Of a DNA stretch of 44,536 nt, positions 1 through 44,536 are shown piece by piece. A program made the position numbers and the translations under genes. Position 1 is the stretch's first letter; each line of letters begins with the position of its first letter. The stretch lies in assembly GCA_900544985.1 (NCBI GenBank), contig UQXK01000011.1, positions 1-44,536 of the forward strand. Direction: 5' to 3'. This stretch comes from an uncultured Eubacteriales bacterium. Lineage in GTDB: Bacteria; Bacillota; Clostridia; Oscillospirales; CAG-272. Under the pieces are notes generated by a model, which saw only the letters and a list, made by a program, of their open reading frames with translations, had not been told where the DNA came from and did no database searches.

Positions 1-528
1 GATTTCGTCATTTCTCCTAATGGAAAAAGCGTGTGTGCGAGCTGTTCCTGCGTTAATGAATATAGCACATAACTTTGATCCTTCTGCATATCAACGGCTT
101 TTTTCAGCAGATATCTTCCGTTTTCGTTTCTTTCTATACGGGCATAATGACCTGTCGCGACATAATCGTAACAAAGTTCTTGTGCACGGCGATAAAGTTT
201 ATCAAATTTCAAATAACGATTACAGTCAATGCACGGGTTCGGCGTTATTCCGTTTTCATATGCTTCAATAAAACGTTTTATAACTTCATCTTCGAATCTA
301 TCCGAGAAATTAAAAACATAATACGGTATGCCGATAGAGTAAGCAACGCTTCTTGCATCTTCAACATCGTCGGCAGAACAGCATGAATGCTCTCTCGGTA
401 TTCCTATATCCTCATTATTGAAAAGCTTCATTGTGACTCCGCAGCACTCATAACCCTGTTTTTTGATAAGATATGCCGCCACGCCGGAATCCACACCTCC
501 GCTCATCGCTATCATTGCTCTTTTCATA
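1..528 (-). CDS. mnmA: tRNA-specific 2-thiouridylase MnmA, N-terminal part (gene continues beyond window start)
   Basis: Reverse-complement translation from ATG at 526-528 gives MKRAMIAMSGGVDSGVAAYLIKKQGYECCGVTM, the PP-loop SGGxDS N-terminus of MnmA/TrmU. The ORF runs off the window edge. Confidence 0.8.
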
Positions 529-667
529 TGCCGAACCTCACATTTCACAGATACACTTACTGTATAATGAAATGAGATCTGATAATGCTTTTTTAGTTTA
601 GATCATTATACATATCATTTTAGTATGTATATATTATACGCGTATTTCCTACTATGTCAATATGTAA

Positions 668-1195
668 TTATTTTTTATCTTCGTCGGTATTTTGGATATT
701 CTTGTCGTCAAAAAGATGCTTTTCCACATATGCACGCCGTCTGTTATTTACGCTTACACTCCACACAAACGCCAGTATACATATTACAAAACCAAAGTCT
801 CTGAAAAAAATCAAAGTCAAAATAAAAGCGGCTATGATTGCGAGAATTTCCAAAACGAGTTCAAACCTATGCTCTTTGTTCCATTTTCGTGTGAAAAAAT
901 CGTCTTTGTCTTTTAAAGTAAATACGCTTTTTGACAGAACCTCTTTCATGTTTTCCTCCGCTTTCTCTTTATATTCTTTATCAGAAATGCGCTCTCCGGA
1001 AAGTATTTCATTGATACTGACCCCGTATTTTTGTGATAAAATCTGTATTATTTCGACCGGCGGAAGATATGTTCCCGTCTCCCAGCGGGAAACGGTTTTA
1101 TTTGTTACCCCCAACTCTTCACCGAGTTCTTCCTGAGTCAAATTTTTCTCACGGCGAAGTTCCGAAAGAAACTTCCCTATTTTTATCATATCCAT
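668..1195 (-). CDS. XRE-family HTH transcriptional regulator with C-terminal transmembrane segment
   Basis: MIKIGKFLSELRREKNLTQEELGEELGVTNKTVSRWETG is a classic Cro/C1 HTH. AGGAGG lies 7 nt upstream of the ATG at 1193-1195. A hydrophobic C-terminal helix is present. Confidence 0.7.
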   Translation of the reverse strand: MDMIKIGKFLSELRREKNLTQEELGEELGVTNKTVSRWETGTYLPPVEIIQILSQKYGVSINEILSGERISDKEYKEKAEENMKEVLSKSVFTLKDKDDFFTRKWNKEHRFELVLEILAIIAAFILTLIFFRDFGFVICILAFVWSVSVNNRRRAYVEKHLFDDKNIQNTDEDKK

Positions 1196-1474
1196 AAAAA
1201 ACCTCCTTAAAATCGATATACTCATTACGGCTATACCCGTTTAAAGTTTTGATAAAATTCCTTTTTCTCTTCAATGCAAACTTCGTTTGCAGGGTTATAT
1301 TATCATACTTTGTCGTATTTTTCTTTCCCATAAAAAGCGAATATGGGAAAAACACGCCGCAAAAAATCAAAATTTCATAAAAAACATATTTACCTTGATA
1401 TTTTTAATTTTATAAGGTATATTTAATTTTGTACGGCAATACTCCGAAATTTCTTTACAAAGAAGGACTAAGAA

Positions 1475-2368
1475 ATGGAAAAAACAATGAAACGTAAAAA
1501 TATCTTGATTATCATTATCTCGCTCTTGATTGCGACTCTTCTTACCAGCATAGGATTTAATATCTACCAAGCCTTCTTTTCGTTCGATACATACCTTCAA
1601 AGTACCAATGAAATATACATACTGGAAGCCGGTATTTTGCGAAACAACATTAAATTTCGCGAAGGCACCGATATTGAAATAAAATACGATTTCGAAAATG
1701 AAAATTACAAAAAGCTCGAAGAAAAATATAACATATCGGGTACCGCCAAAGACGGGACCGAATTTGAAAAAGCGCTTCGCCTTATGAATGAGTACGCCCC
1801 TCGTCTGACGCACGAAAGTTACTATGACAATCATATAGAGATGAACGCATTGGCGCTTCTCGAATACAGCCTGAACAACAAAAGCCACGGCATAAATTGC
1901 AGAAGCAAAGCCCAGATACTAAACGAAATGTGTCTTTTGCTTGGCATCTATTCAAGAAAAGTATGGATATGCCCGAATTCGATATACGACAACGACTCTC
2001 ACGTAGTAAACGAAATTTATGATACGACACTTGAAAAGTGGATAATGCTCGATATAACAAATAACGAATATTGGGTCGATGAAAACAATGTGCCGCTTTC
2101 CGTTCTTGAAATAAGGTACAAAGCCGCAATGAACGAATTCTGCACTCCTGTTGCCGCAGGAGATAATCTCAAAGATTTGGAAAAGCTCAAAGAAAAACAT
2201 ATCGGAGATTTTCTCTATATTATAAAAAATCTCACTTATATGCAATATCTTCCAGAATACACAGCAAATGAGGACGGAGATATTTACCTGCTGTTTCCGA
2301 AAAACATAGATACAAAGTACGAACTTATCATTTCAGAGGATTCCGTAACGCGCTCTCCGATAAAATAA
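1475..2368 (+). CDS. membrane-anchored transglutaminase-like (Cys-His-Asp papain-fold) domain protein
   Basis: N-terminal TM helix. The motif GINCRSKAQILNEMCLLLGIYSRKVW...SHVVNEIYD...WIMLD resembles the transglutaminase-like core. Confidence 0.5.
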   Translation: MEKTMKRKNILIIIISLLIATLLTSIGFNIYQAFFSFDTYLQSTNEIYILEAGILRNNIKFREGTDIEIKYDFENENYKKLEEKYNISGTAKDGTEFEKALRLMNEYAPRLTHESYYDNHIEMNALALLEYSLNNKSHGINCRSKAQILNEMCLLLGIYSRKVWICPNSIYDNDSHVVNEIYDTTLEKWIMLDITNNEYWVDENNVPLSVLEIRYKAAMNEFCTPVAAGDNLKDLEKLKEKHIGDFLYIIKNLTYMQYLPEYTANEDGDIYLLFPKNIDTKYELIISEDSVTRSPIK

Positions 2369-2420
2369 TCCGATAGCTTCGATCTAATATAATAATACAT
2401 AAAACAAAGGAAAAAATCAA

Positions 2421-2630
2421 ATGAGCAAATACGATCTACTTTGGGAATATATAAAAAAAGAAGAGAAAGATACTTTGAGGCTCTCTTTTGAAGAAATAAA
2501 AAATATTGCGGGTACCCCGATAGATCACTCTTTTTTAAGATACAAAAAAGAACTTGAATCTTACGGATACAAAGTATCTAAAATATCCATTAAAGAAGAA
2601 ACCGTAACTTTTGAAAAAACAACAAAATAA
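2421..2630 (+). CDS. small hypothetical protein (69 aa)
   Basis: ORF with AAAGGA RBS upstream. No recognisable domain. Confidence 0.4.
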   Translation: MSKYDLLWEYIKKEEKDTLRLSFEEIKNIAGTPIDHSFLRYKKELESYGYKVSKISIKEETVTFEKTTK

Positions 2631-2856
2631 AAGTATTCTTCACCCAGGCAGTATCAAATATTTTCTTGTTACAATCTCCCGCTCTTAATAAAAAAATAAT
2701 GTTTAAAACAAAATTTTTTAAGCTTACGTCTACATTTCAGTTACTTATTTGCATTATTATAGAAGTAGATAAGATATTCATATATAAAATCGAGAAGAAA
2801 CGTCAAAAAATAATATAAACAATTATAATCTATAAAAAATGCATTTCGGGGAAAAT

Positions 2857-3174
2857 ATGAAAGAAAAAATCAAAAGATTTTTTAAAAACATATGGGAAGA
2901 GTGTAAAGACGTAAAAACGCTCATTATCCTTTTAATAGTAATCTTTATAGTGTATTCTCCCGTGTGGGGCGGATACCTTTTGTATTTCATTTTTAAACTG
3001 AATATATTTTTAGTCATCGCGACAGCCTGCGCCGCATTTTGGGCAGGACCTTTCACCCCGTTTTTCCCCCTCTGTATAGCGATAACATTGGCTATAAAAA
3101 AATTACTGAAAATAAAAAGCAGAAAAAATCCCGAAAACAAAGATAAAGAAGAAGAGAAAAACACAAGCGTATAA
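2857..3174 (+). CDS. small membrane protein (2 predicted TM helices)
   Basis: ORF MKEKIKRFF... has two hydrophobic helices and a lysine-rich tail. A terminator follows it. Confidence 0.4.
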   Translation: MKEKIKRFFKNIWEECKDVKTLIILLIVIFIVYSPVWGGYLLYFIFKLNIFLVIATACAAFWAGPFTPFFPLCIAITLAIKKLLKIKSRKNPENKDKEEEKNTSV

Positions 3175-3182
3175 ACACAAAA

Positions 3183-3212
3183 AGCCTTTCAATATGCGAA
3201 AGGCTTTTTTAT
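3183..3212. terminator. rho-independent terminator (bidirectional hairpin)
   Basis: The sequence aaagcctttcaatatgcgaaaggctttttt is a perfect stem plus T-run. It lies between convergent genes. Confidence 0.7.
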
Positions 3213-3301
3213 TTTGCAAAATTTCTCTGTTTAAAAACAATATCGGAATACAATATTGTTTTTATCGGCTTTTTTTACTTTTTCACACGTAAAAAGCAAA
3301 A

Positions 3302-4219
3302 TCAATCTTCCGATTCGTCGTCATCGTCATTTTTTTGCTGTTTCATGCTCTTTTTCGGAGGAGCTATTACGGATATCTCCTCCGCGGGATATGTTCTGAA
3401 ACTGAAAGATTCACCGTCGGAAAATTTCACTTTCACCGTTCCCGCAACGGCAGAGACCTCGCAAACGATTCCTTTTCCGTCCTTTGTTTCGACAAGGCTG
3501 TCTTGCTTCGGAAGCTTTTTAAGTTCCTCCTCATAGAAATCGTGTTCATAACGAAGACAGCACATAAGTCTGCCGCAAGCACCGGATATTTTTTGAGAAT
3601 TGAGCGACAAATTCTGCTCTTTTGCCATTTTTATCGAAACTTGAACAAAGTCCGGGAGAAACTTCTTGCAACAAAACGGAAGCCCGCAAACGCCAAGTCC
3701 TCCGATAAGTTTAGTTTCGTCGCGAATACCTATCTGTCTTAGTTCTATTCTCGTTCTGAATACGGAAGCAAGATCTTTTACAAGCTCACGGAAATCAACT
3801 CTTCCGTCCGCGGTAAAGTAAAACATCAGTTTGGAATTGTCGAAAGTATATTCGACATCCACAAGCTTCATTCCGAGTCCGTATTCTTTGATTTTTTGAA
3901 GGCAAATTTCCTGTGCGTCTTTCTCTTTCTCTTTATTCTGACGGTATTTTTCCTTGTCCTCCGCCGTAGCTATTCTTATAACCGGGCGAAGCGGAAGAAT
4001 GACCTCTTTTTCGGGAACGGTTTTATTGCCGACGGAAACAAATCCGTATTCCGTTCCCCTTGCCGTTTCCACTATAACATCGTCGCCGGACGTACAGGAA
4101 ATTCCGCAAGGGTCAAAAAAATATGTTTTTCCGTGCTCTTTAAAGCAGACGCCTATTACCTCGTATTCTTTATTTTCCTCTTCAACCACAGGTGAAGCAT
4201 TTTCTGTATTGTTATCCAT
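3302..4219 (-). CDS. ricT: PSP1-domain protein RicT/YaaT (stage 0 sporulation / RNA-maturation regulator)
   Basis: Matches the PSP1 C-terminal domain, including the Cys cluster GLPFCCKKF...CGRLMCCLRYE. The conserved gene order holB-yaaT is present. The track's M1 is a TTG start, so the likely real start is ATG at 4217-4219. Confidence 0.8.
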   Translation of the reverse strand: MDNNTENASPVVEEENKEYEVIGVCFKEHGKTYFFDPCGISCTSGDDVIVETARGTEYGFVSVGNKTVPEKEVILPLRPVIRIATAEDKEKYRQNKEKEKDAQEICLQKIKEYGLGMKLVDVEYTFDNSKLMFYFTADGRVDFRELVKDLASVFRTRIELRQIGIRDETKLIGGLGVCGLPFCCKKFLPDFVQVSIKMAKEQNLSLNSQKISGACGRLMCCLRYEHDFYEEELKKLPKQDSLVETKDGKGIVCEVSAVAGTVKVKFSDGESFSFRTYPAEEISVIAPPKKSMKQQKNDDDDESED

Positions 4220-4236
4220 ATATACACATCTTTCTT

Positions 4237-5232
4237 TTAAGTTTTGCGCCAAAGATTTTCCGCAAGATATGCGGTAGATGAAGTGAGATTAGAATTGAAA
4301 GCCATGTTTTTCTTCACTTCAGATATTATATCGAGCGAAGAAAGCACCGTTCTGACGGCAAAAACGGAGGAATACCTCATCGCGGTATCACTGTCGATAA
4401 TATACAAATCAGGTTCATCGCTGTTTTGCCCCGATAAAATATCACGGTATATAAGCAAAAGATACTTTATCAAAAGCGATAGCTTGTCCGAATTTTCCGC
4501 AAAGGAACATACGATATTCAGAAAGTCGAAATATCCCGTTTCCCTGTTCTTTTTTGAAAGAGCATTTACCGTTTCATTGGCTTTTATATATGCGTCATAC
4601 TCCCCGTTGTCTTTGTCCATAAGCGATTTTACCGCCCCTATGGCGCCGTCCGACATTTTAAAAGCAAAATTAAGCCTTGCCTCGTCATAAAGAATATCGG
4701 AAGAGCCTTCTTTTTCTATATATCTTCTTATCGCGTCGGCAGAAAAAGTTTCCATATTCACGGTTATGACGCGTGATTTTACCGTTTTCAGAATAGCTGC
4801 CGTATTCTTGCAGCAAAGAAATATATACACATTCGCGGGGGGCTCTTCTATGACCTTTAAAAGCGCATTTTGCGCTTGCGGAGTAAGCGCGTCGGCTCTG
4901 TCGAAAATATACATCTTAAAATCAAGCTCGTTCGGTGTAAGATACATCGAAGAAACAAAATTTCGCACCGCGTCAACGCCTATCCGTTTATCGCTCGATG
5001 AAAGCGTAAAAATATCCGGCGAATATCCGGAAGATATCTTATCGAGCAAAACCTCTTCGGTATTCTGATGTAAGGCAAGCGCATAAGCAACGGCTCTTGC
5101 AAATGTTTTCTTTCCGCACCCGTCGGGACCATTCAGCATATATGCGTGAGAAAGCTTATCATTCTCAATATAGCTTTTAAAAAGCGACTTTATATTATCA
5201 TTGCCGAAAACAGAATCAAAATAATCTTTCAT
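4237..5232 (-). CDS. holB: DNA polymerase III delta-prime subunit
   Basis: LSHAYMLNGPDGCGKKTFARAVAYAL is an AAA+ clamp-loader P-loop. The gene sits immediately upstream of ricT. The start is probably the internal MKDYF... (weak AAGG SD) rather than the first ATG at 5274. Confidence 0.8.
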   Translation of the reverse strand: MKDYFDSVFGNDNIKSLFKSYIENDKLSHAYMLNGPDGCGKKTFARAVAYALALHQNTEEVLLDKISSGYSPDIFTLSSSDKRIGVDAVRNFVSSMYLTPNELDFKMYIFDRADALTPQAQNALLKVIEEPPANVYIFLCCKNTAAILKTVKSRVITVNMETFSADAIRRYIEKEGSSDILYDEARLNFAFKMSDGAIGAVKSLMDKDNGEYDAYIKANETVNALSKKNRETGYFDFLNIVCSFAENSDKLSLLIKYLLLIYRDILSGQNSDEPDLYIIDSDTAMRYSSVFAVRTVLSSLDIISEVKKNMAFNSNLTSSTAYLAENLWRKT

Positions 5233-5375
5233 ATAAAAACTCGCCTTATTTTTATCAAAATAAGTAAATTGCATACTTATAAAGTATAATAATTATAACA
5301 GAGTTATAAATCACTGTCAAGTAATCAGAACATGAGAGAAGAACGTAAAATTCAATTTAAACAAAAAGTAAAAAT

Positions 5376-5401
5376 CGGCGCATGCAAATGCACCGATTAA
5401 A
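5376..5401 (-). terminator. putative rho-independent terminator after the LUD-domain gene
   Basis: On the minus strand: aatcggtgcatttgcatgcgccgatt followed by a T-rich tract. Confidence 0.4.
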
Positions 5402-5422
5402 TTATTTTTCAAAAAGAAGAAA

Positions 5423-6064
5423 TCAATACCCGAGCGATTTATCGACGATTATCACTTTCACTCTGTCCTTTTTTCTTTGCCTTGACATAACGGTATAATT
5501 CACGCATATCCTGTCATCGCTCATACATCCCTTCGGCATATTGCCGCCGTTGTCAAGAGATATGCAATGACCTTTTTCCGCACAATACGTTTTGCAGCCG
5601 AGCCTTTTGCAATTAAGCGGCGCCGCAATCGTTTTAACGCGGTAAACCGCCTCGTCGAGGTCTTTTACTATTTTATTCGTTCCGACAACGATTATAACCT
5701 TGTCATGACCGTATAAAAGCGAGGAAACTCTGTTGGAATTGCCGTCGACATTGTAAAGTTCCCCGTCCTCGGTAACCGCATTGGCGCTCGAAAGATAAAC
5801 TTCCGCGTTCATGGAAAGCTTCGTTATCTCTTCCTTTTCTTCTGCGGAAAGCGAGGAGTCGTTTCTGTCGAGATATTTGTAATTTCCGTTTTTCAGTTCA
5901 CTTATAATTCCCGTCTGCAAAAGCGTCACAGACCCGCCGGAAGCACATACCGCGCCCTCCGGAATAAAAGACAAAGCAAGATTTTTCGCTTCCTCTTTGT
6001 CTTTTACAAAGAAAGCTTCCATATTGTTGGCAGAAAGATTTTTTATAACTTTTTCAATATCCAT
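5423..6064 (-). CDS. LUD-domain (lactate utilisation LutC/YkgG-like, DUF162) protein
   Basis: Size and motifs (CASGGSVTL..., C-terminal Cys cluster) fit the LUD family. Confidence 0.55.
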   Translation of the reverse strand: MDIEKVIKNLSANNMEAFFVKDKEEAKNLALSFIPEGAVCASGGSVTLLQTGIISELKNGNYKYLDRNDSSLSAEEKEEITKLSMNAEVYLSSANAVTEDGELYNVDGNSNRVSSLLYGHDKVIIVVGTNKIVKDLDEAVYRVKTIAAPLNCKRLGCKTYCAEKGHCISLDNGGNMPKGCMSDDRICVNYTVMSRQRKKDRVKVIIVDKSLGY

Positions 6065-6120
6065 TTTTATACTCCTTTCCCCGTACTTACGTTCAGAGAT
6101 AACCCGTTAAACAGAATGAA

Positions 6121-7773
6121 TCACGCTTTGTAACTGTCTTTAAGCTCTACTATTCTGTTGAATGTTCCCTTGTGCTTGCTGTCGGGCGCAAAATATCCAA
6201 GTCGCACAAACTGGAATCTTTCTCCCGGCTTTGCATCTTTCAGAGAAGCCTCTATTTTTGCCCCTTCTATTTTTATAACGGAATCCGGATTTATATAGTC
6301 GTCGTAAGTCTTTCCTTCGGGAATATCCGCCACATTTTCAAGGGTAAAGAGCTTGTTATAAAGCATTATATCGGTATCAAGCGCGTCTTTTGCGGAAAGC
6401 CAGTGTATAGTTCCCTTTATCTTGCGTCCGTCCGCAGGCATACCGTTCTTCGTTTCGAGGTCCGCTTCGCAGTGAAGCTCCAAAACATTTCCGTTTTCGT
6501 CTTTTACGGCATTTTTGAATTTTACGATATAAGCGCCCATAAGACGGACTTCCCCGTCGGGTTTCAAACGGAAGAATTTCGGAGGAGGATCAAGAGAATA
6601 ATCGTCCTCTTCTATATAAAGCTCGCGTGAAAACGGAACTTTGCGCGTTCCAGCTTCCGGATCTCCCGGATTGTTGGGGAGTTCAAAATATTCCGTCTGT
6701 CCTTCCGGATAGTTGTCCACGATAAGCTTTACGGGGCGCGAAACGCAAACGCGTCTCTGAGCTTTCGAGTTGAGTTCTTCGCGTATGCAGTGCTCCAAAA
6801 GTCCCATATCAACAAGGCTGTACACTTTCGCGACGCCTACACGGGAAAGAAAATCGAATATCGATTCGGGAGTGTAGCCTCTTCTTCTCAGAGCGCAAAG
6901 CGTGGGAAGGCGCGGATCATCCCAACCGTCAACAAGTCCGTTTTCAACAAGACTTCTGAGGTATCTCTTGCTCATGACGGTATACGTGATATTCAAACGC
7001 GCAAATTCTCTCTGTTTGGGTTTATGCTCAAAACCTATATTGTCGACGACCCACTCATAAAGCGGTCTGTGATTTTCAAATCCTGTATCGCAAAGAGAGT
7101 GCGTTATTCCTTCAAGTGCGTCCTGTATAGGATGAGCATAGTCATAAAGCGGATATATGCACCACTTGTTTCCCTGTCTTTGATGAGATATGTGTATTAT
7201 TCTGTATATTGCGGGATCGCGCATGTTCATATTCGGGCTTGCAAGGTCGATTTTGGCGCGAAGCGTATGAGAACCGTCGGGAAATTCTCCGTTTTTCATG
7301 CGCTCGAAAAGATCGAGGTTTTCCTCAACGGAACGGTCTCTCCAAGGGCTGGGACGGCTCGGTTTTCCCGCGTCGTTGCCGCGGTATTCGCGCATCTCAT
7401 CCGCGGAAAGATCGCAGACATATGCTTTGCCGTCTTTTATAAGCTTTACGGCGTATTCATAGCATTTATCAAAATAGTCCGAACCGTAGAAGATTCCGCC
7501 CGTGGGCGTCGCTCCTAGCCAATTGAGATCCTCTATTATACTGTTGACATATTCGTCGCCCTCTTTTGCGGGGTTCGTATCGTCAAAACGGAGATTGAAT
7601 TTTCCGCCGTATTTTTTAGCTGTTTCTGAATTTATCCATATAGCTTTTGCGCTTCCTATATGAAGATAACCGTTGGGTTCCGGAGGAAAACGGGTGTGTA
7701 TCTCCTCGGCTCTGCCCTCGCGAATGTCTTCGTCTATTATTTCATGAATAAAATTGCTTGCCATTTCAGCCAT
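6121..7773 (-). CDS. glnS: glutamine--tRNA ligase
   Basis: N-terminus NFIHEIIDEDIREGR...TRFPPEPNGYLHIGSAKAI has the HIGH motif. LRFDDTNP is present. VMSKR is the KMSKS motif. Confidence 0.9.
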   Translation of the reverse strand: MAEMASNFIHEIIDEDIREGRAEEIHTRFPPEPNGYLHIGSAKAIWINSETAKKYGGKFNLRFDDTNPAKEGDEYVNSIIEDLNWLGATPTGGIFYGSDYFDKCYEYAVKLIKDGKAYVCDLSADEMREYRGNDAGKPSRPSPWRDRSVEENLDLFERMKNGEFPDGSHTLRAKIDLASPNMNMRDPAIYRIIHISHQRQGNKWCIYPLYDYAHPIQDALEGITHSLCDTGFENHRPLYEWVVDNIGFEHKPKQREFARLNITYTVMSKRYLRSLVENGLVDGWDDPRLPTLCALRRRGYTPESIFDFLSRVGVAKVYSLVDMGLLEHCIREELNSKAQRRVCVSRPVKLIVDNYPEGQTEYFELPNNPGDPEAGTRKVPFSRELYIEEDDYSLDPPPKFFRLKPDGEVRLMGAYIVKFKNAVKDENGNVLELHCEADLETKNGMPADGRKIKGTIHWLSAKDALDTDIMLYNKLFTLENVADIPEGKTYDDYINPDSVIKIEGAKIEASLKDAKPGERFQFVRLGYFAPDSKHKGTFNRIVELKDSYKA

Positions 7774-7812
7774 ATCTTTTTAAATCCTCCGGATTTATAA
7801 ATTTTGAGATTT

Positions 7813-9480
7813 TTATTTTGAAAGTCTTTCTATCTGCGCGTTTATTCTGGATACTATCTTATCCTTGCCCATTATTTTCATAACACTGTAAAGATCGGGG
7901 GCGTTCTGTTTTCCCGTAACGGCAACACGTATAAATGCGCTTATATCGCCGACATGTCCTTTGTAAGATTCGGGAGAAGCTTTGTACTCCTTTGTTTCCC
8001 TTGCAAAACCGAATTTTTCGGAAACGTCTTTTATCTTGTCGAACCACTCCGTCTGTTCGTCGTTCTCGCTGTATACTTCGATATACGATTTAAGAACATC
8101 TGCTATAAGCTTCTTATCGAAATTTTCGGGATATTCGCCCTCGGCATTATAATATCCGTCGAATATAAAGCCCATATAATCTTTGACATCTGTCCATACG
8201 GCGATGTCCTTGCGCGGCTTCTTTCCGCCCCTGCCTATCGAAAGCACTGCGATCGACGCTTCTTTTTCCGCTTCAAGCTCTTTTGCGAAATCGGGATCAT
8301 AATCCTTTGCCCATTCGAGAACATACGAATATACTTTTTCGGCATCGAATTTTGCTATAACGTTTTTGGAAACATCGCAAAGCTTCGCTATATCGAAAAG
8401 TGAGCCCGCCGCGTTCATCTTCTTTACGGAGAATTTAAAATCTCCTATCGGAGCGTCGGGATTTGCCCTTCTCCAATCCTCGAAATTGGAATTGAGTATC
8501 GTGAGCATATATTCAATGACGCTCTCTGTCGGATACCCCTGCGCCTTATAATAAGAAAGCGCAAGCTCTGGGTCTTTTCTCTTCGAAAGCTTCCTCTTCG
8601 AATTTCCGTCCATCTTCATAAGCGTGCCGATATGAACATATTTCGGAAGCTTGTGCCCAAGAGCATTAAAAAGCTGAATATGGAACGGAAGGCTTGCCAG
8701 CCACTCGTCTCCGCGTACAACGTGCGTCGTATGCATAAGATGGTCATCGATCGCATGCGCAAAGTGATATGTCGGTATACCGTCGCTTTTCAAAAGAACG
8801 TGGTCTATATCGTTTTCCGTTATATCGACCTCGCCCTTTATAAGGTCGTTATATTTGAATTTATGTTCTATACTTCCCGTGGAACGGAAGCGAAGCACCC
8901 ATTTTTTGCCGGCAGAAAGTTCTGCTTCTACATCCTCTATCGAGCGGTCGCGCCATTTTGCCCATTTTCCGTAATATCCGAAGTTGGCTTTTTCAGCCTC
9001 CTGCTCGGCGTGAAATCTTTCAAGTTCCTCTTCCGTGCAGAAGCAAGGATAAGCTTTTCCCTCTCTGACAAGTTTTTTTGCATATACATGATATATTTCT
9101 GCACGCTTACTCTGCTTATAAGGACCGTAAGCGCCTTTGTCACATATCTTTCCGTTTTCGTCAAGAGCGGCACCCTCGTCAAAAATTATACCGTAATGAG
9201 AAAGCATTTCTATAAGCATTTCGGACGCTCCCGCAACCTCGCGCTTTGCGTCCGTATCCTCTACACGAAGATAAAGCACGCCGCCGCTCTGGTGGGCTAA
9301 TCTTTCGGACGTTAGTCCCTGCATGATATTTCCCAAATGCACAAAACCCGTCGGGCTGGGAGCAAGTCTCGAAACAACAGCGCCCTCGGGCAGATTTCTT
9401 TCCGGAAATCTCTTTTCGATATCGTCGACAGTTTCTTTAACATCGGGAAAAAGAAGCTCCGCAAGATAATTATAATCCAT
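7813..9480 (-). CDS. gltX: glutamate--tRNA ligase
   Basis: RLAPSPTGFVHLGN has the HIGH-type motif and KLSKR is the KMSKS motif. AGGAGG lies 8 nt before the ATG at 9478-9480 (MDYNYLAE...). Confidence 0.85.
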   Translation of the reverse strand: MDYNYLAELLFPDVKETVDDIEKRFPERNLPEGAVVSRLAPSPTGFVHLGNIMQGLTSERLAHQSGGVLYLRVEDTDAKREVAGASEMLIEMLSHYGIIFDEGAALDENGKICDKGAYGPYKQSKRAEIYHVYAKKLVREGKAYPCFCTEEELERFHAEQEAEKANFGYYGKWAKWRDRSIEDVEAELSAGKKWVLRFRSTGSIEHKFKYNDLIKGEVDITENDIDHVLLKSDGIPTYHFAHAIDDHLMHTTHVVRGDEWLASLPFHIQLFNALGHKLPKYVHIGTLMKMDGNSKRKLSKRKDPELALSYYKAQGYPTESVIEYMLTILNSNFEDWRRANPDAPIGDFKFSVKKMNAAGSLFDIAKLCDVSKNVIAKFDAEKVYSYVLEWAKDYDPDFAKELEAEKEASIAVLSIGRGGKKPRKDIAVWTDVKDYMGFIFDGYYNAEGEYPENFDKKLIADVLKSYIEVYSENDEQTEWFDKIKDVSEKFGFARETKEYKASPESYKGHVGDISAFIRVAVTGKQNAPDLYSVMKIMGKDKIVSRINAQIERLSK

Positions 9481-9503
9481 TTTTATATTCCTCCGCAAAA
9501 AAG

Positions 9504-10082
9504 TCAAAATTTTCTCGTTTTTCCGTGACCGGGATAAATCGTCTTTCCCGCAAGCATCCCGGAAAGCTTCACAACGGAATCTCTGAGTTCCTCTTCACTT
9601 GCACCGTAAAGATCCGTTCTGCCGTAACCGTCGGCAAATACCGTATCCCCGCTGAAAACGGCGTCTTCGCAAAAATAGCAGACCGAACCGCTTGTATGTC
9701 CCGGCGTATGAACTGTTTTAAACTCCATATTTCCGATATTTATTTTTTCTCCGTCCGTAACGGTTTCAGGTTTCGCCGTGCAAACCGTCGGTCGCATTTC
9801 AAAGAGCATCGACGCATTCTTTTCGGGATCGCTTAACATCTCTGCGTCGTTTGCATGTATGTATAACGGCACGCTGTAAGACGCAAGAACGCTTTCAAGT
9901 CCCGATATGTGATCGAAATGACCGTGTGTCAGAAGAACAGCTCCCGGAACAAGAGCGTTTTCTTTTATAAAATCGAAAACTTCACTTGATACGGGATCTA
10001 TCAGCGCGCAAACGCCTTTTTCGTCGTATATTATATAGGAGTTTTCTCCGTATTTTCCGTCTGTTAAAATTTTTATATTCAT
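9504..10082 (-). CDS. MBL-fold metallo-hydrolase (glyoxalase II-like)
   Basis: THGHFDH is an HxHxDH metal-binding motif and HTPGHTSG is also present. The likely start is MNIKILT. Confidence 0.8.
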   Translation of the reverse strand: MNIKILTDGKYGENSYIIYDEKGVCALIDPVSSEVFDFIKENALVPGAVLLTHGHFDHISGLESVLASYSVPLYIHANDAEMLSDPEKNASMLFEMRPTVCTAKPETVTDGEKINIGNMEFKTVHTPGHTSGSVCYFCEDAVFSGDTVFADGYGRTDLYGASEEELRDSVVKLSGMLAGKTIYPGHGKTRKF

Positions 10083-10328
10083 AGATTTTTCCCTGCCGTC
10101 CGAGTAATTATATAAAATCATTATTTTTTGAAACGAATGTTTTTTGCATTGTTTTTTAATCCGTGCAAAGCGAGTGCAAAAAACATAAAATAATCATGTT
10201 CTTCATTATATCACACAAATTTTTCCTTGTCTATCTATTTTAATGGCGTATTATAAAAAAACATTGCATTTTTTTGCCTTTTCGTGGTATCATAATTAAA
10301 AAGATTATGATTTTATATCGGTGTTTAA

Positions 10329-11099
10329 ATGGACAAATCAGAAATTTTCGGAATTCCCGTCGACAATGTGACAAAAGAAGAAGCCGTAAACGCGGCGGTT
10401 TCAAGAATAGAAAAAGGCATTTATACAGTCGTTGTCACTCCGAATGCGGAGATAATCAAAAAATGCATAGATGACAAAAATGTAAAAAAAGCCGTCACAT
10501 CGGCAAATATGATACTTCCCGACGGCGACGGAACATTGTGGGCGGCAAAAGAGCTCGGCGTGCCATTGAAAGAAAAAGTCGCAGGAGTGGAATTCGGAAA
10601 AAATCTTATAAAAGAAGCGGCAGAAAAAGGATTTAAACTCTTTCTGCTCGGAGGGAAACCCGGCGTCGCGGAAAAAGCCGCCGAAAACTTAAAAAAAGAG
10701 TATCAAAATCTTTCGATATGCGGTTTTTCAGACGGATATTTCGGAAAAAGCGGCATAGAGTCTGATAAAATGATAAAAAAGATAAACGATTCGAAAGCGG
10801 ATATTTTATATGTTTGCCTCGGCGCACCCGCACAGGAAATATGGGTATATGAAAACCGCGAAAAATTATCCTCCGTAAAGCTCGTCGCCTGCCTTGGCGG
10901 AAGCCTTGATATATATGCAGGAACTGTCAAAAGAGCGCCTGCGCTCTTTGTAAAATTAAAGCTCGAATGGTTCTGGCGTCTTTTAAAACAGCCCACGCGC
11001 ATAGGACGCATGATGAATATACCGAAATTCATGATATATGTAAAAAAATATAAAAAACAAATGAAAAAAGAAAGCAGAGGAATTGCAAATGAAAGTTGA
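10329..11099 (+). CDS. WecB/TagA/CpsF-family glycosyltransferase (N-acetylmannosaminyltransferase-like)
   Basis: Family signature over the whole length, including the C-terminal LEWFWRLLKQPTR motif. Confidence 0.8.
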   Translation: MDKSEIFGIPVDNVTKEEAVNAAVSRIEKGIYTVVVTPNAEIIKKCIDDKNVKKAVTSANMILPDGDGTLWAAKELGVPLKEKVAGVEFGKNLIKEAAEKGFKLFLLGGKPGVAEKAAENLKKEYQNLSICGFSDGYFGKSGIESDKMIKKINDSKADILYVCLGAPAQEIWVYENREKLSSVKLVACLGGSLDIYAGTVKRAPALFVKLKLEWFWRLLKQPTRIGRMMNIPKFMIYVKKYKKQMKKESRGIANES

Positions 11100-11847
11100 A
11101 CTCATCACTTATACACCTGACGCGGATAAATTAGTCGCGGCTGCCGCAAAGCTTTGTTACGCGAAAAGCGATATAGACACTCTTCTTGACGGTCTTACAC
11201 CCGAAAAGACGGAGAGCTTTCTCAGTTTGCTTTCCTCTCTCGGACACGAAAGTCCGGTAGAGCACGCAAGCTTCACATTCGGGATAGAAGGAGTATCAAG
11301 AGCGCTTCTTGCACAGCTCACGCGACACAGAATCGCTTCATTCTCCGTTCAGAGCCAGAGATATGTGGCAAAATCAAACTTTTCCTACATAACTCCTCCG
11401 GAAATCGAAGCGATCCCCGAGGCAAAAGCCGAATTCGAGGCGGCTATGGCAGAAGACGCAAAGCATTACGAAAATCTTCGAGAAATATTGAAAAAAAATC
11501 ATAAAGAGCGCCTTATATCGGAAGGAAAAAGCGAAAAAGACGCCGAAAAAGCGGCAGAAAAACTCGCAAACGAAGACGCGCGCTTCGTTCTCCCCAACGC
11601 CTGCGATACCAGAATCATTATGACAATGAACGTGCGCTCTTTATATAATTTCTTCTCTTTAAGATGCTGCAACCGCGCGCAATGGGAAATACGAGAGCTC
11701 GCAACAAAGATGTTGTCGCTTGTAAAAAAAGCCGCCCCGCTTCTCTTTAAAAACGCAGGACCTTCATGCGTTCACGGAGCTTGCGCGGAAGGCTCTATGA
11801 CATGCGGAAAAATCCAAGAAGTCAGGAAAAAATTCTCCGAACTTTAA
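11089..11847 (+). CDS. thyX: FAD-dependent thymidylate synthase
   Basis: The ThyX motif RHRIASFSVQSQRY (RHRxxxxxxS) is present. Length is ~250 aa. Confidence 0.85.
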   Translation: MKVELITYTPDADKLVAAAAKLCYAKSDIDTLLDGLTPEKTESFLSLLSSLGHESPVEHASFTFGIEGVSRALLAQLTRHRIASFSVQSQRYVAKSNFSYITPPEIEAIPEAKAEFEAAMAEDAKHYENLREILKKNHKERLISEGKSEKDAEKAAEKLANEDARFVLPNACDTRIIMTMNVRSLYNFFSLRCCNRAQWEIRELATKMLSLVKKAAPLLFKNAGPSCVHGACAEGSMTCGKIQEVRKKFSEL

Positions 11848-11992
11848 TAAAAAAACAGGCAAGGCACCTCGCATGGATAGATTGATTATTATCGTTTTAC
11901 CGCATGATAGCCCAAACAGCTATAAAATCTCATAAAATTTTCCCGGTAAAAAAACAGTGTATATCATCGGGAATTTAACAGATATAGAACAA

Positions 11993-12037
11993 AAAAGCAC
12001 ACTTTCTTCGCAAGCGAAGCACAGTGTGCTTTTTATA
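11993..12037. terminator. compound hairpin terminator between convergent thyX and GNAT genes
   Basis: The sequence aaagcacactttcttcgcaagcgaagcacagtgtgcttttt forms a nested stem-loop with a T-run. Confidence 0.6.
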
Positions 12038-12072
12038 TAAAGCTATATTTTATCAAAATCGATAAACAGGAT

Positions 12073-12486
12073 TTATTTGCGGATAACTCGCCTCATTCCG
12101 GAACCGCAAAATTCGTGAGGAATTATTTTAAATCCTCTTTTCTCATAAAATTTTTCTTTTCCTTTTTCTGCAATTAACTGTATGCTTGAACGGCCGCCGA
12201 CCGGTGTTTCTCTATTGACATAGTCAACTATCATATTCAATATCGTGCTTCCAATACCCAATTTCTGATAGGTGGGTAACACTACAATATCAACTATCAT
12301 GTAATACATTCCGTCGCCTATAAGTCTTCCCATTCCGACCGCTTGACCGTCATTATCCGCGACCACTGTATATAAACTTCTTTCGAGTGATTTTTCCGTT
12401 TGTGTTTTTGAAAAATTCGTCCAGCCCACACTTTGTCGGAGTCTGCAATAATCCTCATAAGACAGGGTATTTTCTTTATAATCCAT
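12073..12486 (-). CDS. GNAT-family N-acetyltransferase
   Basis: Acetyl-CoA binding motif QKLGIGSTIL plus the C-terminal EKFYEKRGF. Confidence 0.75.
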   Translation of the reverse strand: MDYKENTLSYEDYCRLRQSVGWTNFSKTQTEKSLERSLYTVVADNDGQAVGMGRLIGDGMYYMIVDIVVLPTYQKLGIGSTILNMIVDYVNRETPVGGRSSIQLIAEKGKEKFYEKRGFKIIPHEFCGSGMRRVIRK

Positions 12487-12721
12487 ATAAAAACACTTCC
12501 TTAGAATTGCCGTTTATCGTAATTGCATTATAACAAAAGCAAAAACAAAAAGCAAGAACAGAGTCGAAATGACACAAAATCCCGCCGTTCTTATTTTTCG
12601 GATATTTTTTGTCTCTTCTCCTTTACTTTTCTTTATCGCTATTGTATAATTAGTAAATAAACTTATAATCTTTATATGATAAGGTATTTTACATATATTT
12701 TTCGAAAGGCAGAATGACCAA

Positions 12722-13900
12722 ATGAAAAAAAAGCTTCTTGTACTCGGCGAAAGCTATATGAATTTACAGATGCATACAAATCCCGTTACAAAAGATGAAA
12801 AAACAACTTACGGTGACACATACAGTTTTCATCCTTACGGTGTTGGCGCCACAACGGCTATTTCAGCGGCAAAGCTCGGAGCGGATTGCACTTTCTGTAC
12901 AAAGCTCGGAGACGACCAAAACGGAGAAAGACTTAAAAAATATTACAAATCATGCGGCATAGACATATCTTTTGTCACAACGGACAAAAATTCAAAGACA
13001 GGCATGAGCGTTACGCTTTTCAGCGATAACCAGAACGGCCACACATATATTTCGAAATCCGCAAATCTCACTCTGTCGAAAAAGGATATAGAAGACGCAT
13101 TTTCCTCATGTCCCGATATGTTCATAGTTCCGCAGGATATTCTTGTTTCTGAAAACGCAAATTCATCAGAAGATATCAGAGAAGATGAAGCAGATACTCC
13201 CACGGAAATGATCGATATTTCCGAAATGGCGGAAACCGCACCTGCGGATAATAACGCCGTAAAAGATGAAGAGGAAAACGATTTTTCACAGACCATCGTA
13301 TTCTCAAACAAAATAACAGAAACCGAAAACGCAAAACCCGAAAAAGAAGCCAAAAAGGAAAAAAAGCCTGTATACTCAGATCCGTACAAAGACAATCTCT
13401 CCATGTACGCGATAAATCTTGCGGAAGAAAAACACGTCGACCTGTTTGTACACTACGGAAAAAATTCTTCAAAATTGCCTCTTAATAAGATAAACGGAAT
13501 AAAGATTCTTGTTATCTCCGACGAAGCGCTTTACGATGTCTCCGGAATATTCCCCAACAGCATAGACAAAACGCTCCGCGCGATAATTCCGTTCGCGGCA
13601 AAAATCCACTCAAAATATTATGTTATCCAGCAAGGCAACGATAAGGCATTTATATACGACGGAAAGTATTACGAAATCATTACGCTTCCCGCTCCCCTCA
13701 AAGCAAAAGCACACCAGGAAAGCCCCCGTATGCACGGAACATATATAGGAGCGCTCGCCGCAAGATTTCTCGAAACGAACGATATAATGGACGCTTGCCG
13801 CTATGCCGGCGTTGTAAGCATCATGACCCGTTCAAAATTCGGCTGTCTTGATCATGCACCGACAAGAGACGAAGTTGCGGAATTTACCGCGGAACAATAA
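12722..13900 (+). CDS. PfkB/ribokinase-family protein, degenerate (pseudo-kinase-like), with ~150-aa acidic insertion
   Basis: The N-terminus aligns to the ribokinase fold (LVLGESYMNL...GVGATTAISAAKLGADCTFCTKLGDDQNGERL). The C-terminus HGTYIGALAA...PTRDEV aligns to the anion-hole region. The GG and GAGD catalytic motifs are replaced by GV and HGTY. Confidence 0.6.
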   Translation: MKKKLLVLGESYMNLQMHTNPVTKDEKTTYGDTYSFHPYGVGATTAISAAKLGADCTFCTKLGDDQNGERLKKYYKSCGIDISFVTTDKNSKTGMSVTLFSDNQNGHTYISKSANLTLSKKDIEDAFSSCPDMFIVPQDILVSENANSSEDIREDEADTPTEMIDISEMAETAPADNNAVKDEEENDFSQTIVFSNKITETENAKPEKEAKKEKKPVYSDPYKDNLSMYAINLAEEKHVDLFVHYGKNSSKLPLNKINGIKILVISDEALYDVSGIFPNSIDKTLRAIIPFAAKIHSKYYVIQQGNDKAFIYDGKYYEIITLPAPLKAKAHQESPRMHGTYIGALAARFLETNDIMDACRYAGVVSIMTRSKFGCLDHAPTRDEVAEFTAEQ

Positions 13901-13901
13901 T

Positions 13902-14339
13902 ATGCAGAAAAAAGCAAAAAAAATTCTCGGAGTCGATTACGGCGAAGCAAGAACCGGACTTGCCCATTCGGACAATCTCGGCATATTCGCCGTCGGCATG
14001 GGAAATATAAAAAGCTACAACAAAGAAAAAGCCGCGGAAGAAGTGGCAAAAAATGCGGAAGATATCGGCGCAGATCTTATCGTACTCGGCAAACCCGTCA
14101 ATATGGACGGAACATGCGGCGAAAAAGTCCGTGCGGTGGAATATTTCGCAGAGCTTATAAAAGCACATACCGAAATACCGATAGATTTTTTCGACGAGAG
14201 ATTATCAACGGTATCTGCACACAGATTTCTTACCGACAGCGGAATAAAAGCAAAAAATCACAGAAAAATCGTAGACTCTCTTGCAGCGGAAATAATCCTG
14301 CAAGGATATATGGATATGCAAAAAAATAAAATTCAATAG
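13902..14339 (+). CDS. ruvX: Holliday-junction resolvase-like nuclease RuvX/YqgF
   Basis: ILGVDYGEARTGLAHSD is the YqgF N-terminal catalytic motif. The start ATG is 1 nt after the PfkB-like stop. Confidence 0.8.
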   Translation: MQKKAKKILGVDYGEARTGLAHSDNLGIFAVGMGNIKSYNKEKAAEEVAKNAEDIGADLIVLGKPVNMDGTCGEKVRAVEYFAELIKAHTEIPIDFFDERLSTVSAHRFLTDSGIKAKNHRKIVDSLAAEIILQGYMDMQKNKIQ

Positions 14340-14358
14340 ACAAAAGGATATATAAAAA

Positions 14359-15756
14359 ATGAATCACGAAGAAAAAACAATGGAAAAAATCGTAGCGCTG
14401 TGCAAGGGACGCGGCTTTATTTTCCCCGGATCCGAAATTTACGGCGGTCTTGCAAACACTTGGGATTACGGTCCGCTCGGCGTAGAACTCAAAAACAACA
14501 TAAAAAAAGCATGGTGGAAAAAATTCGTACAGGAAAACAAATACAATGTAGGACTTGACGCCGCCATACTTATGAATCCGCAAACATGGGTAGCCTCCGG
14601 TCACCTTGCGGGATTTTCCGATCCTCTCATGGATTGCCGCGAATGCCACGAACGTTTCCGTGCGGACAAGCTCATCGAAAACTTCTGCGAAGAAACGGGA
14701 CACACTCTCGAAAAACCGATAGATGCATTTTCGCAAGCCGAAATGAAGGCGTTCGTCGAAGAAAACAATATTCCCTGTCCCACCTGCGGAAAGCATAATT
14801 TTACGGATATACGCCAATTCAACCTTATGTTCAAAACATTCCAGGGCGTTACGGAAGATGCAAAGAACACAGTATATCTCCGTCCCGAAACGGCGCAAGG
14901 CATATTCACAAACTTTACGAATGTACAGCGCACAACGCGCAAAAAGCTCCCCTTCGGTATAGGTCAGATAGGAAAATCGTTCAGAAACGAGATCACTCCC
15001 GGAAACTTTATTTTCCGTGTACGCGAATTTGAGCAGATGGAGCTTGAATTTTTCTGCAAACCCGGTACGGATCTCGAATGGTTCTCTTATTGGAGAAGCT
15101 TCTGCCATAATTTCCTGCTCTCCCTTGGCATAAAAGACGATCATCTCCGCCTCCGCGACCATGATCCTGAAGAGCTTTGCTTCTATTCCAAAGCGACGAC
15201 AGACTTTGAATATCTCTTCCCGTTCGGTTGGGGAGAACTTTGGGGCGTTGCTGACAGAACAGACTACGACCTTACTCAGCATCAGACAACCTCCGGAAAA
15301 GATATGTCTTACTTCGATCCCGAAACAAATGAACGCTACATTCCTTATGTAATAGAGCCGAGTCTAGGCGTCGAAAGAAGCTTGCTTGCAATTCTCTGCG
15401 ATGCATACGATGAAGAAGCAGTCGACGAAAAAGATGTACGTACCGTTATGCACTTCCATCCGGCGCTCGCGCCCGTCAAAGCCGCAGTTCTTCCCCTCTC
15501 AAAGAAGCTTTCCGACAAAGCCGCAGAAATATACGACGAACTCTCGAAACATTTCAACACAGATTTTGATGAAGCGGGCTCAATCGGTAAAAGATATCGC
15601 AGACAAGACGAGATCGGAACACCGTTCTGCATAACATACGATTTCGATTCCGAAAACGACGGTTGCGTTACCGTACGCGACAGAGATACAATGACTCAGG
15701 AAAGAATAAAAATAGAAGATCTTGTAGCTTACATCGAAAAAAGAATGGAATTCTGA
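14359..15756 (+). CDS. glyQS: glycine--tRNA ligase (alpha2 type)
   Basis: [34 protein letters not shown] matches the GlyQS N-terminus. Class II motifs are present. Confidence 0.9.
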
Positions 15757-15765
15757 AAAAGCAAA

Positions 15766-15801
15766 AAACACATATGCTTAGGCATATGTGTTTTTTATTT
15801 T
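15766..15801 (+). terminator. rho-independent terminator after glyQS
   Basis: The sequence aaacacatatgcttaggcatatgtgttttttatttttt is a perfect stem plus T-run. Confidence 0.8.
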
Positions 15802-16075
15802 TTGCAAGTGTGCATTTAATGAATCAAAAAAATATATATTTATATTAAAATGTTTTCGGTCGCTGAAAATTCATATTCTCCGTTTTGCGTCTTTCATCGG
15901 TTTTAATATTTCGGGACACAAAATATTCGGGCTGTGTTGCCGTATGTCTGTATATAATAATATTATTATGAAGACTTTATCATTATTTTACATAATATGA
16001 ACTACAAGACCGTCTAAACCGTTTTTTATTTTTGGTAAAGTATTTCTATATAGATATTTTTTATAGGAGATACTC

Positions 16076-16315
16076 ATGCCTACGCTAAAATTCAAATTTG
16101 CAAGCGCAATATTAAATTCGAGAATCAAACACGGATACACACAGCAACAGGTTGCAGAAGCAACTTCGATATCGGTGCGCTGGTATCAGAGAATAGAACA
16201 CGGAGAAAGGCTTCCCAATACTATAATTTTTCTCCGAATAGCGCTGTTTCTGGATATTGACATAAAAGAATTTCAAGATGTAATAGGTCTTTCCGAAACA
16301 TTTATATGTAAATAG
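16076..16315 (+). CDS. XRE-family HTH transcriptional regulator (79 aa)
   Basis: HGYTQQQVAEATSISVRWYQRIEHGERLP is a Cro/C1 HTH. An AGGAGA RBS is present. Confidence 0.7.
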   Translation: MPTLKFKFASAILNSRIKHGYTQQQVAEATSISVRWYQRIEHGERLPNTIIFLRIALFLDIDIKEFQDVIGLSETFICK

Positions 16316-16581
16316 AAGAATAATAAATAACGGGAAATATATCATCATACAAGAAGACCGATCAAGACGGATATAACGCCGCCGGAAATAGCCGCTATTA
16401 TAGCAGTAACTATTTGCTGTAATCGAATTTTAGATTATATTTCGATGGTTTACGACTTATTCAATAGCGCTCTGAATGTTTTATCCCGGCAATATAAAAT
16501 CACCGAGAGCCCGTTAAGGTAGCACTCGGCGATTTTGCCATGTCCTATTTCAAATCACACTATAAATCATAACTTTATAAG

Positions 16582-17889
16582 TCAATTGAAATCCTTAAAA
16601 TAATCATGGTTGACTTCAAAAAGCTCGTCACACATACGTCGGATCTCTTCCAACGAGAGCACAGCGGAGCAAAGAGGATCCAAGGACACCGCCTGATATA
16701 CAAGTTGCTTGGATTTCTTCTCCCATGCTTCTACCACAAGATTTTCTATCGATGCAGTGTAGGAAACCAATGTGGCAACCGCCGAAGGTAACTTTCCTTG
16801 ATAAAGACGTGTGTACCCTTTTTCATCAGCCAAAACAGGTATTTCCACGCAGGCGTCATATGGGAGATTTTCAACGCTTCCGTTATTGATGATGTTGGCA
16901 TTAAAAACAAAAGGCGTATGATCACCCAAACGCGCATTCAGGATATAAGCGGCATATTCTCTTCCGCGTTCCCGCTTAACTTCCTTTTTCATAAACTGAT
17001 CCACCAAAGAATCAAATCTATTAGGATCGCGGCGAATGTTCAGAGAAAAAGCGTATTCTCCCGGATTCCAGTTTGATCCCTTTGCGTTGCAATATTTCAG
17101 AATAAGGTCGGGACGCTTGCGAAACCATGCGTTATATTCAGAATTATGTCCGCTTGATTCGGTTACGTAATATCCAAACATCCTGAACATTTCGTTGCGA
17201 ACTTTTTCCTTATCATAATATTCGGGATCTTCGATTTTTTGACGAAGTATGGGATATATATCCTCTCCGTTATGTGTAAGCTTGGTAAAGAACGCCATAT
17301 GGTTTATTCCCACACACGTATACTCTATCTCTTTAAGACGAAAACCCGCCCATTGAGCAAGCATTTCCGCTGTTCCCTGCACACTGTGGCAAAGACCCGT
17401 CACATCTACCTTTGTGTATGTCTGCATCGCCTTACAAAGCATGCTCATGGGATTTGTATAATTCAACATGATAGCATTAGGGCAAATTCTCTCTATATCC
17501 CGACAAATATCCAACATAAGAGGTATATTGCGCAATGCACGAAAAATCCCAGAAACGCTCCTTGTATCGCCTATATTGATATCCACACCATATTTCTTCG
17601 GAATGAGTATCTCATGTTGCCAAATATCAACGTCTCCGTTGAACACCGTACAAATAACAGCATCAGCACCTGTCAGACCTTCCTCACGGCTGGTAGTAGA
17701 TGTAATACGGATATCAGACCCCATTTCATCTTTAATGTGCTCCACACATCTTTTTATTTTTTCCAGGCGATAAGCATCAATATCCATTAAGCAGATTTCC
17801 GCACCGTCAAGTGCCGGATATGTGGTTATATCATGTACCACTGCCGTGGTGAATTGAACGCTTCCCGCTCCGATAAATGTAATTTTCAC
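16582..17889 (-). CDS. glycoside hydrolase family 4 (NAD+/Mn2+-dependent alpha-glucosidase/alpha-galactosidase-type)
   Basis: MKITFIGAGSVQFT is the N-terminal Rossmann motif. Family-wide similarity (CHSVQGT, NPxxM). Length ~435 aa. Confidence 0.85.
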   Translation of the reverse strand: MKITFIGAGSVQFTTAVVHDITTYPALDGAEICLMDIDAYRLEKIKRCVEHIKDEMGSDIRITSTTSREEGLTGADAVICTVFNGDVDIWQHEILIPKKYGVDINIGDTRSVSGIFRALRNIPLMLDICRDIERICPNAIMLNYTNPMSMLCKAMQTYTKVDVTGLCHSVQGTAEMLAQWAGFRLKEIEYTCVGINHMAFFTKLTHNGEDIYPILRQKIEDPEYYDKEKVRNEMFRMFGYYVTESSGHNSEYNAWFRKRPDLILKYCNAKGSNWNPGEYAFSLNIRRDPNRFDSLVDQFMKKEVKRERGREYAAYILNARLGDHTPFVFNANIINNGSVENLPYDACVEIPVLADEKGYTRLYQGKLPSAVATLVSYTASIENLVVEAWEKKSKQLVYQAVSLDPLCSAVLSLEEIRRMCDELFEVNHDYFKDFN

Positions 17890-18049
17890 GTTTTCTCTCC
17901 TTTACTTTGATAAATCTATTTTAATAGATTTTTTGCGGAAATAAAATATAAAATAGTGCTATATTCCGTAAAAAACATTGTTTTTTTGCTATTTACTCTT
18001 GTATATGTTTCTTGGATATGATAAAATGCTTCAAACGGAGGTGAATATA

Positions 18050-18856
18050 GTGAAAATCTATTACGGCAAAAGCGATATCAAGGCTCCTCCAAGCGAGCAC
18101 ACTGCAAACTTGGTTTCCACAGGTTTATGCCGATGTGAAAAAAACGATATGCTGACCCTGAGAAGAGAGGGGCGCGTAGATTGGTCTCTTTTCTACTGTG
18201 AACGCGGTTTTGTGGATTTCAACGGCACTCATATCCTTCCGGGAGAGATATGGATATATCCGCCCGCGGTTATGCAACGATATGCCATTTATCTGCAGGA
18301 TAGATCGGTTTATCATTATCTCCACTTTAACGGAAAACATATCGAGAAACTTTTCTGCGAGTTGCATATTCCCATTCAAGAGCCGATATGTTACGTCAAG
18401 GAAGATTTGACAGATATATTTCACAAGCTATCATTAAATGCCGAAGAAAACAGCTCTCTTTCCCGCCTTCGTGCTGAATATCTTATCTTATATCTGTTGT
18501 CAAAGCTTGCAAAGCCCTCTGAACAGGAAAAAAACTTTGGCGTTATGAAACGTATCACCGACCATATGGAGCACACTTTCGCCGCCCCGTATCAAGCGGA
18601 TAAATATGCCGATATGTTACATATCAGCGTCAGTAGATTTAATCACTTGTTTAAAGAAACTGTCGGAATTTCCCCATATACCTATTATCTTAACATCCGT
18701 CTCAATAACGCACAAGGTTTATTGGAGCAAAGCGATTTGAAAATCCATGAAATTGCTCAAAGCTGTGGATTCAAGGACGCGTTATACTTTACACAAGCTT
18801 TCAAAAAATACACCGGCTTTACACCGACAACATACAGAAAAGCAAAAAAACTGTGA
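18050..18856 (+). CDS. AraC-family transcriptional regulator (sugar-responsive), divergent from the GH4 gene
   Basis: C-terminal dual HTH (LFKETVGISPYTYYLNIRLNNAQGLL ... YFTQAFKKYTGFTPTTYRK). N-terminal cupin-like domain. GGAGGTG lies 7 nt before GTG at 18050. The track's upstream extension is unlikely. Confidence 0.75.
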   Translation: MKIYYGKSDIKAPPSEHTANLVSTGLCRCEKNDMLTLRREGRVDWSLFYCERGFVDFNGTHILPGEIWIYPPAVMQRYAIYLQDRSVYHYLHFNGKHIEKLFCELHIPIQEPICYVKEDLTDIFHKLSLNAEENSSLSRLRAEYLILYLLSKLAKPSEQEKNFGVMKRITDHMEHTFAAPYQADKYADMLHISVSRFNHLFKETVGISPYTYYLNIRLNNAQGLLEQSDLKIHEIAQSCGFKDALYFTQAFKKYTGFTPTTYRKAKKL

Positions 18857-18992
18857 TAAAGAAAAAATCCGACCTTATTTTCACTTCATTTGTGATTGTA
18901 AAGTCGGTTTATAATTTTTTCCGTATTTAATTACTATTCAAGGTTATATGTACATATATATGCTTTACTTGATTTCTTGCATATTCTGTTAA

Positions 18993-19038
18993 AAAATATA
19001 AATCAGACATACTATAAAAAGTATGTCTGATTTTATTT
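18993..19038. terminator. bidirectional rho-independent terminator ending the minus-strand 6-gene operon
   Basis: The sequence aaatcagacatactataaaaagtatgtctgattttatttttt is a 13-bp perfect stem, A-rich on the 5' side and T-rich on the 3' side. Confidence 0.75.
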
Positions 19039-19039
19039 T

Positions 19040-19492
19040 TTATTCTTGCTCTGACATAGTCATATCCGTCAACGGCTGTAAAAGCTTTACCATATCATCA
19101 TCAATAAGTTCATTAAACATAAATTGGACATAATCAACAACTGATTTGGCAGAGAAAATATTGATTGCAGAATGACTTACACGTAAATACTCGTTCTCGG
19201 GATTAATATTTACAGATAAAAACAAGCTCTCCGAATTAAAGGTATTGGAAAGGATAAGAGGTGTCTCACTTATAAAAAGCTTATCAAAAATAAAATCCAA
19301 GAAAACCATTCCGCTCTCGTAAGCATTTATGATCATATCGAATTCACCTTTATAATCATCGCAACTAAATCCTGCAACAGTAACTTTCAAACAATTTGGT
19401 TCAAAAGTCATTTGAAAATTTGGTTTCGGCCAATTCTCATATTGACCAAAATATTTTTTTAATTCGTTTTGGCACTCTAAAAGATTAAGCAT
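19040..19492 (-). CDS. hypothetical cytoplasmic protein (150 aa), last gene of the TIR/protease/SPFH operon
   Basis: ORF with an AAAGGA RBS, 34 nt after the protease stop. No recognisable domain. Confidence 0.5.
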   Translation of the reverse strand: MLNLLECQNELKKYFGQYENWPKPNFQMTFEPNCLKVTVAGFSCDDYKGEFDMIINAYESGMVFLDFIFDKLFISETPLILSNTFNSESLFLSVNINPENEYLRVSHSAINIFSAKSVVDYVQFMFNELIDDDMVKLLQPLTDMTMSEQE

Positions 19493-19526
19493 TTTTTATT
19501 TTTCCTTTCAATCAGTATTTTTAAAT

Positions 19527-20504
19527 TTATTCTCCATGTTCTTTACCACAATCAGGACAGTGTATTATGTGATTTTGGTTAGTTGCATTATTGCTTCCGC
19601 ATTCCGGACATGTTGCAGGTTTAATTTGACTCCACCCTTTCGCCCCTCTGTTTTCGATTATATAAGGACTATCTTTTCTTGATAAACACATATTTAACAA
19701 CTTATAGGCATAATTTGACGGAACTGCGTAATTTGTGCCGTTATCAAGGTCATTTTTATCAAAGCCGCTGTCTAAAACACCAATTACATTAGCATCTTCG
19801 TCAAAAACAGGTCCACCGGAATTACCATGAAAAGCCGCGCAATCAACTAAAAGATGAGGCTTGCCATCATTACGTCTAGGTCGTAATTTATCACTCAAAA
19901 TTCCCATTGAGATACAAGTTCCTTCTCCATTTGCATTTCCGACAATATAAATTGTTTGCCCTGTGCGAAGTTTGTTTGAATCCGCAAAATTAAGTACCCT
20001 TGCATTGTGAGGAACACGTTGAAGTTTCAAAACAGCAATATCCTGATACTCGACTTCTCTTGTGCTCCATCCGACAGCGACAACAGTGGCCGGAATTTTT
20101 TCACCGCATATTTTAGCTATCATATTATTGTAAATACGTCTGCCATCGGTAACACAATGTGAACAAGTTATCATAAAACCGCTGTTATGAACAAGAAAAG
20201 CACTACCACTTCCACAATCAAAGTATATCTCAGCAACTCCATTTACCACCTTGCTGTATAAGGCATCGCCCGCCATTTTCATTGACGGTGAATCCTTCTC
20301 GATCGGAAATGTTGGGGAGGTAATCATAGGTCTTCTTTCAGTAGTCGGATATGTCGGTGAATCATATGAAAAAGAAGGCGTCATATTAAGTTTTGAAGTT
20401 TGCATTTTTGAATTATTATTAGGATTTACAGTTTCCCCGCAATATGGGCAATAATAAGAATTTCCCATCGGCACCATCATCATGCCGCAAGAACTACAAT
20501 TCAT
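19527..20504 (-). CDS. trypsin-like (S1/chymotrypsin fold) serine protease flanked by N- and C-terminal zinc-ribbons
   Basis: Catalytic triad context: TCSHCV (His), QDIAVLKL (Asp), GNSGGPVF (Ser). CxxCG...CPYCG lies at the N-terminus and CPECG...CPDCG at the C-terminus. AGGAGG lies 5 nt before the ATG. Confidence 0.75.
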   Translation of the reverse strand: MNCSSCGMMMVPMGNSYYCPYCGETVNPNNNSKMQTSKLNMTPSFSYDSPTYPTTERRPMITSPTFPIEKDSPSMKMAGDALYSKVVNGVAEIYFDCGSGSAFLVHNSGFMITCSHCVTDGRRIYNNMIAKICGEKIPATVVAVGWSTREVEYQDIAVLKLQRVPHNARVLNFADSNKLRTGQTIYIVGNANGEGTCISMGILSDKLRPRRNDGKPHLLVDCAAFHGNSGGPVFDEDANVIGVLDSGFDKNDLDNGTNYAVPSNYAYKLLNMCLSRKDSPYIIENRGAKGWSQIKPATCPECGSNNATNQNHIIHCPDCGKEHGE

Positions 20505-20526
20505 AAAAACCTCCTTATTTAGAAAA

Positions 20527-22305
20527 CTAAAATACCAGTGAAGAAATTACGCATAGAGCTAATGTAATTATAAAAGCAAGTAAAAATCTTGATTTTAAAC
20601 TTGTCTCTTTTTCAGCTAAAATTCGTTTTATATCTCTTATAACAAGTAAGACGTTTATAATTATAGAAGCGCCTATTCCTATCGTGCTTAATGAATCCTG
20701 AAAAATCCAGCCCGGTATCAAAAATCCTAATGCAAATCCGCCAAAAGCCAAAGCTATTGTCAATATTATTTTTAATAATGACGATAACGTACTGCCAACA
20801 CCGGAAACTATATCTCCGACGCCGCTTGATTTTCTGCCGTACTTCATTACTTCTTCATGCTTTCTTTGAGCATCATTGGCCTTGTATTCTGCTTCTTTTT
20901 CAGCCTGTGCCTTGGTTTCGGCTATAGCATTATTGAGAGTCCTCTTATATGTATTATAAGTGGACATTTCACCCGGACAAGCTTTATCCAATTCACCCAT
21001 GGATAATGAAGTTTTACGAACTAAATCTTCATATTTTGCATTTAATTTTGACATCAAATCCTGTAATTTGTTTGACTTATCAGCTGTGCTAAAAGCGCCT
21101 TCAAAACCGCTATATGTTGTCCTTGTATAATTATCAGTCATTGCACGGGTATATAAATAAACGACTCTTGGATCTATTTCCGCTTGTTTATAAGCTATAT
21201 ACAGATCGATCTCCTTCATAATTGTCTTATAATTGGATTGTCCGCTTATAATCGAAGCATTCCACTCATATAATTTGTCCTCTAATTTGTCAGTACTCGG
21301 ATTATATGTTGGTGCATTGCCGCCAATTCCAAGACCACCTAATATACCTCCGAAAGATTTATTTTGAGAACCGACAGCTTTTATAAAACTCTTCTTTTTG
21401 ATAACACTGTCAATGGATTTTTGTAAATCTCCGAGAAAATCTACCGAGCCATATTCTACACCTTGAAATTTTCGCAGCTTCGCAGGAAGAGCATTAGCCT
21501 CCATACCGCCTAGCATAACAGGAATAACAACGCCGTCTTTCTTTTTTCCCGAATCGATCTGAGACAAAAATCTTGTCCATTCGTTTTTCACCCATTTTGC
21601 ATTAAAATATTCCTCTTTTGAACCGCAAACAAGCATAACTTTTGCCGTATCCAACGCATTATAGATATAAGGCTCATATTTTTTGCCTTGATGCTCAATC
21701 ATACTTTCACGGCTGAAAAACACGCTGTATCCTTTTTCTTTCAGCTTATGATAAAGACTGAGTAAATCGTTACTGTCCTGCGTTCTGGATCTTGACTCAT
21801 CATCGTTTTTGTCTTTATATGATATGAAAACATCATATGCGCCTTCTGTCTTCCTTACATTTTTCCATTCTGCCGCATTATCTTCGATAATGGAAATCTG
21901 CTTAAAATAATATTCTTTCTTTTCATCAGGGGCTTTTTCGCAGGCTTTTTTAAAGTTTGAGTTATTTCTCAAACTTTCTCCCGGAATATCGGCAAAAGTC
22001 GGAACCATCTTTTTGCCACCGTCATCGACATACACAATTTTATTTTGTGCCAAAAATTTCGCCCAGTAAGCCTCATAAGCATCAGTATGGTCAGCTATAT
22101 AAATATCCATCATATTTTCGGCAACATCGAATTCCATTTCTGAAATTTTAGCCATTGCTCTTTTTATTTCAGTAATATTATTTTCTTCCGCATTTTTAAC
22201 CTTGTATGTATTACCGCACCCCTCGCAATAATATGTATCGCCATTTATAATAACCATCTGTGTTCCACACGATGAACACGTCATCATTTCAGTTCTAAGT
22301 TCCAT
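20527..22305 (-). CDS. Zn-ribbon / TIR-domain protein with coiled-coil region and C-terminal 3-TM membrane anchor
   Basis: YDVFISYKDKNDD...KVMLVCGSKEEYFNAKWVKNEWTRFL is a TIR signature and includes a Glu at the catalytic-Glu position. N-terminal CSSCG...CEGCG ribbon. C-terminal hydrophobic helices. GAGGTGA lies 5 nt before ATG 22303-22305. The track's TTG extension is rejected. Confidence 0.75.
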   Translation of the reverse strand: MELRTEMMTCSSCGTQMVIINGDTYYCEGCGNTYKVKNAEENNITEIKRAMAKISEMEFDVAENMMDIYIADHTDAYEAYWAKFLAQNKIVYVDDGGKKMVPTFADIPGESLRNNSNFKKACEKAPDEKKEYYFKQISIIEDNAAEWKNVRKTEGAYDVFISYKDKNDDESRSRTQDSNDLLSLYHKLKEKGYSVFFSRESMIEHQGKKYEPYIYNALDTAKVMLVCGSKEEYFNAKWVKNEWTRFLSQIDSGKKKDGVVIPVMLGGMEANALPAKLRKFQGVEYGSVDFLGDLQKSIDSVIKKKSFIKAVGSQNKSFGGILGGLGIGGNAPTYNPSTDKLEDKLYEWNASIISGQSNYKTIMKEIDLYIAYKQAEIDPRVVYLYTRAMTDNYTRTTYSGFEGAFSTADKSNKLQDLMSKLNAKYEDLVRKTSLSMGELDKACPGEMSTYNTYKRTLNNAIAETKAQAEKEAEYKANDAQRKHEEVMKYGRKSSGVGDIVSGVGSTLSSLLKIILTIALAFGGFALGFLIPGWIFQDSLSTIGIGASIIINVLLVIRDIKRILAEKETSLKSRFLLAFIITLALCVISSLVF

Positions 22306-22319
22306 TTTTGTCACCTCAA

Positions 22320-23018
22320 TCAATATATTTTACAAGCTTTGCATTTATGGTTTCTTTCATCAAAAAGACGGGAAATATCTCTGGATAATGCTATTGCTGT
22401 TTCTTCATCAGCATTCTTCGCCGTTTCAAGTAATTGCAATATCTCAGTTTCCAAGTTTTCCGTGTCGGCTATACTTACAGGATCACTGTAAATATATTTT
22501 TTATATAATTCTCCGTATGATGATTTGATTTTTTCACTGGATCCATGTTTGCTTAGTATTTCCATCTGCAATGTTACGTTTTTTATAAATTTCGTATTAT
22601 CTATAACATTTGTTCTGACGCTTTCCACTTTTTCCTTATAAGCAAAACCTGAAAAAGCAAAAACAGAAAAAACGACAAGAACAATAACCTGCGGTATCAT
22701 GGCTAAGGCAAACGGTATTTTTTTGCTTATGCAAATAAATATAGTGGATATTATAAATTCAACGCCAAAATATATAGCGCTGTGTTTATAAAGAGGAATT
22801 CTAAATATCCAGTCGCACGCTTCATTAAGTCTCGAACGAAAGAAAATGAAAATCGTTTCTATAAATAAAAACGATATACATTCAAAAACAAAAGATACCC
22901 AAAACACCGAATTATGCCCCGAAAACCCAGCGATAGAAAAAACGGTTATCGCATAGATCGCCATAAAAATTGGGGGCAGTATAAACGATATACTTAATTT
23001 ATTCTTTTTGTCTTTCAT
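22320..23018 (-). CDS. integral membrane protein (4 TM + C-terminal soluble domain), hypothetical
   Basis: AGGAGG lies 5 nt before the ATG. The start overlaps the upstream gene's stop (ATGA). Four hydrophobic helices. Confidence 0.6.
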   Translation of the reverse strand: MKDKKNKLSISFILPPIFMAIYAITVFSIAGFSGHNSVFWVSFVFECISFLFIETIFIFFRSRLNEACDWIFRIPLYKHSAIYFGVEFIISTIFICISKKIPFALAMIPQVIVLVVFSVFAFSGFAYKEKVESVRTNVIDNTKFIKNVTLQMEILSKHGSSEKIKSSYGELYKKYIYSDPVSIADTENLETEILQLLETAKNADEETAIALSRDISRLFDERNHKCKACKIY

Positions 23019-23299
23019 GTTGCCTCCTTTTCAGGCACTTTTGCAGCACCGCATTTTTCACAAAAATTTTTATAGTTTTTTTCTCCGCATTTTTTGCAAA
23101 TCCACAAAATTTCTATCGTTTCACTTTGTTGCCCCATTGTCTTTTCCAGATTTGTTTCCATCGTTAAGGGCTGCGGTTTTGCCTCAATTGCTTTATTCAT
23201 TTTTTCCATACTTTCTCTGACAAAAGAGCGTCTTTCATCACAATTATTTTTTATCAAAGGCTCTCCTCTGGGAGAAAATTCAAATTTTTCGTATTTCAT
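23015..23299 (-). CDS. small zinc-ribbon protein (94 aa)
   Basis: C-terminal CKKCGEKN...CEKCG. GAGGTGA RBS. Translationally coupled to the downstream gene. Confidence 0.6.
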   Translation of the reverse strand: MKYEKFEFSPRGEPLIKNNCDERRSFVRESMEKMNKAIEAKPQPLTMETNLEKTMGQQSETIEILWICKKCGEKNYKNFCEKCGAAKVPEKEAT

Positions 23300-23323
23300 T
23301 TATTTCACCTCGCTTTATCATTT

Positions 23324-25303
23324 TTATTGTTCTTTTTCAGATTGTTTTTCTTTACCGCACTCGTTGCAAAATTTTCCTGTGTTTTCAGCTCCGCATTCGC
23401 ATTTCCATTTCTGCGGTTTTGATTTGCCACACTCGCTGCAAAACTTTCCTGTGTTTTCAGCTCCGCATTCACATTTCCATTTCTGCGGTTTTGATTTGCC
23501 GCACTCACTGCAAAAATTCCCTGTGTTTTCAGCTCCGCATTCACATTTCCAGGAATCATCTTTTGATTTATTCTCTGTTTTTTTGAATGAATTTTGTCTT
23601 TCATCATCGTTTTCGTTCATGACATTGTTGACTTCTTTGGCAACGTTTTTCCCTACTGCTTTTCCTATTTGCCAGTCCATTATCATGCCGCCCAAATTAT
23701 TAAATGTTCCCCCATTACCTCCGGAACCGTAAAATCCTCCACCCATACTTGGACCTCCTACTCTGCTGCCAACTTTACCGATAGCTTCTGCTCTTGCTAT
23801 ATCCACTTCTGCTCCCAGAACATCCTTGCCGTCATAATTCATTTCACGCATAGCCTGAGCATGACCAAGTTCTTTATGTATCTCTATGTCGGCTTCCGCT
23901 CCTTGCTTATAGATTTCGGAATCCGCTTCCATCATTCTTCTTGCATTTTCAAGCTGTAATTCAGTCATTTCAGCTTCTGTCTTATTGGCAAGTTCCGCAG
24001 AAGCTCTTATGGCATTCACGGTTGCCTCTCCTGAAACTCCCGCTACATTTAGATCATTTTGTCTTTGAATCTGATTACGTGCACCGGCAGCCGCCACTTC
24101 ATTAAGTTTGTCCTGTGCTTTCATAGTAACTATACCAAGATCCGTATCCTCCTGAATATTAAACGCCTCACGACGTCTTTGCAAATATTTTTGGAACGTC
24201 TCATCATTTTCGGGAAGCTGGATTTTTGATACAGCAAAATCAACAAGAGTTAATCCGAATTTCTCAAACTCCGTAGCTATAAGTTTCGAAATTATTTCTC
24301 CGAATTCCACAAGGTTATTTTCTATTACTACTATGTCAAGCTTGTTGTCCATTATCAAACGAGAAAAATTCTGTTTGATAATAGGCTGTATTCTGTTAAG
24401 CAAAATTTTTTTCGGAGGATTTTTTATAGGATCTATCCCGTATTTTCTCAGTTCATCAACATCCGGATTAAAAAGATCCATAGTACGAAGATTATCTGCA
24501 TTAGCGCCAAATTCCTTTAAGATTTGTCTGGAATTTGCTATCTGCAAACTAAGTTCTCCGCTAAGACCTATCTGAAAAGGTATATTTCCCATATTGGCAT
24601 CACGATAAGTTATACCGCCGATTCCCCATTTTATCCCTCTGATACAAGATGTATTAAAGAAATACACCTTAGACAAAAAAGGCGTTTGTCCATCAGGAGG
24701 TAATGCATTCATGCCAACTAACATAGGAATATTTTCTGTATTCAGAGTGTGAGTGCCCGGACCAAATAAATCAAGAGGTTGTCCGCCAAGTACAAAAACG
24801 ACTTCCTGAGAAGGTCCTACAATCAATTGAGAGCCCATATTTATCTTTTCAATAGTGTGCTTATATGAGAGAAAGTTAGAATCTCCTTCATATTTTATAA
24901 CACTGATAGAATTAGGATCATACTGACTGTTTATAGCGATTTCTCTTTTTACATCTATATGAGTACCGCATCCGGGACAATCCGCATATTGTTCGGAATT
25001 ACCGTTCAATCTGACAGATATACTCATATTACATTTTGGACATAAGATCTGTACACGTTTATTAAAAACATCATTTGCAGATTCATTTGCGGAAAATGTT
25101 TTTTTACAGTTTGAACACTTTATATTTTCCAAACCGAATTTATAAAGTCCCGTCTTTCCGCAATGCGGACACTCTATTTTAGCCATTCTCTCCTGTTTGA
25201 CATTTACAATTTTTCCGCAATGATCGCATTTTGCTGTCTTGCTGAATGTTGATACATAGATATCCGAGTTACAATCAGGACAAGTAATTATAATTTTTGC
25301 CAT
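23324..25303 (-). CDS. SPFH/band-7 (flotillin/YdjI-like, COG4260-type) protein with three N-terminal and three tandem C-terminal zinc-ribbons
   Basis: SPFH core (VVFVLGGQPLDLFGPGTHTL...). Coiled-coil/Ala-Glu-rich region. Gly-rich linker. C-terminus with 3x WKCECGAENTG(K/N)FCxECGK. N-terminus with CPDC/CDHC, CPHC/CSNC, CPKC/CPGC pairs. AGGAGG lies 8 nt before the ATG. Confidence 0.75.
   Translation of the reverse strand: MAKIIITCPDCNSDIYVSTFSKTAKCDHCGKIVNVKQERMAKIECPHCGKTGLYKFGLENIKCSNCKKTFSANESANDVFNKRVQILCPKCNMSISVRLNGNSEQYADCPGCGTHIDVKREIAINSQYDPNSISVIKYEGDSNFLSYKHTIEKINMGSQLIVGPSQEVVFVLGGQPLDLFGPGTHTLNTENIPMLVGMNALPPDGQTPFLSKVYFFNTSCIRGIKWGIGGITYRDANMGNIPFQIGLSGELSLQIANSRQILKEFGANADNLRTMDLFNPDVDELRKYGIDPIKNPPKKILLNRIQPIIKQNFSRLIMDNKLDIVVIENNLVEFGEIISKLIATEFEKFGLTLVDFAVSKIQLPENDETFQKYLQRRREAFNIQEDTDLGIVTMKAQDKLNEVAAAGARNQIQRQNDLNVAGVSGEATVNAIRASAELANKTEAEMTELQLENARRMMEADSEIYKQGAEADIEIHKELGHAQAMREMNYDGKDVLGAEVDIARAEAIGKVGSRVGGPSMGGGFYGSGGNGGTFNNLGGMIMDWQIGKAVGKNVAKEVNNVMNENDDERQNSFKKTENKSKDDSWKCECGAENTGNFCSECGKSKPQKWKCECGAENTGKFCSECGKSKPQKWKCECGAENTGKFCNECGKEKQSEKEQ
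23343..23542. repeat. three near-identical tandem 72-bp repeats (coding, 24-aa Zn-ribbon units of the SPFH protein)
   Basis: Directly visible: ...gcaaaa(t/c)tt(t/c)cctgtgttttcagctccgcattc(g/a)catttccatttctgcggttttgatttgcc... repeated three times with few substitutions. Confidence 0.85.
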
Positions 25304-25450
25304 AAATATCCTCCTATTTTTATCACTATATAATAACTAAGTTTAATGATCGCCATAATAAATATGACCGATGCCACTTTTATGATGATCCATGTCTTTT
25401 TTTCATTCACTTTTTCATGTCTTCCTCCATTTTTCATTTAAAATAAACAT

Positions 25451-25475
25451 ACCACATAATTTGTATTATGTAGTA
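25451..25475. repeat. left 25-bp inverted repeat of putative invertible DNA switch
   Basis: accacataatttgtattatgtagta is the perfect reverse complement of 25671-25695. Confidence 0.85.
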
Positions 25476-25490
25476 AAATGATATAGCGGT

Positions 25491-25519
25491 AAATAAAAAG
25501 GCGTGCTAAATTGCACGCC
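25491..25519 (-). terminator. rho-independent terminator (minus-strand orientation) inside invertible segment
   Basis: ggcgtgc-taaatt-gcacgcc stem followed by TTTTTATTT on the minus strand. It would stop read-through from the recombinase gene. A second, opposite-facing AT-rich hairpin plus T-run lies at 25525-25565. Confidence 0.55.
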
Positions 25520-25620
25520 ATAAAGACCAATGAAAAAATAAAATATTCATTGGTCTGTTTTTGTTATACCATTTTTCATCTTTTTCAGACAATAATCGTT
25601 CATAAAATGTATAAAATTTA

Positions 25621-25649
25621 TTGACACTATTTTGAATTTATGCTATTAT
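25621..25649 (+). promoter_or_regulatory. near-consensus sigma-70 promoter inside the invertible segment, currently facing away from the TIR/SPFH operon
   Basis: TTGACA - 17 bp - TATTAT. Oriented toward IR-R and antisense to the recombinase 3' end. Inversion would point it at the operon start (25303). Confidence 0.6.
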
Positions 25650-25670
25650 TTATTTGTGAATTTATATGTA

Positions 25671-25695
25671 TACTACATAATACAAATTATGTGGT
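25671..25695. repeat. right 25-bp inverted repeat of putative invertible DNA switch
   Basis: tactacataatacaaattatgtggt is the perfect reverse complement of 25451-25475. It lies 11 bp from the recombinase stop codon. Confidence 0.85.
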
Positions 25696-25705
25696 TTAGT
25701 TTTTC

Positions 25706-26545
25706 CTAAGTTCGCAAAAGTCCCAATTTTTCAACCTGACGACGATGCACCTCGCCGCTCTCCATAGTATAAATACGGGTTGTGTTTATGCTGCTGTGCC
25801 CAAGTATATCTGCAAGCCTTACGATATCTTTCTGTATACTGTAATATGTCCTTGCGAACAAATGTCTTAAATTATGCGGAAACACTTTTTTCTCAGATAC
25901 GTTCGCAGATTTGCAGAGCTTTTTCATATCAGACCATATATTCGATCTATCAAGAGGTCTTCCGTTCTTTGTAACAAAAATCGGTCCGCTTGATATTTTT
26001 TTCTTTTTTATATATTCTTTTAGCATCTTACAAAGTGCAGCAGGCAAAAATATGAGCCTACGTTTCCCCTTACAGATTATTTCTGTATTCTGTCGCGTCA
26101 AAGAATCAACGGTAATATGTTTAAGCTCGGAAATTCTTATTCCGCATGAACATATCGTCTGCATCAGAAAATACAACCGATCGTTTTTCTCTCTTTTTGC
26201 CGCCAATAAAAGACGTTCATACTCACTCTTTGTAAGCTCCTTATCACCGGATAAAAATATCTGCTTTTGAACTTTCAAAGTTTTTACTTTCAGTTCATGC
26301 CACTGCATAAAAACAAAAAAGCTATTAAGTGATGAGATAATAGAATTAACACTGGTCGGAGCATATTTTTCGGATATTTCCGACTTATATTTCAGAACAT
26401 CACTTTTATTAAACTCATTTGCACTAAGCCAATTCGCAAAAGTTAATATATCGTGCATATATTTACAAATCGTCGCGTGTGATTTTTCTTCATTTGAAAG
26501 ATGTTCTTTGAACATTTCTAAATTTTGATTTGAAATTTTTCTCAT
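25706..26545 (-). CDS. tyrosine site-specific recombinase (small, invertase/Xer-like)
   Basis: C-terminal catalytic motifs HNLRHLFA and GHSSINTTRIYT (catalytic Tyr). Length ~280 aa with no arm-binding extension. GGAGG...AAAGGGG RBS lies before the ATG at 26543-26545 (MRKISNQ). The track's longer 5' extension is unlikely. Confidence 0.8.
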   Translation of the reverse strand: MRKISNQNLEMFKEHLSNEEKSHATICKYMHDILTFANWLSANEFNKSDVLKYKSEISEKYAPTSVNSIISSLNSFFVFMQWHELKVKTLKVQKQIFLSGDKELTKSEYERLLLAAKREKNDRLYFLMQTICSCGIRISELKHITVDSLTRQNTEIICKGKRRLIFLPAALCKMLKEYIKKKKISSGPIFVTKNGRPLDRSNIWSDMKKLCKSANVSEKKVFPHNLRHLFARTYYSIQKDIVRLADILGHSSINTTRIYTMESGEVHRRQVEKLGLLRT

Positions 26546-26838
26546 TTGTTTAATCCCCTTTCTCCTCCATTTTATCATACTTGTATAAAGATTACAGCGC
26601 TCGTTAATCAACTCAGACAAAACGATGAGCAGACTTTACGACCACAAATAAAGTGGAAATAAAGTCTGATTTTTTGTTGTCCAAATCGCTTTTGCTATCC
26701 ATTTCTACAAATAAAGGTAATAAACCCCCAAAAATTTAAATATTTTTTCCTCAATAATATAACCTTTTGAGTGCACACAAGACCCGTTGATGCGTTTACG
26801 TCACAATACTTATTGGGTATAATCATAACATAAATGTT

Positions 26839-27231
26839 ATGGAGGAACGCACAGGGATGAATTCTTCATTAAGCAAAAAATCTTTTGGTGCACTTATACG
26901 GAAATTTCGTCTTAAAAACGGATATACTCAACAACAGCTTGCATTAAAAATCGGAATACAAACAAAATCCATAAGCTTTATCGAAAGAGGAATAAACTAT
27001 CCCTCTCCCGAAAATATTTTTAAGTTGGCACAGGTTCTTAATATATCTCTTGATGAATATATTTTCGGTTATTGCAAATTCGATCCCACTATCAATAATG
27101 ATGAAATAAATTCTATGTTTAATTCTCTCTCCAACGAAGACCTGCATTTTATGATAACTATGTTAAAAACTATTTATGGTCTACTTAATGAAAGGAAACC
27201 TGTCGTTAAAAATACCGGAAATAAAATATGA
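26839..27231 (+). CDS. XRE-family HTH transcriptional regulator (possible start at 26857)
   Basis: GYTQQQLALKIGIQTKSISFIERG is a Cro/C1 HTH. Divergent from the recombinase gene. Confidence 0.7.
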   Translation: MEERTGMNSSLSKKSFGALIRKFRLKNGYTQQQLALKIGIQTKSISFIERGINYPSPENIFKLAQVLNISLDEYIFGYCKFDPTINNDEINSMFNSLSNEDLHFMITMLKTIYGLLNERKPVVKNTGNKI

Positions 27232-27752
27232 ACTCTTTACAAGAAATAACTTTTGATGACGCATATAAAATGTTTCATCCCAAAATTCTGCAATATTGTT
27301 ATTATAAAACGAACCATAACATGAATATTGCGGAAGAGATATCTCAGGAAGCATTTTTAGCCTTGTATCTATCCTGGGATAAACTGTATTTCCACTCCAA
27401 AGCCCTGATTTTTTCTTGGCTTCACAAAACTGCCAAAAATATGTTGTCAAAATATTTCAGACAATTAAAGAAACTCAGTAATACAATAAGCTATGATGAA
27501 TATTTTTCCCAATATCAGGATATCGGAGTTTCCGATGATAATTTGGAAAACCTCGATCTTTCATATGAAAAATATATTGAAGAGATCAAAAAATTCCTTT
27601 CTCCCGAAGATTTTCAACTTTTTACATATGCCTGTATCGAGAAACTCTCTATCATTCAGATTTCCCTTCTCTTAAATATCAATTTTAATACTGCCAAGTC
27701 TCGCATAAGACGCATGAAATCCAAACTTAAACTCTTTTTATCAGATTTTTAA
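27228..27752 (+). CDS. ECF-type sigma-70 family RNA polymerase sigma factor
   Basis: Region-2-like (ISQEAFLALYLSW) and region-4 HTH (LSIIQISLLLNINFNTAKSRIRR). Size ~170 aa. Confidence 0.65.
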   Translation: MNSLQEITFDDAYKMFHPKILQYCYYKTNHNMNIAEEISQEAFLALYLSWDKLYFHSKALIFSWLHKTAKNMLSKYFRQLKKLSNTISYDEYFSQYQDIGVSDDNLENLDLSYEKYIEEIKKFLSPEDFQLFTYACIEKLSIIQISLLLNINFNTAKSRIRRMKSKLKLFLSDF

Positions 27753-27844
27753 TCCGATAAAAATTTTTTAAAATATATGCACCCAAAATTCATTTTTTGG
27801 TATTATATATATGAGTCCGATACGCGAGAAATTGAGGATACAAA

Positions 27845-28696
27845 ATGGAAACAAACAAAATTTCAAACAGTTCTAATCAAAAACAAATTGACGAACTTAT
27901 GAAAAAAATCGAAAAAGAGCTTAGTAAGCCGGAAAATAAAATCGACATGAAACTTGTCGATAGTTATTTTGAGCAAATCGAAGAACTGAATGGAGGGATA
28001 TGCAAAAAAACAGATTCCGAGCTGGCGAAAGGACTTAATCAAATAAAAGAACAGGGTGATCGAATAAAAAAGACTCTTCCTACCGTTGCTCCTATGAAAA
28101 CGCAACCAATCAAAAGAACTATTCCTCTACGCAAACGTCTTGCAATCTCATTTGCAGCTGTATTTTTGGTAATTGCGCTGTCATTCTCCGTTGCCGCAGC
28201 TTCTCTCGGCGGATTCAGTAAAGCATGGATATACATTTCAAATTCCGTAAAAGAAATTTTCGGCATGGATTCCGGCGAAACAGAAATGGACGGCATTACT
28301 GTTATAAAAGGCAAATACAGCAAAAAATACAATACTATTGAAGAACTTTTGTCAAATGAGAACTTCGATGATATATTATATCCTTCAAAATTGCCGGAAA
28401 ATATAAAAATAAAGTCCGTCTCTCAAATTCAACTGAACGACGAACAATATACCTTAACATTTCAATTTAATTCAGATAATGTGAGGCTTCGTATTAATAA
28501 CTACTACGAAATTAATCTCTCTCTATTATCCGACTATACAATATATCAAGCAAACGGAATAGAATTTTATATATTACAAAAAGAAGACGGATATTATTCT
28601 ATCGCCCAATATGACGGAAAAGAATATTCCGCAAACTGCAATAACTACGAAGATCTGATCTATATTTTATCTAACATGAAAGGCTATTCTAAATGA
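27845..28696 (+). CDS. putative anti-sigma factor (cytoplasmic N-domain, single TM, extracytoplasmic domain)
   Basis: Topology, and position immediately after the ECF sigma gene. Confidence 0.45.
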   Translation: METNKISNSSNQKQIDELMKKIEKELSKPENKIDMKLVDSYFEQIEELNGGICKKTDSELAKGLNQIKEQGDRIKKTLPTVAPMKTQPIKRTIPLRKRLAISFAAVFLVIALSFSVAAASLGGFSKAWIYISNSVKEIFGMDSGETEMDGITVIKGKYSKKYNTIEELLSNENFDDILYPSKLPENIKIKSVSQIQLNDEQYTLTFQFNSDNVRLRINNYYEINLSLLSDYTIYQANGIEFYILQKEDGYYSIAQYDGKEYSANCNNYEDLIYILSNMKGYSK

Positions 28697-29082
28697 AAAA
28701 ATTTTTTGTTTTTATAATATCCGCAGTCCTCATACTTTCTATATGTTTTTCATCGACTGCCGCAAATATCCAATATACATATAATTACGGTAATGTAAGC
28801 GTAATATTTAATGACAATACCCATTTTTCGGAAGCTTCCCGCGAACATATAGCCGATATACTTGTCGGAAAAATTGGAGCGGATTCCGAAATCGAACCAT
28901 ATGGCATAGCCTGTCTTTTCGGTCATAAATATGTTACGGAAAATGTAATCACAATAACTCATTGTGTAAGTGAGACACAACCGAAATGCCTGAAAGAAAT
29001 TTTCGAAATAAGCGAATGTTCACGTTGCGGAAAAACAAAGACAGAAAGAATTGATTACTATTATATCACTTGCTGCCCGTAA
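28693..29082 (+). CDS. secreted small cysteine-rich protein (signal peptide; 129 aa)
   Basis: N-terminal MKKFFVFIISAVLILSICFSSTAA signal peptide. Seven Cys in the C-terminal half. Start overlaps the anti-sigma stop. Confidence 0.5.
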   Translation: MKKFFVFIISAVLILSICFSSTAANIQYTYNYGNVSVIFNDNTHFSEASREHIADILVGKIGADSEIEPYGIACLFGHKYVTENVITITHCVSETQPKCLKEIFEISECSRCGKTKTERIDYYYITCCP

Positions 29083-29108
29083 TATAGAATAATAAAAATA
29101 TAACAAAA

Positions 29109-29146
29109 ACAGGAAACAAATTGTTCCCTGTTTTTTTGTTTTTTAA
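29109..29146 (+). terminator. rho-independent terminator after the ECF-sigma operon
   Basis: aacaggaaacaaattgttccctgtttttttgtttttt is an imperfect stem plus a long T-run. Confidence 0.6.
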
Positions 29147-29356
29147 TAATGACCGCACAAATGTTTTTTATATTTTCCGGTTGATAAAAAGTGACTTATT
29201 AAAAACTTTTTCAAATACCGTACCGTCATTTTGCTTTTCAGTCAAATCATCTATATATCCGCCGCGTACAACAGTGCGAAGAGCTCCGTGAAGTAGTTAT
29301 CTAACAAGTGTGTATTCCCTGTCGTCTTATAAGCATATATATAATATGTACTCAAA

Positions 29357-29698
29357 TTATACTGAATATGGGCGTCTGTAATTTTCAATAATTTTTTCAA
29401 ACAAAAAATTCTCTTCCGTTGAAAGTTTACTTTCCGAAATACTTTTCACTTTGATCAAAAGGGATATTTCCTCCGGCGTCATATATGCACGGTCCATCGT
29501 GTAATCGCCTACCACATATACTCCTCCGCCATATTTCCCTGCTTTTGTATCCAGAGGCATCATAAAAGTAAGTTCAAAAATATCTCTCTGTATTGTTCTC
29601 ACGGAAACACCGAATTTTTCGGCAAGAAAAGACATTGTCGCGTGCCTTTTTCTGCAAAGGTATTTCATGATTTCCAAACGTCTTTCGGCTGTCCCCAT
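29357..29698 (-). CDS. small HTH-domain protein (DeoR/WYL-N-terminal-like HTH), solitary paralog of 43852-44220
   Basis: MGTAERRLEIMKYLCRKRHATMSFLAEKFGVSVRTIQRDI. Clear paralogy to the protein at 43852-44220 (shared MGTAERR, GVSxRTIxRDI, GxYxGGVYVxxDYxMxRxYM). Confidence 0.6.
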   Translation of the reverse strand: MGTAERRLEIMKYLCRKRHATMSFLAEKFGVSVRTIQRDIFELTFMMPLDTKAGKYGGGVYVVGDYTMDRAYMTPEEISLLIKVKSISESKLSTEENFLFEKIIENYRRPYSV

Positions 29699-29835
29699 AA
29701 ATCACTTCCTTTCGCACAAACAAAAACATGACAAACAGCCAAACCAGCCACCTGTCATGCTCATATCTTAAAAATCGTGCGATGTACGAAGTGTTTTTAT
29801 CTTAAATTTTTATACTTTTCCAATAACTGAAAAAG

Positions 29836-30039
29836 TCAAACTATTATTGCAGAATCGTCTATTTTGTAAACTGTATTCTCATTTGAAATCTTTACTGCCA
29901 AAACATTCTTGCAGTTTTTGCATTTTATGATTATATCAGCTTTTTCGGAATTACTGTCCGATAATTTTGATATTGTTATCGTTTTATTTGAATCACAAGC
30001 TCTTCTGTTGCATATAGGACAAGGATACTCTTTTATCAT
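29836..30039 (-). CDS. small zinc-finger protein, phage Mu Com-like (67 aa)
   Basis: CPICNRRA...IKCKNCKN are two CxxC pairs in a ~65-aa protein. The call is tentative. Confidence 0.35.
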   Translation of the reverse strand: MIKEYPCPICNRRACDSNKTITISKLSDSNSEKADIIIKCKNCKNVLAVKISNENTVYKIDDSAIIV

Positions 30040-30113
30040 TTAATTCCTCCAATTTATTCGCAATTTTGCGAACACGCACGGCGAAAAATATATGGTGAAC
30101 AAACACCATATAT

Positions 30114-30872
30114 TTAAGTATATCGATATTTATTTTTAATAATGCCCAAATTAAGCATTCTTATCTGTACAGCCTTGCAAGATACCTGAAAAACATTTGC
30201 AATATCAGCGATAATACTGTTCAAACGCTTTTTCTCGGAAAATGTTTCGGGAACCGAAATATATTTTCCGCTTATTCCGTTCTTGCTCATTATCTTGTAC
30301 GTATAATTCACAAATACATTCATCGGCATAAGCAACGATGCCGCAAGAGCATCTGCCTGCCATTCGATCCAATCGTTATCCGTGATATTTTTCGTCTTAT
30401 TCAGTTCTACACTACGGCACGCTATATACGAAGACGAATCGCCGACCCGATTTCTTAAATTCTCGTTTTTTCTGCCATAATACGCTTTGTGCAAAATAAA
30501 ATGTGCCCCCTCATGCATCTGCGTATAACGTCGTCTGGTATACTGATCTATATTGTATAACGCAGGTGTGATCAGAATATTTCCAAAAGTCTCCTCCAAA
30601 ATGACAGGTTTAAACATATCATCATATGAAGGAATCTCAACGATATCGCTCATAACGATAAGTCCCAAAATTTTGGAGCCGAAAGGACCTATATATTTGC
30701 ATTTTACAACAAGACCGAGATAGTTTTCCAAAAAATCAACAGTATCCAAAGATGTCGGACGTTCAAGGTTTTGCGGAGCATATTCTCGGATAACACTGTC
30801 TGCAATATTTTCAATGTCATTTTTGGAGAGAATATAAAGACCGTTTTCTTTTTGAACGTACTCTGATTTCAT
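30114..30872 (-). CDS. ImmA/IrrE-family metallo-endopeptidase (DUF955)
   Basis: HEGAH is an HExxH motif, in YTQMHEGAHFILH context. Immediately downstream of an XRE gene. Confidence 0.7.
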   Translation of the reverse strand: MKSEYVQKENGLYILSKNDIENIADSVIREYAPQNLERPTSLDTVDFLENYLGLVVKCKYIGPFGSKILGLIVMSDIVEIPSYDDMFKPVILEETFGNILITPALYNIDQYTRRRYTQMHEGAHFILHKAYYGRKNENLRNRVGDSSSYIACRSVELNKTKNITDNDWIEWQADALAASLLMPMNVFVNYTYKIMSKNGISGKYISVPETFSEKKRLNSIIADIANVFQVSCKAVQIRMLNLGIIKNKYRYT

Positions 30873-30894
30873 AAAAAGGCACCTCAATAATACT

Positions 30895-31284
30895 TTAAGA
30901 GTTTTTTTGTTTGATAAACTTTATAAGTTCCATCCAGTCTTCATCGGTAAAATTATTGTCTTTTGCAGTTCGAAGCGCCATGCGTGCAGACGGCAATGAT
31001 TCAATATATTCATTGATATCGCTGTGCTGTCCGTTTTGGCTTATGCCTGCCAAATCGTAAAAAGTATTCAATTCATCGGTATCGGTAATTTCCAAGGCAC
31101 TTGCAAAAGTTTCGAGAAATTTTTCCGGGGCATGACGATTTCCCTTTTCTATATCACATAAATAAGCCGGTGATATCTTCACTTTTTCGGCAAAACCTCT
31201 TAAATTAAACCCAAGTTCCTCTCTTCTTTGTCTGACATATTCACCGAACGGTGAACTTACTTCCTTCATAACGGTATTCCCCAT
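30895..31284 (-). CDS. XRE-family HTH regulator (ImmR-like partner of ImmA)
   Basis: GFNLRGFAEKVKISPAYLCDIEKGNR is an HTH. Its stop is 7 nt from the ImmA start. Confidence 0.7.
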   Translation of the reverse strand: MGNTVMKEVSSPFGEYVRQRREELGFNLRGFAEKVKISPAYLCDIEKGNRHAPEKFLETFASALEITDTDELNTFYDLAGISQNGQHSDINEYIESLPSARMALRTAKDNNFTDEDWMELIKFIKQKNS

Positions 31285-31344
31285 TAAATTATCGCTGCAC
31301 TAATAATATAAATCGACAAAACTATTTTTATCGCGCATTGTTCG

Positions 31345-31360
31345 CAAGTTTGCTAACTTG
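31345..31360. promoter_or_regulatory. palindromic putative operator upstream of the ImmR-like gene
   Basis: CAAGTT-tgct-AACTTG sits ~60 bp upstream of the ImmR-like start. Confidence 0.3.
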
Positions 31361-31475
31361 ATAACACAATTATACAATATTTTCCCAATTATGTCAAGTG
31401 AACTATACTTCATGTTTATAAATATAATAAAGAAACTCATCACTTTCGCATTAACAAAAGTGATAAGTCCTTTTA

Positions 31476-32276
31476 TTATAATTCAGGTAAAATTTCAGGG
31501 AAAGAAAGCACTGATTTATCAGACGAATCGATTGCTATTATATATTTTTCGGACAATTTCGCATAACTTAATTTCGGAGCTTCACAAATAACTTTTTCAA
31601 AAAGTTTTTTTGCAGTGTCCTTATCTCCCGAATAATATTTTATAGCAGCAGTGTAAAAAACCTGACTCATCTTAATAATATTACTTGTTTTTGAAGTTTG
31701 TTTGTTAAATAAATCTTCTAATATTTTTTTGCATTCATCGAAATCTTCTTTTAAATAGCTTTCGAATAATTTTATAGTATTATCTTTTATTTTTTTCGCG
31801 CTATCCTTTTCATAGTTTCTGAATTTTTCACAAACTGTTTTTAATTTCTCATTGTCTCCAATATCAAAATAGACTCGCGAAAGTATCAAAAAATAATCAT
31901 ATTTATATTTTAAACTGCGCTTTCCTTTAATTACATTTGTGCACATATTTACTGCCATTTGATAATTTCCGGAATAATAGTAGTAAAGTACACGATATAA
32001 TTCACTCCTGCACATAATACATATTTTAGAATTTATTATCAAACCAAATTTTTCCGGATCCATATCTTTACACAAAACCGGCATATATAATTTTGCCTCT
32101 AATACCATGGTAAAAACAAGAAGCATAAAACCAAGAAAAATCAATAAAACAAGATATGCCCAAAATTTATCAAAAAAAATAATTTCCAATGCAATTAGCG
32201 ACATCATCAATAGAAAAAATATTGTCATCAAAACAAAATATTTCCTAATAATACTTTTAGCACTCTTATTATTCAT
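31476..32276 (-). CDS. multi-pass membrane protein with TPR-like C-terminal region; putative immunity protein for the RHS toxin
   Basis: Position directly downstream of the RHS C-terminal toxin domain. Three or four TM helices. The start is probably at MNNKSAKS. Confidence 0.5.
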   Translation of the reverse strand: MNNKSAKSIIRKYFVLMTIFFLLMMSLIALEIIFFDKFWAYLVLLIFLGFMLLVFTMVLEAKLYMPVLCKDMDPEKFGLIINSKICIMCRSELYRVLYYYYSGNYQMAVNMCTNVIKGKRSLKYKYDYFLILSRVYFDIGDNEKLKTVCEKFRNYEKDSAKKIKDNTIKLFESYLKEDFDECKKILEDLFNKQTSKTSNIIKMSQVFYTAAIKYYSGDKDTAKKLFEKVICEAPKLSYAKLSEKYIIAIDSSDKSVLSFPEILPEL

Positions 32277-32336
32277 AAATCCCCCTATAAAATTATTGCA
32301 CAAAAATTTATACCACAAAATCACCTATGATTTTAA

Positions 32337-35300
32337 TTATCCAAGTGCACCACCGGCAACAGCACCACCTACTATAAATCCTCCGATCTCCGAAATATAA
32401 GGTATTATTAGAGGACCAGCACAAGCTATAATTCCCCCTACTGCGACTGTACCAACAGTTATTGCACCGGCTGTAATCAGCCAGCTCCAATCATAACCGT
32501 CAGAGGGTTCTTCAACCTTTGGGGTAAAGACAATAACAGGTTCAGGAAATGGATTCTGTACTTTGCTCGGACTATTTTTTGAAAGAATCGGTGAGCCATT
32601 TGATTCATAAATAAAACTTTTTGGCACATCAGCTTTTTCTTTTCCTGGTAACATCGGAGGAAATTTATCCATGCCAATTGTAGTTGACACTGAATTCTTG
32701 TCGTCAATCTTCGTAGTTACAGTATATTCAGCATTAAGCATTCCTGTTTTGAATATCTTTACAGAAGCCGATATAGAACTAACATCATCTATATTTGCAG
32801 AATATGATAATTTTACTTCGTTATCCGAACATGAAATTGTCAAATTATCTTTCGATAATTTCAAGCTCTTTAAAGAATCATATTGTCCTTGTATAATCTT
32901 AGAAATATCAAACTCACCATTACCAAAAGTCGTTGAGACAGAAAAATAATATCTGGCTAATCCCACCAATATGCTTCCTTCATACGCCTCTATATCATGT
33001 GAATTAATTTTATCAAGGATATCATTCAAAGTACTCTCCATTTGATTTATACTGTTTCTCTCCGCACTTAGGCCAAACGGGTCTATGTTCGAAACAGGAT
33101 TGCCGTTTGCATATGCATAGCGATTAAGAGTTATCGCATTGGAAATTTCACCCGGCACTATATCCGCATTTATAAATCTTCTCAGTTCGGGAGAATAATA
33201 CCTTGCCCTCATGTACAAAAGACCGTTTGCATCGGTTATTACGCCGTCGCGTCCGTTGTACCCGAAGATAACAAAGCTTTCGCCTGTTCTGTTTATGAGT
33301 TTGCCGTAGGAGTCGTACTCGAACGTGTCTGTTACAGCCCCGCTCTCGTCCGTTATTGCAACGGTGCTGCCGCGGTAGTCATAGTGATACGTCTTGTACT
33401 CCCCGAATTTTTCTTCTCCGATAAGTCCCAGACCGTATACATATTTTGTAACTATTCCGTTCGTCATCTTTTGCAACAGCTGGCTTAATTTGCAGTTGGT
33501 ATTATACGTGTAAAGAGTTTCATAGCACTCTCTTACATTAAAGATTCGGTTATCTTCCGCGTCGTATGTATAATTCTGACCGCCCGCATATAAAAGTCTG
33601 TTCGCAGAGTCATATTCGAAATCCATAGGATCATCTTCTATTATAGAAGTGAGCATATTTCCGTCCATATCGTAGGAAATCGTCTTTCCATTATATGAAA
33701 GCAAACGGTTATCGGCGTCATATACAAAAGAATTATCTTCTTTATCGCCTGTGATATTGCCCGCCGCGTCATACGAATACGTTTCCTCGGAGAGTGTGAC
33801 ATTTGCAAAATTTTTGACAGTGCGTTTTGTAAGCCTTGACAGTTTATCATAAATATAGCACACTTTTATTTTTTTTGCAAGGTCTTTCTCTTCCGTTATT
33901 CTACTTAGTGTATCATAAACATATTCATAGCCCGTTATGACATCTCCGCCCACCGTACGTTCCACCGTAGATGTAACACGGTGTTTATTGTCATAGACCG
34001 TCGTAGTTACGCTTCCGTCGGGTTTTACAACACCTGTAACGTTGTTATTTTCATCATATGTATATGATGTTATCCTATTCGCCCAGTCTGTGACGGAAAT
34101 AAGATTATTGTTTGCATCATATGCATAATTTACCGCGGTATTATCCGGATAAACGATCTGCGTAAGGTTACCTACGGGGTCATATGTATAATTTATAGTA
34201 TAGCCGTAAGTATCCTTATACGATATAACGCGGTTGAGTGCATCGTACGTACGCGTTATAACGCCGTTTGAGCCCGTTACAGTGAGGACATTGCCATTGG
34301 CGTCATAAGTGTACCCGACAGAGTCTTCCTCGCTTACACAGCTCGTAATTCGACCGAGAACGTCATAGAAATATTTTCTATTCTGACCTCTGCCGTTTGT
34401 GAGCTGTTTTTTGACGTTCAGTTCATTATAAGTATACGATACGGCACCGCCGGACGATGTCGTCTCCTCAACAAGTCTTCCCATGTCGTCGTAAGTATAG
34501 CTTGTACTTCCGCCGAGAGGACCACAAAGTTTTGTAATATTGCCGAGAACATTATAATCCGCACTGCCGGAATTATTCAAAGCATCTTTTACAGATGTAT
34601 TTTGTCCGCGTGAATTATATGTATATTCTTTGCGGTTATTCATAGAATCGGTGACGCTTGCCACTTTGCCGAGAGCATTGTAGGTATACGATGTAGTCTT
34701 GCCTGCCGCGTCGGTAACCGATATCGGGAGATTCAGGCTGTTATACACTGTCTCGCTTATAGTATTGCCCTTCGCGTCCGTAGTTTTTACAACATTGCCG
34801 TTTGCGTCGTAAACAGTTGTAAATACATTGTTTTTAGCATCCGTGACGGTTGTACGTCTGCCGAGCGCATCGTAGCCGTATTTTACAACGTTATTTCTCG
34901 CGTCTTTGACGGAAACGAGCTGATTAAGCGAATTATACGTATACGTAGTGACATTATTAAGCGGATCTTTTACAGTGAGCAGATTATTATTTGCGTCATA
35001 GGTATATCTTGTAATATTGCCGCGTGCGTCTTTCGATGTAAGCATATTTCCGTATATGTCATATGTATACGTCTTTTTATTATTGAGCGCGTCAGTTTCG
35101 CTCAGAAGATCGCCTGCGGAAGAGTACGAATACACCGTTGCGCCGGAAACTGCATTCACTGCCCTTGTGACTTTTGACATGGCATTGTATTGATAACGAG
35201 TTATATTCCCCTCATTATCGGTAACGGAAAGCACATTGCCGTTTTTATCATACGTTTTTACAGTTGCAGCGCCGAGCGGATTTATCTCTTTTACGACATT

Positions 35301-38060
35301 GCCCGCAGAATCGTATTCATATTTCAAAACAGCGCCGTCGGGAAGCCTTTTTGAAACAATTCTGCCCGCGGGGTCATATGTGAGAGCAGTTACATTGCCC
35401 GCCTGATCCGTTATTTTAACGGGTCTGTCCTCGCCGTCAAACTCGTATTGCACCGTATTGCCGTCGGGCATGGTGACAACATCGTTTTTCATATTTCCGT
35501 TATAAGAATATTCGGTTTTATTGCCGTTGGCGTCTGTGACGGCAATTTTCTGGTTGTTGCAATCATACTCGTTGACAACAGATTTACCGTTGGCGTCGGT
35601 GGCCTTTATAAGATTGCCGACCGCGTCATATTCATACGACGTCACATTGTTTTCAGTATCTTTGCGGGAGACAAGCTGTCCTATATCGTTATAACCGTAC
35701 AGAATCGTGTTGTTCATCGCGTCGGTTTCGGACATAAGCAAGCCGTTACTATATGAATATCTTACGGCATTTCTGCTTCCGGTCTTTTGAGTAGCGGGAA
35801 GCGAATGAGAATCATAAGTATATACGGTCGCCATGCCGCGAAGATCTGTATGTTTTACGATTTGGTTTCTGTCGTTATACTCAAATGTTTCAACAGGAGT
35901 CTTCCCCTCGTTTACGGGATAAGTTATCTTTGTGATATTACCCTTGCTATCGTATGTAAACGTTGTCTTTTTGCCGTTTTTATCGGTTATTTCCGTCGGC
36001 TTGTTAAAGATGTTATATGTTTTCAATACGGAATTTCCGTTCGCGTCCGTTTCCTTTACGACATTGTAGCACGCGTCATATTCATAGGTCTTTGCGTTTC
36101 CGTTCGCGTCGGTAATACTCGAAAGAAGACCGTTCTCATCATACATTCGTATGCTTTGTTTTCCGTTGCGGTCAGTTGTGATTCTTTTTCCGTCGCTTTC
36201 GTAAACGAATGTCGTGGGATTCGAACCGGGGATTCCGTCTTTTTGAGAAATAACACGACCGTAAACATCGTATGTATTTTCAAAATATTTTACGTTGTTT
36301 GCGTCGGTACCGGACTTAATCAATCCTTCGGGAGTATACGTATACGTGATGCTGTTTCCGTTTACATCGCAAATAGATTTCAAAAGATCTCCTTCGTATG
36401 TAAAAGAAGCTTTCCTCGCCGCGTCATCATAGACTTTTATTATCTTTCCGGATAAATCTTTTTCAATATATATTTTCTTTCCCGATACGGAATCCGTAAC
36501 GGTAATTAAATTTTCGGAATAATCTATCAAAGTTTCAAAGCCGTTATGATTTATTATTTTAGATATATAACCGTCATTGTTGTAAAGTTCTTTTCTCTCG
36601 GAATTGCAATCCACAATGTACGGATATTCTGCCGAGCAGTCCACCTGTAAAACATATCCACCCTTATTTACGGATGTGCAGTAATAAACATTCTCTTCGC
36701 CGTTCGATACGTATCTCGAATATACGGACGGATTACTGTATATCAAAATGCCGTCCTCTGCAATTTCCAAATGTTTTTCATAGTTATGATACCATCCGGT
36801 TCCGAGTGTTCCGGAAGTCAGTTTTGTGGAATCGTAACTTGCGGTAAACCCCAGTCCCTGCCCGCCGAATAAAGTAATGATATTATTGTTTATCATATGA
36901 GCGCCGCTGTATGCGTCTACCGGATCCGCAACAAGACCGTCGTTCAATATAGGCTTGTCCTCAGACTCCGCAGGAGATACCGCTGTCTGTTTAACCGTTA
37001 CATCGCAATAATCTTTCACTTTCCCGTCAAACGACGTAGCACAGATTTTGGTTTTTCCGACACCGATAGCCGTGACATCACCTTTAGATTCATCGACAAT
37101 AACAATACTCGTATCCATGCTGCTCCATGTTACTTTTTTCTTCGTCGCATTCAAAGGCAAAACAGTTGCGCAGAGTTTTGTCGTTCCGCCTTTGTACAGC
37201 TCAATCGAATTTTGGCTGAGCTCTATACACTCCGCATAGACAGGATCTATTACGGTTATGATACACTCGCCGAAAATGCCGCTTCCGTTTGTTGAAACAG
37301 CGCGTATTCGCGCGGTACCTACTTTTTTTGCATATACCAAAGGATCATTAGGATTTACCGTTGCAATTTCCGGATCCATACTTATCCACTTTATAACTTT
37401 ATCATCTGCATCAGCAGGACAAAACACGGCACGGAGATAAACGGATGTAGCCCATCTCAAAGTATACTTATCCGGAATTACTTTTATAGCTTCAAGAGGA
37501 ATATAATTCTTTTTTACTACCTGTACATGGCATTTTGCGCTCACCCCGCTTCCGTCATTGGCTGTTGCGGTTACATATGTGCAGCCTTCGGATACACCGT
37601 ATACATCTCCGCCGTTCACAAATGCGATCATCTGGTCATCGCTCTTCCAACTGACGGATTTGTTTTTCGCGTTACTCGGCAATACGGTTACGTCAAGAGA
37701 AGAACATTCTTTTTCTCTCAAAAGTAAACTATCCGGATGCAAAAAGACAGAGCTCACTTTTATAACATCCTCTACATCAGTTACATTTACGGTCGCATAT
37801 CCTCTGGCACCGCTTCCGTCCACCGCGACGGCGTAAATGAGAGTTGTGCCCGCAGCTTTTGCATATACATATCCGCTGAATTCATTTACGGTTGCAACAT
37901 TCGGATTGTCACTGTACCATTTTACACTTTTTAATGTTGCGTATTCCGGGCATACCGTTACCGTTATGTCGTAATACCATTCTCCCTTTTTTATCGTTAT
38001 TTGTTGCGGACAAACAGTTACAGAACTTACACCTATCATATTTCTTCCTCCCGTATCCAT
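32337..38060 (-). CDS. RHS/YD-repeat polymorphic toxin (1907 aa) with N-terminal Big_2 Ig-like domains and C-terminal glycine-zipper membrane-active toxin domain
   Basis: Several Big_2-like units (e.g. SVKWYSDNPNVATVN). Dozens of YD repeats (YTYDxxGN...). RHS core end YMRARYYSPELRRFINADIV...NPVSNIDPFGL. A ~330-aa variable C-terminus ends in GxxxG-rich TM segments. Confidence 0.9.
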   Translation of the reverse strand: MDTGGRNMIGVSSVTVCPQQITIKKGEWYYDITVTVCPEYATLKSVKWYSDNPNVATVNEFSGYVYAKAAGTTLIYAVAVDGSGARGYATVNVTDVEDVIKVSSVFLHPDSLLLREKECSSLDVTVLPSNAKNKSVSWKSDDQMIAFVNGGDVYGVSEGCTYVTATANDGSGVSAKCHVQVVKKNYIPLEAIKVIPDKYTLRWATSVYLRAVFCPADADDKVIKWISMDPEIATVNPNDPLVYAKKVGTARIRAVSTNGSGIFGECIITVIDPVYAECIELSQNSIELYKGGTTKLCATVLPLNATKKKVTWSSMDTSIVIVDESKGDVTAIGVGKTKICATSFDGKVKDYCDVTVKQTAVSPAESEDKPILNDGLVADPVDAYSGAHMINNNIITLFGGQGLGFTASYDSTKLTSGTLGTGWYHNYEKHLEIAEDGILIYSNPSVYSRYVSNGEENVYYCTSVNKGGYVLQVDCSAEYPYIVDCNSERKELYNNDGYISKIINHNGFETLIDYSENLITVTDSVSGKKIYIEKDLSGKIIKVYDDAARKASFTYEGDLLKSICDVNGNSITYTYTPEGLIKSGTDANNVKYFENTYDVYGRVISQKDGIPGSNPTTFVYESDGKRITTDRNGKQSIRMYDENGLLSSITDANGNAKTYEYDACYNVVKETDANGNSVLKTYNIFNKPTEITDKNGKKTTFTYDSKGNITKITYPVNEGKTPVETFEYNDRNQIVKHTDLRGMATVYTYDSHSLPATQKTGSRNAVRYSYSNGLLMSETDAMNNTILYGYNDIGQLVSRKDTENNVTSYEYDAVGNLIKATDANGKSVVNEYDCNNQKIAVTDANGNKTEYSYNGNMKNDVVTMPDGNTVQYEFDGEDRPVKITDQAGNVTALTYDPAGRIVSKRLPDGAVLKYEYDSAGNVVKEINPLGAATVKTYDKNGNVLSVTDNEGNITRYQYNAMSKVTRAVNAVSGATVYSYSSAGDLLSETDALNNKKTYTYDIYGNMLTSKDARGNITRYTYDANNNLLTVKDPLNNVTTYTYNSLNQLVSVKDARNNVVKYGYDALGRRTTVTDAKNNVFTTVYDANGNVVKTTDAKGNTISETVYNSLNLPISVTDAAGKTTSYTYNALGKVASVTDSMNNRKEYTYNSRGQNTSVKDALNNSGSADYNVLGNITKLCGPLGGSTSYTYDDMGRLVEETTSSGGAVSYTYNELNVKKQLTNGRGQNRKYFYDVLGRITSCVSEEDSVGYTYDANGNVLTVTGSNGVITRTYDALNRVISYKDTYGYTINYTYDPVGNLTQIVYPDNTAVNYAYDANNNLISVTDWANRITSYTYDENNNVTGVVKPDGSVTTTVYDNKHRVTSTVERTVGGDVITGYEYVYDTLSRITEEKDLAKKIKVCYIYDKLSRLTKRTVKNFANVTLSEETYSYDAAGNITGDKEDNSFVYDADNRLLSYNGKTISYDMDGNMLTSIIEDDPMDFEYDSANRLLYAGGQNYTYDAEDNRIFNVRECYETLYTYNTNCKLSQLLQKMTNGIVTKYVYGLGLIGEEKFGEYKTYHYDYRGSTVAITDESGAVTDTFEYDSYGKLINRTGESFVIFGYNGRDGVITDANGLLYMRARYYSPELRRFINADIVPGEISNAITLNRYAYANGNPVSNIDPFGLSAERNSINQMESTLNDILDKINSHDIEAYEGSILVGLARYYFSVSTTFGNGEFDISKIIQGQYDSLKSLKLSKDNLTISCSDNEVKLSYSANIDDVSSISASVKIFKTGMLNAEYTVTTKIDDKNSVSTTIGMDKFPPMLPGKEKADVPKSFIYESNGSPILSKNSPSKVQNPFPEPVIVFTPKVEEPSDGYDWSWLITAGAITVGTVAVGGIIACAGPLIIPYISEIGGFIVGGAVAGGALG

Positions 38061-38866
38061 TAAAACATATTATCGATAATGATATCCGCTCTTCGCATAA
38101 GATCGACATTGAATGTCGTTTCCATGCCTTTGTCATCGTGTATGGGATGACAGTCTTTTCCGTATTGCCAGATCGCTATATCGTTTCTTGTGATACCGGA
38201 GGGCGCAAAAGGAATCCAGTTATCGGGATGAATAAGGTGCGTTGTCGTTACTCGTTCGTACTCCGAAAGGCTCGGGGAGACTGTCCAGATAAGACATTTT
38301 GAGAATATCTCTCTATCGGTCTGCATTCCTCTGCTGTATTCGCGGTCAAAATCATATTTTGCATCTGTATTTACTTTAAATCCGGAAACATATCCTTCCG
38401 AAATCAATACTTCTGCAAAACCGCGCATACAGTCGGTCGTAAATTCTTCCTTTTCGCCTATCTCAAAGAAAATAGCGGTATCTTCCGGAATTTCAAGTTC
38501 AAATGCGGTGACAATGACCTTTTTGGCAATGAGCTTTCCCTGTTCCGCCGTCTTCTTTTCTCCTGCATCACTGTAAATCGCAGCGATTTTGCAGCCTTTA
38601 TCATGAAGAAAATCAATTTCTTTTTTTGTAAGACAGTTTTCGCCTACAATATTTCTTCCCCAGAAATTGGGATAAAGCTTGTTGCGCACGACCCATTCAA
38701 ATTCATTTATATTGTTTTGGAGAAGATCATCCGCCGGGATTCTGGAATCCACACCGAACAAAAGTCTGTCAATTTTCGAAACAACTTTTTTCTCTGTTGT
38801 CGCAGGCTGAACATTGTCAGCCATATTGTTTATATTTTTTATTTTCAGTGCATTTTTGCATGCCAT
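38060..38866 (-). CDS. putative DUF1906-like (glycoside-hydrolase-like TIM-barrel) protein, translationally coupled to the RHS gene
   Basis: TAATG stop/start overlap with the RHS gene. Weak pattern resemblance to the DUF1906/Rv2525c-like family (FGVDSRIPADDL...NFWGRNI...LTKKEIDFLHDKGCKIAAIY). Confidence 0.35.
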   Translation of the reverse strand: MACKNALKIKNINNMADNVQPATTEKKVVSKIDRLLFGVDSRIPADDLLQNNINEFEWVVRNKLYPNFWGRNIVGENCLTKKEIDFLHDKGCKIAAIYSDAGEKKTAEQGKLIAKKVIVTAFELEIPEDTAIFFEIGEKEEFTTDCMRGFAEVLISEGYVSGFKVNTDAKYDFDREYSRGMQTDREIFSKCLIWTVSPSLSEYERVTTTHLIHPDNWIPFAPSGITRNDIAIWQYGKDCHPIHDDKGMETTFNVDLMRRADIIIDNMF

Positions 38867-38981
38867 TTTTAGTTACCTCTTTTCTTGAATTTTATTTTTA
38901 TTTTTTATTTTGCAGCTGCAAACATATTTTACTGCTTAATCGGGACAACTCTTGTCCTGATTAAATATGATTTTTTGTTTT

Positions 38982-39551
38982 TTATATCGCAACCTCGTAT
39001 TTTCTTTCGAAAAAGCGGTCGGATTTACTTTTGGATTTTCCTATACGGTTGAAAAATTCTTCTGTATCGGCTATATGCCCTTTCGAAACAAGAATCTCCG
39101 CAACTTCATATATAAGCTTCATCGCGTCCGCCTCATGACCTTTTAAATATTCAGTTTCAAGTTCATAATCCGCGCACCCGATATAATTGTTGCTGTCCAA
39201 AACCATTTCACAAAAACGGTCTTTGAACAATACCGTTCTTTTCGTATAAAGACATCCCGAAAATTGCAGACCTTTTACGCCGAATACATCGGCATCAAAG
39301 CAACTTTTTACCTTCAAAGTTTTCTCAATACTCTTATCGGGAAAATCGGTATTATGACTTTTTACCGTAGCTTCTGTTTTATCGCCTTTTTGACGTATGC
39401 GGTATGTAAATCCCTTGCGGTACATATCAAGATTTTCTGTGTCAAAGTAGTAATTCGTTTGAGAATACGAACGCTTGTCATTTCCCAACATTCCCAGAAT
39501 CGTTAAATACTCCTTAAAAGTAAGAAGTATCTTTTTTTCATATTCGATCAT
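38982..39551 (-). CDS. CYTH-domain (triphosphate tunnel metalloenzyme) protein
   Basis: N-terminal MIEYEKKILL is the ExExK motif. Size ~190 aa. Confidence 0.6.
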   Translation of the reverse strand: MIEYEKKILLTFKEYLTILGMLGNDKRSYSQTNYYFDTENLDMYRKGFTYRIRQKGDKTEATVKSHNTDFPDKSIEKTLKVKSCFDADVFGVKGLQFSGCLYTKRTVLFKDRFCEMVLDSNNYIGCADYELETEYLKGHEADAMKLIYEVAEILVSKGHIADTEEFFNRIGKSKSKSDRFFERKYEVAI

Positions 39552-39552
39552 C

Positions 39553-40920
39553 TCACGCGCTCCTTATTATCTTGCCTGACCCGTTTTTCGGGAGTTCTTC
39601 TACTATTTCAATACAGTCCGGAACCTGAAACGCAGGAAGATATTTAAGGCACATGCTCTTCACTTCTTTTACGGAAGAAAAATCTCCGCAGATCTTCATG
39701 CCGATTTTCATTGTCCGCTCGGTTTTTATGCCGTATGCGAATACTTCCTTTACACGAGGAGCGTTTTTGAGCGCCGCTTCGATTTCAGCTGGATAAATGT
39801 TCATTCCCGATCTTATTATCATATCGTCACTTCTTCCCTTGATCCGAATCAATCCGGAATCATTCATTAAAGCGATGTCCCCCGTACAGAGCCAACCGTC
39901 TTTCAAGACGGCTTTTGTTTTTTCATCGTCATTATAGTATCCGACCATGACATTAGGTCCCCTTACCCAAAGCACGCCTTCTTTTCCGTTTAAAACGGGA
40001 TTTCCGTTTTTATCCGCTAATTTCACGGAAACCGATTTTAGGGGAATGCCGACATATTCGGGAAATTCCGAAAACTTTTCCGGCGGAAGATACAAAACAC
40101 GCGGCGAAGCTTCCGTCAATCCGTAAATATGATATATCTTGCTGCCTTTAAACGCATCTTTTAAACGAAGACCTGTATCGCGGCTCATGCACTCTCCGCT
40201 TGCGCAAATATATTTAAGCGTTTCTGCCATATTGTTCCGATTATACGCCGACATCATTTCAAGAAGCGTCGGTGTTCCGCAAAAAGCAGTTATCTTATAT
40301 TCATGTATCATTTTCAGAATTTCGGGCGGGTTGAATTTTTCCGAATAGAAACGTATCTTTGTCCCTTTAATTAAGGAAACAAGAAATTCACCCGTTAAAA
40401 CCGCAGAATGATAAAGCGGTCTTGAAATCAATATACTGTCCGTCGTACCGATTCCAAAATAAGACGCGATATCGGAAACATTCGAAATAATATTTTCCTC
40501 GCTCAGCATAGCGCCTTTCGGTCTTCCCGTAGTCCCGGAAGTACACATTATAAGCGCGGGACGGGTAGCGGGAGTTTTATATTTACTGTCCGAAATTTTT
40601 CGTATGAGGAAATCATCTTTCTCGTCGGTAATAACTGCTTCGGGATCTACTGTTTCAATGATCTTGTTGCAGTGTATGGCACCGTAACGCATAGACAAAG
40701 GAATCGCCGTAACATCGGCGGCAAAACATCCGAGCAACGCCATCGCCGCCGCCATCTCGGATTTGCAAAGTATAGCGCAGCTTTTTATTCCTTCAAGTCT
40801 TTTTGAAAACAATTCCGCCCATACTGCAAGTTCCTCAAAAGAAAGTTCGGCATTTCCTTCACATACGATTTGATCATAATGACATAACATATTCTCTTTT
40901 ATGTAGTTCCAAAGTTTCAT
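39553..40920 (-). CDS. AMP-dependent synthetase/ligase (acyl-CoA or acyl-ACP ligase, ANL superfamily)
   Basis: TSGTTGRPKG P-loop motif. C-terminal GDIAL...GRSDDMI...GSGKI adenylation motifs. Confidence 0.8.
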   Translation of the reverse strand: MKLWNYIKENMLCHYDQIVCEGNAELSFEELAVWAELFSKRLEGIKSCAILCKSEMAAAMALLGCFAADVTAIPLSMRYGAIHCNKIIETVDPEAVITDEKDDFLIRKISDSKYKTPATRPALIMCTSGTTGRPKGAMLSEENIISNVSDIASYFGIGTTDSILISRPLYHSAVLTGEFLVSLIKGTKIRFYSEKFNPPEILKMIHEYKITAFCGTPTLLEMMSAYNRNNMAETLKYICASGECMSRDTGLRLKDAFKGSKIYHIYGLTEASPRVLYLPPEKFSEFPEYVGIPLKSVSVKLADKNGNPVLNGKEGVLWVRGPNVMVGYYNDDEKTKAVLKDGWLCTGDIALMNDSGLIRIKGRSDDMIIRSGMNIYPAEIEAALKNAPRVKEVFAYGIKTERTMKIGMKICGDFSSVKEVKSMCLKYLPAFQVPDCIEIVEELPKNGSGKIIRSA

Positions 40921-41924
40921 TTGTTTTTCCCTCCTGTCTTCTCTATAAGCTCACCGAGAAGACGCTTTTCATTTTCTTTTGATAAAAGCAAACTTTTCCC
41001 GATAATCGGCAATACGGAATCCCGCCTTTTTATACAGTGCGAAGCATATAGCATGCGCATATTATTCGCGTCACCGACCAATTTTCTGTATTTTTTACTG
41101 ATATCGGGATTTATATCAAAATTCTCCTCGATTCGTTCTGTTACTTCAAGCATCAGCTTTTTATGCTCCCAAAGTAATCGGAATACGCGGCGGTCGATCG
41201 ATTCATAAGGGATAGCCCCCGCAGAAAGTTTTTCAATGTATTTTTCTATGTAATCGTATACGGCAATTCCGTATACGATCCCTTCCCCATCCCACGGGTA
41301 TTTTTCTATCGTCGAATCAAGATATTCGGATATTTTTCCCATGGCTGTTTCGGGAGAAAACTCCGCCTTGTCCTTTTTGGGTTTAATCCCGTAGATTTTG
41401 CCGTATACTCCCTTTTCGAACATCGCTTTTCTCGCCTTTTCGAATGAAGACTTCGGAGTCCAGAATTTGTTGTATACCCAATTACTGTCATAAGCATACA
41501 TACAATATGTCTTGTCATCACGGTTGTATCCGCATATCATACCGTCATGGCTGAAATGACGCTCTTTATACCACGTCTTTCCTTCTATGTAATAATCATC
41601 AACATCGACAAAATAAACATAATATCCCGCGTCCAGTAAATTATGAATAAGAGGATTTACGTACCCGCCGAGAAATTCCATGCCGTAAAAATTCTTATCC
41701 AAATAAGGATTTAATTTCCAATGTGAATTCACGATATCAAGCTCCGGACTCGAAAATCCCGATAGAAATCTCCTGCTGCAATAAGGTATTATCGTTTGAT
41801 TCAAATACCAATTTTTTATGGAAGGATTATCACAAATCACAGCCGAACCAACGCCTTGGACCTGATATGTACCATATATAGGCGATACCAAAGGAAGCTC
41901 AACCGACTTTTTCATAGTTATCAC
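40917..41924 (-). CDS. hypothetical protein (335 aa); possibly a papain-fold acyl-ACP-dependent acyltransferase (BtrH-like) - speculative
   Basis: Overlapping stop/start with the ACP and ligase genes. No motif could be confirmed by eye. Confidence 0.4.
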   Translation of the reverse strand: MITMKKSVELPLVSPIYGTYQVQGVGSAVICDNPSIKNWYLNQTIIPYCSRRFLSGFSSPELDIVNSHWKLNPYLDKNFYGMEFLGGYVNPLIHNLLDAGYYVYFVDVDDYYIEGKTWYKERHFSHDGMICGYNRDDKTYCMYAYDSNWVYNKFWTPKSSFEKARKAMFEKGVYGKIYGIKPKKDKAEFSPETAMGKISEYLDSTIEKYPWDGEGIVYGIAVYDYIEKYIEKLSAGAIPYESIDRRVFRLLWEHKKLMLEVTERIEENFDINPDISKKYRKLVGDANNMRMLYASHCIKRRDSVLPIIGKSLLLSKENEKRLLGELIEKTGGKNK

Positions 41925-42153
41925 CCGTATACTTTCTTACAAGTTCAACGACATCTCCGACGGTTATCAGATCAAAAGGATTCAAATCAGATTCGTTTAA
42001 TTCTATCTTGAATTCGCTTTCAATATCCAAAAGTAAATTGACCAGAGCAAGGCTGTCAAGCGCAAGATCATTCTCCAAGCTATCCTCCGATGACACCTCG
42101 GCTTCCCCGCTCATACTTTTTAATATTTCCGCAACTTTTTCAAATACTGCCAT
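41899..42153 (-). CDS. acyl carrier protein (stand-alone, pathway-dedicated)
   Basis: DLALDSLALVNLLLDIESEF carries the phosphopantetheine-attachment DSL motif. 84 aa, acidic. Confidence 0.8.
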   Translation of the reverse strand: MAVFEKVAEILKSMSGEAEVSSEDSLENDLALDSLALVNLLLDIESEFKIELNESDLNPFDLITVGDVVELVRKYTGDNYEKVG

Positions 42154-42781
42154 TTTTCATCCTTTCTATTTCCCTTTTTACAATTTCATAACTCTCTTCT
42201 TCGGGACACTCTGTTGAAATAAGAACACCGTTATTCGCATTGCAGATATCTATATACTCATTTCTGAGTTTGTACTGCAAATCCATATCGATATAGCGGT
42301 CCTTTTCGCCGGAACGGGCGCGAACGCGTTCGACGGCTTTTTCCACAGAAACATCAAAAAAGAACGCTATATCAGGCTTTATAACCGACTTGGCTATCTC
42401 ATATATCCATTCATCGTTCTTAAAACCTCTGGCGCGAAGATTTGCAAGACAAGAATAAAAATACCTGTCGCTTAGTACGATCCTGCCTTCATTCATTGCA
42501 GGCTCGATTACTTTATTTACATGTTGCAGACGGTCGCTCGCCGCAAGAAGAGAGAGACTTCTGTAATCAAAATCATCATGGCAAGGAGAATCCATATAAT
42601 TCCTGAAAATTTTAGATTCACGCACGTAATTTGTGGGCTGCTTTGTAAGAAAAAGTTCGTTGTCCGTTTTCAGGTCCGAAAAAATACGATTAAGCATCGT
42701 TGTTTTTCCGCATCCGTCAAGTCCGCAGACCGTTATTAAAAATCCGCGTGTTTTATTTTCACGCATATCGAGTTTTCTCAT
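42140..42781 (-). CDS. thymidylate-kinase-family P-loop (deoxy)nucleotide kinase
   Basis: GLDGCGKTT P-loop and LSDRYFYS (DRY motif), as in dTMP kinase. Confidence 0.65.
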   Translation of the reverse strand: MRKLDMRENKTRGFLITVCGLDGCGKTTMLNRIFSDLKTDNELFLTKQPTNYVRESKIFRNYMDSPCHDDFDYRSLSLLAASDRLQHVNKVIEPAMNEGRIVLSDRYFYSCLANLRARGFKNDEWIYEIAKSVIKPDIAFFFDVSVEKAVERVRARSGEKDRYIDMDLQYKLRNEYIDICNANNGVLISTECPEEESYEIVKREIERMKNGSI

Positions 42782-43848
42782 GTTTTCTTCACCTCCGTTA
42801 AATCTCTTTTTCTGTCCTCCATAAAAAAGCGCTTTGTAATATCATCTGTTTTATAAAGAAAGACTTTTTTGTCTTTCGGCGAAATAACTCTTCTCAGAAA
42901 GTTTTTGTCATCTTCTAAAACTTTTTTCGATTCTTCTGCGATCTTCGAATCAAAAATATCAAACAGCTCCGCCGTTTCATATATAGCGTAAGCACAGATT
43001 TTTTCCATTCCCAATTCTTTTGCTCTTTTTTGCAAAGTCTTAAATTCAAAATCGGTCATTCCACTCAGAAGAAGATAAATATCGCAATATTTGTAAAGAG
43101 TCATATCGCGTCGCATTTCGATCCACGGGAGAGTTGTCGCCTCTTTATACAAATGCGAGCAAAGATGAATAAAAAAATCCGTCTTATCGAGAGTGGGAAT
43201 TTTCATTTTCCCGACTTTTGTAAAAGATGATCTTTCCAGCATAGATGACAATATATCAGTATTTCCGTTTTTATAATCCAGCGAAAAATTTATATCAACC
43301 TCCAAAAATCTCATATGAGGAAGATTCACTTCTTTAATGTACGGCACTGTTTCCCCGCGCATCATTTTTGATTCAATTATCTCTTTGCGTGCAGCAGGAA
43401 CAAATTCTCCGTTTCTGATATTTCCTTGCCTGAATCCTGATTTCAGAAGAATATCTGCTATTTTGCCGATATCCTCCGGCATTACAAGTAAATCGATATC
43501 ATTCGATGTACGGTACCCCTCCGGATAATAGGCGCACAAAAACGCGCCTTTAAGCATCACCGCCTTACAATCAAGGAGAATATCCGAAAGAAATTTCACA
43601 CATTTAAAAAAGCTCTTGTTTTTCTCTTGATTATATTCATAAGCGGATTGCAAAGAGCTTTTAAATTCGCGGTTTACTTTTCCGAGCAAACCGTGCTTTT
43701 TTAACGTTCCGTATGCTATTCCCTGCATTCGATTGAAAAATATCTGTCCGAGTACATTGGCGTTAGCATACGGTATCAACGATTCGTCAAAATCATTATT
43801 TTGAAATTTACATAACTCTTTAAATAACAATTTTTCTTTTTGTTTCAT
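42778..43848 (-). CDS. Pol-beta-superfamily nucleotidyltransferase (uncharacterised NTP_transf_5-like family)
   Basis: GYRTSNDIDLLV is a [GS]...DxD NTase motif. ~356 aa. Confidence 0.5.
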   Translation of the reverse strand: MKQKEKLLFKELCKFQNNDFDESLIPYANANVLGQIFFNRMQGIAYGTLKKHGLLGKVNREFKSSLQSAYEYNQEKNKSFFKCVKFLSDILLDCKAVMLKGAFLCAYYPEGYRTSNDIDLLVMPEDIGKIADILLKSGFRQGNIRNGEFVPAARKEIIESKMMRGETVPYIKEVNLPHMRFLEVDINFSLDYKNGNTDILSSMLERSSFTKVGKMKIPTLDKTDFFIHLCSHLYKEATTLPWIEMRRDMTLYKYCDIYLLLSGMTDFEFKTLQKRAKELGMEKICAYAIYETAELFDIFDSKIAEESKKVLEDDKNFLRRVISPKDKKVFLYKTDDITKRFFMEDRKRDLTEVKKT

Positions 43849-43851
43849 ATA

Positions 43852-44220
43852 TTATTTTCCTTTCTTAAATATAGGTTTTGAATAAAGTGAGATAATAGAG
43901 GCAAGCGTATTTTTCTCATCATGTGTCAGTATTGAATCATCTCTGTCAGCTGCAACAAATAATTTTTTCAGTACGTTCAATTCCCGATCGCTCATATACA
44001 TTCGCTCCATATGATAATCTTCCATAACATATACACCGCCGTAATATCTTCCCGTTTGTGTATATATAGGTTCGGAAATACTTATCGCCTCTATATCTCT
44101 TCTGATAGTTCTTTCGGAAACGCCGAATTCAAAAGCCAGATTTTGTATCGTCTCATATCTGCGAGAACATAATAATTTCAATATCCCGCTTCGTCTTTCG
44201 GCAGTTCCCATTTTGCTCAC
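43852..44220 (-). CDS. small HTH-domain protein, first gene of the operon of seven genes that ends with the CYTH gene (paralog of 29357-29698)
   Basis: MGTAERRSGILKLLCSRRYETIQNLAFEFGVSERTIRRDI. Its stop is 3 nt from the NTase start. Confidence 0.6.
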   Translation of the reverse strand: MSKMGTAERRSGILKLLCSRRYETIQNLAFEFGVSERTIRRDIEAISISEPIYTQTGRYYGGVYVMEDYHMERMYMSDRELNVLKKLFVAADRDDSILTHDEKNTLASIISLYSKPIFKKGK

Positions 44221-44295
44221 CTCCTTTCTGACAAAATTTTACCGCTTAACCAGGACAGATAAAGTCCGGGTTAAAAAATAAAAATCCGCAAAAAA

Positions 44296-44374
44296 GAAAA
44301 ATCCCGCGGATATCACCGAATCACCGCGGGAAATCGTATCAGAAAATAAAAAAGAGTTCCTGAATGGAACTCTT
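44296..44374 (-). terminator. two tandem hairpin terminators (minus-strand orientation) downstream of a partial gene at the window end
   Basis: agagttcctgaatggaactct and tcccgcgg...ccgcggga stems, each followed by T-runs on the minus strand. Confidence 0.5.
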
Positions 44375-44456
44375 AATAGGGATTTTTTTATATTGATTAT
44401 CAATCAAAACTTTTGCGACAAAGACTATATTTAATTTTCTATTGAAGTAAACTTTT

Positions 44457-44536
44457 AGATTATTTTATCTTTGCGACGATAAATAATATCGCCATTGGCA
44501 TTTATATATCCGTCCGCATTTATAAATCTTCCCATT
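44457..44536 (-). CDS. 3' end of an unidentified gene (partial)
   Basis: Open frame ...GRFINADGYINANGDIIYRRKDKII* running in from the window edge. Confidence 0.3.

Follow-up and report, generated by a model that had tools for sequence, protein, structure and literature searches.

What do six tightly joined genes, encoding among others an SPFH scaffold, a TIR protein, and a serine protease, do together? We analyzed the operon in a 44,536-nt stretch of DNA (the window) from an uncultured Eubacteriales bacterium. We tentatively favor reading it as a phase-variable TIR effector system associated with the membrane and as a variant of a conserved SPFH-4TM-TIR module of Clostridia, with a role that would most likely lie in biological conflict. 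By analogy, an anti-phage or other abortive or immune-type response is plausible; the analogy draws on an NADase-type TIR, diversified paralogues, a patchy distribution, phase variation, and some conflict-gene neighbors.

Organization of the operon

The six ORFs (G1 to G6) are intact and co-directional on the minus strand between positions 19040 and 25303 (Table 1). In order, their junctions measure 24, −4, 14, 22, and 34 nt, and the ribosome-binding sites are of the AGGAGG type for G1, G3, and G5, GAGGTG for G2 and G4, and weak for G6. Coordinates, gaps, and ribosome-binding sites thus confirm the preliminary description of six co-directional, tightly joined genes. All of its domain assignments were likewise upheld, with Pfam profile matches for SPFH, TIR, and protease. 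Two details were revised. The G4 start is most likely the ATG at 22305, which has the GAGGTG site and is the start called in relatives, rather than the overlapping TTG at 22323; and G6, described earlier as a 150-aa unknown protein, is now assigned a YbjN/type III secretion chaperone fold. The identical six genes occur in identical order in two further strains (L001 and L093), and fragments from diverged lineages retain the adjacencies G1-G2, G4-G5, and G4-G5-G6. Transmembrane (TM) and topology calls are those of a simple hydropathy scan.

Table 1. Features of the operon and its upstream switch
Feature	Coordinates	Strand	Basis or description
Terminator closing the operon	19000-19033		Bidirectional, intrinsic; 14-bp stem, T runs on both strands
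G6, YbjN/type III secretion chaperone-fold protein (predicted), 150 aa	19040-19492	−	Remote relatives; AF2/Foldseek
G5, S1 serine protease	19527-20504	−	Trypsin_2, E 2e-26; H116/D155/S229 (GNSGGP)
G4, Zn ribbon-TPR-like-TIR-helical/TPR-like-3TM protein, 592 aa	20527-22305	−	TIR_2, E 1.3e-13, residues 165-289
G3, 4-TM protein	22320-23018	−	Four hydrophobic segments (hydropathy)
G2, 94-aa Zn-ribbon protein	23015-23299	−	Single C-terminal Zn ribbon, C68/71/80/83
G1, SPFH scaffold protein (YdjI/SamI-like)	23324-25303	−	Pfam Band_7_1, E 1.5e-29
Leader between switch and G1	25304-25451	−	
Inverted-repeat arm beside operon	25452-25475		Exact 24-nt partner of 25671-25694
Invertible interior, 195 bp	25476-25670		Promoter on +, terminator on −
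Inverted-repeat arm beside recombinase	25671-25694		CCACATAATTTGTATTATGTAGTA on minus strand; exact 24-nt match
Tyrosine recombinase (XerC/D-like), presumed invertase	25706-26545	−	Pfam Phage_integrase, 4.7e-29; Phage_int_SAM_1

A putative invertible promoter

Upstream of G1, perfect 24-bp inverted arms, of which 0 are expected by chance, bound a 243-bp element; the arms are the sole exact inverted repeat of at least 15 nt with a spacing of 80 to 500 nt in the 44.5-kb window. The recombinase-side arm is itself a dyad (CYACATAAT-TTGT-ATTATGTRG), which fits the expectation for a tyrosine-recombinase core site. In NCBIfam the adjoining recombinase is XerA/XerD-like, and tyrosine-type DNA invertases are matched weakly; its gene occupies the same position in L001 and L093. 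The recombinase ORF reaches a TTG at 26620; a GGAGGAG ribosome-binding site precedes the ATG at 26545, which fits the 279-aa call in relatives.

Within the element lies a sigma-70-type promoter on the plus strand (TTGACA-17-TATTAT with TG, 25621 to 25649), the best match (11/12) within 18800 to 26900. Its direction is away from the operon and antisense to the recombinase gene, into which it reads; an intrinsic terminator (25519 to 25500, minus strand) and a second hairpin face read-through from that gene. With the promoter facing away and the terminator facing the operon, the window is therefore in the OFF orientation. Inversion is something that we infer, since all four switch copies seen (in the window, L001, L093, and L094) are OFF. 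The exact arms, the adjoining tyrosine recombinase, and the internal sigma-70 match support the earlier proposal that the operon is under an invertible, phase-variable promoter. As in fimS with FimB/FimE, the RecV switches of C. difficile, and Bacteroides invertons, short inverted repeats surround a promoter, a recombinase gene adjoins, and OFF means a promoter facing away; unlike in those systems, the target here is a TIR/SPFH operon rather than fimbriae, flagella, or capsule, and the locus has been seen OFF only.

Putative invertible switches recur at other members of the cluster. At L082, a related site (18/24 identical, with the same half-sites) flanks a promoter facing a TIR-SPFH-4TM operon, and at L090 a serine invertase and a 21-bp inverted repeat lie directly upstream of TIR-SPFH-4TM. 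In the window, the leader retains two pieces of a deleted BspA-type LRR lipoprotein gene, its first 7 codons (MEEDMKK*) and its 3' end; at L094 that gene is present in full (361 aa) between the same switch and operon leader. A 49-aa ORF (25288 to 25437) is probably not a gene; in L001 and L093 an A6/A7 tract difference disrupts its frame.

Conserved core and genomic context

Relatives of the SPFH protein were found in 394 species-representative genomes of Clostridia, of ~185,000 species genomes, and the distribution of the SPFH-TIR cluster is patchy. At 71/76 loci the gene that immediately follows the SPFH gene encodes a 4-TM homologue, and at 4 more such a gene lies nearby; one to four co-directional Zn-ribbon-TIR genes are present at 37/40 loci with long flanks. 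Overall, 64 of the 80 loci have a TIR gene, 108 of 110 TIR genes are co-directional, and the core linkage is kept across 80 distant genomes. Conservation of the gene neighborhood, proposed earlier as a check, thus held for the SPFH/4-TM/TIR core and failed for the six-gene set; judged from these loci, the conserved unit is SPFH, 4-TM, and Zn-ribbon-TIR.

No operon component reaches any PADLOC or NCBIfam defense model, and we found no PADLOC 2.0.0 system and, among the papers searched, no publication combining a membrane TIR with an SPFH scaffold. The view that this combination belongs to no named system therefore stands, and the cluster, widespread in gut Clostridia, is apparently new in the sense of undescribed. 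Signals of the conflict type include a low-GC island in the window, which carries an RHS toxin together with a pair of HTH and M78 genes, and a pPIWI-RE system beside L009. In an uncontrolled survey, sampled neighbors of the cluster included mobile-element recombinases, SIR2_2, and several PADLOC families, and most were ordinary or surface-protein genes. Members of the G4 TIR family also occur alone beside rpoA-rplQ and other housekeeping genes, which argues against a simple defense-island reading; such a placement is unusual for genes of defense and hints at a broader role in the cell. A viral collection yielded no SPFH relative, and the TIR family was present on 2 contigs only.

SPFH scaffold and its immediate partners

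G1 comprises three N-terminal Zn ribbons, the SPFH domain, a coiled-coil/Gly-rich region, and three C-terminal Zn-ribbon repeats (WxCxCG..FCxxCG) encoded by a 72-bp tandem repeat (23344 to 23559). The six ribbons are built from 12 N-terminal and 12 C-terminal cysteines arranged as CxxC/CxC pairs, and the family cysteines are invariant in a 19-member alignment. The hydropathy scan found no TM segment in G1, which we read as soluble. The Zn ribbon of G2 matches the G1 repeats in type; its phmmer matches in other loci are G1 C-terminal repeats only, a DNA copy of the G1 repeat unit lies within G2 (23061 to 23091), and at L092 a 52%-identical G1 is followed by a G2-like start. G2 is lineage-specific, restricted to the window's lineage. 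G3 has a C-terminal domain predicted to be cytosolic and helical, with conserved motifs SDPxS and RNxxCKxxK, and no match in Pfam, NCBIfam, or PADLOC; it is the presumed membrane anchor of G1.

G1 shares the hallmarks of YdjI/SamI, a Band_7_1 domain, solubility, and a low-complexity region with a C-terminal Zn finger, and would share their dependence on neighboring membrane proteins (PMC8581546; bioRxiv 10.64898/2026.02.06.704340). SamI, the nearest studied relative of G1, acts in membrane-stress signaling, not immunity. The operon resembles the PspA-YdjGHI (SamGHI) set of B. subtilis in its SPFH protein, which is of the Band_7_1 type, soluble, and equipped with a low-complexity region and Zn finger(s) at the C terminus; in the integral membrane protein encoded beside it; and in its inclusion of Zn-ribbon proteins. 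However, PspA is absent from the operon, G1 has three additional Zn ribbons at its N terminus and repeated ones at its C terminus, its partners are TIR proteins and a protease, and the cluster is patchy and apparently phase-variable.

It is conceivable, although in our judgment unlikely, that the operon is an envelope-stress or membrane-homeostasis module in which G1 and G3 work like SamI with SamG/H and the TIR proteins couple membrane state to physiology rather than immunity. The soluble Band_7_1 architecture with its Gly-rich region and C-terminal Zn fingers, the constant pairing of G1 with a membrane protein, the description of SamGHI as a membrane stress sensor complex, and the TIR-family genes adjoining housekeeping operons all point that way. 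Yet a PspA/ESCRT-III gene is absent from the operon and from 132 sampled neighbors, occurrence in 394 of ~185,000 species genomes is patchy, and paralogue arrays with variable C termini, together with ON/OFF phase variation, are atypical of housekeeping stress systems.

TIR protein and its paralogues

G4 begins with a Zn ribbon (C16/19/33/36) and ends in three hydrophobic segments. The TIR glutamate singled out in the preliminary description is intact: E248 in WVKNEW (codon 21580 to 21582; numbering from TTG 22323) does not vary among 61 paralogues from other genomes and aligns with the WxxxE glutamate of oyster TIR-STING. The closest structures include SARM1, TIR-STING, SPARTA, and SpbK, and the TIR is predicted to be of the enzymatic (NADase) type. 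G4 shares with TIR immune systems (Thoeris ThsB, TIR-STING/CBASS, SPARTA TIR-APAZ, SpbK, and SARM1) the TIR fold and a conserved catalytic-type glutamate; its nearest structures are NADase TIRs, and effector activation by oligomerization is presumed. In contrast to those systems, the operon lacks ThsA, a cyclase, an Argonaute, and a STING partner; its TIR is anchored in the membrane and tied to an SPFH scaffold, and the match to the Thoeris type III ThcB4 model reaches 22 bits, where the cutoff is 220.

The C termini in TIR paralogue arrays are variable (TPR, RCC1, DUF6273, LRR, and Ank). In about half of 113 paralogues, a hydrophobic segment follows the TIR-TPR part and precedes RCC1, DUF6273, or LRR_5; many look like transmembrane receptors in layout, which allows non-immune readings. 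Animal Toll-like receptors offer an analogy only: many G4 paralogues likewise join a TIR in the cytosol, through one TM, to an outer domain rich in repeats (LRR or RCC1 propeller), but in the G4 family the TIR is N-terminal (order reversed) and keeps the enzymatic glutamate, and the window's G4 has no ectodomain.

A phase-variable surface receptor or adhesin platform is a second, similarly doubtful possibility. The Zn-ribbon-TIR proteins would be single-pass surface proteins with RCC1, DUF6273, or BspA-LRR ectodomains, clustered in microdomains by SPFH/4-TM and acting in host or substrate interaction or cell-cell signaling, with phase variation for antigenic or adhesive variation. The receptor-like layout of about half the paralogues agrees with this, as do the enrichment of LRR_5, RCC1, and dockerin proteins among neighbors in the uncontrolled survey, the BspA-LRR lipoprotein gene between switch and operon leader at L094, and the frequent control of surface genes by gut-bacterial invertons (PMC11892184). 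The window's G4, however, has solely its three C-terminal TM helices by hydropathy and no ectodomain, the operon also carries a cytosolic protease and a chaperone, and the invariant catalytic glutamate argues for enzyme activity over mere docking. Being a receptor would not preclude a part in immunity.

Protease and chaperone-fold protein

G5 has an HtrA-like catalytic domain with no PDZ domain and no signal peptide and is predicted to be cytosolic; its Do/HtrA-type domain match scores far under full-length cutoffs. Its N-terminal Zn ribbon resembles the one in G4, and the protein also has a 65-residue linker rich in Pro and Ser and a second Zn ribbon at the C terminus. The catalytic triad is intact and is conserved in six homologues encoded at SPFH/TIR loci. 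In distant lineages, too, Zn-ribbon proteases whose triad is intact recur beside SPFH/TIR genes (protease-bearing loci L018, L016, L068, L095, L004, and L091), and G5 has 31% full-length identity to that of L018, which comes after SPFH-4TM. Across these sequences, the protease is a recurrent but optional addition to the core. HflK/C-FtsH and stomatin-NfeD similarly combine an SPFH protein with a membrane partner and a protease. Where those assemblies use FtsH or an NfeD-type ClpP-like protease, the operon has a cytosolic S1 enzyme bearing Zn ribbons, which is optional within the family, and G1 lacks a TM helix of its own.

G6 itself has no Pfam match. A search of 1.84 billion representatives returned 64 remote relatives, and Pfam YbjN was matched by 25 of 39. 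The AF2 model (pLDDT 94.6, pTM 0.88) gave ExsC, SicP, SycE, CesT, YbjN, and DR_1245 as best Foldseek matches (probability 1.0; TM-score 0.55 to 0.66), and on this predicted structure we assigned G6 to the YbjN/type III secretion chaperone fold, a peptide-binding chaperone superfamily. Unlike for YbjN/class I type III secretion chaperones, no secretion system is present in the operon, and the partner proposed for G6 is the G5 linker, which is missing in related proteases from loci without G6. G6 is restricted to the window's lineage.

Proposed mechanism

In the membrane-associated TIR effector system that we favor, the tyrosine recombinase would flip the 243-bp element, which, read from sequence, lies in the OFF orientation. 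Inversion would place the promoter ~185 nt upstream of G1 (ON), and the operon would therefore be expressed in part of the population only. YdjI/SamI biology and strict gene adjacency suggest that soluble G1 is brought by G3 to the inner membrane face and would oligomerize there into a platform. From their shared N-terminal Zn ribbon and co-occurrence, we guess that the membrane TIR G4 and the cytosolic protease G5 dock on, or are organized by, this platform, with G2 perhaps as an additional Zn-ribbon adaptor. Perturbation of the envelope or membrane, for example by phage attack, would then lead to TIR self-association and NAD+ cleavage, a step suggested by the invariant catalytic glutamate and SARM1-like fold, and NAD+ depletion or an ADP-ribose-derived signal would arrest the cell. 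More speculatively, G5 could be a second effector or an activator, and G6 might, at a guess, restrain it by binding the 65-residue unstructured linker.

That the six genes instead stand together by chance, or form a decaying island, and share no function is highly improbable: the limitation of G2 and G6 to one lineage, the deleted-gene remnant in the leader, and the OFF state of every switch copy would fit it, but the ORFs are intact, tightly spaced, and provided with ribosome-binding sites, they are 95 to 99% conserved over the three strains with gene order kept at 44 to 71% identity, the core linkage extends over 80 distant genomes, and the catalytic residues are intact.

Operon layout and gene products

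The operon comprises six minus-strand open reading frames (ORFs), G1 to G6, with intergenic gaps of 24, −4, 14, 22, and 34 nt; features of the window and of related loci are collected in the table below. Ribosome-binding sites, described at first as strong nearly throughout, are of AGGAGG type at G1, G3, and G5, but GAGGTG at G2 and G4 and weak at G6. The most probable start codon of G4 is the ATG at 22305, which matches the gene calls in relatives and predicts a protein of 592 aa. Profile searches agreed with the SPFH, TIR, and protease assignments of the preliminary description, and a hydropathy scan placed four transmembrane (TM) segments in G3, three at the C terminus of G4, and none in G1, G2, G5, or G6.

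Features of the window and of related loci
Feature	Sequence	Position	Strand	Evidence or remark
Low-GC stretch	window	19000–33000		GC 0.30–0.37; flanks 0.40–0.46
Bidirectional terminator	window	19000–19033	both	closes operon
Operon G1–G6	window	19040–25303	−	
G1, SPFH	window		−	Band_7_1/SPFH, E 1.5e-29; PF13421 103.6 bits (cut-off 24); PF01145 25 bits
72-bp tandem repeat of G1	window	23344–23559	−	three units
G3, 4-TM	window	22320–23018	−	
G4, Zn-ribbon-TIR	window	residues 165–289	−	TIR_2, E 1.3e-13
G5, protease	window		−	Trypsin_2, E 2e-26
49-aa TM ORF	window	25288–25437		rejected as a gene
Lipoprotein gene remnant	window	25380–25425		
Switch	window	25452–25694		
Switch arms	window	25452–25475, 25671–25694		exact, 24 nt
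Intrinsic terminator of switch	window	25519–25500	−	
Switch promoter	window	25621–25649	+	sigma-70
Gene upstream of operon	window	25706–26545	−	tyrosine recombinase, profile search
Divergent four-gene block	window	26839–29082	+	HTH_3, sigma-70-like (regions 2 and 4), two others
HTH (129 aa) and Peptidase_M78/ImmA-IrrE-like (257 aa) pair	window	30114–31284	−	Pfam
Small ORFs	window	31476–32324	−	
RHS-repeat protein, 1907 aa	window	32337–38060	−	RHS_repeat 4.5e-137, four Big_2, DUF6531; ~7 kb from operon
Four-unit G1 homologue (P0121)	L093	4001–6052		
BspA-type LRR lipoprotein, 361 aa	L094	59–1144		
Inverted arms	L082	56–335		
Serine recombinase and arms	L090	6059–6895		
Weaker inverton candidate	L054	3522–3854		
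pPIWI-RE system	L009	6181–12842		
Lone Zn-ribbon-TIR gene	L097	10001–12667		
Lone Zn-ribbon-TIR gene	L098	10001–13135		

The six Zn ribbons attributed to G1 were all counted: twelve invariant Cys form three at the N terminus, and three WxCxCG..FCxxCG repeats, encoded by the 72-bp tandem repeat, form three at the C terminus of this protein, which also has a Gly-rich stretch. G2 has a single, C-terminal ribbon of this repeat type, and its DNA is a diverged copy of the 72-bp unit. The number of units varies, with four in the related strain L093 and two to five in homologues. G3 had no match in Pfam or NCBIfam; its family (G3 and 77 homologues) shares a G-P after the second TM segment, a cytosolic SDPxS, and a C-terminal RNxxCKxxK.

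G5 carries a catalytic triad (H116/D155/S229; motifs TCSHCV, DIAVLKL, and GNSGGP) that is kept in six homologues. It has the S1C triad of the HtrA/DegP family; no PDZ domain, signal, or TM segment was found in it by profile searches and the hydropathy scan, and it scored 83.8 bits against the full-length family TIGR02037, whose cut-off is 416. A Pro/Ser-rich linker of 65 residues, at residues 30–95 of G5, is missing from related proteases at loci without G6. G6 had been listed as a 150-aa protein of unknown kind. A word-indexed search returned close copies only, but exhaustive phmmer searching found 64 relatives of about 140 aa, which rules out an orphan. G6 itself did not match the Pfam YbjN profile (PF10722), which 25 of 39 aligned remote relatives did. 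Its predicted model (pLDDT 94.6) has a characteristic alpha-beta-alpha fold, with ExsC, SicP, YbjN, and DR_1245 as best PDB matches; it resembles both YbjN and the type III secretion chaperones of class I. G6 can now be placed in the YbjN/type III chaperone superfamily by its fold and the profile matches of its relatives, and these matches predict a peptide-binding-chaperone-like protein. We propose that G6 may bind the G5 linker.

A conserved SPFH, 4-TM, and TIR core

Two strains (L001 and L093) carry the whole recombinase-switch-six-gene locus in the same flanks, and their proteins are 95 to 98% identical to those of the window (98% for G4 in L001, 95% for G1 in L093). Short contigs from distant lineages hold parts of the order: the start of G2 after a G1 of 52% identity, the start of G5 after a G4 of 44% identity, and, after the C-terminal part of G4, G5 and then a G6 of 71% identity. 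The protein collection contains about 20 full-length homologues of G1, and when one genome per species was scanned with a pattern, relatives turned up in at least 394 Clostridia species, many of them from gut and rumen.

We then searched the proteins of the window against all ORFs of 80 fetched SPFH loci, all from Clostridia, with Ruminococcus, Oscillospiraceae, Lachnospiraceae, Acutalibacteraceae, and Christensenellales among them. Of the 76 loci with room for it, 71 have a G3 homologue immediately after the SPFH gene, and 4 more have one nearby. Genes matching the N-terminal half of G4 (Zn ribbon-helical-TIR) occur at least once at 64 of 80 loci, and at 37 of the 40 with long flanks on both sides; TIR-bearing loci have one to four copies, and 108 of 110 are co-directional with the SPFH gene. 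At some loci scored as TIR-less, a TIR-family gene is cut by the contig end (L018 and L029) or other Zn-ribbon proteins take its place. Three G1 homologues looked up independently all had the TIR-SPFH-4TM arrangement, one of them beside a pPIWI-RE system. Moreover, G5-like proteases with a G4-type N-terminal Zn ribbon and an intact triad adjoin core genes at four loci (L018, L016, L068, and L095). These sequence comparisons define a predicted three-part core of an SPFH scaffold, a 4-TM anchor, and Zn-ribbon-TIR proteins. The suggestion that the genes are conserved together thus holds for this core and, as a recurrent companion, for the protease, but not for G2 and G6, which were seen solely in the lineage of the window in the 80-locus survey and the homologue searches.

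The TIR family of G4

More than 1,800 protein clusters (90% identity) match the first 300 residues of G4, and the C termini differ in nearly all. The positions that are invariant among 61 paralogues from SPFH loci comprise the Zn-ribbon Cys, several residues in the TPR-like linker, and W244-V-x-N247-E248-W249; E248 is invariant in both of our alignments (A2, 61 sequences; A4, 58 sequences). TIR_2 was found in all 61, TPR in about 44, RCC1 propellers in 16, DUF6273 in 13, and TM2 or ankyrin in a few. The family order is Zn ribbon, TPR, TIR, and TPR, followed in about half of the proteins by at least one hydrophobic segment, after which come RCC1, DUF6273, or BspA-LRR C termini. About 19 of 113 paralogues end, like G4, in two to five TM segments.

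AlphaFold gave a model of G4 with high confidence across residues 50 to 310, and the closest structures to its TIR domain are SARM1, TIR-STING, SPARTA TIR-APAZ, SpbK, and MyD88. For the catalytic-site comparison a single-domain search replaced the TIR-family profile, which had reached only LRR surface proteins among PDB sequences, via the variable C termini, and was uninformative for this site. In that search E248 aligned, weakly (E 0.019), with the Glu of WSKFE (WxxxE) in TIR-STING (6wt6); E248 would correspond to SARM1 E642. The nearest structures and this alignment predict a TIR domain of the enzymatic kind. Lone Zn-ribbon-TIR genes also occur beside housekeeping genes at two loci (L097 and L098), one of them after rpoA-rplQ, with no SPFH gene found within 10 kb.

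A candidate invertible promoter upstream of the operon

Two exact 24-nt inverted arms lie between the recombinase gene and G1, one of them 12 nt from that gene. None would be expected by chance, and this is the sole such inverted repeat within the window. Each arm reads as a dyad, CYACATAAT-TTGT-ATTATGTRG, similar in form to tyrosine-recombinase core sites. The 195-bp interior contains, on the strand of the operon, an intrinsic terminator and, directed away from the operon, a sigma-70 promoter (TTGACA-17-TATTAT with TG; 11/12, the best of the 8-kb region); we therefore read the switch as OFF. Inversion would bring the promoter to about 185 nt upstream of G1 and reverse the terminator, and the predicted ON junction would lie between ...TTGTATTATGTAGTA and AAATGATATAGCGG... 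In its present state the promoter is antisense to the recombinase gene, so that recombinase expression could depend on orientation, as that of fimE does.

The other copies of this switch, in L001, L093, and L094 (the one contig returned by a scan of JGI metagenomes with the arm sequence), have the same OFF orientation (3/3), and the ON orientation was not found in the window, in the retrievable copies (L001 and L093), or in that scan. As all copies are OFF, we infer inversion rather than observe it. The phase-variable promoter proposed from the sequence thus has the repeats, promoter, and adjacent recombinase of an inverton, but was seen in one orientation. A blastn search of a plasmid collection with the switch region gave only one match (72 nt, 79%).

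Further switches were sought at the 80 loci as exact inverted repeats that are at least 15 nt long and spaced 80 to 500 nt apart. In L082, from another species, arms of 22 nt that immediately precede a TIR-SPFH-4TM operon form a tyrosine-type site identical to the arm of the window at 18 of 24 positions, with the same half-sites, and the TG-extended promoter within them faces the operon. In L090, a 209-aa serine recombinase gene (Resolvase, E 1.5e-28) is followed by 21-nt arms around 100 bp and then by TIR-SPFH-4TM. That recombinases of two unrelated types accompany one and the same cluster suggests that ON/OFF expression is important to the system. L054 holds a weaker candidate, and several more long inverted repeats were seen in L054 and L087. 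A recombinase beside a TIR gene in L047 was rejected as a switch because no inverted repeat flanks it.

Between switch and operon, L094 has a gene for a BspA-type LRR lipoprotein, of which the window keeps only the first seven codons (MEEDMKK, then stop) and the 3' end. The 49-aa ORF in this leader was considered as a seventh gene, but neither L001 nor L093 keeps its frame open, as an A6/A7 tract differs among strains; since the leader is a remnant of the lipoprotein gene intact in L094, we do not regard this ORF as a gene.

Relation to known systems and possible roles

None of the system-specific models of PADLOC 2.0.0, NCBIfam, or PHROGs was reached by an operon protein; the PADLOC matches were generic protease-domain models (RT-Protease_XI and LmuA) and weak Zn-ribbon ones. 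Thoeris gave no PADLOC match, NCBIfam ThcB4 scored 22 bits against a cut-off of 220, and SIR2, SLOG, and Macro domains were not found in the operon. Thoeris, CBASS, and SPARTA were rejected because their partner genes are absent. Nothing relevant came from full-text searches that paired SPFH or flotillin with TIR or phage defense, and the view that this combination is not a named system stands for PADLOC 2.0.0 and the literature searched. TIR domains are common to innate immunity in bacteria, plants, and animals; to our knowledge, known bacterial TIR systems are cytosolic.

We propose that the operon would encode a membrane-associated TIR effector system, in which Zn-ribbon-tagged clients (the TIR protein and the protease) attach to an SPFH/4-TM platform and expression is phase variable. 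A conflict or immune role is our leading reading, held at a little under even chances. The predicted enzymatic TIR, the diversified paralogue arrays, the patchy distribution, the conflict-gene neighbors, and phase variation count for it, and the lack of a known-system match counts against it, as do the housekeeping contexts of some paralogues and the stress-signaling role of SamI. If this reading is correct, NAD+-based defense would be tied to flotillin-like membrane platforms, and a very large unexplained TIR family of gut Firmicutes would be accounted for.

A bolder reading, which we regard as rather doubtful, is that the SPFH/4-TM pair together with arrays of Zn-ribbon-TPR-TIR-TM-ectodomain proteins (RCC1, DUF6273, and BspA-LRR) is a bacterial counterpart of raft-organized Toll-like receptors. 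Surface sensors may detect an external cue, e.g., an adsorbing phage, a competitor, or a factor from the host, and the cue may cross the membrane via enzymatic TIR domains clustering on the flotillin-like platform. The operon of the window would then be a variant that lacks the sensor and combines a TIR-3TM effector with a protease under chaperone control and with ON/OFF phase variation. Many paralogues have a receptor-like architecture, which keeps this idea open, and, if true, it would represent a new class of transmembrane innate-immune signaling in bacteria.

Two further readings are unlikely, to a similar degree. An envelope-stress module is suggested by the nearest studied relative of G1, Bacillus subtilis YdjI/SamI. 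This SPFH protein is soluble, bears a Zn finger at its C terminus, depends on the membrane proteins YdjG/H, and recruits PspA (PMC8581546). G1 likewise lacks TM segments and has a Gly-rich stretch, C-terminal Zn ribbons, and a 4-TM neighbor; in contrast to PspA-SamGHI, the operon has no PspA, which was also absent from the top 25 families of 132 sampled neighbors, and no further conserved partner (PspA, ATPase, or nuclease) was found among those neighbors. A phase-variable surface-receptor platform would suit the paralogues with ectodomains; G4 ends in TM segments. Juxtaposition of genes without joint function is very unlikely.

Were the system not immune, it would still be a conserved case of membrane signaling through a putatively enzymatic TIR, with a core that is placed repeatedly under candidate invertible promoters and is absent from PADLOC 2.0.0 and the literature searched. 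The window offers a compact test case, with one TIR gene, clear catalytic residues (G4 E248 and G5 S229), and a putative natural ON/OFF switch.

Genomic surroundings

The operon lies in a low-GC stretch that is consistent with a horizontally acquired island and also holds regulators and an HTH/Peptidase_M78 pair, such pairs being typical of mobile-element or prophage regulatory switches. The divergent four-gene block, two of whose proteins had no Pfam or PHROG match, keeps its synteny with the operon in both L001 and L093. The adjoining RHS-repeat gene and the small ORFs that follow it have the appearance of a polymorphic-toxin locus and its candidate immunity genes.

In a random sample of 132 neighbors from the 80 loci, resolvase/serine recombinases, BspA-LRR, dockerin, and RCC1 were the commonest Pfam families; two proteins matched SIR2_2, and PADLOC families (mad3/8, Orf5, RecD-like, PDC and HEC candidates, and mREase_IV) were scattered. 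Because the sample had no control set, no enrichment is claimed for any of these. At L009, a complete pPIWI-RE system (REase, Z, and X/MID/RNaseH) lies directly downstream of TIR-SPFH-4TM. SPFH relatives were not found in IMG/VR viral contigs, and the TIR family occurred there on only two, both of which carry the same cluster.

What the first reader, a model, noticed from the sequence alone, without database searches (positions are those of the whole stretch)
20527..22305. TIR domain fused to N-terminal zinc-ribbon and C-terminal triple-TM anchor, with catalytic-Glu context retained
TIR signature blocks are present (DVFISYKDKND; VMLVCGSKEEYFNAKWVKNEW). The Glu of ...WVKNEW aligns with the catalytic Glu of NADase-competent TIRs in the SxWCxxEL block. 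A TIR tethered directly to the membrane by its own C-terminal helices is unusual. It suggests the TIR acts at the membrane, for instance together with the SPFH scaffold, or that NAD+ cleavage is coupled to membrane events.
Basis: partly seen in the sequence, partly recalled or inferred. Interest (0 to 1): 0.7.

Follow-up and report, generated by a model that had tools for sequence, protein, structure and literature searches.

The report
Membrane-anchored TIR enzyme with SPFH partner
The gene encodes a real TIR-domain protein with its catalytic glutamate intact, anchored in the membrane, and it belongs to a large unstudied family from gut Clostridia whose genes sit next to an SPFH scaffold gene and a four-helix membrane protein gene in about half of the loci examined, which points to an undescribed membrane-based TIR system.

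Summary
Window 20527-22305 (minus strand) encodes a 592-aa protein with five parts:
- a 4-Cys zinc ribbon;
- a TPR-like helical/hairpin module;
- a TPR-like helical region;
- three C-terminal transmembrane helices.

Glu242 (WVKNEW) is invariant in 76 relatives and aligns with the catalytic Glu of the plant TIR RUN1.

The architecture is not rare. The N-terminal ZnR module plus TIR defines at least 1,645 clusters at 50% identity, mostly in gut and rumen Clostridia. About 78% carry transmembrane helices after the TIR. Many have a TLR-like layout: cytosolic TIR, one TM, extracellular LRR.

The main new result is a conserved cassette. In 39 of 80 species-level loci, a cytosolic multi-ZnR SPFH (Band_7_1, YdjI-like) gene lies on the same strand within 2 kb of the TIR gene. 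It is usually followed at once by an uncharacterised 4TM protein, which is window gene 22320-23018.

I found no described system that matches. The most likely role is a membrane-platform-controlled, NAD+-cleaving TIR effector or signal generator. Enzyme activity and biological role are untested.

The parts
20527..22305 (-). ZnR-TIR-helical-3TM protein (592 aa), the finding itself
   Evidence: ORF and RBS; Pfam TIR_2; AF2 model with mean pLDDT 80
22198..22284 (-). N-terminal 4-Cys zinc ribbon (aa 8-36; C10, C13, C27, C30)
   Evidence: The four Cys are invariant in 76 relatives. It is 52% identical over 31 aa to the N-terminal ZnR of the neighbouring protease.
21847..22185 (-). Family-specific TPR-like helices plus beta-hairpin module (aa 41-153)
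   Evidence: pLDDT 80-97. F59, W81 and P102 are invariant. Found at the N-terminus of 1,645 clusters; a TIR follows it in 137 of the 146 best hits checked.
21400..21837 (-). TIR domain (aa 157-302)
21580..21582 (-). Codon of Glu242, the predicted catalytic residue within W238-V-K-N-E-W243
   Evidence: Invariant; aligns with the Glu of RUN1 'WCLDEL' and Roq1 'WCLEEL'; coordinates checked
20830..21285 (-). Cytosolic helical (TPR-like) region, aa 341-492, after a Gly-rich disordered linker (aa 305-333)
20533..20796 (-). Three C-terminal transmembrane helices (aa 504-532, 540-564, 568-591)
   Evidence: Hydropathy; AF2 helices
23324..25303 (-). Cytosolic SPFH scaffold (659 aa): N-terminal zinc-ribbon array (CxxC pairs at aa 8-112), Band_7_1 SPFH domain, coiled coil, Gly-rich linker, three 24-aa C-terminal ZnR repeats
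   Evidence: Pfam Band_7_1 E=1.5e-29; no TM segment; homologues lie next to ZnR-TIR genes in 39 of 80 loci
23015..23299 (-). 94-aa protein with a C-terminal ZnR resembling the SPFH C-terminal repeats; specific to this lineage
   Evidence: BLASTP 50% identity over 26 aa to the SPFH repeats; HMM hits in only 3 of the 90 loci then held
22320..23018 (-). 4TM protein (232 aa) with a cytosolic helical C-terminal domain; third conserved cassette component
   Evidence: Homologues found in 33 of 80 loci; in 30 of the 32 loci that have both genes they start -22 to +67 nt after the SPFH stop. Motifs YSDPVS and ERNxxCKxxK. AF2 model. No family or fold match.
19527..20504 (-). Cytosolic ZnR - trypsin-like (HtrA-type catalytic domain, no PDZ) - ZnR protease; lineage-specific accessory
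   Evidence: Pfam Trypsin_2 E=2e-26; NCBIfam DegP/HtrA partial hits; PADLOC hits to protease domains only
19040..19492 (-). 150-aa acidic protein of unknown family, last gene of the operon
   Evidence: No hit in Pfam, PADLOC or NCBIfam; followed by a bidirectional hairpin terminator at 19000-19033
25500..25519 (-). Terminator-like hairpin that separates the integrase gene from the operon start

Best explanation
The gene encodes the membrane-anchored, catalytically competent TIR subunit of a conserved three-part membrane module.

Shown:
- a TIR fold with an invariant WxxNE(W) active-site motif;
- a cytosolic ZnR/TPR-like N-terminal module found almost only with this TIR;
- a three-helix membrane anchor;
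- conserved, co-directional adjacency to a cytosolic multi-zinc-ribbon SPFH (Band_7_1, YdjI/SamI-like) gene and to a 4TM protein gene that follows the SPFH gene almost without a gap.

Inferred:
- The 4TM protein recruits the TM-less SPFH protein to the membrane, as YdjG/H recruit YdjI in B. subtilis. The SPFH assembly then forms a sub-membrane platform.
- The ZnR-TIR protein is held in or next to this platform through its ZnR/TPR-like module and its own TM helices.
- A membrane or envelope perturbation (phage attack, pore formation or envelope stress) changes how the TIR proteins are packed. Their TIR domains then self-associate, which is what switches on other TIR enzymes.
- The active TIR cleaves NAD+. 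The result is either NAD+ depletion (growth arrest, abortive-infection type) or an ADP-ribose-derived signal.
- In this lineage the ZnR-tagged trypsin-like protease, which shares a homologous ZnR, would be a second output docked on the same platform.
For: - TIR fold and active site.
- Membrane anchor.
- SPFH linkage in independent lineages: the window and L001, L004 at 27% identity, L006 (13), L007 (14), L009 (15), L098 (92), and 2 of 3 IMG/VR contigs (97).
- Linkage statistics: 39 of 80 species-level loci have the SPFH gene. All 39 are on the same strand, with a median gap of 488 nt and a maximum of 1,940 nt. The 4TM gene starts within about 70 nt of the SPFH stop in 30 of the 32 loci that have both genes. 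By my own rough estimate, a YdjI-type SPFH gene would fall in a 20-kb window by chance about 1% of the time.
- The SPFH proteins lack TM segments. YdjI/SamI is a cytosolic SPFH protein recruited by membrane proteins into a stress-sensing complex (PMC8581546; bioRxiv 10.64898/2026.02.06.704340).
- ZnR homology between the TIR protein and the protease.
- Six genes with very short gaps, bounded by terminators.
- Island context: integrase, Rhs toxin, ImmA/IrrE, low GC.
- In E. coli, 12 of 32 tested TIR loci defend against phage, and this depends on active-site residues (PMC11350192).
Against: - No enzymatic or phenotypic data exist for any member.
- The conserved Glu is also present in the TLR TIR that aligned, so it does not prove NADase activity.
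- The TIR, SPFH and 4TM proteins gave no PADLOC match better than weak zinc-ribbon or low-score hits (E above 1e-4).
- There is no tblastn hit in 50,697 phage records or 72,556 plasmid records, and only 3 IMG/VR contigs carry a relative.
- Genes flanking the cassette in other genomes are mostly housekeeping.
- About half of the family's genes have no SPFH gene nearby.
- Tandem arrays of up to six paralogues are atypical for a suicide effector.
- No receptor for a TIR-made nucleotide is present in the operon.
- Physical interaction of the three proteins is inferred from gene order only.
Confidence: 0.45

Rival explanations
1. Non-lethal transmembrane signalling (a TLR-like reading). The family would be a receptor/adaptor set. 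Paralogues with extracellular LRR, Flg_new or SBP domains sense outside cues, and the cytosolic TIR makes a nucleotide signal or recruits partners. The SPFH/4TM pair is the signalling platform. The window's protein has no ectodomain and would act as an adaptor or co-receptor.
For: - Many relatives have a cytosolic ZnR-TIR, one TM at about aa 315-330 and LRR_5/Flg_new/SBP domains after it.
- Tandem paralogue arrays carry different C-terminal domains.
- Flanks are housekeeping genes, and the family is absent from the phage and plasmid collections.
- B. subtilis SamGHI is described as a membrane stress-sensor complex.
Against: - No downstream receptor or transcription factor is conserved in the cassette.
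- The window's protein has essentially no extracellular part.
- No bacterial TIR is known to me to act as a non-immune signalling receptor (own knowledge).
Confidence: 0.25
2. Envelope-homeostasis module related to the PspA-YdjGHI (SamGHI) system. SPFH and 4TM maintain membrane integrity, and the TIR protein is a regulatory or metabolic accessory rather than an immune effector.
For: - Band_7_1 SPFH with C-terminal zinc ribbons is the YdjI architecture (PMC11237479).
- The SPFH protein is cytosolic.
- Neighbourhoods elsewhere are housekeeping.
Against: - No PspA/IM30, YdjG-type or TPM (YdjH) domain was found in the operon.
- The coiled-coil proteins in L007 gave no PspA hit.
- In this window the cassette lies in a low-GC island next to an integrase.
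- The invariant TIR active-site motif needs an enzymatic rationale.
Confidence: 0.15
3. The TIR domain is a non-catalytic protein-protein scaffold, as in MyD88 or TIRAP, used to oligomerise or sort membrane and surface proteins. SPFH would act as an assembly chaperone for these signal-peptide-less type II membrane proteins.
For: - Many relatives have very large extracellular domains and no obvious signal peptide.
Against: - W238, N241, E242, W243 and R245 are invariant across 76 sequences that share only 22-48% identity with the window protein over their full lengths.
- W.[KRQ]NEW is present in 125 of 137 representatives.
- Alignment is to the catalytic Glu of RUN1 and Roq1.
Confidence: 0.1
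4. Chance ORF, pseudogene or mis-called fusion.
For: None found.
Against: - The ORF is intact and has an RBS.
- The 90% cluster has 25 members, nearly all 592 or 581 aa among the 15 listed, and one short entry (402 aa) sits on a 2.4-kb contig.
- Full-length relatives exist at 45% and 27-29% identity with the same architecture.
- The AF2 model is confident.
Confidence: 0.01

Closest known systems
NAD+-cleaving TIR domains (SARM1; plant RUN1/Roq1; bacterial AbTir, ThsB, SpbK, TIR-STING, SPARTA TIR-APAZ)
   Different: Sequence similarity is only at superfamily level (best PDB sequence hit E=5.8e-6, to a TLR TIR). The domain partners are unique: an N-terminal ZnR/TPR-like module and a C-terminal 3TM anchor. 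None of the known activating partners is present (ARM/SAM, NB-ARC, STING, SAVED, Argonaute, ThsA). Activity is untested.
Thoeris (ThsB TIR plus ThsA effector), including NCBIfam 'Thoeris type III ThcB4'
   Same: A bacterial TIR protein in a multi-gene operon. There is a weak local NCBIfam hit to ThcB4 (22 bits).
   Different: The score is far below the cut-off (220 bits). PADLOC gave no hit to a Thoeris model. No SIR2, Macro or SLOG ThsA-like gene is in the operon.
E. coli TIR defence loci with TM or TPR partners (TIR-I to TIR-IX; PMC11350192)
   Same: TIR combined with TM and/or TPR elements. In those loci defence depends on the TIR active site.
   Different: The organisms differ (Proteobacteria versus gut Clostridia). 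No SPFH partner is described there. No sequence-level relation was tested. That paper states that TLR-like TM and LRR features seem absent from bacterial TIR systems, whereas relatives of this protein have them.
B. subtilis PspA-YdjGHI / SamGHI module (SPFH protein YdjI/SamI)
   Same: A TM-less Band_7_1 SPFH protein with C-terminal zinc ribbon(s), encoded next to small integral membrane proteins that are thought to recruit it.
   Different: No PspA, no YdjG-type (2xZnR, NTF2-like) protein and no TPM-domain YdjH are present. The partners here are a novel 4TM protein and ZnR-TIR proteins. The window's SPFH protein also has an N-terminal zinc-ribbon array (CxxC pairs at aa 8-112).
Animal Toll-like receptors and the Hydra membrane-anchored TIR protein TRR-2
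   Different: The order is inverted (TIR N-terminal, ectodomain C-terminal). There are three TM helices and no ectodomain in the window protein. A ZnR module is added. There is no evidence of common descent of the whole architecture.
SPFH-NfeD operons (stomatin/NfeD, YqiK/YqiJ, FloA/YuaF)
   Same: An SPFH gene is immediately paired with a small multi-TM partner gene.
   Different: The partner has no NfeD domain by Pfam, and its cytosolic part is all-helical in the model. The SPFH protein itself has no membrane anchor. The protease in the operon is trypsin-fold and cytosolic, not an NfeD/ClpP-type membrane protease.

Membership tests
TIR domain superfamily (Pfam TIR_2) | Sequence match above the curated threshold | tested here: met
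   52 bits against a cut-off of 28, E=1.2e-13
TIR domain superfamily (Pfam TIR_2) | Flavodoxin-like TIR fold | tested here: met
Catalytic (NAD+-cleaving) TIRs | Conserved catalytic Glu in the W-x-x-x-E context after beta-C | tested here: met
   E242 is invariant in 76 sequences and aligns with the Glu of RUN1 'WCLDEL' and Roq1 'WCLEEL'
Catalytic (NAD+-cleaving) TIRs | Measured NAD+ hydrolase or cyclase activity that depends on self-association | not testable with these tools
   Needs biochemistry. The Glu alone is not sufficient, because the aligned TLR TIR shares it.
Thoeris | ThsB-type TIR that matches curated models | tested here: not met
   NCBIfam ThcB4 22 bits against a cut-off of 220; PADLOC gave no hit to a Thoeris model
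Thoeris | Adjacent ThsA effector (SIR2 or Macro/TM plus SLOG) | tested here: not met
   None of the five operon neighbours has such a domain
Toll-like receptor architecture | Extracellular LRR domain, single TM, cytosolic TIR | tested here: not met
   The window protein has no LRR and has 3 TM helices. Relatives have TIR, 1 TM and LRR_5 in the inverted order.
YdjI/SamI-type SPFH stress module | Cytosolic Band_7_1 SPFH protein with a C-terminal zinc ribbon | tested here: met
   Band_7_1 E=1.5e-29; no TM; CxxC pairs at aa 598-649. This applies to the neighbouring gene 23324-25303.
YdjI/SamI-type SPFH stress module | Operon partners PspA, YdjG and YdjH (TPM domain) | tested here: not met
   No PspA_IM30 or TPM hit in any operon protein
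Known anti-phage systems in PADLOC-DB v2 | Any component matching a system model | tested here: not met
   Only the protease domain matches (RT-Protease_XI and LmuA protease parts). The TIR and SPFH proteins give only weak hits (Cas12f E=3.7e-4 on the ZnR; PDC-S64 E=2.1e-4), and the 4TM protein gives none.
SPFH-NfeD pair | NfeD-domain membrane partner | tested here: not met
   No Pfam hit for the 4TM protein; all-helical model

The most novel reading that the evidence does not exclude
Gut Clostridia would possess a large, unrecognised class of transmembrane TIR receptors.
- Each has a cytosolic ZnR-TIR head joined through the membrane to variable sensor domains (LRR, Flg_new, SBP, TPR) or, as in this window, to a bare 3TM anchor.
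- They work on a dedicated platform built from a cytosolic multi-zinc-ribbon SPFH scaffold and a novel 4TM protein.
- Surface or membrane events (phage adsorption, pore formation, contact with other cells) would be converted into TIR clustering and NAD+-derived output.

This would be a bacterial counterpart of Toll-like receptor signalling, and the first SPFH-dependent immune or signalling system in bacteria.
Probability: 0.3. Interest if true: 0.85.

Novelty: new variant of a known kind. Interest (0 to 1): 0.62.

Why it matters
TIR domains are a shared immune module of bacteria, plants and animals, but the characterised bacterial TIR systems I know of are mostly cytosolic.

- **A membrane-resident family.** At least 1,645 clusters at 50% identity carry this head. 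Their genes are coupled to an SPFH scaffold in about half of the loci examined. This would add a membrane-based way of controlling TIR enzymes.
- **A role for an SPFH class.** It would give a concrete function to the YdjI-like SPFH proteins, whose role is poorly understood.
- **A TLR-like layout in bacteria.** It would show that an LRR ectodomain, a TM helix and a cytosolic TIR do occur together in bacteria. A recent E. coli survey says these features seem absent from bacterial TIR systems.
- **Relevance to the gut.** The family is abundant in human and ruminant gut Clostridia, so it may matter for phage-host or host-microbe interactions there.
- **Testability.** The system is small (three core genes) and has a clear catalytic-dead control (E242A).

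Tried and rejected
- **PADLOC scan of all six operon proteins.** No system-level match; only protease-domain hits.
- **tblastn of the TIR protein against INPHARED phages and PLSDB plasmids.** No match. IMG/VR gave only 3 contigs, two of them with the SPFH gene alongside.
- **PDB sequence search with the full-length family profile (A1).** Misleading: misaligned LRR columns dominated, and only LRR proteins were hit. I redid it with a TIR-only profile (A2).
- **Cluster look-up for names or organism.** All six proteins are known only from unnamed metagenome or MAG entries. The host species was not identified.
- **4TM protein.** The word-indexed homologue searches found only 3 and then 9 relatives. 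The AF2 model (pLDDT 78) had no significant PDB fold match (best E=0.25). No family hit in Pfam, NCBIfam or PADLOC.
- **Guess that the coiled-coil proteins in L007 are PspA/ESCRT-III-like.** Not supported by Pfam.
- **Search for a recurrent fourth partner or defence genes around 37 cassettes.** The 91 neighbouring ORFs are heterogeneous and mostly housekeeping, with three resolvases.
- **Rfam scan of the whole window.** Nothing found. There are no tRNA genes.
- **Literature.** The searches 'SPFH + TIR domain + phage', 'SPFH + anti-phage' and 'PF13421' found no description of this association. The 'TIR' hits in the PSP paper refer to CesT/Tir chaperones, not TIR domains.
Full report
**1. Checking the observation**

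The finding's coordinates correspond to a minus-strand ORF, 20527..22305. Its ATG lies 7 nt after a GAGGTG ribosome-binding site. A TTG six codons upstream merely extends the ORF. The product is 592 aa and contains the quoted motifs, DVFISYK at aa 158-164 and WVKNEW at aa 238-243.

- **TIR domain.** Pfam TIR_2 matches aa 159-283 at 52 bits against a gathering score of 28 (E=1.2e-13).
- **Structure.** An AlphaFold2 model built on a 76-sequence alignment has mean pLDDT 80, and above 90 for aa 50-300.
- **Foldseek.** Against the PDB it returns the TIR domains of SARM1, TIR-STING, SPARTA TIR-APAZ (rmsd 2.2 A over 150 columns) and Hydra TRR-2 (TM-score 0.77 on the target).

The fold-based refutation test therefore fails to refute the finding.

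**2. Zinc ribbon, catalytic Glu and membrane anchor**

- **Zinc ribbon.** In the alignment of 76 relatives, which share only 22-48% identity with the query, C10, C13, C27 and C30 are invariant.
- **Active site.** D158, F160, K164, E211, P212, W238, N241, E242, W243 and R245 are also invariant.
- **Alignment to verified TIRs.** A TIR-only profile (A2) aligns W-v-k-n-e-W with RUN1 'RWCLDELVK'. The RUN1 chain 7s2z carries Ala at exactly this column, which I take from memory to be the E100A catalytic mutant. Roq1 'TWCLEELVK' aligns the same way. E242 is therefore the structural equivalent of the catalytic Glu, sitting in the W-x-x-x-E context.
- **Caveat.** The best sequence hit was a TLR TIR (7ylf, 'CWCQYELY') with the same Glu. 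The residue is necessary but not sufficient for NADase activity.
- **Membrane anchor.** Three hydropathy peaks coincide with model helices 504-532, 540-564 and 568-591. Basic residues before TM1 and in the TM2-TM3 loop fit an N-in, C-out topology (sequence). No dedicated TM predictor was available.
- **Between TIR and anchor.** A Gly-rich disordered linker (aa 305-333) is followed by a helical, TPR-like region (aa 341-492).

**3. The protein family**

The word-indexed search gave 750 hits.

- Only P0001 (98%), P0002 (45%) and P0064-66 (27-29%) are alike over the full length.
- All other hits share just the N-terminal half: ZnR at about aa 6, TPR-like helices with a hairpin, and a TIR with W[VILM][KR]NEW at about aa 232-236.
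- After that half come highly variable C-terminal parts. These are one TM at about aa 315-330 with LRR_5, Flg_new, SBP or DUF6273 domains; TPR repeats with 2-4 terminal TMs; or polytopic regions.

An exhaustive HMMER search with only aa 1-155 found 1,645 clusters at 50% identity with E<=1e-3, always at the protein N-terminus. Of the best 146 hits:

- 137 carry the TIR directly after the module;
- 107 of those 137 have at least one TM after the TIR;
- 125 of those 137 keep W.[KRQ]NEW.

Nearly all come from gut or rumen Clostridia such as Christensenellaceae, Oscillospiraceae, Acutalibacteraceae and Lachnospiraceae.

A membrane-tethered TIR is therefore the rule in this family, not an oddity. 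Many members have a TLR-like layout in inverted order. An E. coli TIR survey says such TM and LRR features seem absent from bacterial TIR systems (PMC11350192).

**4. Genomic context**

On the minus strand, six genes are packed with gaps of -4 to 34 nt:

| Window coordinates | Product |
|---|---|
| 25303-23324 | SPFH, 659 aa |
| 23299-23015 | 94-aa ZnR protein |
| 23018-22320 | 232-aa 4TM protein |
| 22305-20527 | TIR protein |
| 20504-19527 | ZnR-trypsin-ZnR protease |
| 19492-19040 | 150-aa unknown protein |

A terminator-like hairpin at 25519-25500 separates them from an upstream tyrosine recombinase gene. A strong bidirectional hairpin at 19000-19033 ends the row.

- The SPFH protein matches Band_7_1 (E=1.5e-29) and has no TM segment. 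It carries an N-terminal zinc-ribbon array (CxxC pairs at aa 8-112) and three C-terminal ones.
- The protease has an HtrA-type catalytic domain without PDZ.
- Its N-terminal ZnR is 52% identical over 31 aa to that of the TIR protein.
- The surrounding ~19-33 kb has low GC (0.30-0.37 against 0.40-0.46 outside). It also holds an ImmA/IrrE-HTH pair, a sigma/anti-sigma pair and, at its edge, a 1,907-aa Rhs protein.

**5. A conserved cassette**

Every long contig examined for diverse relatives carried a Band_7_1 SPFH gene within 0-3 genes of the TIR gene:

- L004 (P0065, 27% identity);
- L006 (two tandem TIR paralogues);
- L007 (a TIR-TM-LRR member);
- L009 (a TIR-TPR-TM member);
- L098.

The window's 232-aa protein is homologous to the gene beside the SPFH or TIR gene in L004 (30% identity, E=1e-22) and L009.

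I then scanned 80 species-level loci with HMMs built here.

- 39 loci have the SPFH gene. In all 39 it is on the TIR strand, at most 1,940 nt from the nearest TIR gene (median 488 nt).
- 32 loci have both the SPFH and the 4TM gene. In 30 of these the 4TM gene starts -22 to +67 nt after the SPFH stop.
- Among the 29 loci with at least 5 kb on both sides, 15 have the SPFH gene.
- TIR genes occur as one to six tandem paralogues.
- By my own rough estimate, chance would place such an SPFH gene in a 20-kb window about 1% of the time.
- The 91 other neighbouring ORFs are heterogeneous, mostly housekeeping.

The module is therefore self-contained: SPFH-ZnR, then 4TM, then one or more ZnR-TIR-X genes. 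The 94-aa protein, the protease and the 150-aa protein are lineage-specific additions.

The 4TM family shares the cytosolic motifs YSDPVS and ERNxxCKxxK. Its model shows four TM helices, with TM4 continuing into a long helix followed by a three-helix bundle. It has no fold or family match.

About half of the family's genes are 'orphans' among housekeeping genes (for example L094).

**6. Most likely mechanism**

Shown:
- a TIR with an intact, invariant active-site motif;
- a membrane anchor;
- a family-specific cytosolic ZnR/TPR-like head;
- tight, conserved gene linkage to a TM-less SPFH protein and a 4TM protein.

From the literature:
- The B. subtilis Band_7_1 protein YdjI/SamI is cytosolic. 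The membrane proteins YdjG/H recruit it into a membrane stress-sensing complex (PMC8581546; bioRxiv 10.64898/2026.02.06.704340).
- Bacterial TIR loci frequently defend against phage in an active-site-dependent way (12 of 32 tested loci in E. coli).

Inferred:
- The 4TM protein docks the SPFH oligomer under the membrane.
- ZnR-TIR proteins, and here also the ZnR-protease, associate with this platform.
- Membrane or envelope perturbation alters their packing, so that the TIR domains self-associate and cleave NAD+. This gives either NAD+ depletion or a nucleotide signal.

I put about 0.45 on this overall picture. Within it, I consider an anti-phage or abortive-infection role somewhat less likely than not, for these reasons:
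- no PADLOC system match;
- no match in the phage or plasmid collections;
- housekeeping flanks elsewhere;
- multi-paralogue arrays.

Rivals:
- a non-lethal TLR-like signalling system (0.25);
- a Psp-like envelope-homeostasis module (0.15);
- a purely scaffolding TIR (0.10).

**7. Comparison with known systems, and novelty**

The protein is a member of the TIR superfamily, with sequence, fold and catalytic-Glu criteria all met.

- **Not Thoeris.** ThcB4 scores 22 bits against a cut-off of 220, and there is no ThsA gene.
- **Not a TLR.** It has no LRR and has three TM helices.
- **Not the YdjGHI/PspA module.** The operon has no PspA and no TPM protein.
- **Not an SPFH-NfeD pair.** There is no NfeD domain.

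Full-text searches found no paper linking SPFH proteins with TIR domains or anti-phage systems.

I therefore rate it a new variant of a known kind: a TIR effector in a previously undescribed, widespread, SPFH-linked membrane context. The most novel reading not excluded by the evidence is a bacterial TLR-like receptor class on an SPFH platform.

**8. Verdict**

The domains, the Glu and the SPFH link are right. The claim of rarity is wrong. NADase activity is untested.
- Interest is moderate to high (0.62). This rests mainly on the conserved SPFH-4TM-TIR cassette and the size of the family, not on the single gene.

Noticed in passing
window 23344-23551: A 72-bp tandem repeat (2.9 copies, 91% matches) encodes the 24-aa C-terminal zinc-ribbon repeats of the SPFH protein. 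Members of its 90% cluster are 611, 635, 659 or 683 aa long, so the ZnR repeat number varies between strains.
   Followed up: partly
window 32337-38060 (-) and 31476-32324 (-): A 1,907-aa Rhs-repeat / Big_2 / DUF6531 protein, which looks like a polymorphic toxin. A 282-aa ORF lies directly downstream and could be its immunity protein.
   Followed up: no
window 25706-31284: Mobile-element or regulatory genes lie next to the cassette: a tyrosine recombinase (25706-26620 -), an HTH plus sigma-70 r2 plus TM anti-sigma-like set (26839-28696 +), HTH_11 (29357-29698 -), and an ImmA/IrrE M78 peptidase with HTH_31 (30114-31284 -). GC is 0.30-0.37 across about 19-33 kb and 0.40-0.46 outside, which suggests a genomic island. 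No att repeats or tRNA genes were found.
   Followed up: partly
L080 (2231-19186); also L031, L033, L085: Tandem arrays of ZnR-TIR paralogues, six in L080 and three in the others. Their C-terminal, probably extracellular, domains differ. This resembles a diversified receptor family.
   Followed up: partly
P0010, P0012, P0021, P0024, P0029 and others; L007 8001-10166: Many relatives have a cytosolic ZnR-TIR, a single TM at about aa 315-330 and then LRR_5, Flg_new or SBP domains. This is a Toll-like-receptor layout in inverted order, and I found no description of it in bacteria.
   Followed up: partly
window 19527-20504 (-) compared with 22198-22284 (-): The N-terminal zinc ribbon of the trypsin-like protease is homologous to that of the TIR protein (52% identity over 31 aa). 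Five of the six operon proteins carry zinc ribbons, which suggests a shared docking module.
   Followed up: no
window 19040-19492 (-): A 150-aa acidic protein with no match in Pfam, NCBIfam or PADLOC. HMM hits were found only in close relatives of this window (2 of 90 loci). Its role is unknown; it could be a chaperone, an inhibitor or an immunity protein.
   Followed up: no
L025 7641-8999; L039 8022-9992; L082 9491-9925: In some cassettes a shorter 4TM protein of 141-154 aa, not detected by the 4TM HMM, replaces the ~230-aa one. In L025 and L039, extra ZnR-only proteins of about 140-350 aa are also present. These look like variant cassette architectures.
   Followed up: no
L092 and L093 (IMG/VR contigs): Two of the three predicted viral contigs that carry a ZnR-TIR gene also carry the SPFH gene, and L093 carries the 4TM gene as well. 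The whole cassette can therefore sit on putative prophage DNA, although this is rare.
   Followed up: partly

Follow-up and report, generated by a model that had tools for sequence, protein, structure and literature searches.

A probable phase-variation promoter switch next to a Xer-like tyrosine recombinase gene in Clostridia, compared across its family of invertons

We have analyzed a 195 bp segment located right beside a tyrosine recombinase gene and conclude that the region is, with a probability of roughly 85%, a phase-variation switch (an inverton) that was sequenced in the OFF orientation and gates an operon of six genes. The original prediction had already read this part of the window (the whole stretch of 44.5 kb that was analyzed) as an invertible promoter switch, and its coordinates were essentially right. 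What supports this reading is mainly the comparison with related loci, i.e., a layout repeated in 68 of 80 of them, the co-variation of the spacers of their recombination sites and the existence of both orientations among relatives. The switch is not new in kind, as it belongs to a widespread family of invertons that has already been surveyed. The features of the locus are collected in Table 1.

Table 1. Features of the candidate switch, its recombinase gene and its cargo operon (positions in the window)
Feature	Coordinates	Strand	Description
Bidirectional terminator	19000..19033		14-bp stem; closes the operon
Cargo gene 6	19040..19492	-	150 aa; without recognisable domain
Cargo gene 5	19527..20504	-	325 aa; zinc ribbon, trypsin-like serine protease, zinc ribbon; Trypsin_2 2e-26
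Cargo gene 4	20527..22323	-	592-598 aa; zinc ribbon, TIR domain, C-terminal transmembrane helices
Cargo gene 3	22320..23018	-	232 aa; multi-pass membrane protein, predicted by sequence
Cargo gene 2	23015..23299	-	94 aa; C-terminal CxxC...CxxC zinc ribbon, predicted by sequence
Cargo gene 1	23324..25303	-	659 aa; Pfam Band_7_1 (SPFH) 1.5e-29
Vestigial first cargo gene	25416..25428	-	RBS GGAGG 25428-25424 and ATG 25418-25416, then MKK-stop
IR-L, cargo-side site	25450..25475	-	tactACATAA-TACAAA-TTATGTggta on the minus strand
Invertible segment (predicted)	25476..25670		195 bp; promoter and two terminators inside
Leftward intrinsic terminator	25490..25519	-	GC hairpin 25500-25519 and U-tract; z -7.0
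Rightward intrinsic terminator	25524..25566	+	11-bp hairpin plus UGUUUUUGUU; z -7.4
Sigma-70-type promoter	25621..25649	+	TTGACA, 17 nt with TGc, TATTAT; consensus match
IR-R, recombinase-proximal site	25671..25696	-	aaccACATAA-TTTGTA-TTATGTagta on the minus strand
Tyrosine recombinase, Xer-like	25706..26545	-	279 aa from ATG; PF00589 5.5e-29 and PF02899
Plus-strand hairpin	26631..26679	+	Hairpin plus TTTTTTGTTG; -17.9 kcal/mol, z -4.6

Structure of the switch

The sequence ACCACATAATTTGTATTATGTAGTA at 25451-25475 is found again as its exact reverse complement at 25671-25695, confirming the perfect 25 bp inverted repeats that had been described there, separated by 195 bp. These are the only two copies in the window when up to 3 mismatches are allowed, and no such match appeared in 100 shuffles. 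At weaker complementarity (75%) the arms can be extended to 56 nt (25442-25497 and 25649-25704). Each repeat corresponds to a 26-bp site in which inverted ACCACATAAT-type binding arms flank an asymmetric central spacer, TTTGTA in IR-R and, in IR-L, TACAAA, its exact reverse complement.

The promoter and the terminators inside the segment were called by consensus matches only. The near-consensus sigma-70 promoter that had been predicted scored 11/12 (TTGACA-17-TGcTATTAT) and was the top match in the 2.2 kb scanned; on the plus strand it has a -35 box TTGACA at 25621-25626, a 17-nt spacer with an extended -10 TG and a -10 box TATTAT at 25644-25649. It ends 21 nt before IR-R. As sequenced, the predicted promoter is aimed at IR-R and at the 3' end of the recombinase gene, with a predicted transcription start at ~25656, which bears out the OFF state assigned to this orientation. 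The two opposed intrinsic terminators were also recovered, both folds having a z of about -7 against shuffles. On the minus strand GGCGTGC-loop-GCACGCC at 25519-25500 precedes TTTTTATTTA, and on the plus strand a hairpin at 25524-25556 is followed by TGTTTTTGTT.

The recombinase ORF is intact. A tyrosine recombinase of ~280 aa had been placed beside the right repeat, and this holds, but the distance from the gene end to the repeat is 10 nt and not the 11 bp given before. The protein consists of a Phage_integrase domain (PF00589) and an N-terminal SAM-like core-binding domain (PF02899), and the catalytic residues R137, H224, R227, H250 and Y259 (R, H-x-x-R, H and Y) are invariant among 29 homologues. 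Its best NCBIfam matches were XerA, XerD and XerC, every one of them below the cut-off (140 bits against 220 for the XerA model, 127 against 330 for XerD), and the nearest solved structures were XerA 4a8e (1.1e-22) and 5hxy. Against the curated FimB and FimE models (NF007370 and NF007371) it reached 27.2 and 19.6 bits, the cut-offs being 221 and 222. We detected no consensus promoter that would serve the recombinase gene.

In the proposed mechanism the 279-aa recombinase would bind both 26-bp sites and, since these are inverted and their non-palindromic spacer is the same, the 195-bp segment would be turned around by strand exchange. By design the segment would have one strong outward promoter at its edge and back-to-back terminators behind it. 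In the OFF state the promoter would fire toward the recombinase gene and the minus-strand terminator would block read-through from that gene before it reached the operon, which would thus be left with no recognisable promoter. In the ON state the predicted promoter would lie at ~25525-25497 on the minus strand, facing the operon, and transcription would start near 25490 and proceed through IR-L and the vestigial RBS and ATG into the operon (25303-19040). The plus-strand terminator would then be upstream of the promoter and would again insulate from recombinase read-through.

The hairpin at 26631-26679 is found between the start of the recombinase gene and a divergent HTH/sigma operon, where it could end an antisense transcript started at the promoter in the OFF state. 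Such an upstream antisense terminator was considered as a family feature and rejected; a lax scan gave 56/82, whereas a strict scan gave 8/78 against 1.9 expected. On the sense strand the same strict scan, with controls, detected terminators at 28 of the 78 loci.

The same switch in other Clostridia

Relatives of the recombinase are numerous, 532 among the GTDB species representatives, and from them we compared 80 homologous recombinase loci of Clostridia genomes. A search of other genomes for the repeats next to homologous recombinases had been proposed as a check and, when run, it returned the same succession of recombinase, site, promoter, site and cargo in 68 of the 80 loci. The first site begins between 3 and 35 nt past the recombinase stop codon, and a co-directional ORF comes right after the distal site in all loci examined. 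The sites follow the consensus tACcACATAAT-NNNN-ATTATGTgGTa. The binding arms are kept across species (arm positions unused in detection were 86-93% conserved), and the central spacer comes in 34 distinct types, none palindromic. Partner spacers were mutually reverse-complementary in 67 of 69 raw pairs and in 68 of 68 curated ones, compared with 3.2 on average and at most 11 when the partners were shuffled.

The content of the segments, whose median length is 211 nt, follows a common pattern too. The promoter is located at an edge in 62 of 68 segments; 44 promoters face the recombinase (OFF), 18 face the cargo (ON) and 6 segments are ambiguous. Medians of 22 and 34 nt separate the promoter from the repeat that it faces, with an overall range of 11-68 nt. 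Terminators opposing the promoter were present in 31 of the 62 segments and co-directional ones in 20, with 7.4 expected in each case.

Inversion is directly apparent when close relatives are aligned. The flanks of loci L012 and L013 are collinear and 82% and 94% identical, but their segments are 93% identical only as reverse complements (56% in forward orientation). A similar pattern appeared when comparing L006/9/11/28 with L008, L062 with L063, L072 with L082 and L039/52 with L066. Besides, single MAGs can hold several paralogous cassettes with different cargo, e.g., L039, L052 and L066 in SIG626.

These data bear on two other explanations of the repeats. One is that they arose by chance, or form a purely structural or RNA-level element that does not recombine, as might be suspected in AT-rich sequence where each repeat is predicted to fold singly as a hairpin. 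Yet the shuffles gave 0 matches and no Rfam family was matched, the empty Rfam and tRNA scans leaving no riboswitch or att-tRNA explanation. Above all, the arms are conserved as DNA, the spacer co-varies over 68 loci and the orientation differs among relatives, so that the comparative data effectively refute this reading.

The other is that the repeats serve a different Xer-like reaction, either dif-like dimer resolution or the integration and excision of a mobile element. The best NCBIfam and PDB matches (XerA/XerD/XerC/XerH) would agree with it, and in single-recombinase Xer systems the site often adjoins the gene. We consider it nevertheless very improbable: all the Xer scores are far under the curated cut-offs, the two inverted sites lie ~200 bp apart around a promoter and enclose neither a replicon nor an element, a MAG may carry several paralogous cassettes that differ in their cargo and both orientations exist among relatives. 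Neither a tRNA gene nor att-like direct repeats were found. We infer instead that the recombinase of this locus is an invertase.

Orientation at this locus

We searched for copies of this exact locus in the ON orientation and found none, 7 assemblies from 6 samples being all OFF. The inverted junctions would read AAATAAACAT-IR-TACATATAAATTC and, reciprocally, AAAAACTAA-IR-AAATGATATAGCGG, and an exact search for the ON junctions in JGI/ENA metagenome contigs gave 0 matches. Contigs encoding identical recombinase, SPFH and TIR proteins, together with a search for the 18-mer of the site, gave OFF copies only. In viral contigs the 18-mer had 4 isolated single matches and no switch, so there is no sign of carriage by phages. 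Since assemblies report only the majority orientation, the all-OFF result is weak negative evidence, and given that OFF is also the majority state of the family (44 vs 18) finding six consensus assemblies OFF is hardly surprising. With all 7 assemblies OFF, flipping at this locus is something deduced and not seen.

The uniform orientation could also mean that the switch is locked, a fossil of a former inverton that no longer flips appreciably, with the operon silent or driven from elsewhere. The deletion of the first cargo gene (see below) and the failure to find a consensus promoter for the recombinase gene would be in line with this. On the other hand, the repeats are still perfect over 25 bp, the recombinase ORF is intact and keeps all its catalytic residues, and close variants of the locus, a few SNPs apart, leave the spacer undisturbed in every case. 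Taking into account also that OFF prevails in the family and that assemblies give the majority state only, a locked switch seems quite unlikely, and this copy probably still flips.

The cargo operon

As predicted, a six-gene operon starts at 25303; its six co-directional ORFs extend to 19040, and neighbouring ORFs are separated, or overlap, by no more than 34 nt. The product of the first gene has zinc ribbons at the N-terminus, an SPFH domain and three further zinc-ribbon repeats toward the C-terminus. For the second no Pfam match above threshold was found. Homologues of the third gene are located downstream of an SPFH gene in loci L061 and L011. In the fourth gene the TIR domain matches Pfam TIR_2 (1.3e-13), and the N-terminal half of the protein is ~40% identical to Clostridia TIR proteins of 800-1000 aa that carry LRR_5, TPR or InlB repeats; L061 has a homologue at the same position of its operon.

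The region between the switch and the operon holds a trace of a different arrangement. In locus L169 the same switch is found at 98.5% identity, and the ATG equivalent to the one at 25418-25416 opens a gene for a 354-aa BspA-type LRR lipoprotein. The RBS and ATG here are the remnant of that first cargo gene, deleted at this locus, and the deletion makes the link of the switch to the SPFH/TIR operon a secondary one. The switch might flip without having the SPFH/TIR/protease operon as its true target; its ON promoter would once have served the lost lipoprotein, and the operon would be regulated on its own. The cargos of the family fit this view to some extent, most of them being surface proteins (Flg_new, collagen-like, cohesin, LRR_5 and SLH). 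We regard it, however, as unlikely. From IR-L to the start of the operon no sigma-70-like site of at least 9/12 was found on the minus strand, and the ON-state leader (IR-L to 25303) had no strong terminator in our search. In 7-10 other loci of the family the cargo likewise opens, right next to the switch, with SPFH/zinc-ribbon genes (SPFH genes were counted in that position in 8 other loci), and the gene order SPFH-membrane-TIR recurs in L061. We keep the six-gene operon as the probable target of the switch; the promoter is presumably active and the only one of the operon, and an internal or condition-specific operon promoter is possible.

The cargo had been described as looking like a defence or abortive-infection module, a label for which we found no support. 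A scan of the cargo with PADLOC-DB v2 recovered neither a known defence system nor a model of a TIR system; the PADLOC matches of the fifth gene, RT-Protease_XI (6.5e-19) and LmuA (4.5e-10), were at the level of the protease domain only. The NCBIfam model of Thoeris ThcB4 reached 22 bits on the cargo against a cut-off of 220, and the TIR protein had no sequence match in the PDB. The stretch AKWVKNEW of this protein resembles by eye the WxxxE region and may hold the catalytic glutamate of TIR NADase effectors. In the literature we found nothing specific on phase-variable TIR/SPFH systems. Defence can be put forward as a hypothesis for this cargo.

Tentatively, we can bring these elements into a single picture, doubtful as it is as a whole, where the switch would gate an undescribed membrane-anchored module for conflict or envelope surveillance and the recombination site would double as an orientation-specific terminator. 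In such a module the SPFH scaffold, the TIR protein and the trypsin-like protease may each bear zinc-ribbon handles. The module may be costly and thus silent in most cells, with an ON subpopulation as a form of bet-hedging, e.g., against phages. As for the site, only toward the recombinase does a U-tract come after its hairpin, encoded by the T-tract at 25696-25705, and the site may halt OFF-state transcripts at the repeat and let ON-state transcripts through.

Comparison with known systems

As far as is known, gut commensals diversify their surface chiefly through promoter inversion. This mechanism of phase variation has received much attention in Bacteroides, E. coli and C. difficile and hardly any in uncultured Clostridia, the hosts of most of this family of switches, and a literature search for invertons of Lachnospiraceae and Oscillospiraceae gave nothing specific. 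The design is compact and portable, with a single recombinase, a site of 26 bp and a cassette of ~200 bp, and it obeys a sequence rule in which conserved arms go with a spacer that may vary freely provided that the partners match. The rule can be used for finding switches from sequence and for predicting ON or OFF states in assemblies, and possibly also for building orthogonal genetic switches in Firmicutes. A cargo of TIR, SPFH and protease genes, not an adhesin, would carry the phase variation of the family beyond surface proteins, to a module that is a candidate for conflict or membrane stress.

At the domain level (Band_7_1 1.5e-29, the 94-aa zinc-ribbon ORF and the 232-aa membrane ORF) the cargo resembles YdjGHI/SamGHI of B. 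subtilis (PMC8581546; bioRxiv 10.64898/2026.02.06.704340), which also combines a Band_7_1-type SPFH protein with zinc-ribbon and membrane proteins. It differs in having no PspA, in the fusion of SPFH to zinc ribbons and in the extra TIR and protease genes.

Among invertons, the counterpart is group 139, with its invertase group 35, from the hCom2 gut community (Microbiome 2025, PMC11892184; bioRxiv 10.1101/2024.06.01.596983). In that survey a tyrosine recombinase/integrase adjoins nearly every member of group 139, which is linked to invertase group 35, and the sites are ACAACATAA-TATTAG-TTATGTTGTA in Clostridium sp. D5 and ACATAA-TGATGA-TTATGTGGTAA in VE202-27 (PMC11892184). Reads from cultures show both orientations, e.g., 102 forward and 254 reverse (PMC11892184, bioRxiv supplement). 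The inverted repeats of the group, ACAACATAATATTAGTTATGTTGTA and ACATAATGATGATTATGTGGTAA, fit the consensus tACcACATAAT-N4-ATTATGTgGTa, and the likeness to our locus includes the motif ACATAA-N6-TTATGT with C/GGT-type outer arms (supplement file 16), the Clostridia hosts and the similar dimensions, with repeats of 13-25 bp around ~206-228 bp. The shared site suggests that the recombinase family is the same. The published work (PMC11892184) is a read-based survey of cultured strains, and it differs from ours in not including the arm and spacer anatomy, the co-variation of the spacers or this cargo.

The C. difficile RecV switches (flgB, cwpV, pdcB and others), which underlie phase variation of surface and signalling genes (PMC7446863, PMC9286219), are likewise promoter or leader inversions by a tyrosine recombinase in a Firmicute. 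RecV is however a single trans-acting enzyme with many distant switches, whereas here a separate recombinase gene accompanies each switch at a distance of 3-35 nt.

The E. coli fimS element with FimB/FimE offers the same plan of a short invertible promoter segment between inverted repeats, adjacent tyrosine recombinase genes and an operon turned ON or OFF; there too the OFF-state promoter points back at the recombinase gene. The Fim recombinases are of ~200 aa and have no N-terminal SAM-like domain, and fimS depends on IHF and Lrp. Its repeats are of 9 bp, unlike the full 26-bp core sites found here. The invertible promoters of Bacteroides (Mpi and Tsr-type) are also invertons of gut commensals that control surface structures, with many paralogous switches per genome, but in another phylum and with a different promoter consensus and different repeat motifs. 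Mpi (cited in PMC11602134, reference 9) is a serine recombinase that acts globally. Finally, the plan of an inverted pair of arms enclosing a short asymmetric overlap is shared with the core sites of Xer (XerA, XerD, XerH) and lox/FRT-type systems, and the matching rule of the partner spacers parallels that of heterospecific lox sites. Unlike Xer acting on a single dif site, the recombinase described here falls below every Xer cut-off and has two inverted sites placed around a promoter.

A probable invertible promoter beside a tyrosine recombinase gene

The original prediction read 25451-25695 as an invertible promoter switch with an adjacent tyrosine recombinase, OFF as sequenced, i.e., with the promoter of the 195-bp cassette (25476-25670) facing the recombinase gene and not the cargo operon (ON). 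This interpretation is supported by the matched inverted sites, the intact recombinase and the presence of both orientations among relatives. We found again the repeats, promoter, hairpins, recombinase ORF and operon at the coordinates described before; the adjacency of recombinase and right repeat was confirmed, although the distance is 10 nt and not 11 bp. Allowing up to 3 mismatches, the window contains only two copies of the repeat, the cargo-side IR-L and the recombinase-proximal IR-R, and 100 dinucleotide-preserving shuffles contained none. Both cassette hairpins fold ~7 sd better than shuffles. No other promoter-like site was detected ahead of the operon start (25303).

Table. Features of the switch, its recombinase and its cargo in the window.
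Feature	Position	Strand	Description
Bidirectional terminator	19000-19033		Ends cargo operon
Cargo operon	25303 to 19040	-	Six tightly packed ORFs
Cargo gene 1		-	Zinc ribbons, SPFH Band_7_1 domain, three C-terminal zinc-ribbon repeats
Cargo gene 2		-	Small zinc-ribbon protein
Cargo gene 3		-	Polytopic membrane protein
Cargo gene 4	20527-22323	-	Zinc ribbon, TIR domain, C-terminal TM helices
Cargo gene 5		-	Trypsin-like protease between zinc ribbons
Cargo gene 6		-	Without recognised family
Vestigial start	RBS 25428-25424, ATG 25418-25416	-	MKK-stop (two codons past ATG, then stop)
IR-L	25451-25475		ACCACATAATTTGTATTATGTAGTA; exact reverse complement of IR-R
Putative terminator behind promoter	25500-25519	-	GC-rich hairpin, then TTTTTATTTA on minus strand
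Putative terminator behind promoter	25524-25556	+	11-bp hairpin, then TGTTTTTGTT on plus strand
Predicted sigma-70-type promoter	25621-25626 (TTGACA), 25644-25649 (TATTAT)	+	17-nt spacer ending TGc; best match of region
IR-R	25671-25695		Exact reverse complement of ACCACATAATTTGTATTATGTAGTA
Recombinase ORF	25706-26545	-	279 aa from ATG; ends 10 nt from right repeat
Hairpin + TTTTTTGTTG	26631-26679	+	-17.9 kcal/mol, z -4.6; between recombinase start and divergent HTH/sigma operon

The recombinase has a Phage_integrase catalytic domain (5.5e-29) and an N-terminal SAM-like core-binding domain. Its top curated-family matches were XerA, XerD and XerC, all far under the cut-offs (e.g., 140 vs 220 bits), FimB/E-type 'tyrosine DNA invertase' models gave 20-27 bits (cut-offs ~220), and the closest solved structures were archaeal XerA (4a8e, 5hxy), XerD and XerH. 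Since these family scores stay under their cut-offs, and since the catalytic residues R137, H224-x-x-R227, H250 and Y259 are invariant in the alignment with 28 homologues, the protein is, judging from its sequence, an intact Xer-like tyrosine recombinase outside all named families.

Recombination sites and spacer co-variation

On the recombinase strand IR-R reads aaccACATAA-TTTGTA-TTATGTagta, a pair of inverted arms flanking an asymmetric centre of 6 nt, whose reverse complement, TACAAA, is the centre of IR-L. Each repeat is thus predicted to be a complete recombinase site, with the arm-centre-arm layout known from core sites of the dif, lox and FRT type. The family consensus is tACcACATAAT-NNNN-ATTATGTgGTa, and arm positions not used for site detection are 86-93% conserved. 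The 6-nt centre has 34 forms among the family loci, palindromic in none, and is the reverse complement of its partner's in 67/69 raw pairs and in 68/68 after curation of the two exceptions (L070, a third site picked by mistake; L076, a spurious match). Random re-pairing of partner sites gave a mean of 3.2 spacer matches and a maximum of 11. Conserved arms with a free, partner-matched crossover are how a functional tyrosine-recombinase site pair should look, and an asymmetric spacer in inverted orientation predicts inversion, not deletion.

In another copy of the window locus (L004:3422-3460, ERR9661481, 97% identical) the recombinase-side site is substituted at two mirror-image positions, -7 and +7 from the spacer (aaccACATAA...TTATGTagta to aacaACATAA...TTATGTtgta), which brings it closer to a perfect palindrome; its cargo-side partner shows no change. 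Nine homologous loci (L057, L058, L060, L065, L070, L075, L077, L084, L085) have a third site copy with the same spacer, ~33-41 nt from one main site in eight and ~190 nt past the distal site in L070. This copy would permit alternative inversions or serve as an accessory binding site.

Both orientations are found among relatives

Recombinase homologues of ~279 aa number in the thousands in gut metagenomes, and 532 relatives were found scanning one genome per GTDB species. We compared the best 80 of these 532 (62-70% identical), all from Clostridia MAGs (Oscillospiraceae, Acutalibacteraceae, Ruminococcus, Monoglobus and others). The search for the same site beside homologous recombinases, proposed with the original prediction, recovered the two-site layout in 68 of the 80 loci: one site 3-35 nt past the stop codon and a second, inverted, a median of 211 nt further. 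The remaining loci were mostly contigs ending at or just past the recombinase gene. In 62 of the 68 segments a single promoter stood out clearly as the best; it was of the TTGACA-17-TGnTATAAT type, always at the segment edge and reading out through the nearest repeat, with a median of 22 nt from the -10 end to the faced repeat in OFF loci and 34 nt in ON loci (overall range 11-68 nt). It pointed toward the recombinase in 44 cases, like in the window, and toward the downstream genes in 18, with 6 ambiguous.

Closely related loci show the flip of the segment directly at the sequence level. The flanks of L012 and L013, two such loci, are collinear (82% and 94% identity), and their segments are 93% identical in reverse complement only (56% otherwise). 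The same pattern appears in L006/L009/L011/L028 vs L008, L062 vs L063, L072 vs L082 and L039/L052 vs L066. Besides, 5-6 of the 80 contigs end within ~40 nt of the stop codon, i.e., at the first repeat, as assemblies do at a polymorphic inversion, which gives circumstantial support for flipping. The two-site inverted geometry, the spacer co-variation and these flips contradict a role of the recombinase in Xer-type dimer resolution or integration of an element, which is highly improbable, and likewise the reading of the repeats as chance or RNA structure, whose probability is close to negligible.

One MAG (SIG626, SVQV01) carries three paralogous recombinase-switch cassettes (L039, L052, L066), each followed by a surface protein of >1200 aa and all with the spacer TTTTCA; L066 is ON, L052 OFF and L039 weakly OFF (ambiguous in the orientation census). 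In other MAGs with two cassettes the spacers differ between them, which would block inter-cassette recombination.

State of the window locus

We found the window locus again, 97-100% identical, in seven assemblies that represent six samples (the window's own contig, a second ERR414233 assembly, ERR11473225, ERR9661481, ERZ28618051, OLWH01016359 and ERZ27268649). All seven are OFF, and the search of metagenome contigs for the exact ON junction gave no match. A locked or decaying switch would explain this uniformity, but its repeats are perfect and its recombinase gene intact, making this distinctly unlikely. Nor do the OFF assemblies weigh strongly against flipping, because assemblies give the majority orientation and OFF is commoner family-wide. 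We infer inversion at the window locus itself.

The copy in contig OLWH01016359.1 (L169:1-1132) has the same switch, 98.5% identical and OFF. Between IR-L and the SPFH operon it carries a gene for a 354-aa BspA-type LRR lipoprotein (MKKRSLVIISTILLSGIIFTLVSCS...), starting with an RBS/ATG directly past IR-L. The same ATG opens only the MKK-stop in the window. This points to a clean deletion in the window lineage, by which the first cargo gene, coding for a family-typical surface protein, was lost and the SPFH operon came to lie beside the switch. The loss fits a switch that flips without controlling the SPFH/TIR operon; however, the stretch from IR-L to 25303 showed no terminator or promoter, and other switches too are directly followed by SPFH cargos, so that we regard such a case as rather unlikely.

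Proposed mechanism of the switch

In the invertible promoter switch the recombinase would bind the arms, exchange strands across the TTTGTA centre and flip the cassette. In the OFF state the promoter would fire toward the recombinase gene and the operon would stay silent, since the transcript of the recombinase would end at the minus-strand terminator (25519-25500). In the ON state the promoter, mirrored to ~25525-25497 (-), would start transcription near 25490 and read through IR-L into the operon, and the second hairpin, now facing the recombinase gene, would become its terminator.

The site folds as a 10-11-bp hairpin (-9 to -12 kcal/mol). In the 10 nt outside each site of family loci L006-L085, we found a T-rich tract outward of the recombinase-side site (mean 6.0 T, at least 6 T in 69% of loci); outward of the cargo-side site the mean was 2.6 T, with at least 6 T in 7%. 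Because of hairpin and T-tract, the site may double as an intrinsic terminator that acts on OFF-state transcripts alone. This role is less clear in the window, where both sides (25696-25705, 25441-25450) are T-rich. The 26631-26679 hairpin could stop any antisense transcript ahead of the HTH/sigma operon, the OFF-state switch promoter being the only source of plus-strand transcription able to reach it. As a conserved family feature such a terminator was rejected (8/78 loci).

Cargo and genomic neighbourhood

In all 67 family loci examined the first downstream gene is co-directional with the recombinase. Most commonly it codes for a large surface-type protein (Listeria-Bacteroides repeats, collagen-like repeats, cohesin, BspA LRR, SLH, vWA); zinc-ribbon/SPFH proteins are also found (Zn-ribbon families in 9-10 loci, Band_7_1 in 7). 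A homologue of the window SPFH gene stands directly past the switch in eight loci, and in L061 the succession of SPFH, membrane and TIR proteins is repeated. Elsewhere the cargo is a vWA protein, a PP2C phosphatase and a Ser/Thr kinase with LRR repeats (L012, 5107-8832; L013; L015) or an SPFH protein with an FHA-FtsK/SpoIIIE ATPase (L053), and because of these loci the family appears to gate signalling or conflict-type modules besides adhesins.

The 3' end of the window SPFH gene (23324-23610, -) encodes three tandem ~24-aa zinc-ribbon units, WKCECGAENTG(K/N)FCSECGKSKPQK, as near-identical DNA repeats overlapped by long spurious ORFs on other frames. The N-terminal half of the TIR protein (Zn-ribbon + TIR) is ~40% identical to many Clostridia proteins of 800-1000 aa (P0123-P0240) with BspA-LRR, TPR or InlB-type repeats past the TIR domain, a receptor-like layout with variable C-terminal repeats and a probably cytoplasmic TIR domain. 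The label of defence or abortive infection first given to the cargo corresponds to no system model: PADLOC and NCBIfam defence models matched nothing beyond generic protease/TIR domains. Such a role of the candidate module is possible, and an envelope or surface-associated one would fit the family context at least as well.

The switch lies within a low-GC island (~19-38 kb of the window) bordered by housekeeping genes (GH4, AraC regulator, class II aminoacyl-tRNA synthetase, PfkB). In the part beside the switch (26839-38060), genes for an XRE HTH and a sigma-70-like protein lie with two unknown genes at 26839-29082; an HTH_11 regulator is also present, and an ImmA/IrrE-XRE pair occupies 30114-31284 and an RHS-repeat protein of 1907 aa 32337-38060. 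The whole resembles a variable region of the competition or defence type. No tRNA gene, Rfam match or phage signal was found.

Relation to known systems

There is prior evidence of this switch type. A survey that used reads from a defined gut community described the 'previously unpublished' inverton (invertible promoter segment) group 139, with 33 members, 32 of them from Clostridia. In the genomes this group was most strongly associated with a tyrosine recombinase/integrase beside it, invertase group 35 (PMC11892184). Its IRs in Clostridium sp. D5 (ACAACATAATATTAGTTATGTTGTA ... TACAACATAACTAATATTATGTTGT) and Clostridium VE202-27 (ACATAATGATGATTATGTGGTAA ... TTACCACATAATCATCATTATGT) (supplement, bioRxiv version of PMC11892184) fit our family site consensus, including the partner-matched spacer. 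Flipping of the group-139 type is documented experimentally, since same-site invertons gave within-culture reads in both orientations (102 forward and 254 reverse for D5), and orientation shifts over passages were seen as well (PMC11892184/bioRxiv version). We found no test of its recombinase dependence in the literature on this switch type. The window element belongs to a family of invertons that read-based surveys had detected before, and to which our analysis adds the arm/spacer anatomy with its co-variation rule, the family breadth (532 species-level relatives), an assembly-based ON/OFF census, a possible second use of the site as terminator and the unusual TIR/SPFH/protease cargo. The SPFH, Zn-ribbon and membrane trio of this cargo resembles, at the domain level, the YdjGHI/SamGHI membrane-stress module of B. 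subtilis.

Follow-up and report, generated by a model that had tools for sequence, protein, structure and literature searches.

A candidate leaderless RHS polymorphic toxin with a conserved DUF1906 partner in an uncultured gut Clostridia bacterium

How might a very large RHS protein without a recognisable leader leave its producer and damage a neighbouring cell, and what would protect the producer itself? This question is raised by a gene on the minus strand of the 44.5-kb stretch of DNA analysed here (44,536 nt, hereafter the window). The window belongs to a metagenome-assembled genome of lineage HGM12677, and relatives were found in Acutalibacteraceae and Oscillospiraceae. Taken as a whole, the explanation that we favour, with somewhat better than even confidence, is that the RHS gene at 32337..38060 and its neighbours represent a polymorphic toxin locus by which an uncultured Clostridia bacterium of the human gut acts on other bacteria.

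Architecture of the RHS gene

The gene and its neighbour comprise the following features.
32337..38060, minus strand: RHS polymorphic toxin gene (Pfam, NCBIfam and ORF reading)
36975..38039, minus strand: N-terminal array of four Ig-like Big_2 domains, from residue 2 of the mature ORF (Pfam, E 4e-40, four stretches)
36738..36926, minus strand: DUF6531, N-terminal plug of the RHS cage (PF20148, E 1.4e-9, aa 379-441)
33069..36737, minus strand: YD/RHS repeat shell and Rhs-associated core
32340..33068, minus strand: variable toxin tip (CT), aa 1665-1907, the region after DPFGL
31476..32276, minus strand: putative cognate immunity gene, 266 aa, its ATG preceded by GGGGGA
31433..31470, minus strand: terminator-like hairpin of 17 pairs with a T-run (consensus scan only)

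The 1907-aa ORF of the original prediction is present as the maximal ORF, and the C-terminal sequence quoted with it matches exactly. Its start at 38060 shares one nucleotide with the stop codon of the preceding DUF1906 gene (TAATG). The real start is probably the ATG at 38039 (M8), which would give a protein of 1900 aa; a GGGAGG ribosome-binding site is located 7 nt 5' of M8, and the RHS orthologues as well as two independent gene calls begin there. The Big_2 domains, YD repeats and RHS core that had been read from the sequence were all recovered by Pfam and NCBIfam, with RHS_repeat matching in 17 stretches (E 4.5e-137) and Rhs_assc_core (TIGR03696) covering aa 1582-1664 (E 1e-16). Among PDB sequences, the shell matched the T6SS Rhs cages 7q97 and 8h8b and Tse5 (8cp6); the role of DUF6531 as a cage plug is taken from the Tse5 structure (PMC10684867).

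The DPFGL motif had been placed near residue 1580. It occupies aa 1660-1664 of the maximal ORF, a difference of about 80 residues, so that the variable tip comprises 243 aa instead of ~330. Its GC content is 0.30-0.33, compared to 0.40-0.44 in the RHS shell. Two aspartates of the core, D1633 in RFINAD and D1660 in DPFGL, are conserved in alignment A1. By analogy with Tse5, where the counterparts are D1141/D1164 and a cleavage site between L1168 and I1169 (PMC10684867), the core is predicted to contain an aspartyl-protease motif and to cleave itself between L1664 and S1665.

The DUF1906 partner and possible routes of release

As had been predicted, the protein has neither a signal peptide nor an LXG domain. 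An N-terminal hydrophobic h-region was found neither in the RHS protein nor in 60-odd orthologous effectors (Kyte-Doolittle windows, on which all TM and signal-peptide calls in this study are based). The N-termini of these orthologues share the motif M-x-x-V-N-S-V-x-V-x-P, and their median maximal 10-aa hydropathy is 1.14. Pfam detected no LXG, WXG, PAAR, VgrG, MuF or wall-binding domain in the RHS protein. With less firmness, we infer that export by Sec, T6SS or T7SS is not used. The partner gene and the genes surrounding the toxin are as follows.
38060..38866, minus strand: conserved partner gene, 268 aa, DUF1906/Rv2525c-like, GH25-like TIM-barrel domain (PF08924, E 2.7e-7; PDB 1sfs, E 1.9e-11)
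38982..44220, minus strand: upstream operon, conserved and accompanying roughly one third of the DUF1906-effector pairs, encoding HTH_11, NTP_transf_5, a dTMP-kinase-like P-loop protein, a PP-binding carrier (84 aa, 41899-42153), a 335-aa protein without family, an AMP-binding ligase and CYTH
29357..31284, minus strand: regulatory module (Pfam; homology to clusters 23/22/32/4), made up of the next four genes
30895-31284, minus strand: HTH_31
30114-30887, minus strand: M78/ImmA-like peptidase
29836-30039, minus strand: Zn-ribbon-like protein, 67 aa
29357-29698, minus strand: HTH_11

The DUF1906 partner has no signal peptide and no PHROG match. Of its 771 homologues, the best 120 are 63-100% identical. 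In 71 of 75 related Oscillospirales loci, the DUF1906 gene is located directly upstream of a Big_2-fronted effector, which may or may not be an RHS protein: of 48 complete effector ORFs, 11 were classified as RHS and the other 37 as non-RHS, and among these 37 the C-terminal domains include DUF3289, a lipase-like alpha/beta hydrolase and Ricin together with Rv2525c. One effector (L085) carries the same DUF1906 domain as its C-terminal payload. To our knowledge, DUF1906 has never been demonstrated to be a muramidase.

An XhlA-like gene was found beside the DUF1906 and effector genes, within 10 kb, in 13 of the 75 loci and was mostly accompanied by a Phage_holin_5_2 holin and/or an Amidase_2 endolysin. 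These cassettes are flanked by effectors and not by phage structural genes, and in three loci (L048, L052 and L089) they directly follow homologues of the regulatory module. In the window, a consensus scan also revealed a perfect sigma-70 promoter match at 31369-31397. The recurrence of the XhlA-like gene next to effector genes suggests a lysis-type release, which we propose tentatively and which would resemble that of colicins, Tc toxins and large clostridial toxins. For large toxins that lack a leader, holin-dependent release is established both in the Tc toxins (PMC10847048) and in TcdA/TcdB (PMC3369941).

Alternatively, the toxin could be transported by a dedicated exporter encoded elsewhere in the genome. 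Candidates would be a contractile injection system, a variant of T7SSb or an exporter of ABC or some other type. DUF1906 would then serve the Big_2 leader as chaperone or adaptor, while the lysis cassettes of the relatives would be incidental prophage remnants. We consider this less likely than not. The Pfam result on LXG, WXG, PAAR, VgrG and MuF argues against it, as does the lack of a secretion ATPase family among the 25 gene clusters, partly annotated, that the 75 loci share most widely. In its favour, the DNA analysed extends over only 44.5 kb, and 62 of the 75 related loci have no lysis cassette within 10 kb. In the window itself, homologues of holin, XhlA and amidase were not found, which counts against lysis-type release. 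Moreover, DUF1906 is far more conserved than the effectors that follow it, and T6SS and T7SS effector adaptors and chaperones are likewise more conserved than their effectors. In L048, the stretch 5-9 kb downstream encodes ParB, a serine recombinase and an HTH-M78 pair, which points to mobile-element DNA nearby. Prophage remnants would nevertheless not readily fit with lysis cassettes that share the strand of the effector genes on either side and follow the same HTH_31-M78-HTH_11 module that is found after the immunity gene of the window, and an adaptor role contrasts with the GH25-like hydrolase fold of DUF1906 and its use as a payload in L085.

The variable tip and its membrane-protein partner

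Three segments can be distinguished in the tip.
32664-32996, minus strand: helix and seven-strand beta domain, CT aa ~25-135 (AF2)
32499-32663, minus strand: Pro-rich disordered linker
32340-32498, minus strand: Gly-rich two-helix hydrophobic tail

In the AF2 model, the beta domain reached pLDDT values of 65-83, while the remainder was low and the tail below 40. Searches with the tip returned nothing from Pfam even at E<=10 and nothing from PDB sequences at E<=10, so that no similarity to any solved protein, Tse5 included, was detectable; neither PHROGs (E<=0.001) nor an NCBIfam search with the whole protein (E<=0.01) gave a match in the tip. In keeping with the original prediction, a cytoplasmic-enzyme toxin family was thus not matched in any of these four collections. 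Close relatives of the tip number ten, all orphan cassettes, and distant ones about 25. An exhaustive HMMER search yielded 28 matches; three apart, those inspected are RHS tips in which the same beta domain is joined by a Pro-rich linker to a hydrophobic tail. As judged from these sequence comparisons, the tip defines a small unannotated family seen on RHS proteins only, in which these elements are combined and the hydrophobic tail varies. Conserved residues of the family are Q62, G49, G51, Y89, S90, Y115, T119 and G132, together with R4 beside the cleavage site. Conserved His, Asp, Glu, Cys or Lys, i.e. conserved catalytic-type residues, are absent from the family alignment.

The last ~60 residues had been described as GxxxG-rich helices. 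The only TM-like stretch of the whole RHS protein (aa ~1860-1902, about 50 residues) is indeed located there and the tail contains three GxxxG motifs, one of them a GxxxGxxxG (GAVAGGALG) at the extreme C-terminus, but their number does not exceed that in shuffles of the 25%-Gly composition (p about 0.6). Beta domain and hydrophobic tail are the constants of the family, whereas the glycine zipper is limited to this allele and its close relatives and absent from distant members. Among the tails there are two-helix zippers, single TM helices and hairpins whose loop reads G.G[IV]x[ND]D[IP]P.

The 266-aa gene starts 60 nt downstream of the RHS gene; the version of 282 aa that begins with GTG just represents the maximal ORF. 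The expected multi-TM TPR-like protein is a predicted membrane protein, though with no more than two TM helices, at its N-terminus (aa ~6-34 and 38-68; nt ~32073-32276), followed by an all-helical repeat domain; the TPR resemblance is below threshold (TPR_6, E 4e-4, 21 bits with a cut-off of 26). Based on the positive-inside rule, the helical domain is predicted to be cytoplasmic. The hairpin at 31433..31470 directly follows the stop codon and is a candidate end of the DUF1906-RHS-immunity transcription unit.

The assignment of this gene as cognate immunity is sustained by its linkage. In all loci it forms one cassette with the tip, each of the distinct pairings has, after the tip, a protein whose N-terminus contains hydrophobic helices, and in another species (L011) a 32%-identical homologue (full length, E 7e-31) follows a tip of 25-30% identity. 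The two proteins also co-vary. The tip P0009 has a beta domain 72% identical to that of the window and an unrelated single-TM tail (19%), and its partner P0133 has a 92%-identical soluble domain and a diverged TM region (37%). We infer that the TM region of the immunity protein may track the toxin tail and its soluble domain the beta domain. Very probably, tip and 266-aa gene represent a polymorphic toxin/immunity cassette.

A partner whose TM region co-varies with the tail fits the tail as the part that needs neutralisation. By analogy, the tip probably targets membranes, and pore formation is plausible in view of Tse5, an Rhs cage delivering an encapsulated pore-forming fragment (PMC10684867, PMC9637101), EsxX, a glycine-zipper toxin whose immunity proteins are membrane proteins (PMC12744356), and CDI ionophore toxins (PMC11630599). 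The interpretive elements of the original prediction are all supported in that they hold or fit the evidence, pore formation being the one that rests on likeness. If the toxin enters the membrane from the exterior, its beta domain would stay on that side, whereas the soluble immunity domain would be cytoplasmic, which poses a topology problem for two-site recognition.

The toxic activity might instead reside in the beta domain, which could for instance bind or sequester a lipid or a precursor of the cell wall at the surface of the membrane, with the tail only anchoring this domain or carrying it across the target membrane. This would be in line with the conservation of the beta domain while tails are swapped, and with the T6SS DNase effector Tde1, which uses its glycine zipper for translocation and not for toxicity (PMC10240207). 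It is nonetheless improbable, since the family is devoid of conserved catalytic-type residues and the partner is a membrane protein in which the TM region is the part that changes with the tail.

Cassette exchange and proposed mechanism

Sister strains of about 95% nt identity contain this tip together with the 266-aa gene as an orphan cassette, downstream of the same RHS gene with other tips. Four sister strains carry three different tips and one shares the tip of the window. Homology between strains stops exactly after the DPFGL codon; L017, from the same species, aligned only to nt 33068, the first base after this codon, and then has another tip. Together with the domain content, this break and the differing tips uphold the classification as an RHS polymorphic toxin. 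The exchange may involve one further feature.
33079..33399, minus strand: ~320-nt core-tail segment (blastn; in L001 and L006 it matches the main gene as well as the copy at orphan 2)

L001 and L006 (~95% nt identity to the window, blastn) contain 3.5 kb between two copies of this repeat that are absent from the window, comprising main tip, immunity, orphan 1 and immunity. The segment precedes every orphan cassette in the sister strains with copies 88-96% identical, and orphans begin with (M/V)IFGYNGRDG. On the basis of these alignments, the segment is the recombination substrate that put this tip on the main gene. The same shell-tip fusion is present in two further assemblies, L092 (k127_118714), which is probably the same record as the window, and L093 (ERZ28595641), an independent sample and assembly, in which the immunity gene is followed by the cassette that occupies the orphan 1 place in L001.

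Lysis-released insecticidal Tc toxins also have RHS cocoons (PMC10847048), and adhesins and phage proteins often contain Big_2 domains. The protein might accordingly target host or eukaryotic cells or phage, like the TcB/TcC cocoon, in which case the downstream gene would not confer immunity. This is very improbable: a TcA-like or TcB-like partner is absent, every tip has a small partner of its own that is closely linked and varies with it, and there are arrays of orphan tips with their partners, a pattern that marks self-protection from an antibacterial toxin. Several sister effectors also have payloads resembling lipases or peptidoglycan hydrolases, as is typical of antibacterial effectors. 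That an assembler collapsed the ~320-nt repeat and artificially joined main gene and orphan cassette is hardly credible, even for a metagenome contig with a junction inside such similar copies, because the fusion recurs in L093 with downstream content that would not arise from simply collapsing the L001 arrangement, the frame is uninterrupted across it and orphan displacement is known behaviour of Rhs loci, with orphan modules described in PMC3150448.

In the proposed antibacterial mechanism, the shell would enclose the hydrophobic tip and cleave itself after L1664, which would keep the tip soluble and harmless to the producer. More tentatively, toxin and DUF1906 partner would leave at the same time when part of the producer population is lysed or permeabilised in a holin/endolysin-type manner, and DUF1906, being GH25-like and probably peptidoglycan-cleaving, would help the 210-kDa cage through the peptidoglycan. 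Outside, the Ig domains may attach to the surface of a neighbour and the tip would be released, whereupon its two-helix Gly-rich hairpin could enter the target cytoplasmic membrane, oligomerise and dissipate the membrane potential, an action that the immunity protein would stop within the membrane. The conserved, cell-wall-hydrolase-like DUF1906 partner hints at a new release route for a leaderless RHS toxin.

The RHS protein, its C-terminal tip and the partner gene

The toxin gene stands between a DUF1906 gene on its 5' side and a putative immunity gene on its 3' side.

Genes of the toxin operon
38060-38866, (-): DUF1906 / Rv2525c-like protein, 268 aa, directly upstream of the RHS gene, related to PDB 1sfs
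32337..38060, (-): RHS toxin, maximal ORF of 1907 aa
31476..32276, (-): putative immunity protein, 266 aa

The C-terminal sequence quoted in the original prediction matches the RHS ORF exactly, and the Big_2 domains, YD repeats and RHS core that it named were recovered by Pfam and NCBIfam. Pfam places four Big_2 domains at the N-terminus, and the protein further contains DUF6531 (aa 379-441), 17 RHS-repeat stretches (PF05593, E 4.5e-137; TIGR01643, E 9.5e-101) and the Rhs-associated core (TIGR03696, aa 1582-1664). By PDB sequence comparison the YD/RHS shell is homologous to solved Rhs cages, including Tse5 (8cp6, E 4e-34); all solved bacterial RHS cages that we found are T6SS-associated. DPFGL had been placed near residue 1580, ahead of a variable C-terminal domain of ~330 aa. 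The motif lies at aa 1660-1664 and the tip is therefore 243 aa long. Two aspartates, D1633 (in RFINAD) and D1660, are conserved in the alignment of relatives and are the counterparts of D1141 and D1164 of Tse5. Judged from its sequence, the protein has the features of an RHS/YD-repeat polymorphic toxin, namely the shell repeats, a core with DPxGL and two aspartates, a variable tip, and a linked partner and orphans. The maximal ORF start shares one base with the upstream stop codon; a GGGAGG site precedes M8, where orthologues and the gene calls of two public assemblies begin, which gives 1900 aa. GC content is 0.40-0.44 in the shell versus 0.30-0.33 over the tip and partner gene.

HMM searches of the tip, which the original prediction had suggested, matched no cytoplasmic-enzyme toxin family. 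The tip alone gave no match in Pfam (E<=10), PHROGs (E<=0.001) or PDB sequences (E<=10), and an NCBIfam scan of the whole protein (E<=0.01) found nothing in the tip region; on these searches a known toxin domain was rejected. The predicted pore-forming tip Tox-WTIP (Zhang et al. 2012, PMC3482391) also sits on RHS proteins and has two membrane-spanning helices, but it is proteobacterial and carries RxxR and Wx[ST]IP motifs, both absent from the window tip. A search of 5.8 billion clusters gave only ten close relatives of the tip. Each is a short ORF that starts within the core tail ((M/V)IFGYNGRDG...DPFGL) and continues into the tip, and by this layout they are orphan cassettes. HMMER, run exhaustively over 1.84 billion representatives, returned 28 tip matches. 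Those inspected were all RHS tips of a common layout (short helix, ~110-aa beta domain, Pro-rich linker, hydrophobic C-terminal tail), except for three large multi-repeat proteins (P0136, P0147 and P0154) that we judged to be compositional matches and not family members; two of the three bear adhesin repeats of the SpaA/SdrD or cadherin kind, and the matches of P0147 are sub-threshold only.

The region from aa ~1860 to 1902 is the sole TM-like hydrophobic stretch of the whole RHS protein. GAVAGGALG, a GxxxGxxxG motif, stands at the C-terminus, so that hydrophobic helices with a glycine zipper are present as had been proposed. The motif is not conserved in distant members, and statistical enrichment was dismissed, as the GxxxG count shows no excess over shuffled composition. 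Tails differ within the family: a Gly-rich two-helix hairpin in the window allele, one TM helix in the tips of the homologues P0007 and P0009, and, in more distant members, hairpins whose loop reads G.G[IV]x[ND]D[IP]P.

Among the closest known systems is Tse5 (RhsP1, PA2684) of Pseudomonas aeruginosa, which shares the RHS cage, the DUF6531 plug, the C-terminal aspartyl-protease motif (D...DPxGL) and a cognate immunity gene directly downstream, and whose enclosed small hydrophobic fragment inserts into and depolarises the target membrane (PMC10684867, PMC9637101). By analogy, the window shell would enclose the hydrophobic tip and, given that both aspartates are present, would cleave itself after L1664; the cage would then carry the tip to the target membrane, where the tail hairpin would insert and collapse the membrane potential. 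In contrast to the window protein, with its leaderless Big_2 array in a member of the Clostridia (Bacillota), Tse5 is T6SS-mounted, Gram-negative and has a cleaved N-terminal fragment, and the window tip has an additional ~110-aa beta domain and Pro-rich linker. Neither sequence similarity nor fold homology was detected between the window tip and the characterised pore-forming Tse5-CT, EsxX, TelE or CDI ionophores. The latter three resemble it in a short, Gly-rich hydrophobic C-terminal segment that is presumed lethal, and glycine-zipper toxins with membrane immunity proteins are described for T7SS EsxX (PMC12744356) and CDI (PMC11630599). They differ in that LXG or CdiA domains and dedicated secretion machines serve their delivery, and the zipper of the window tip is confined to close alleles. 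Alternatively, the beta domain may be the active part, with the tail merely an anchor or translocator. Conserved tip positions are Q62, G49, G51, Y89, S90, Y115, T119 and G132, along with R4 beside the cleavage site, and no catalytic-type residue was seen to be conserved in the family alignment.

The most likely start of the partner gene is the ATG at 32276, with the RBS GGGGGA, and a terminator-like hairpin lies 3' of its stop codon. The product had been described as a multi-TM, TPR-like protein. Hydrophobic helices are indeed present, but there are only two, both N-terminal; the remainder is all-helical and its TPR matches fall under threshold. A low-confidence, all-helical AF2 model built from only three sequences fits two TM helices plus a helical repeat and leaves a TPR fold unproven. 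In every distinct tip pairing found, the protein that follows has N-terminal hydrophobic helices, and L011, from another species, has a tip of the same family whose partner shares 32% identity with the window immunity protein over its full length (E 7e-31). The beta domain of the P0009 tip is 72% identical to that of the window tip while its tail is unrelated (19%); correspondingly, its partner P0133 shares 92% identity with the window partner in the soluble domain but 37% in the TM region. This one comparison suggests that the TM region of the immunity protein may recognise the toxin tail. Linkage and co-variation thus uphold the downstream gene as cognate partner of the tip, for which a protective role is predicted. 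By the positive-inside rule the soluble domain of the immunity protein is predicted to be cytoplasmic, a location that is not an obvious match for a toxin that would come from outside.

Tip cassettes in sister strains

The sister strains L001 and L006 have ~95% nucleotide identity to the window. Their gene order is CYTH (from the upstream operon), DUF1906, an RHS gene with a different tip and partner, a first orphan cassette with its partner (orphan 1) and then the window tip with the 266-aa gene. The window is without the intervening 3.5 kb, and its core-tail repeat (33079-33399, ~320 nt) matches both parental copies in L001 and L006. In the sister strain L017 the alignment runs to nt 33068, one base past the DPFGL codon, with another tip beyond. 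Three other tips are found on 95%-identical shells in sister strains. The RHS-tip fusion of the window recurs in L092 and L093, which are two independent assemblies, and in L093 the immunity gene is followed by a cassette equal to orphan 1 of L001. Given that L093 was assembled independently, an assembly artefact is considered unlikely. Since both loci have the fusion and the order in L093 differs, we conclude that the fusion is real and that cassettes are shuffled between strains.

Orphan Rhs selection in Salmonella is reportedly an example of a tip change at the expressed gene. Orphan Rhs/CDI modules likewise form arrays of tip and immunity cassettes, each behind a core fragment in which recombination changes the expressed tip (PMC3150448). 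There is no difference in principle, and the same process is seen here across gut metagenome strains.

The RHS genes at L001:1376-6955 and L017:10107-15824 carry other unannotated tips. The L001 tip opens with a hydrophobic Gly-rich segment (SFLLSLGFVALGAVIGGVVNAV) so that it, too, may be of the membrane type. KGFLSGLWN is the start of both the L017 tip and the tip of L001 orphan 1, and both contain a GYxGCE...H pattern that is suggestive of a papain-like fold.

Genes around the toxin operon

Further features of the window
38982-44220, (-): conserved seven-gene operon upstream of DUF1906, with HTH_11, NTP_transf_5, dTMP-kinase-like P-loop, 84-aa PP-binding carrier (41899-42153), 335-aa protein, AMP-binding ligase and CYTH
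31369-31397, (-): perfect sigma-70 consensus (TTGACA, 17 nt, TATAAT) before an HTH_31/M78 (ImmR/ImmA-like) pair, right after the terminator-like hairpin of the toxin operon
26839-29082, (+): divergent four-gene unit, with HTH_3 regulator, ECF-like sigma factor (Sigma70_r2/r4), 283-aa protein and 129-aa Cys-rich protein
19040-26620, (-): integrase-bounded island, with SPFH/Band_7 (659 aa), 232-aa unknown, TIR_2 (598 aa), Trypsin_2 protease (325 aa) and 150-aa unknown

The order of the seven-gene operon recurs in ~20 of 68 DUF1906 loci from different species. Its content looks like an acyl- or aminoacyl-carrier pathway with nucleotide enzymes; the 335-aa protein has no family match even at E<=10, and a defence system was rejected as PADLOC gave no matches. 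The island is a candidate defence island. Its Trypsin_2 protease weakly matches, in PADLOC, the protease components of RT-Protease and LmuA. The island is missing in L001 and partial (integrase and Band_7) in L006 and L092. The 129-aa Cys-rich protein of the divergent unit has a signal-peptide-like N-terminus, and the unit stands where the related loci L048 and L052 have a lysis cassette and a second effector.

The DUF1906 partner and export of the RHS protein

The 268-aa DUF1906 protein has no signal peptide and no family in PHROGs. Peptidoglycan hydrolysis has been proposed from structure for the Rv2525c-like family (Bellinzoni et al. 2014, as cited in PMC12419801). We found 771 homologues, and identity to the window protein is 63-100% in the best 120 of them. 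The locus comes from an uncultured lineage of human-gut Clostridia; the protein of its GTDB representative, MAG HGM12677, is 99% identical, and relatives are annotated as Acutalibacteraceae, Oscillospiraceae or Eubacteriales. The TIM-barrel-like domain is preceded by an N-terminal MACKxAxK (residues 1-8), in which M1, A2, C3 and A6 are nearly invariant in 24 homologues of 63-73% identity, and which is possibly a site of recognition or modification.

We compared 75 loci of species-representative genomes. In 71 of them the next gene after DUF1906, no more than a few tens of bases away, encodes a protein whose Big_2 array starts at residue 2. Complete effector ORFs of this type (n=48) comprise 11 scored as RHS and 37 that are shorter and non-RHS. 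The C-terminal domains of the latter are varied, and one of them is also found as an RHS tip.

Non-RHS effectors with leaderless Big_2 leader and DUF1906 partner
L035:7544-8812: DUF3289
L048:10778-12466: lipase-like alpha/beta hydrolase
L085:10726-13497: Ricin plus a second Rv2525c-like domain
L057:10855-12474: 'GH...NNC' domain, an RHS tip in L006 and L007

This linkage and the mixture of RHS and non-RHS effectors indicate that DUF1906 and the Big_2 leader form the constant module of a polymorphic effector family, with RHS as one payload format.

The original prediction of no N-terminal signal peptide or LXG domain holds: the Big_2 array begins at residue 2, Pfam finds no LXG and there is no hydrophobic h-region. 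Over the first 35 aa the 10-aa hydropathy peaks at 1.9, compared with a median of 1.14 in orthologues and 2.7-3.1 in two reference signal peptides.

A possible lysis-type route is suggested by related loci. An XhlA-like gene stands beside DUF1906-effector pairs in 13 of the 75 loci, in most of them together with a holin (Phage_holin_5_2), an endolysin (Amidase_2) or both. The five cassettes listed lie between effector genes, directly upstream of DUF1906-effector pairs.

Cassettes of XhlA-like (hemolysin phrog_937), Phage_holin_5_2 and Amidase_2 genes
L033:8116-9783
L048:8162-9829
L052:8161-9828
L030:8134-9903
L051:7464-8894

In L048, L052 and L089 the cassette follows the same HTH_31-M78-HTH_11 module that comes after the window immunity gene; in L048 and L052 this is HTH_31-M78-small-HTH_11, homologous to window 29357-31284. 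A prophage origin was rejected, as the ORFs examined near the cassettes of L033 and L048 encode effectors, a metallophosphatase, a permease, ParB and a recombinase, with no capsid or tail families. Holin/endolysin release is established for large leaderless toxins, namely Yersinia Tc toxins and C. difficile TcdA/TcdB with TcdE/TcdL, which adjoin phage-derived lysis genes; the Tc cargo TcB/TcC is itself an RHS cocoon (PMC10847048, PMC3369941). On this precedent we favour, with rather low confidence, a lysis-type co-release of toxin and DUF1906 protein, in which the latter would aid passage through peptidoglycan. The window differs from the holin-type systems in that tblastn with the L033 XhlA, holin and amidase sequences found no homologue in it, so that the link comes from the 13 related loci. 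The described systems are also without the DUF1906 GH25-like protein that is the constant partner here.

Hallmarks of several other routes were looked for and not found. A Sec or WapA type is opposed by the lack of an h-region (hydropathy) and of a CWB domain (Pfam). WapA of Bacillus subtilis is a YD-repeat polymorphic toxin with a variable tip and an immunity gene. The window protein resembles it, and also WapA of Streptococcus suis (PMC12704120), as a Bacillota YD-repeat toxin with a downstream immunity gene, but WapA proteins have a Sec signal peptide, wall-binding domains and characterised nuclease tips, whereas the window protein has neither export feature and a membrane-type tip. For a T7SS type, Pfam finds neither LXG nor WXG in the RHS protein and the upstream gene encodes the TIM-barrel-like DUF1906 protein. 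MuF and T6SS types lack their domains in Pfam (MuF; PAAR or VgrG), the neighbouring genes being housekeeping or regulatory and the host a Clostridia bacterium (Bacillota).

An RHS polymorphic toxin, orphan shuffling and a membrane-type tip are a known kind of system. In the literature searched we found no description of the tip family, of the immunity family or of the DUF1906/leaderless Big_2 module and the lysis cassette that recurs with it, and no paper joining DUF1906 with Rhs. We tentatively propose, as a possibility that we hold to be somewhat short of probable, that the Big_2 array from residue 2, the coupled and highly conserved cytoplasmic DUF1906 protein and, in some loci, a cassette of XhlA-like, holin and amidase genes governed by an ImmR/ImmA-like HTH_31-M78-HTH_11 switch form an undescribed, colicin- or type-10-like release system for polymorphic effectors of gut Oscillospirales. 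The ImmA/ImmR-like switch hints at a response to damage. A stress-induced subpopulation would permeabilise or lyse and co-release the wall-cutting partner with interchangeable effectors (RHS cages, lipases, DUF3289, wall hydrolases); the window would be its RHS instance, with tip and immunity protein as new families.

RHS toxins of Gram-negative T6SS systems have been studied well; the locus bears on how 200-kDa RHS proteins without a leader cross the thick cell wall of abundant, uncultured gut Clostridia. The locus supplies a testable tip/immunity pair from unannotated families, a natural swap in which tail and TM region co-vary, and evidence at the level of strains for the shuffling of tip cassettes in the human gut. 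The conserved DUF1906 accessory gene and the recurrent lysis cassette allow a specific hypothesis on export to be framed. Should the release model prove true, it would give a major gut clade a further route for delivering polymorphic toxins and assign a function to a widespread DUF1906 subfamily.
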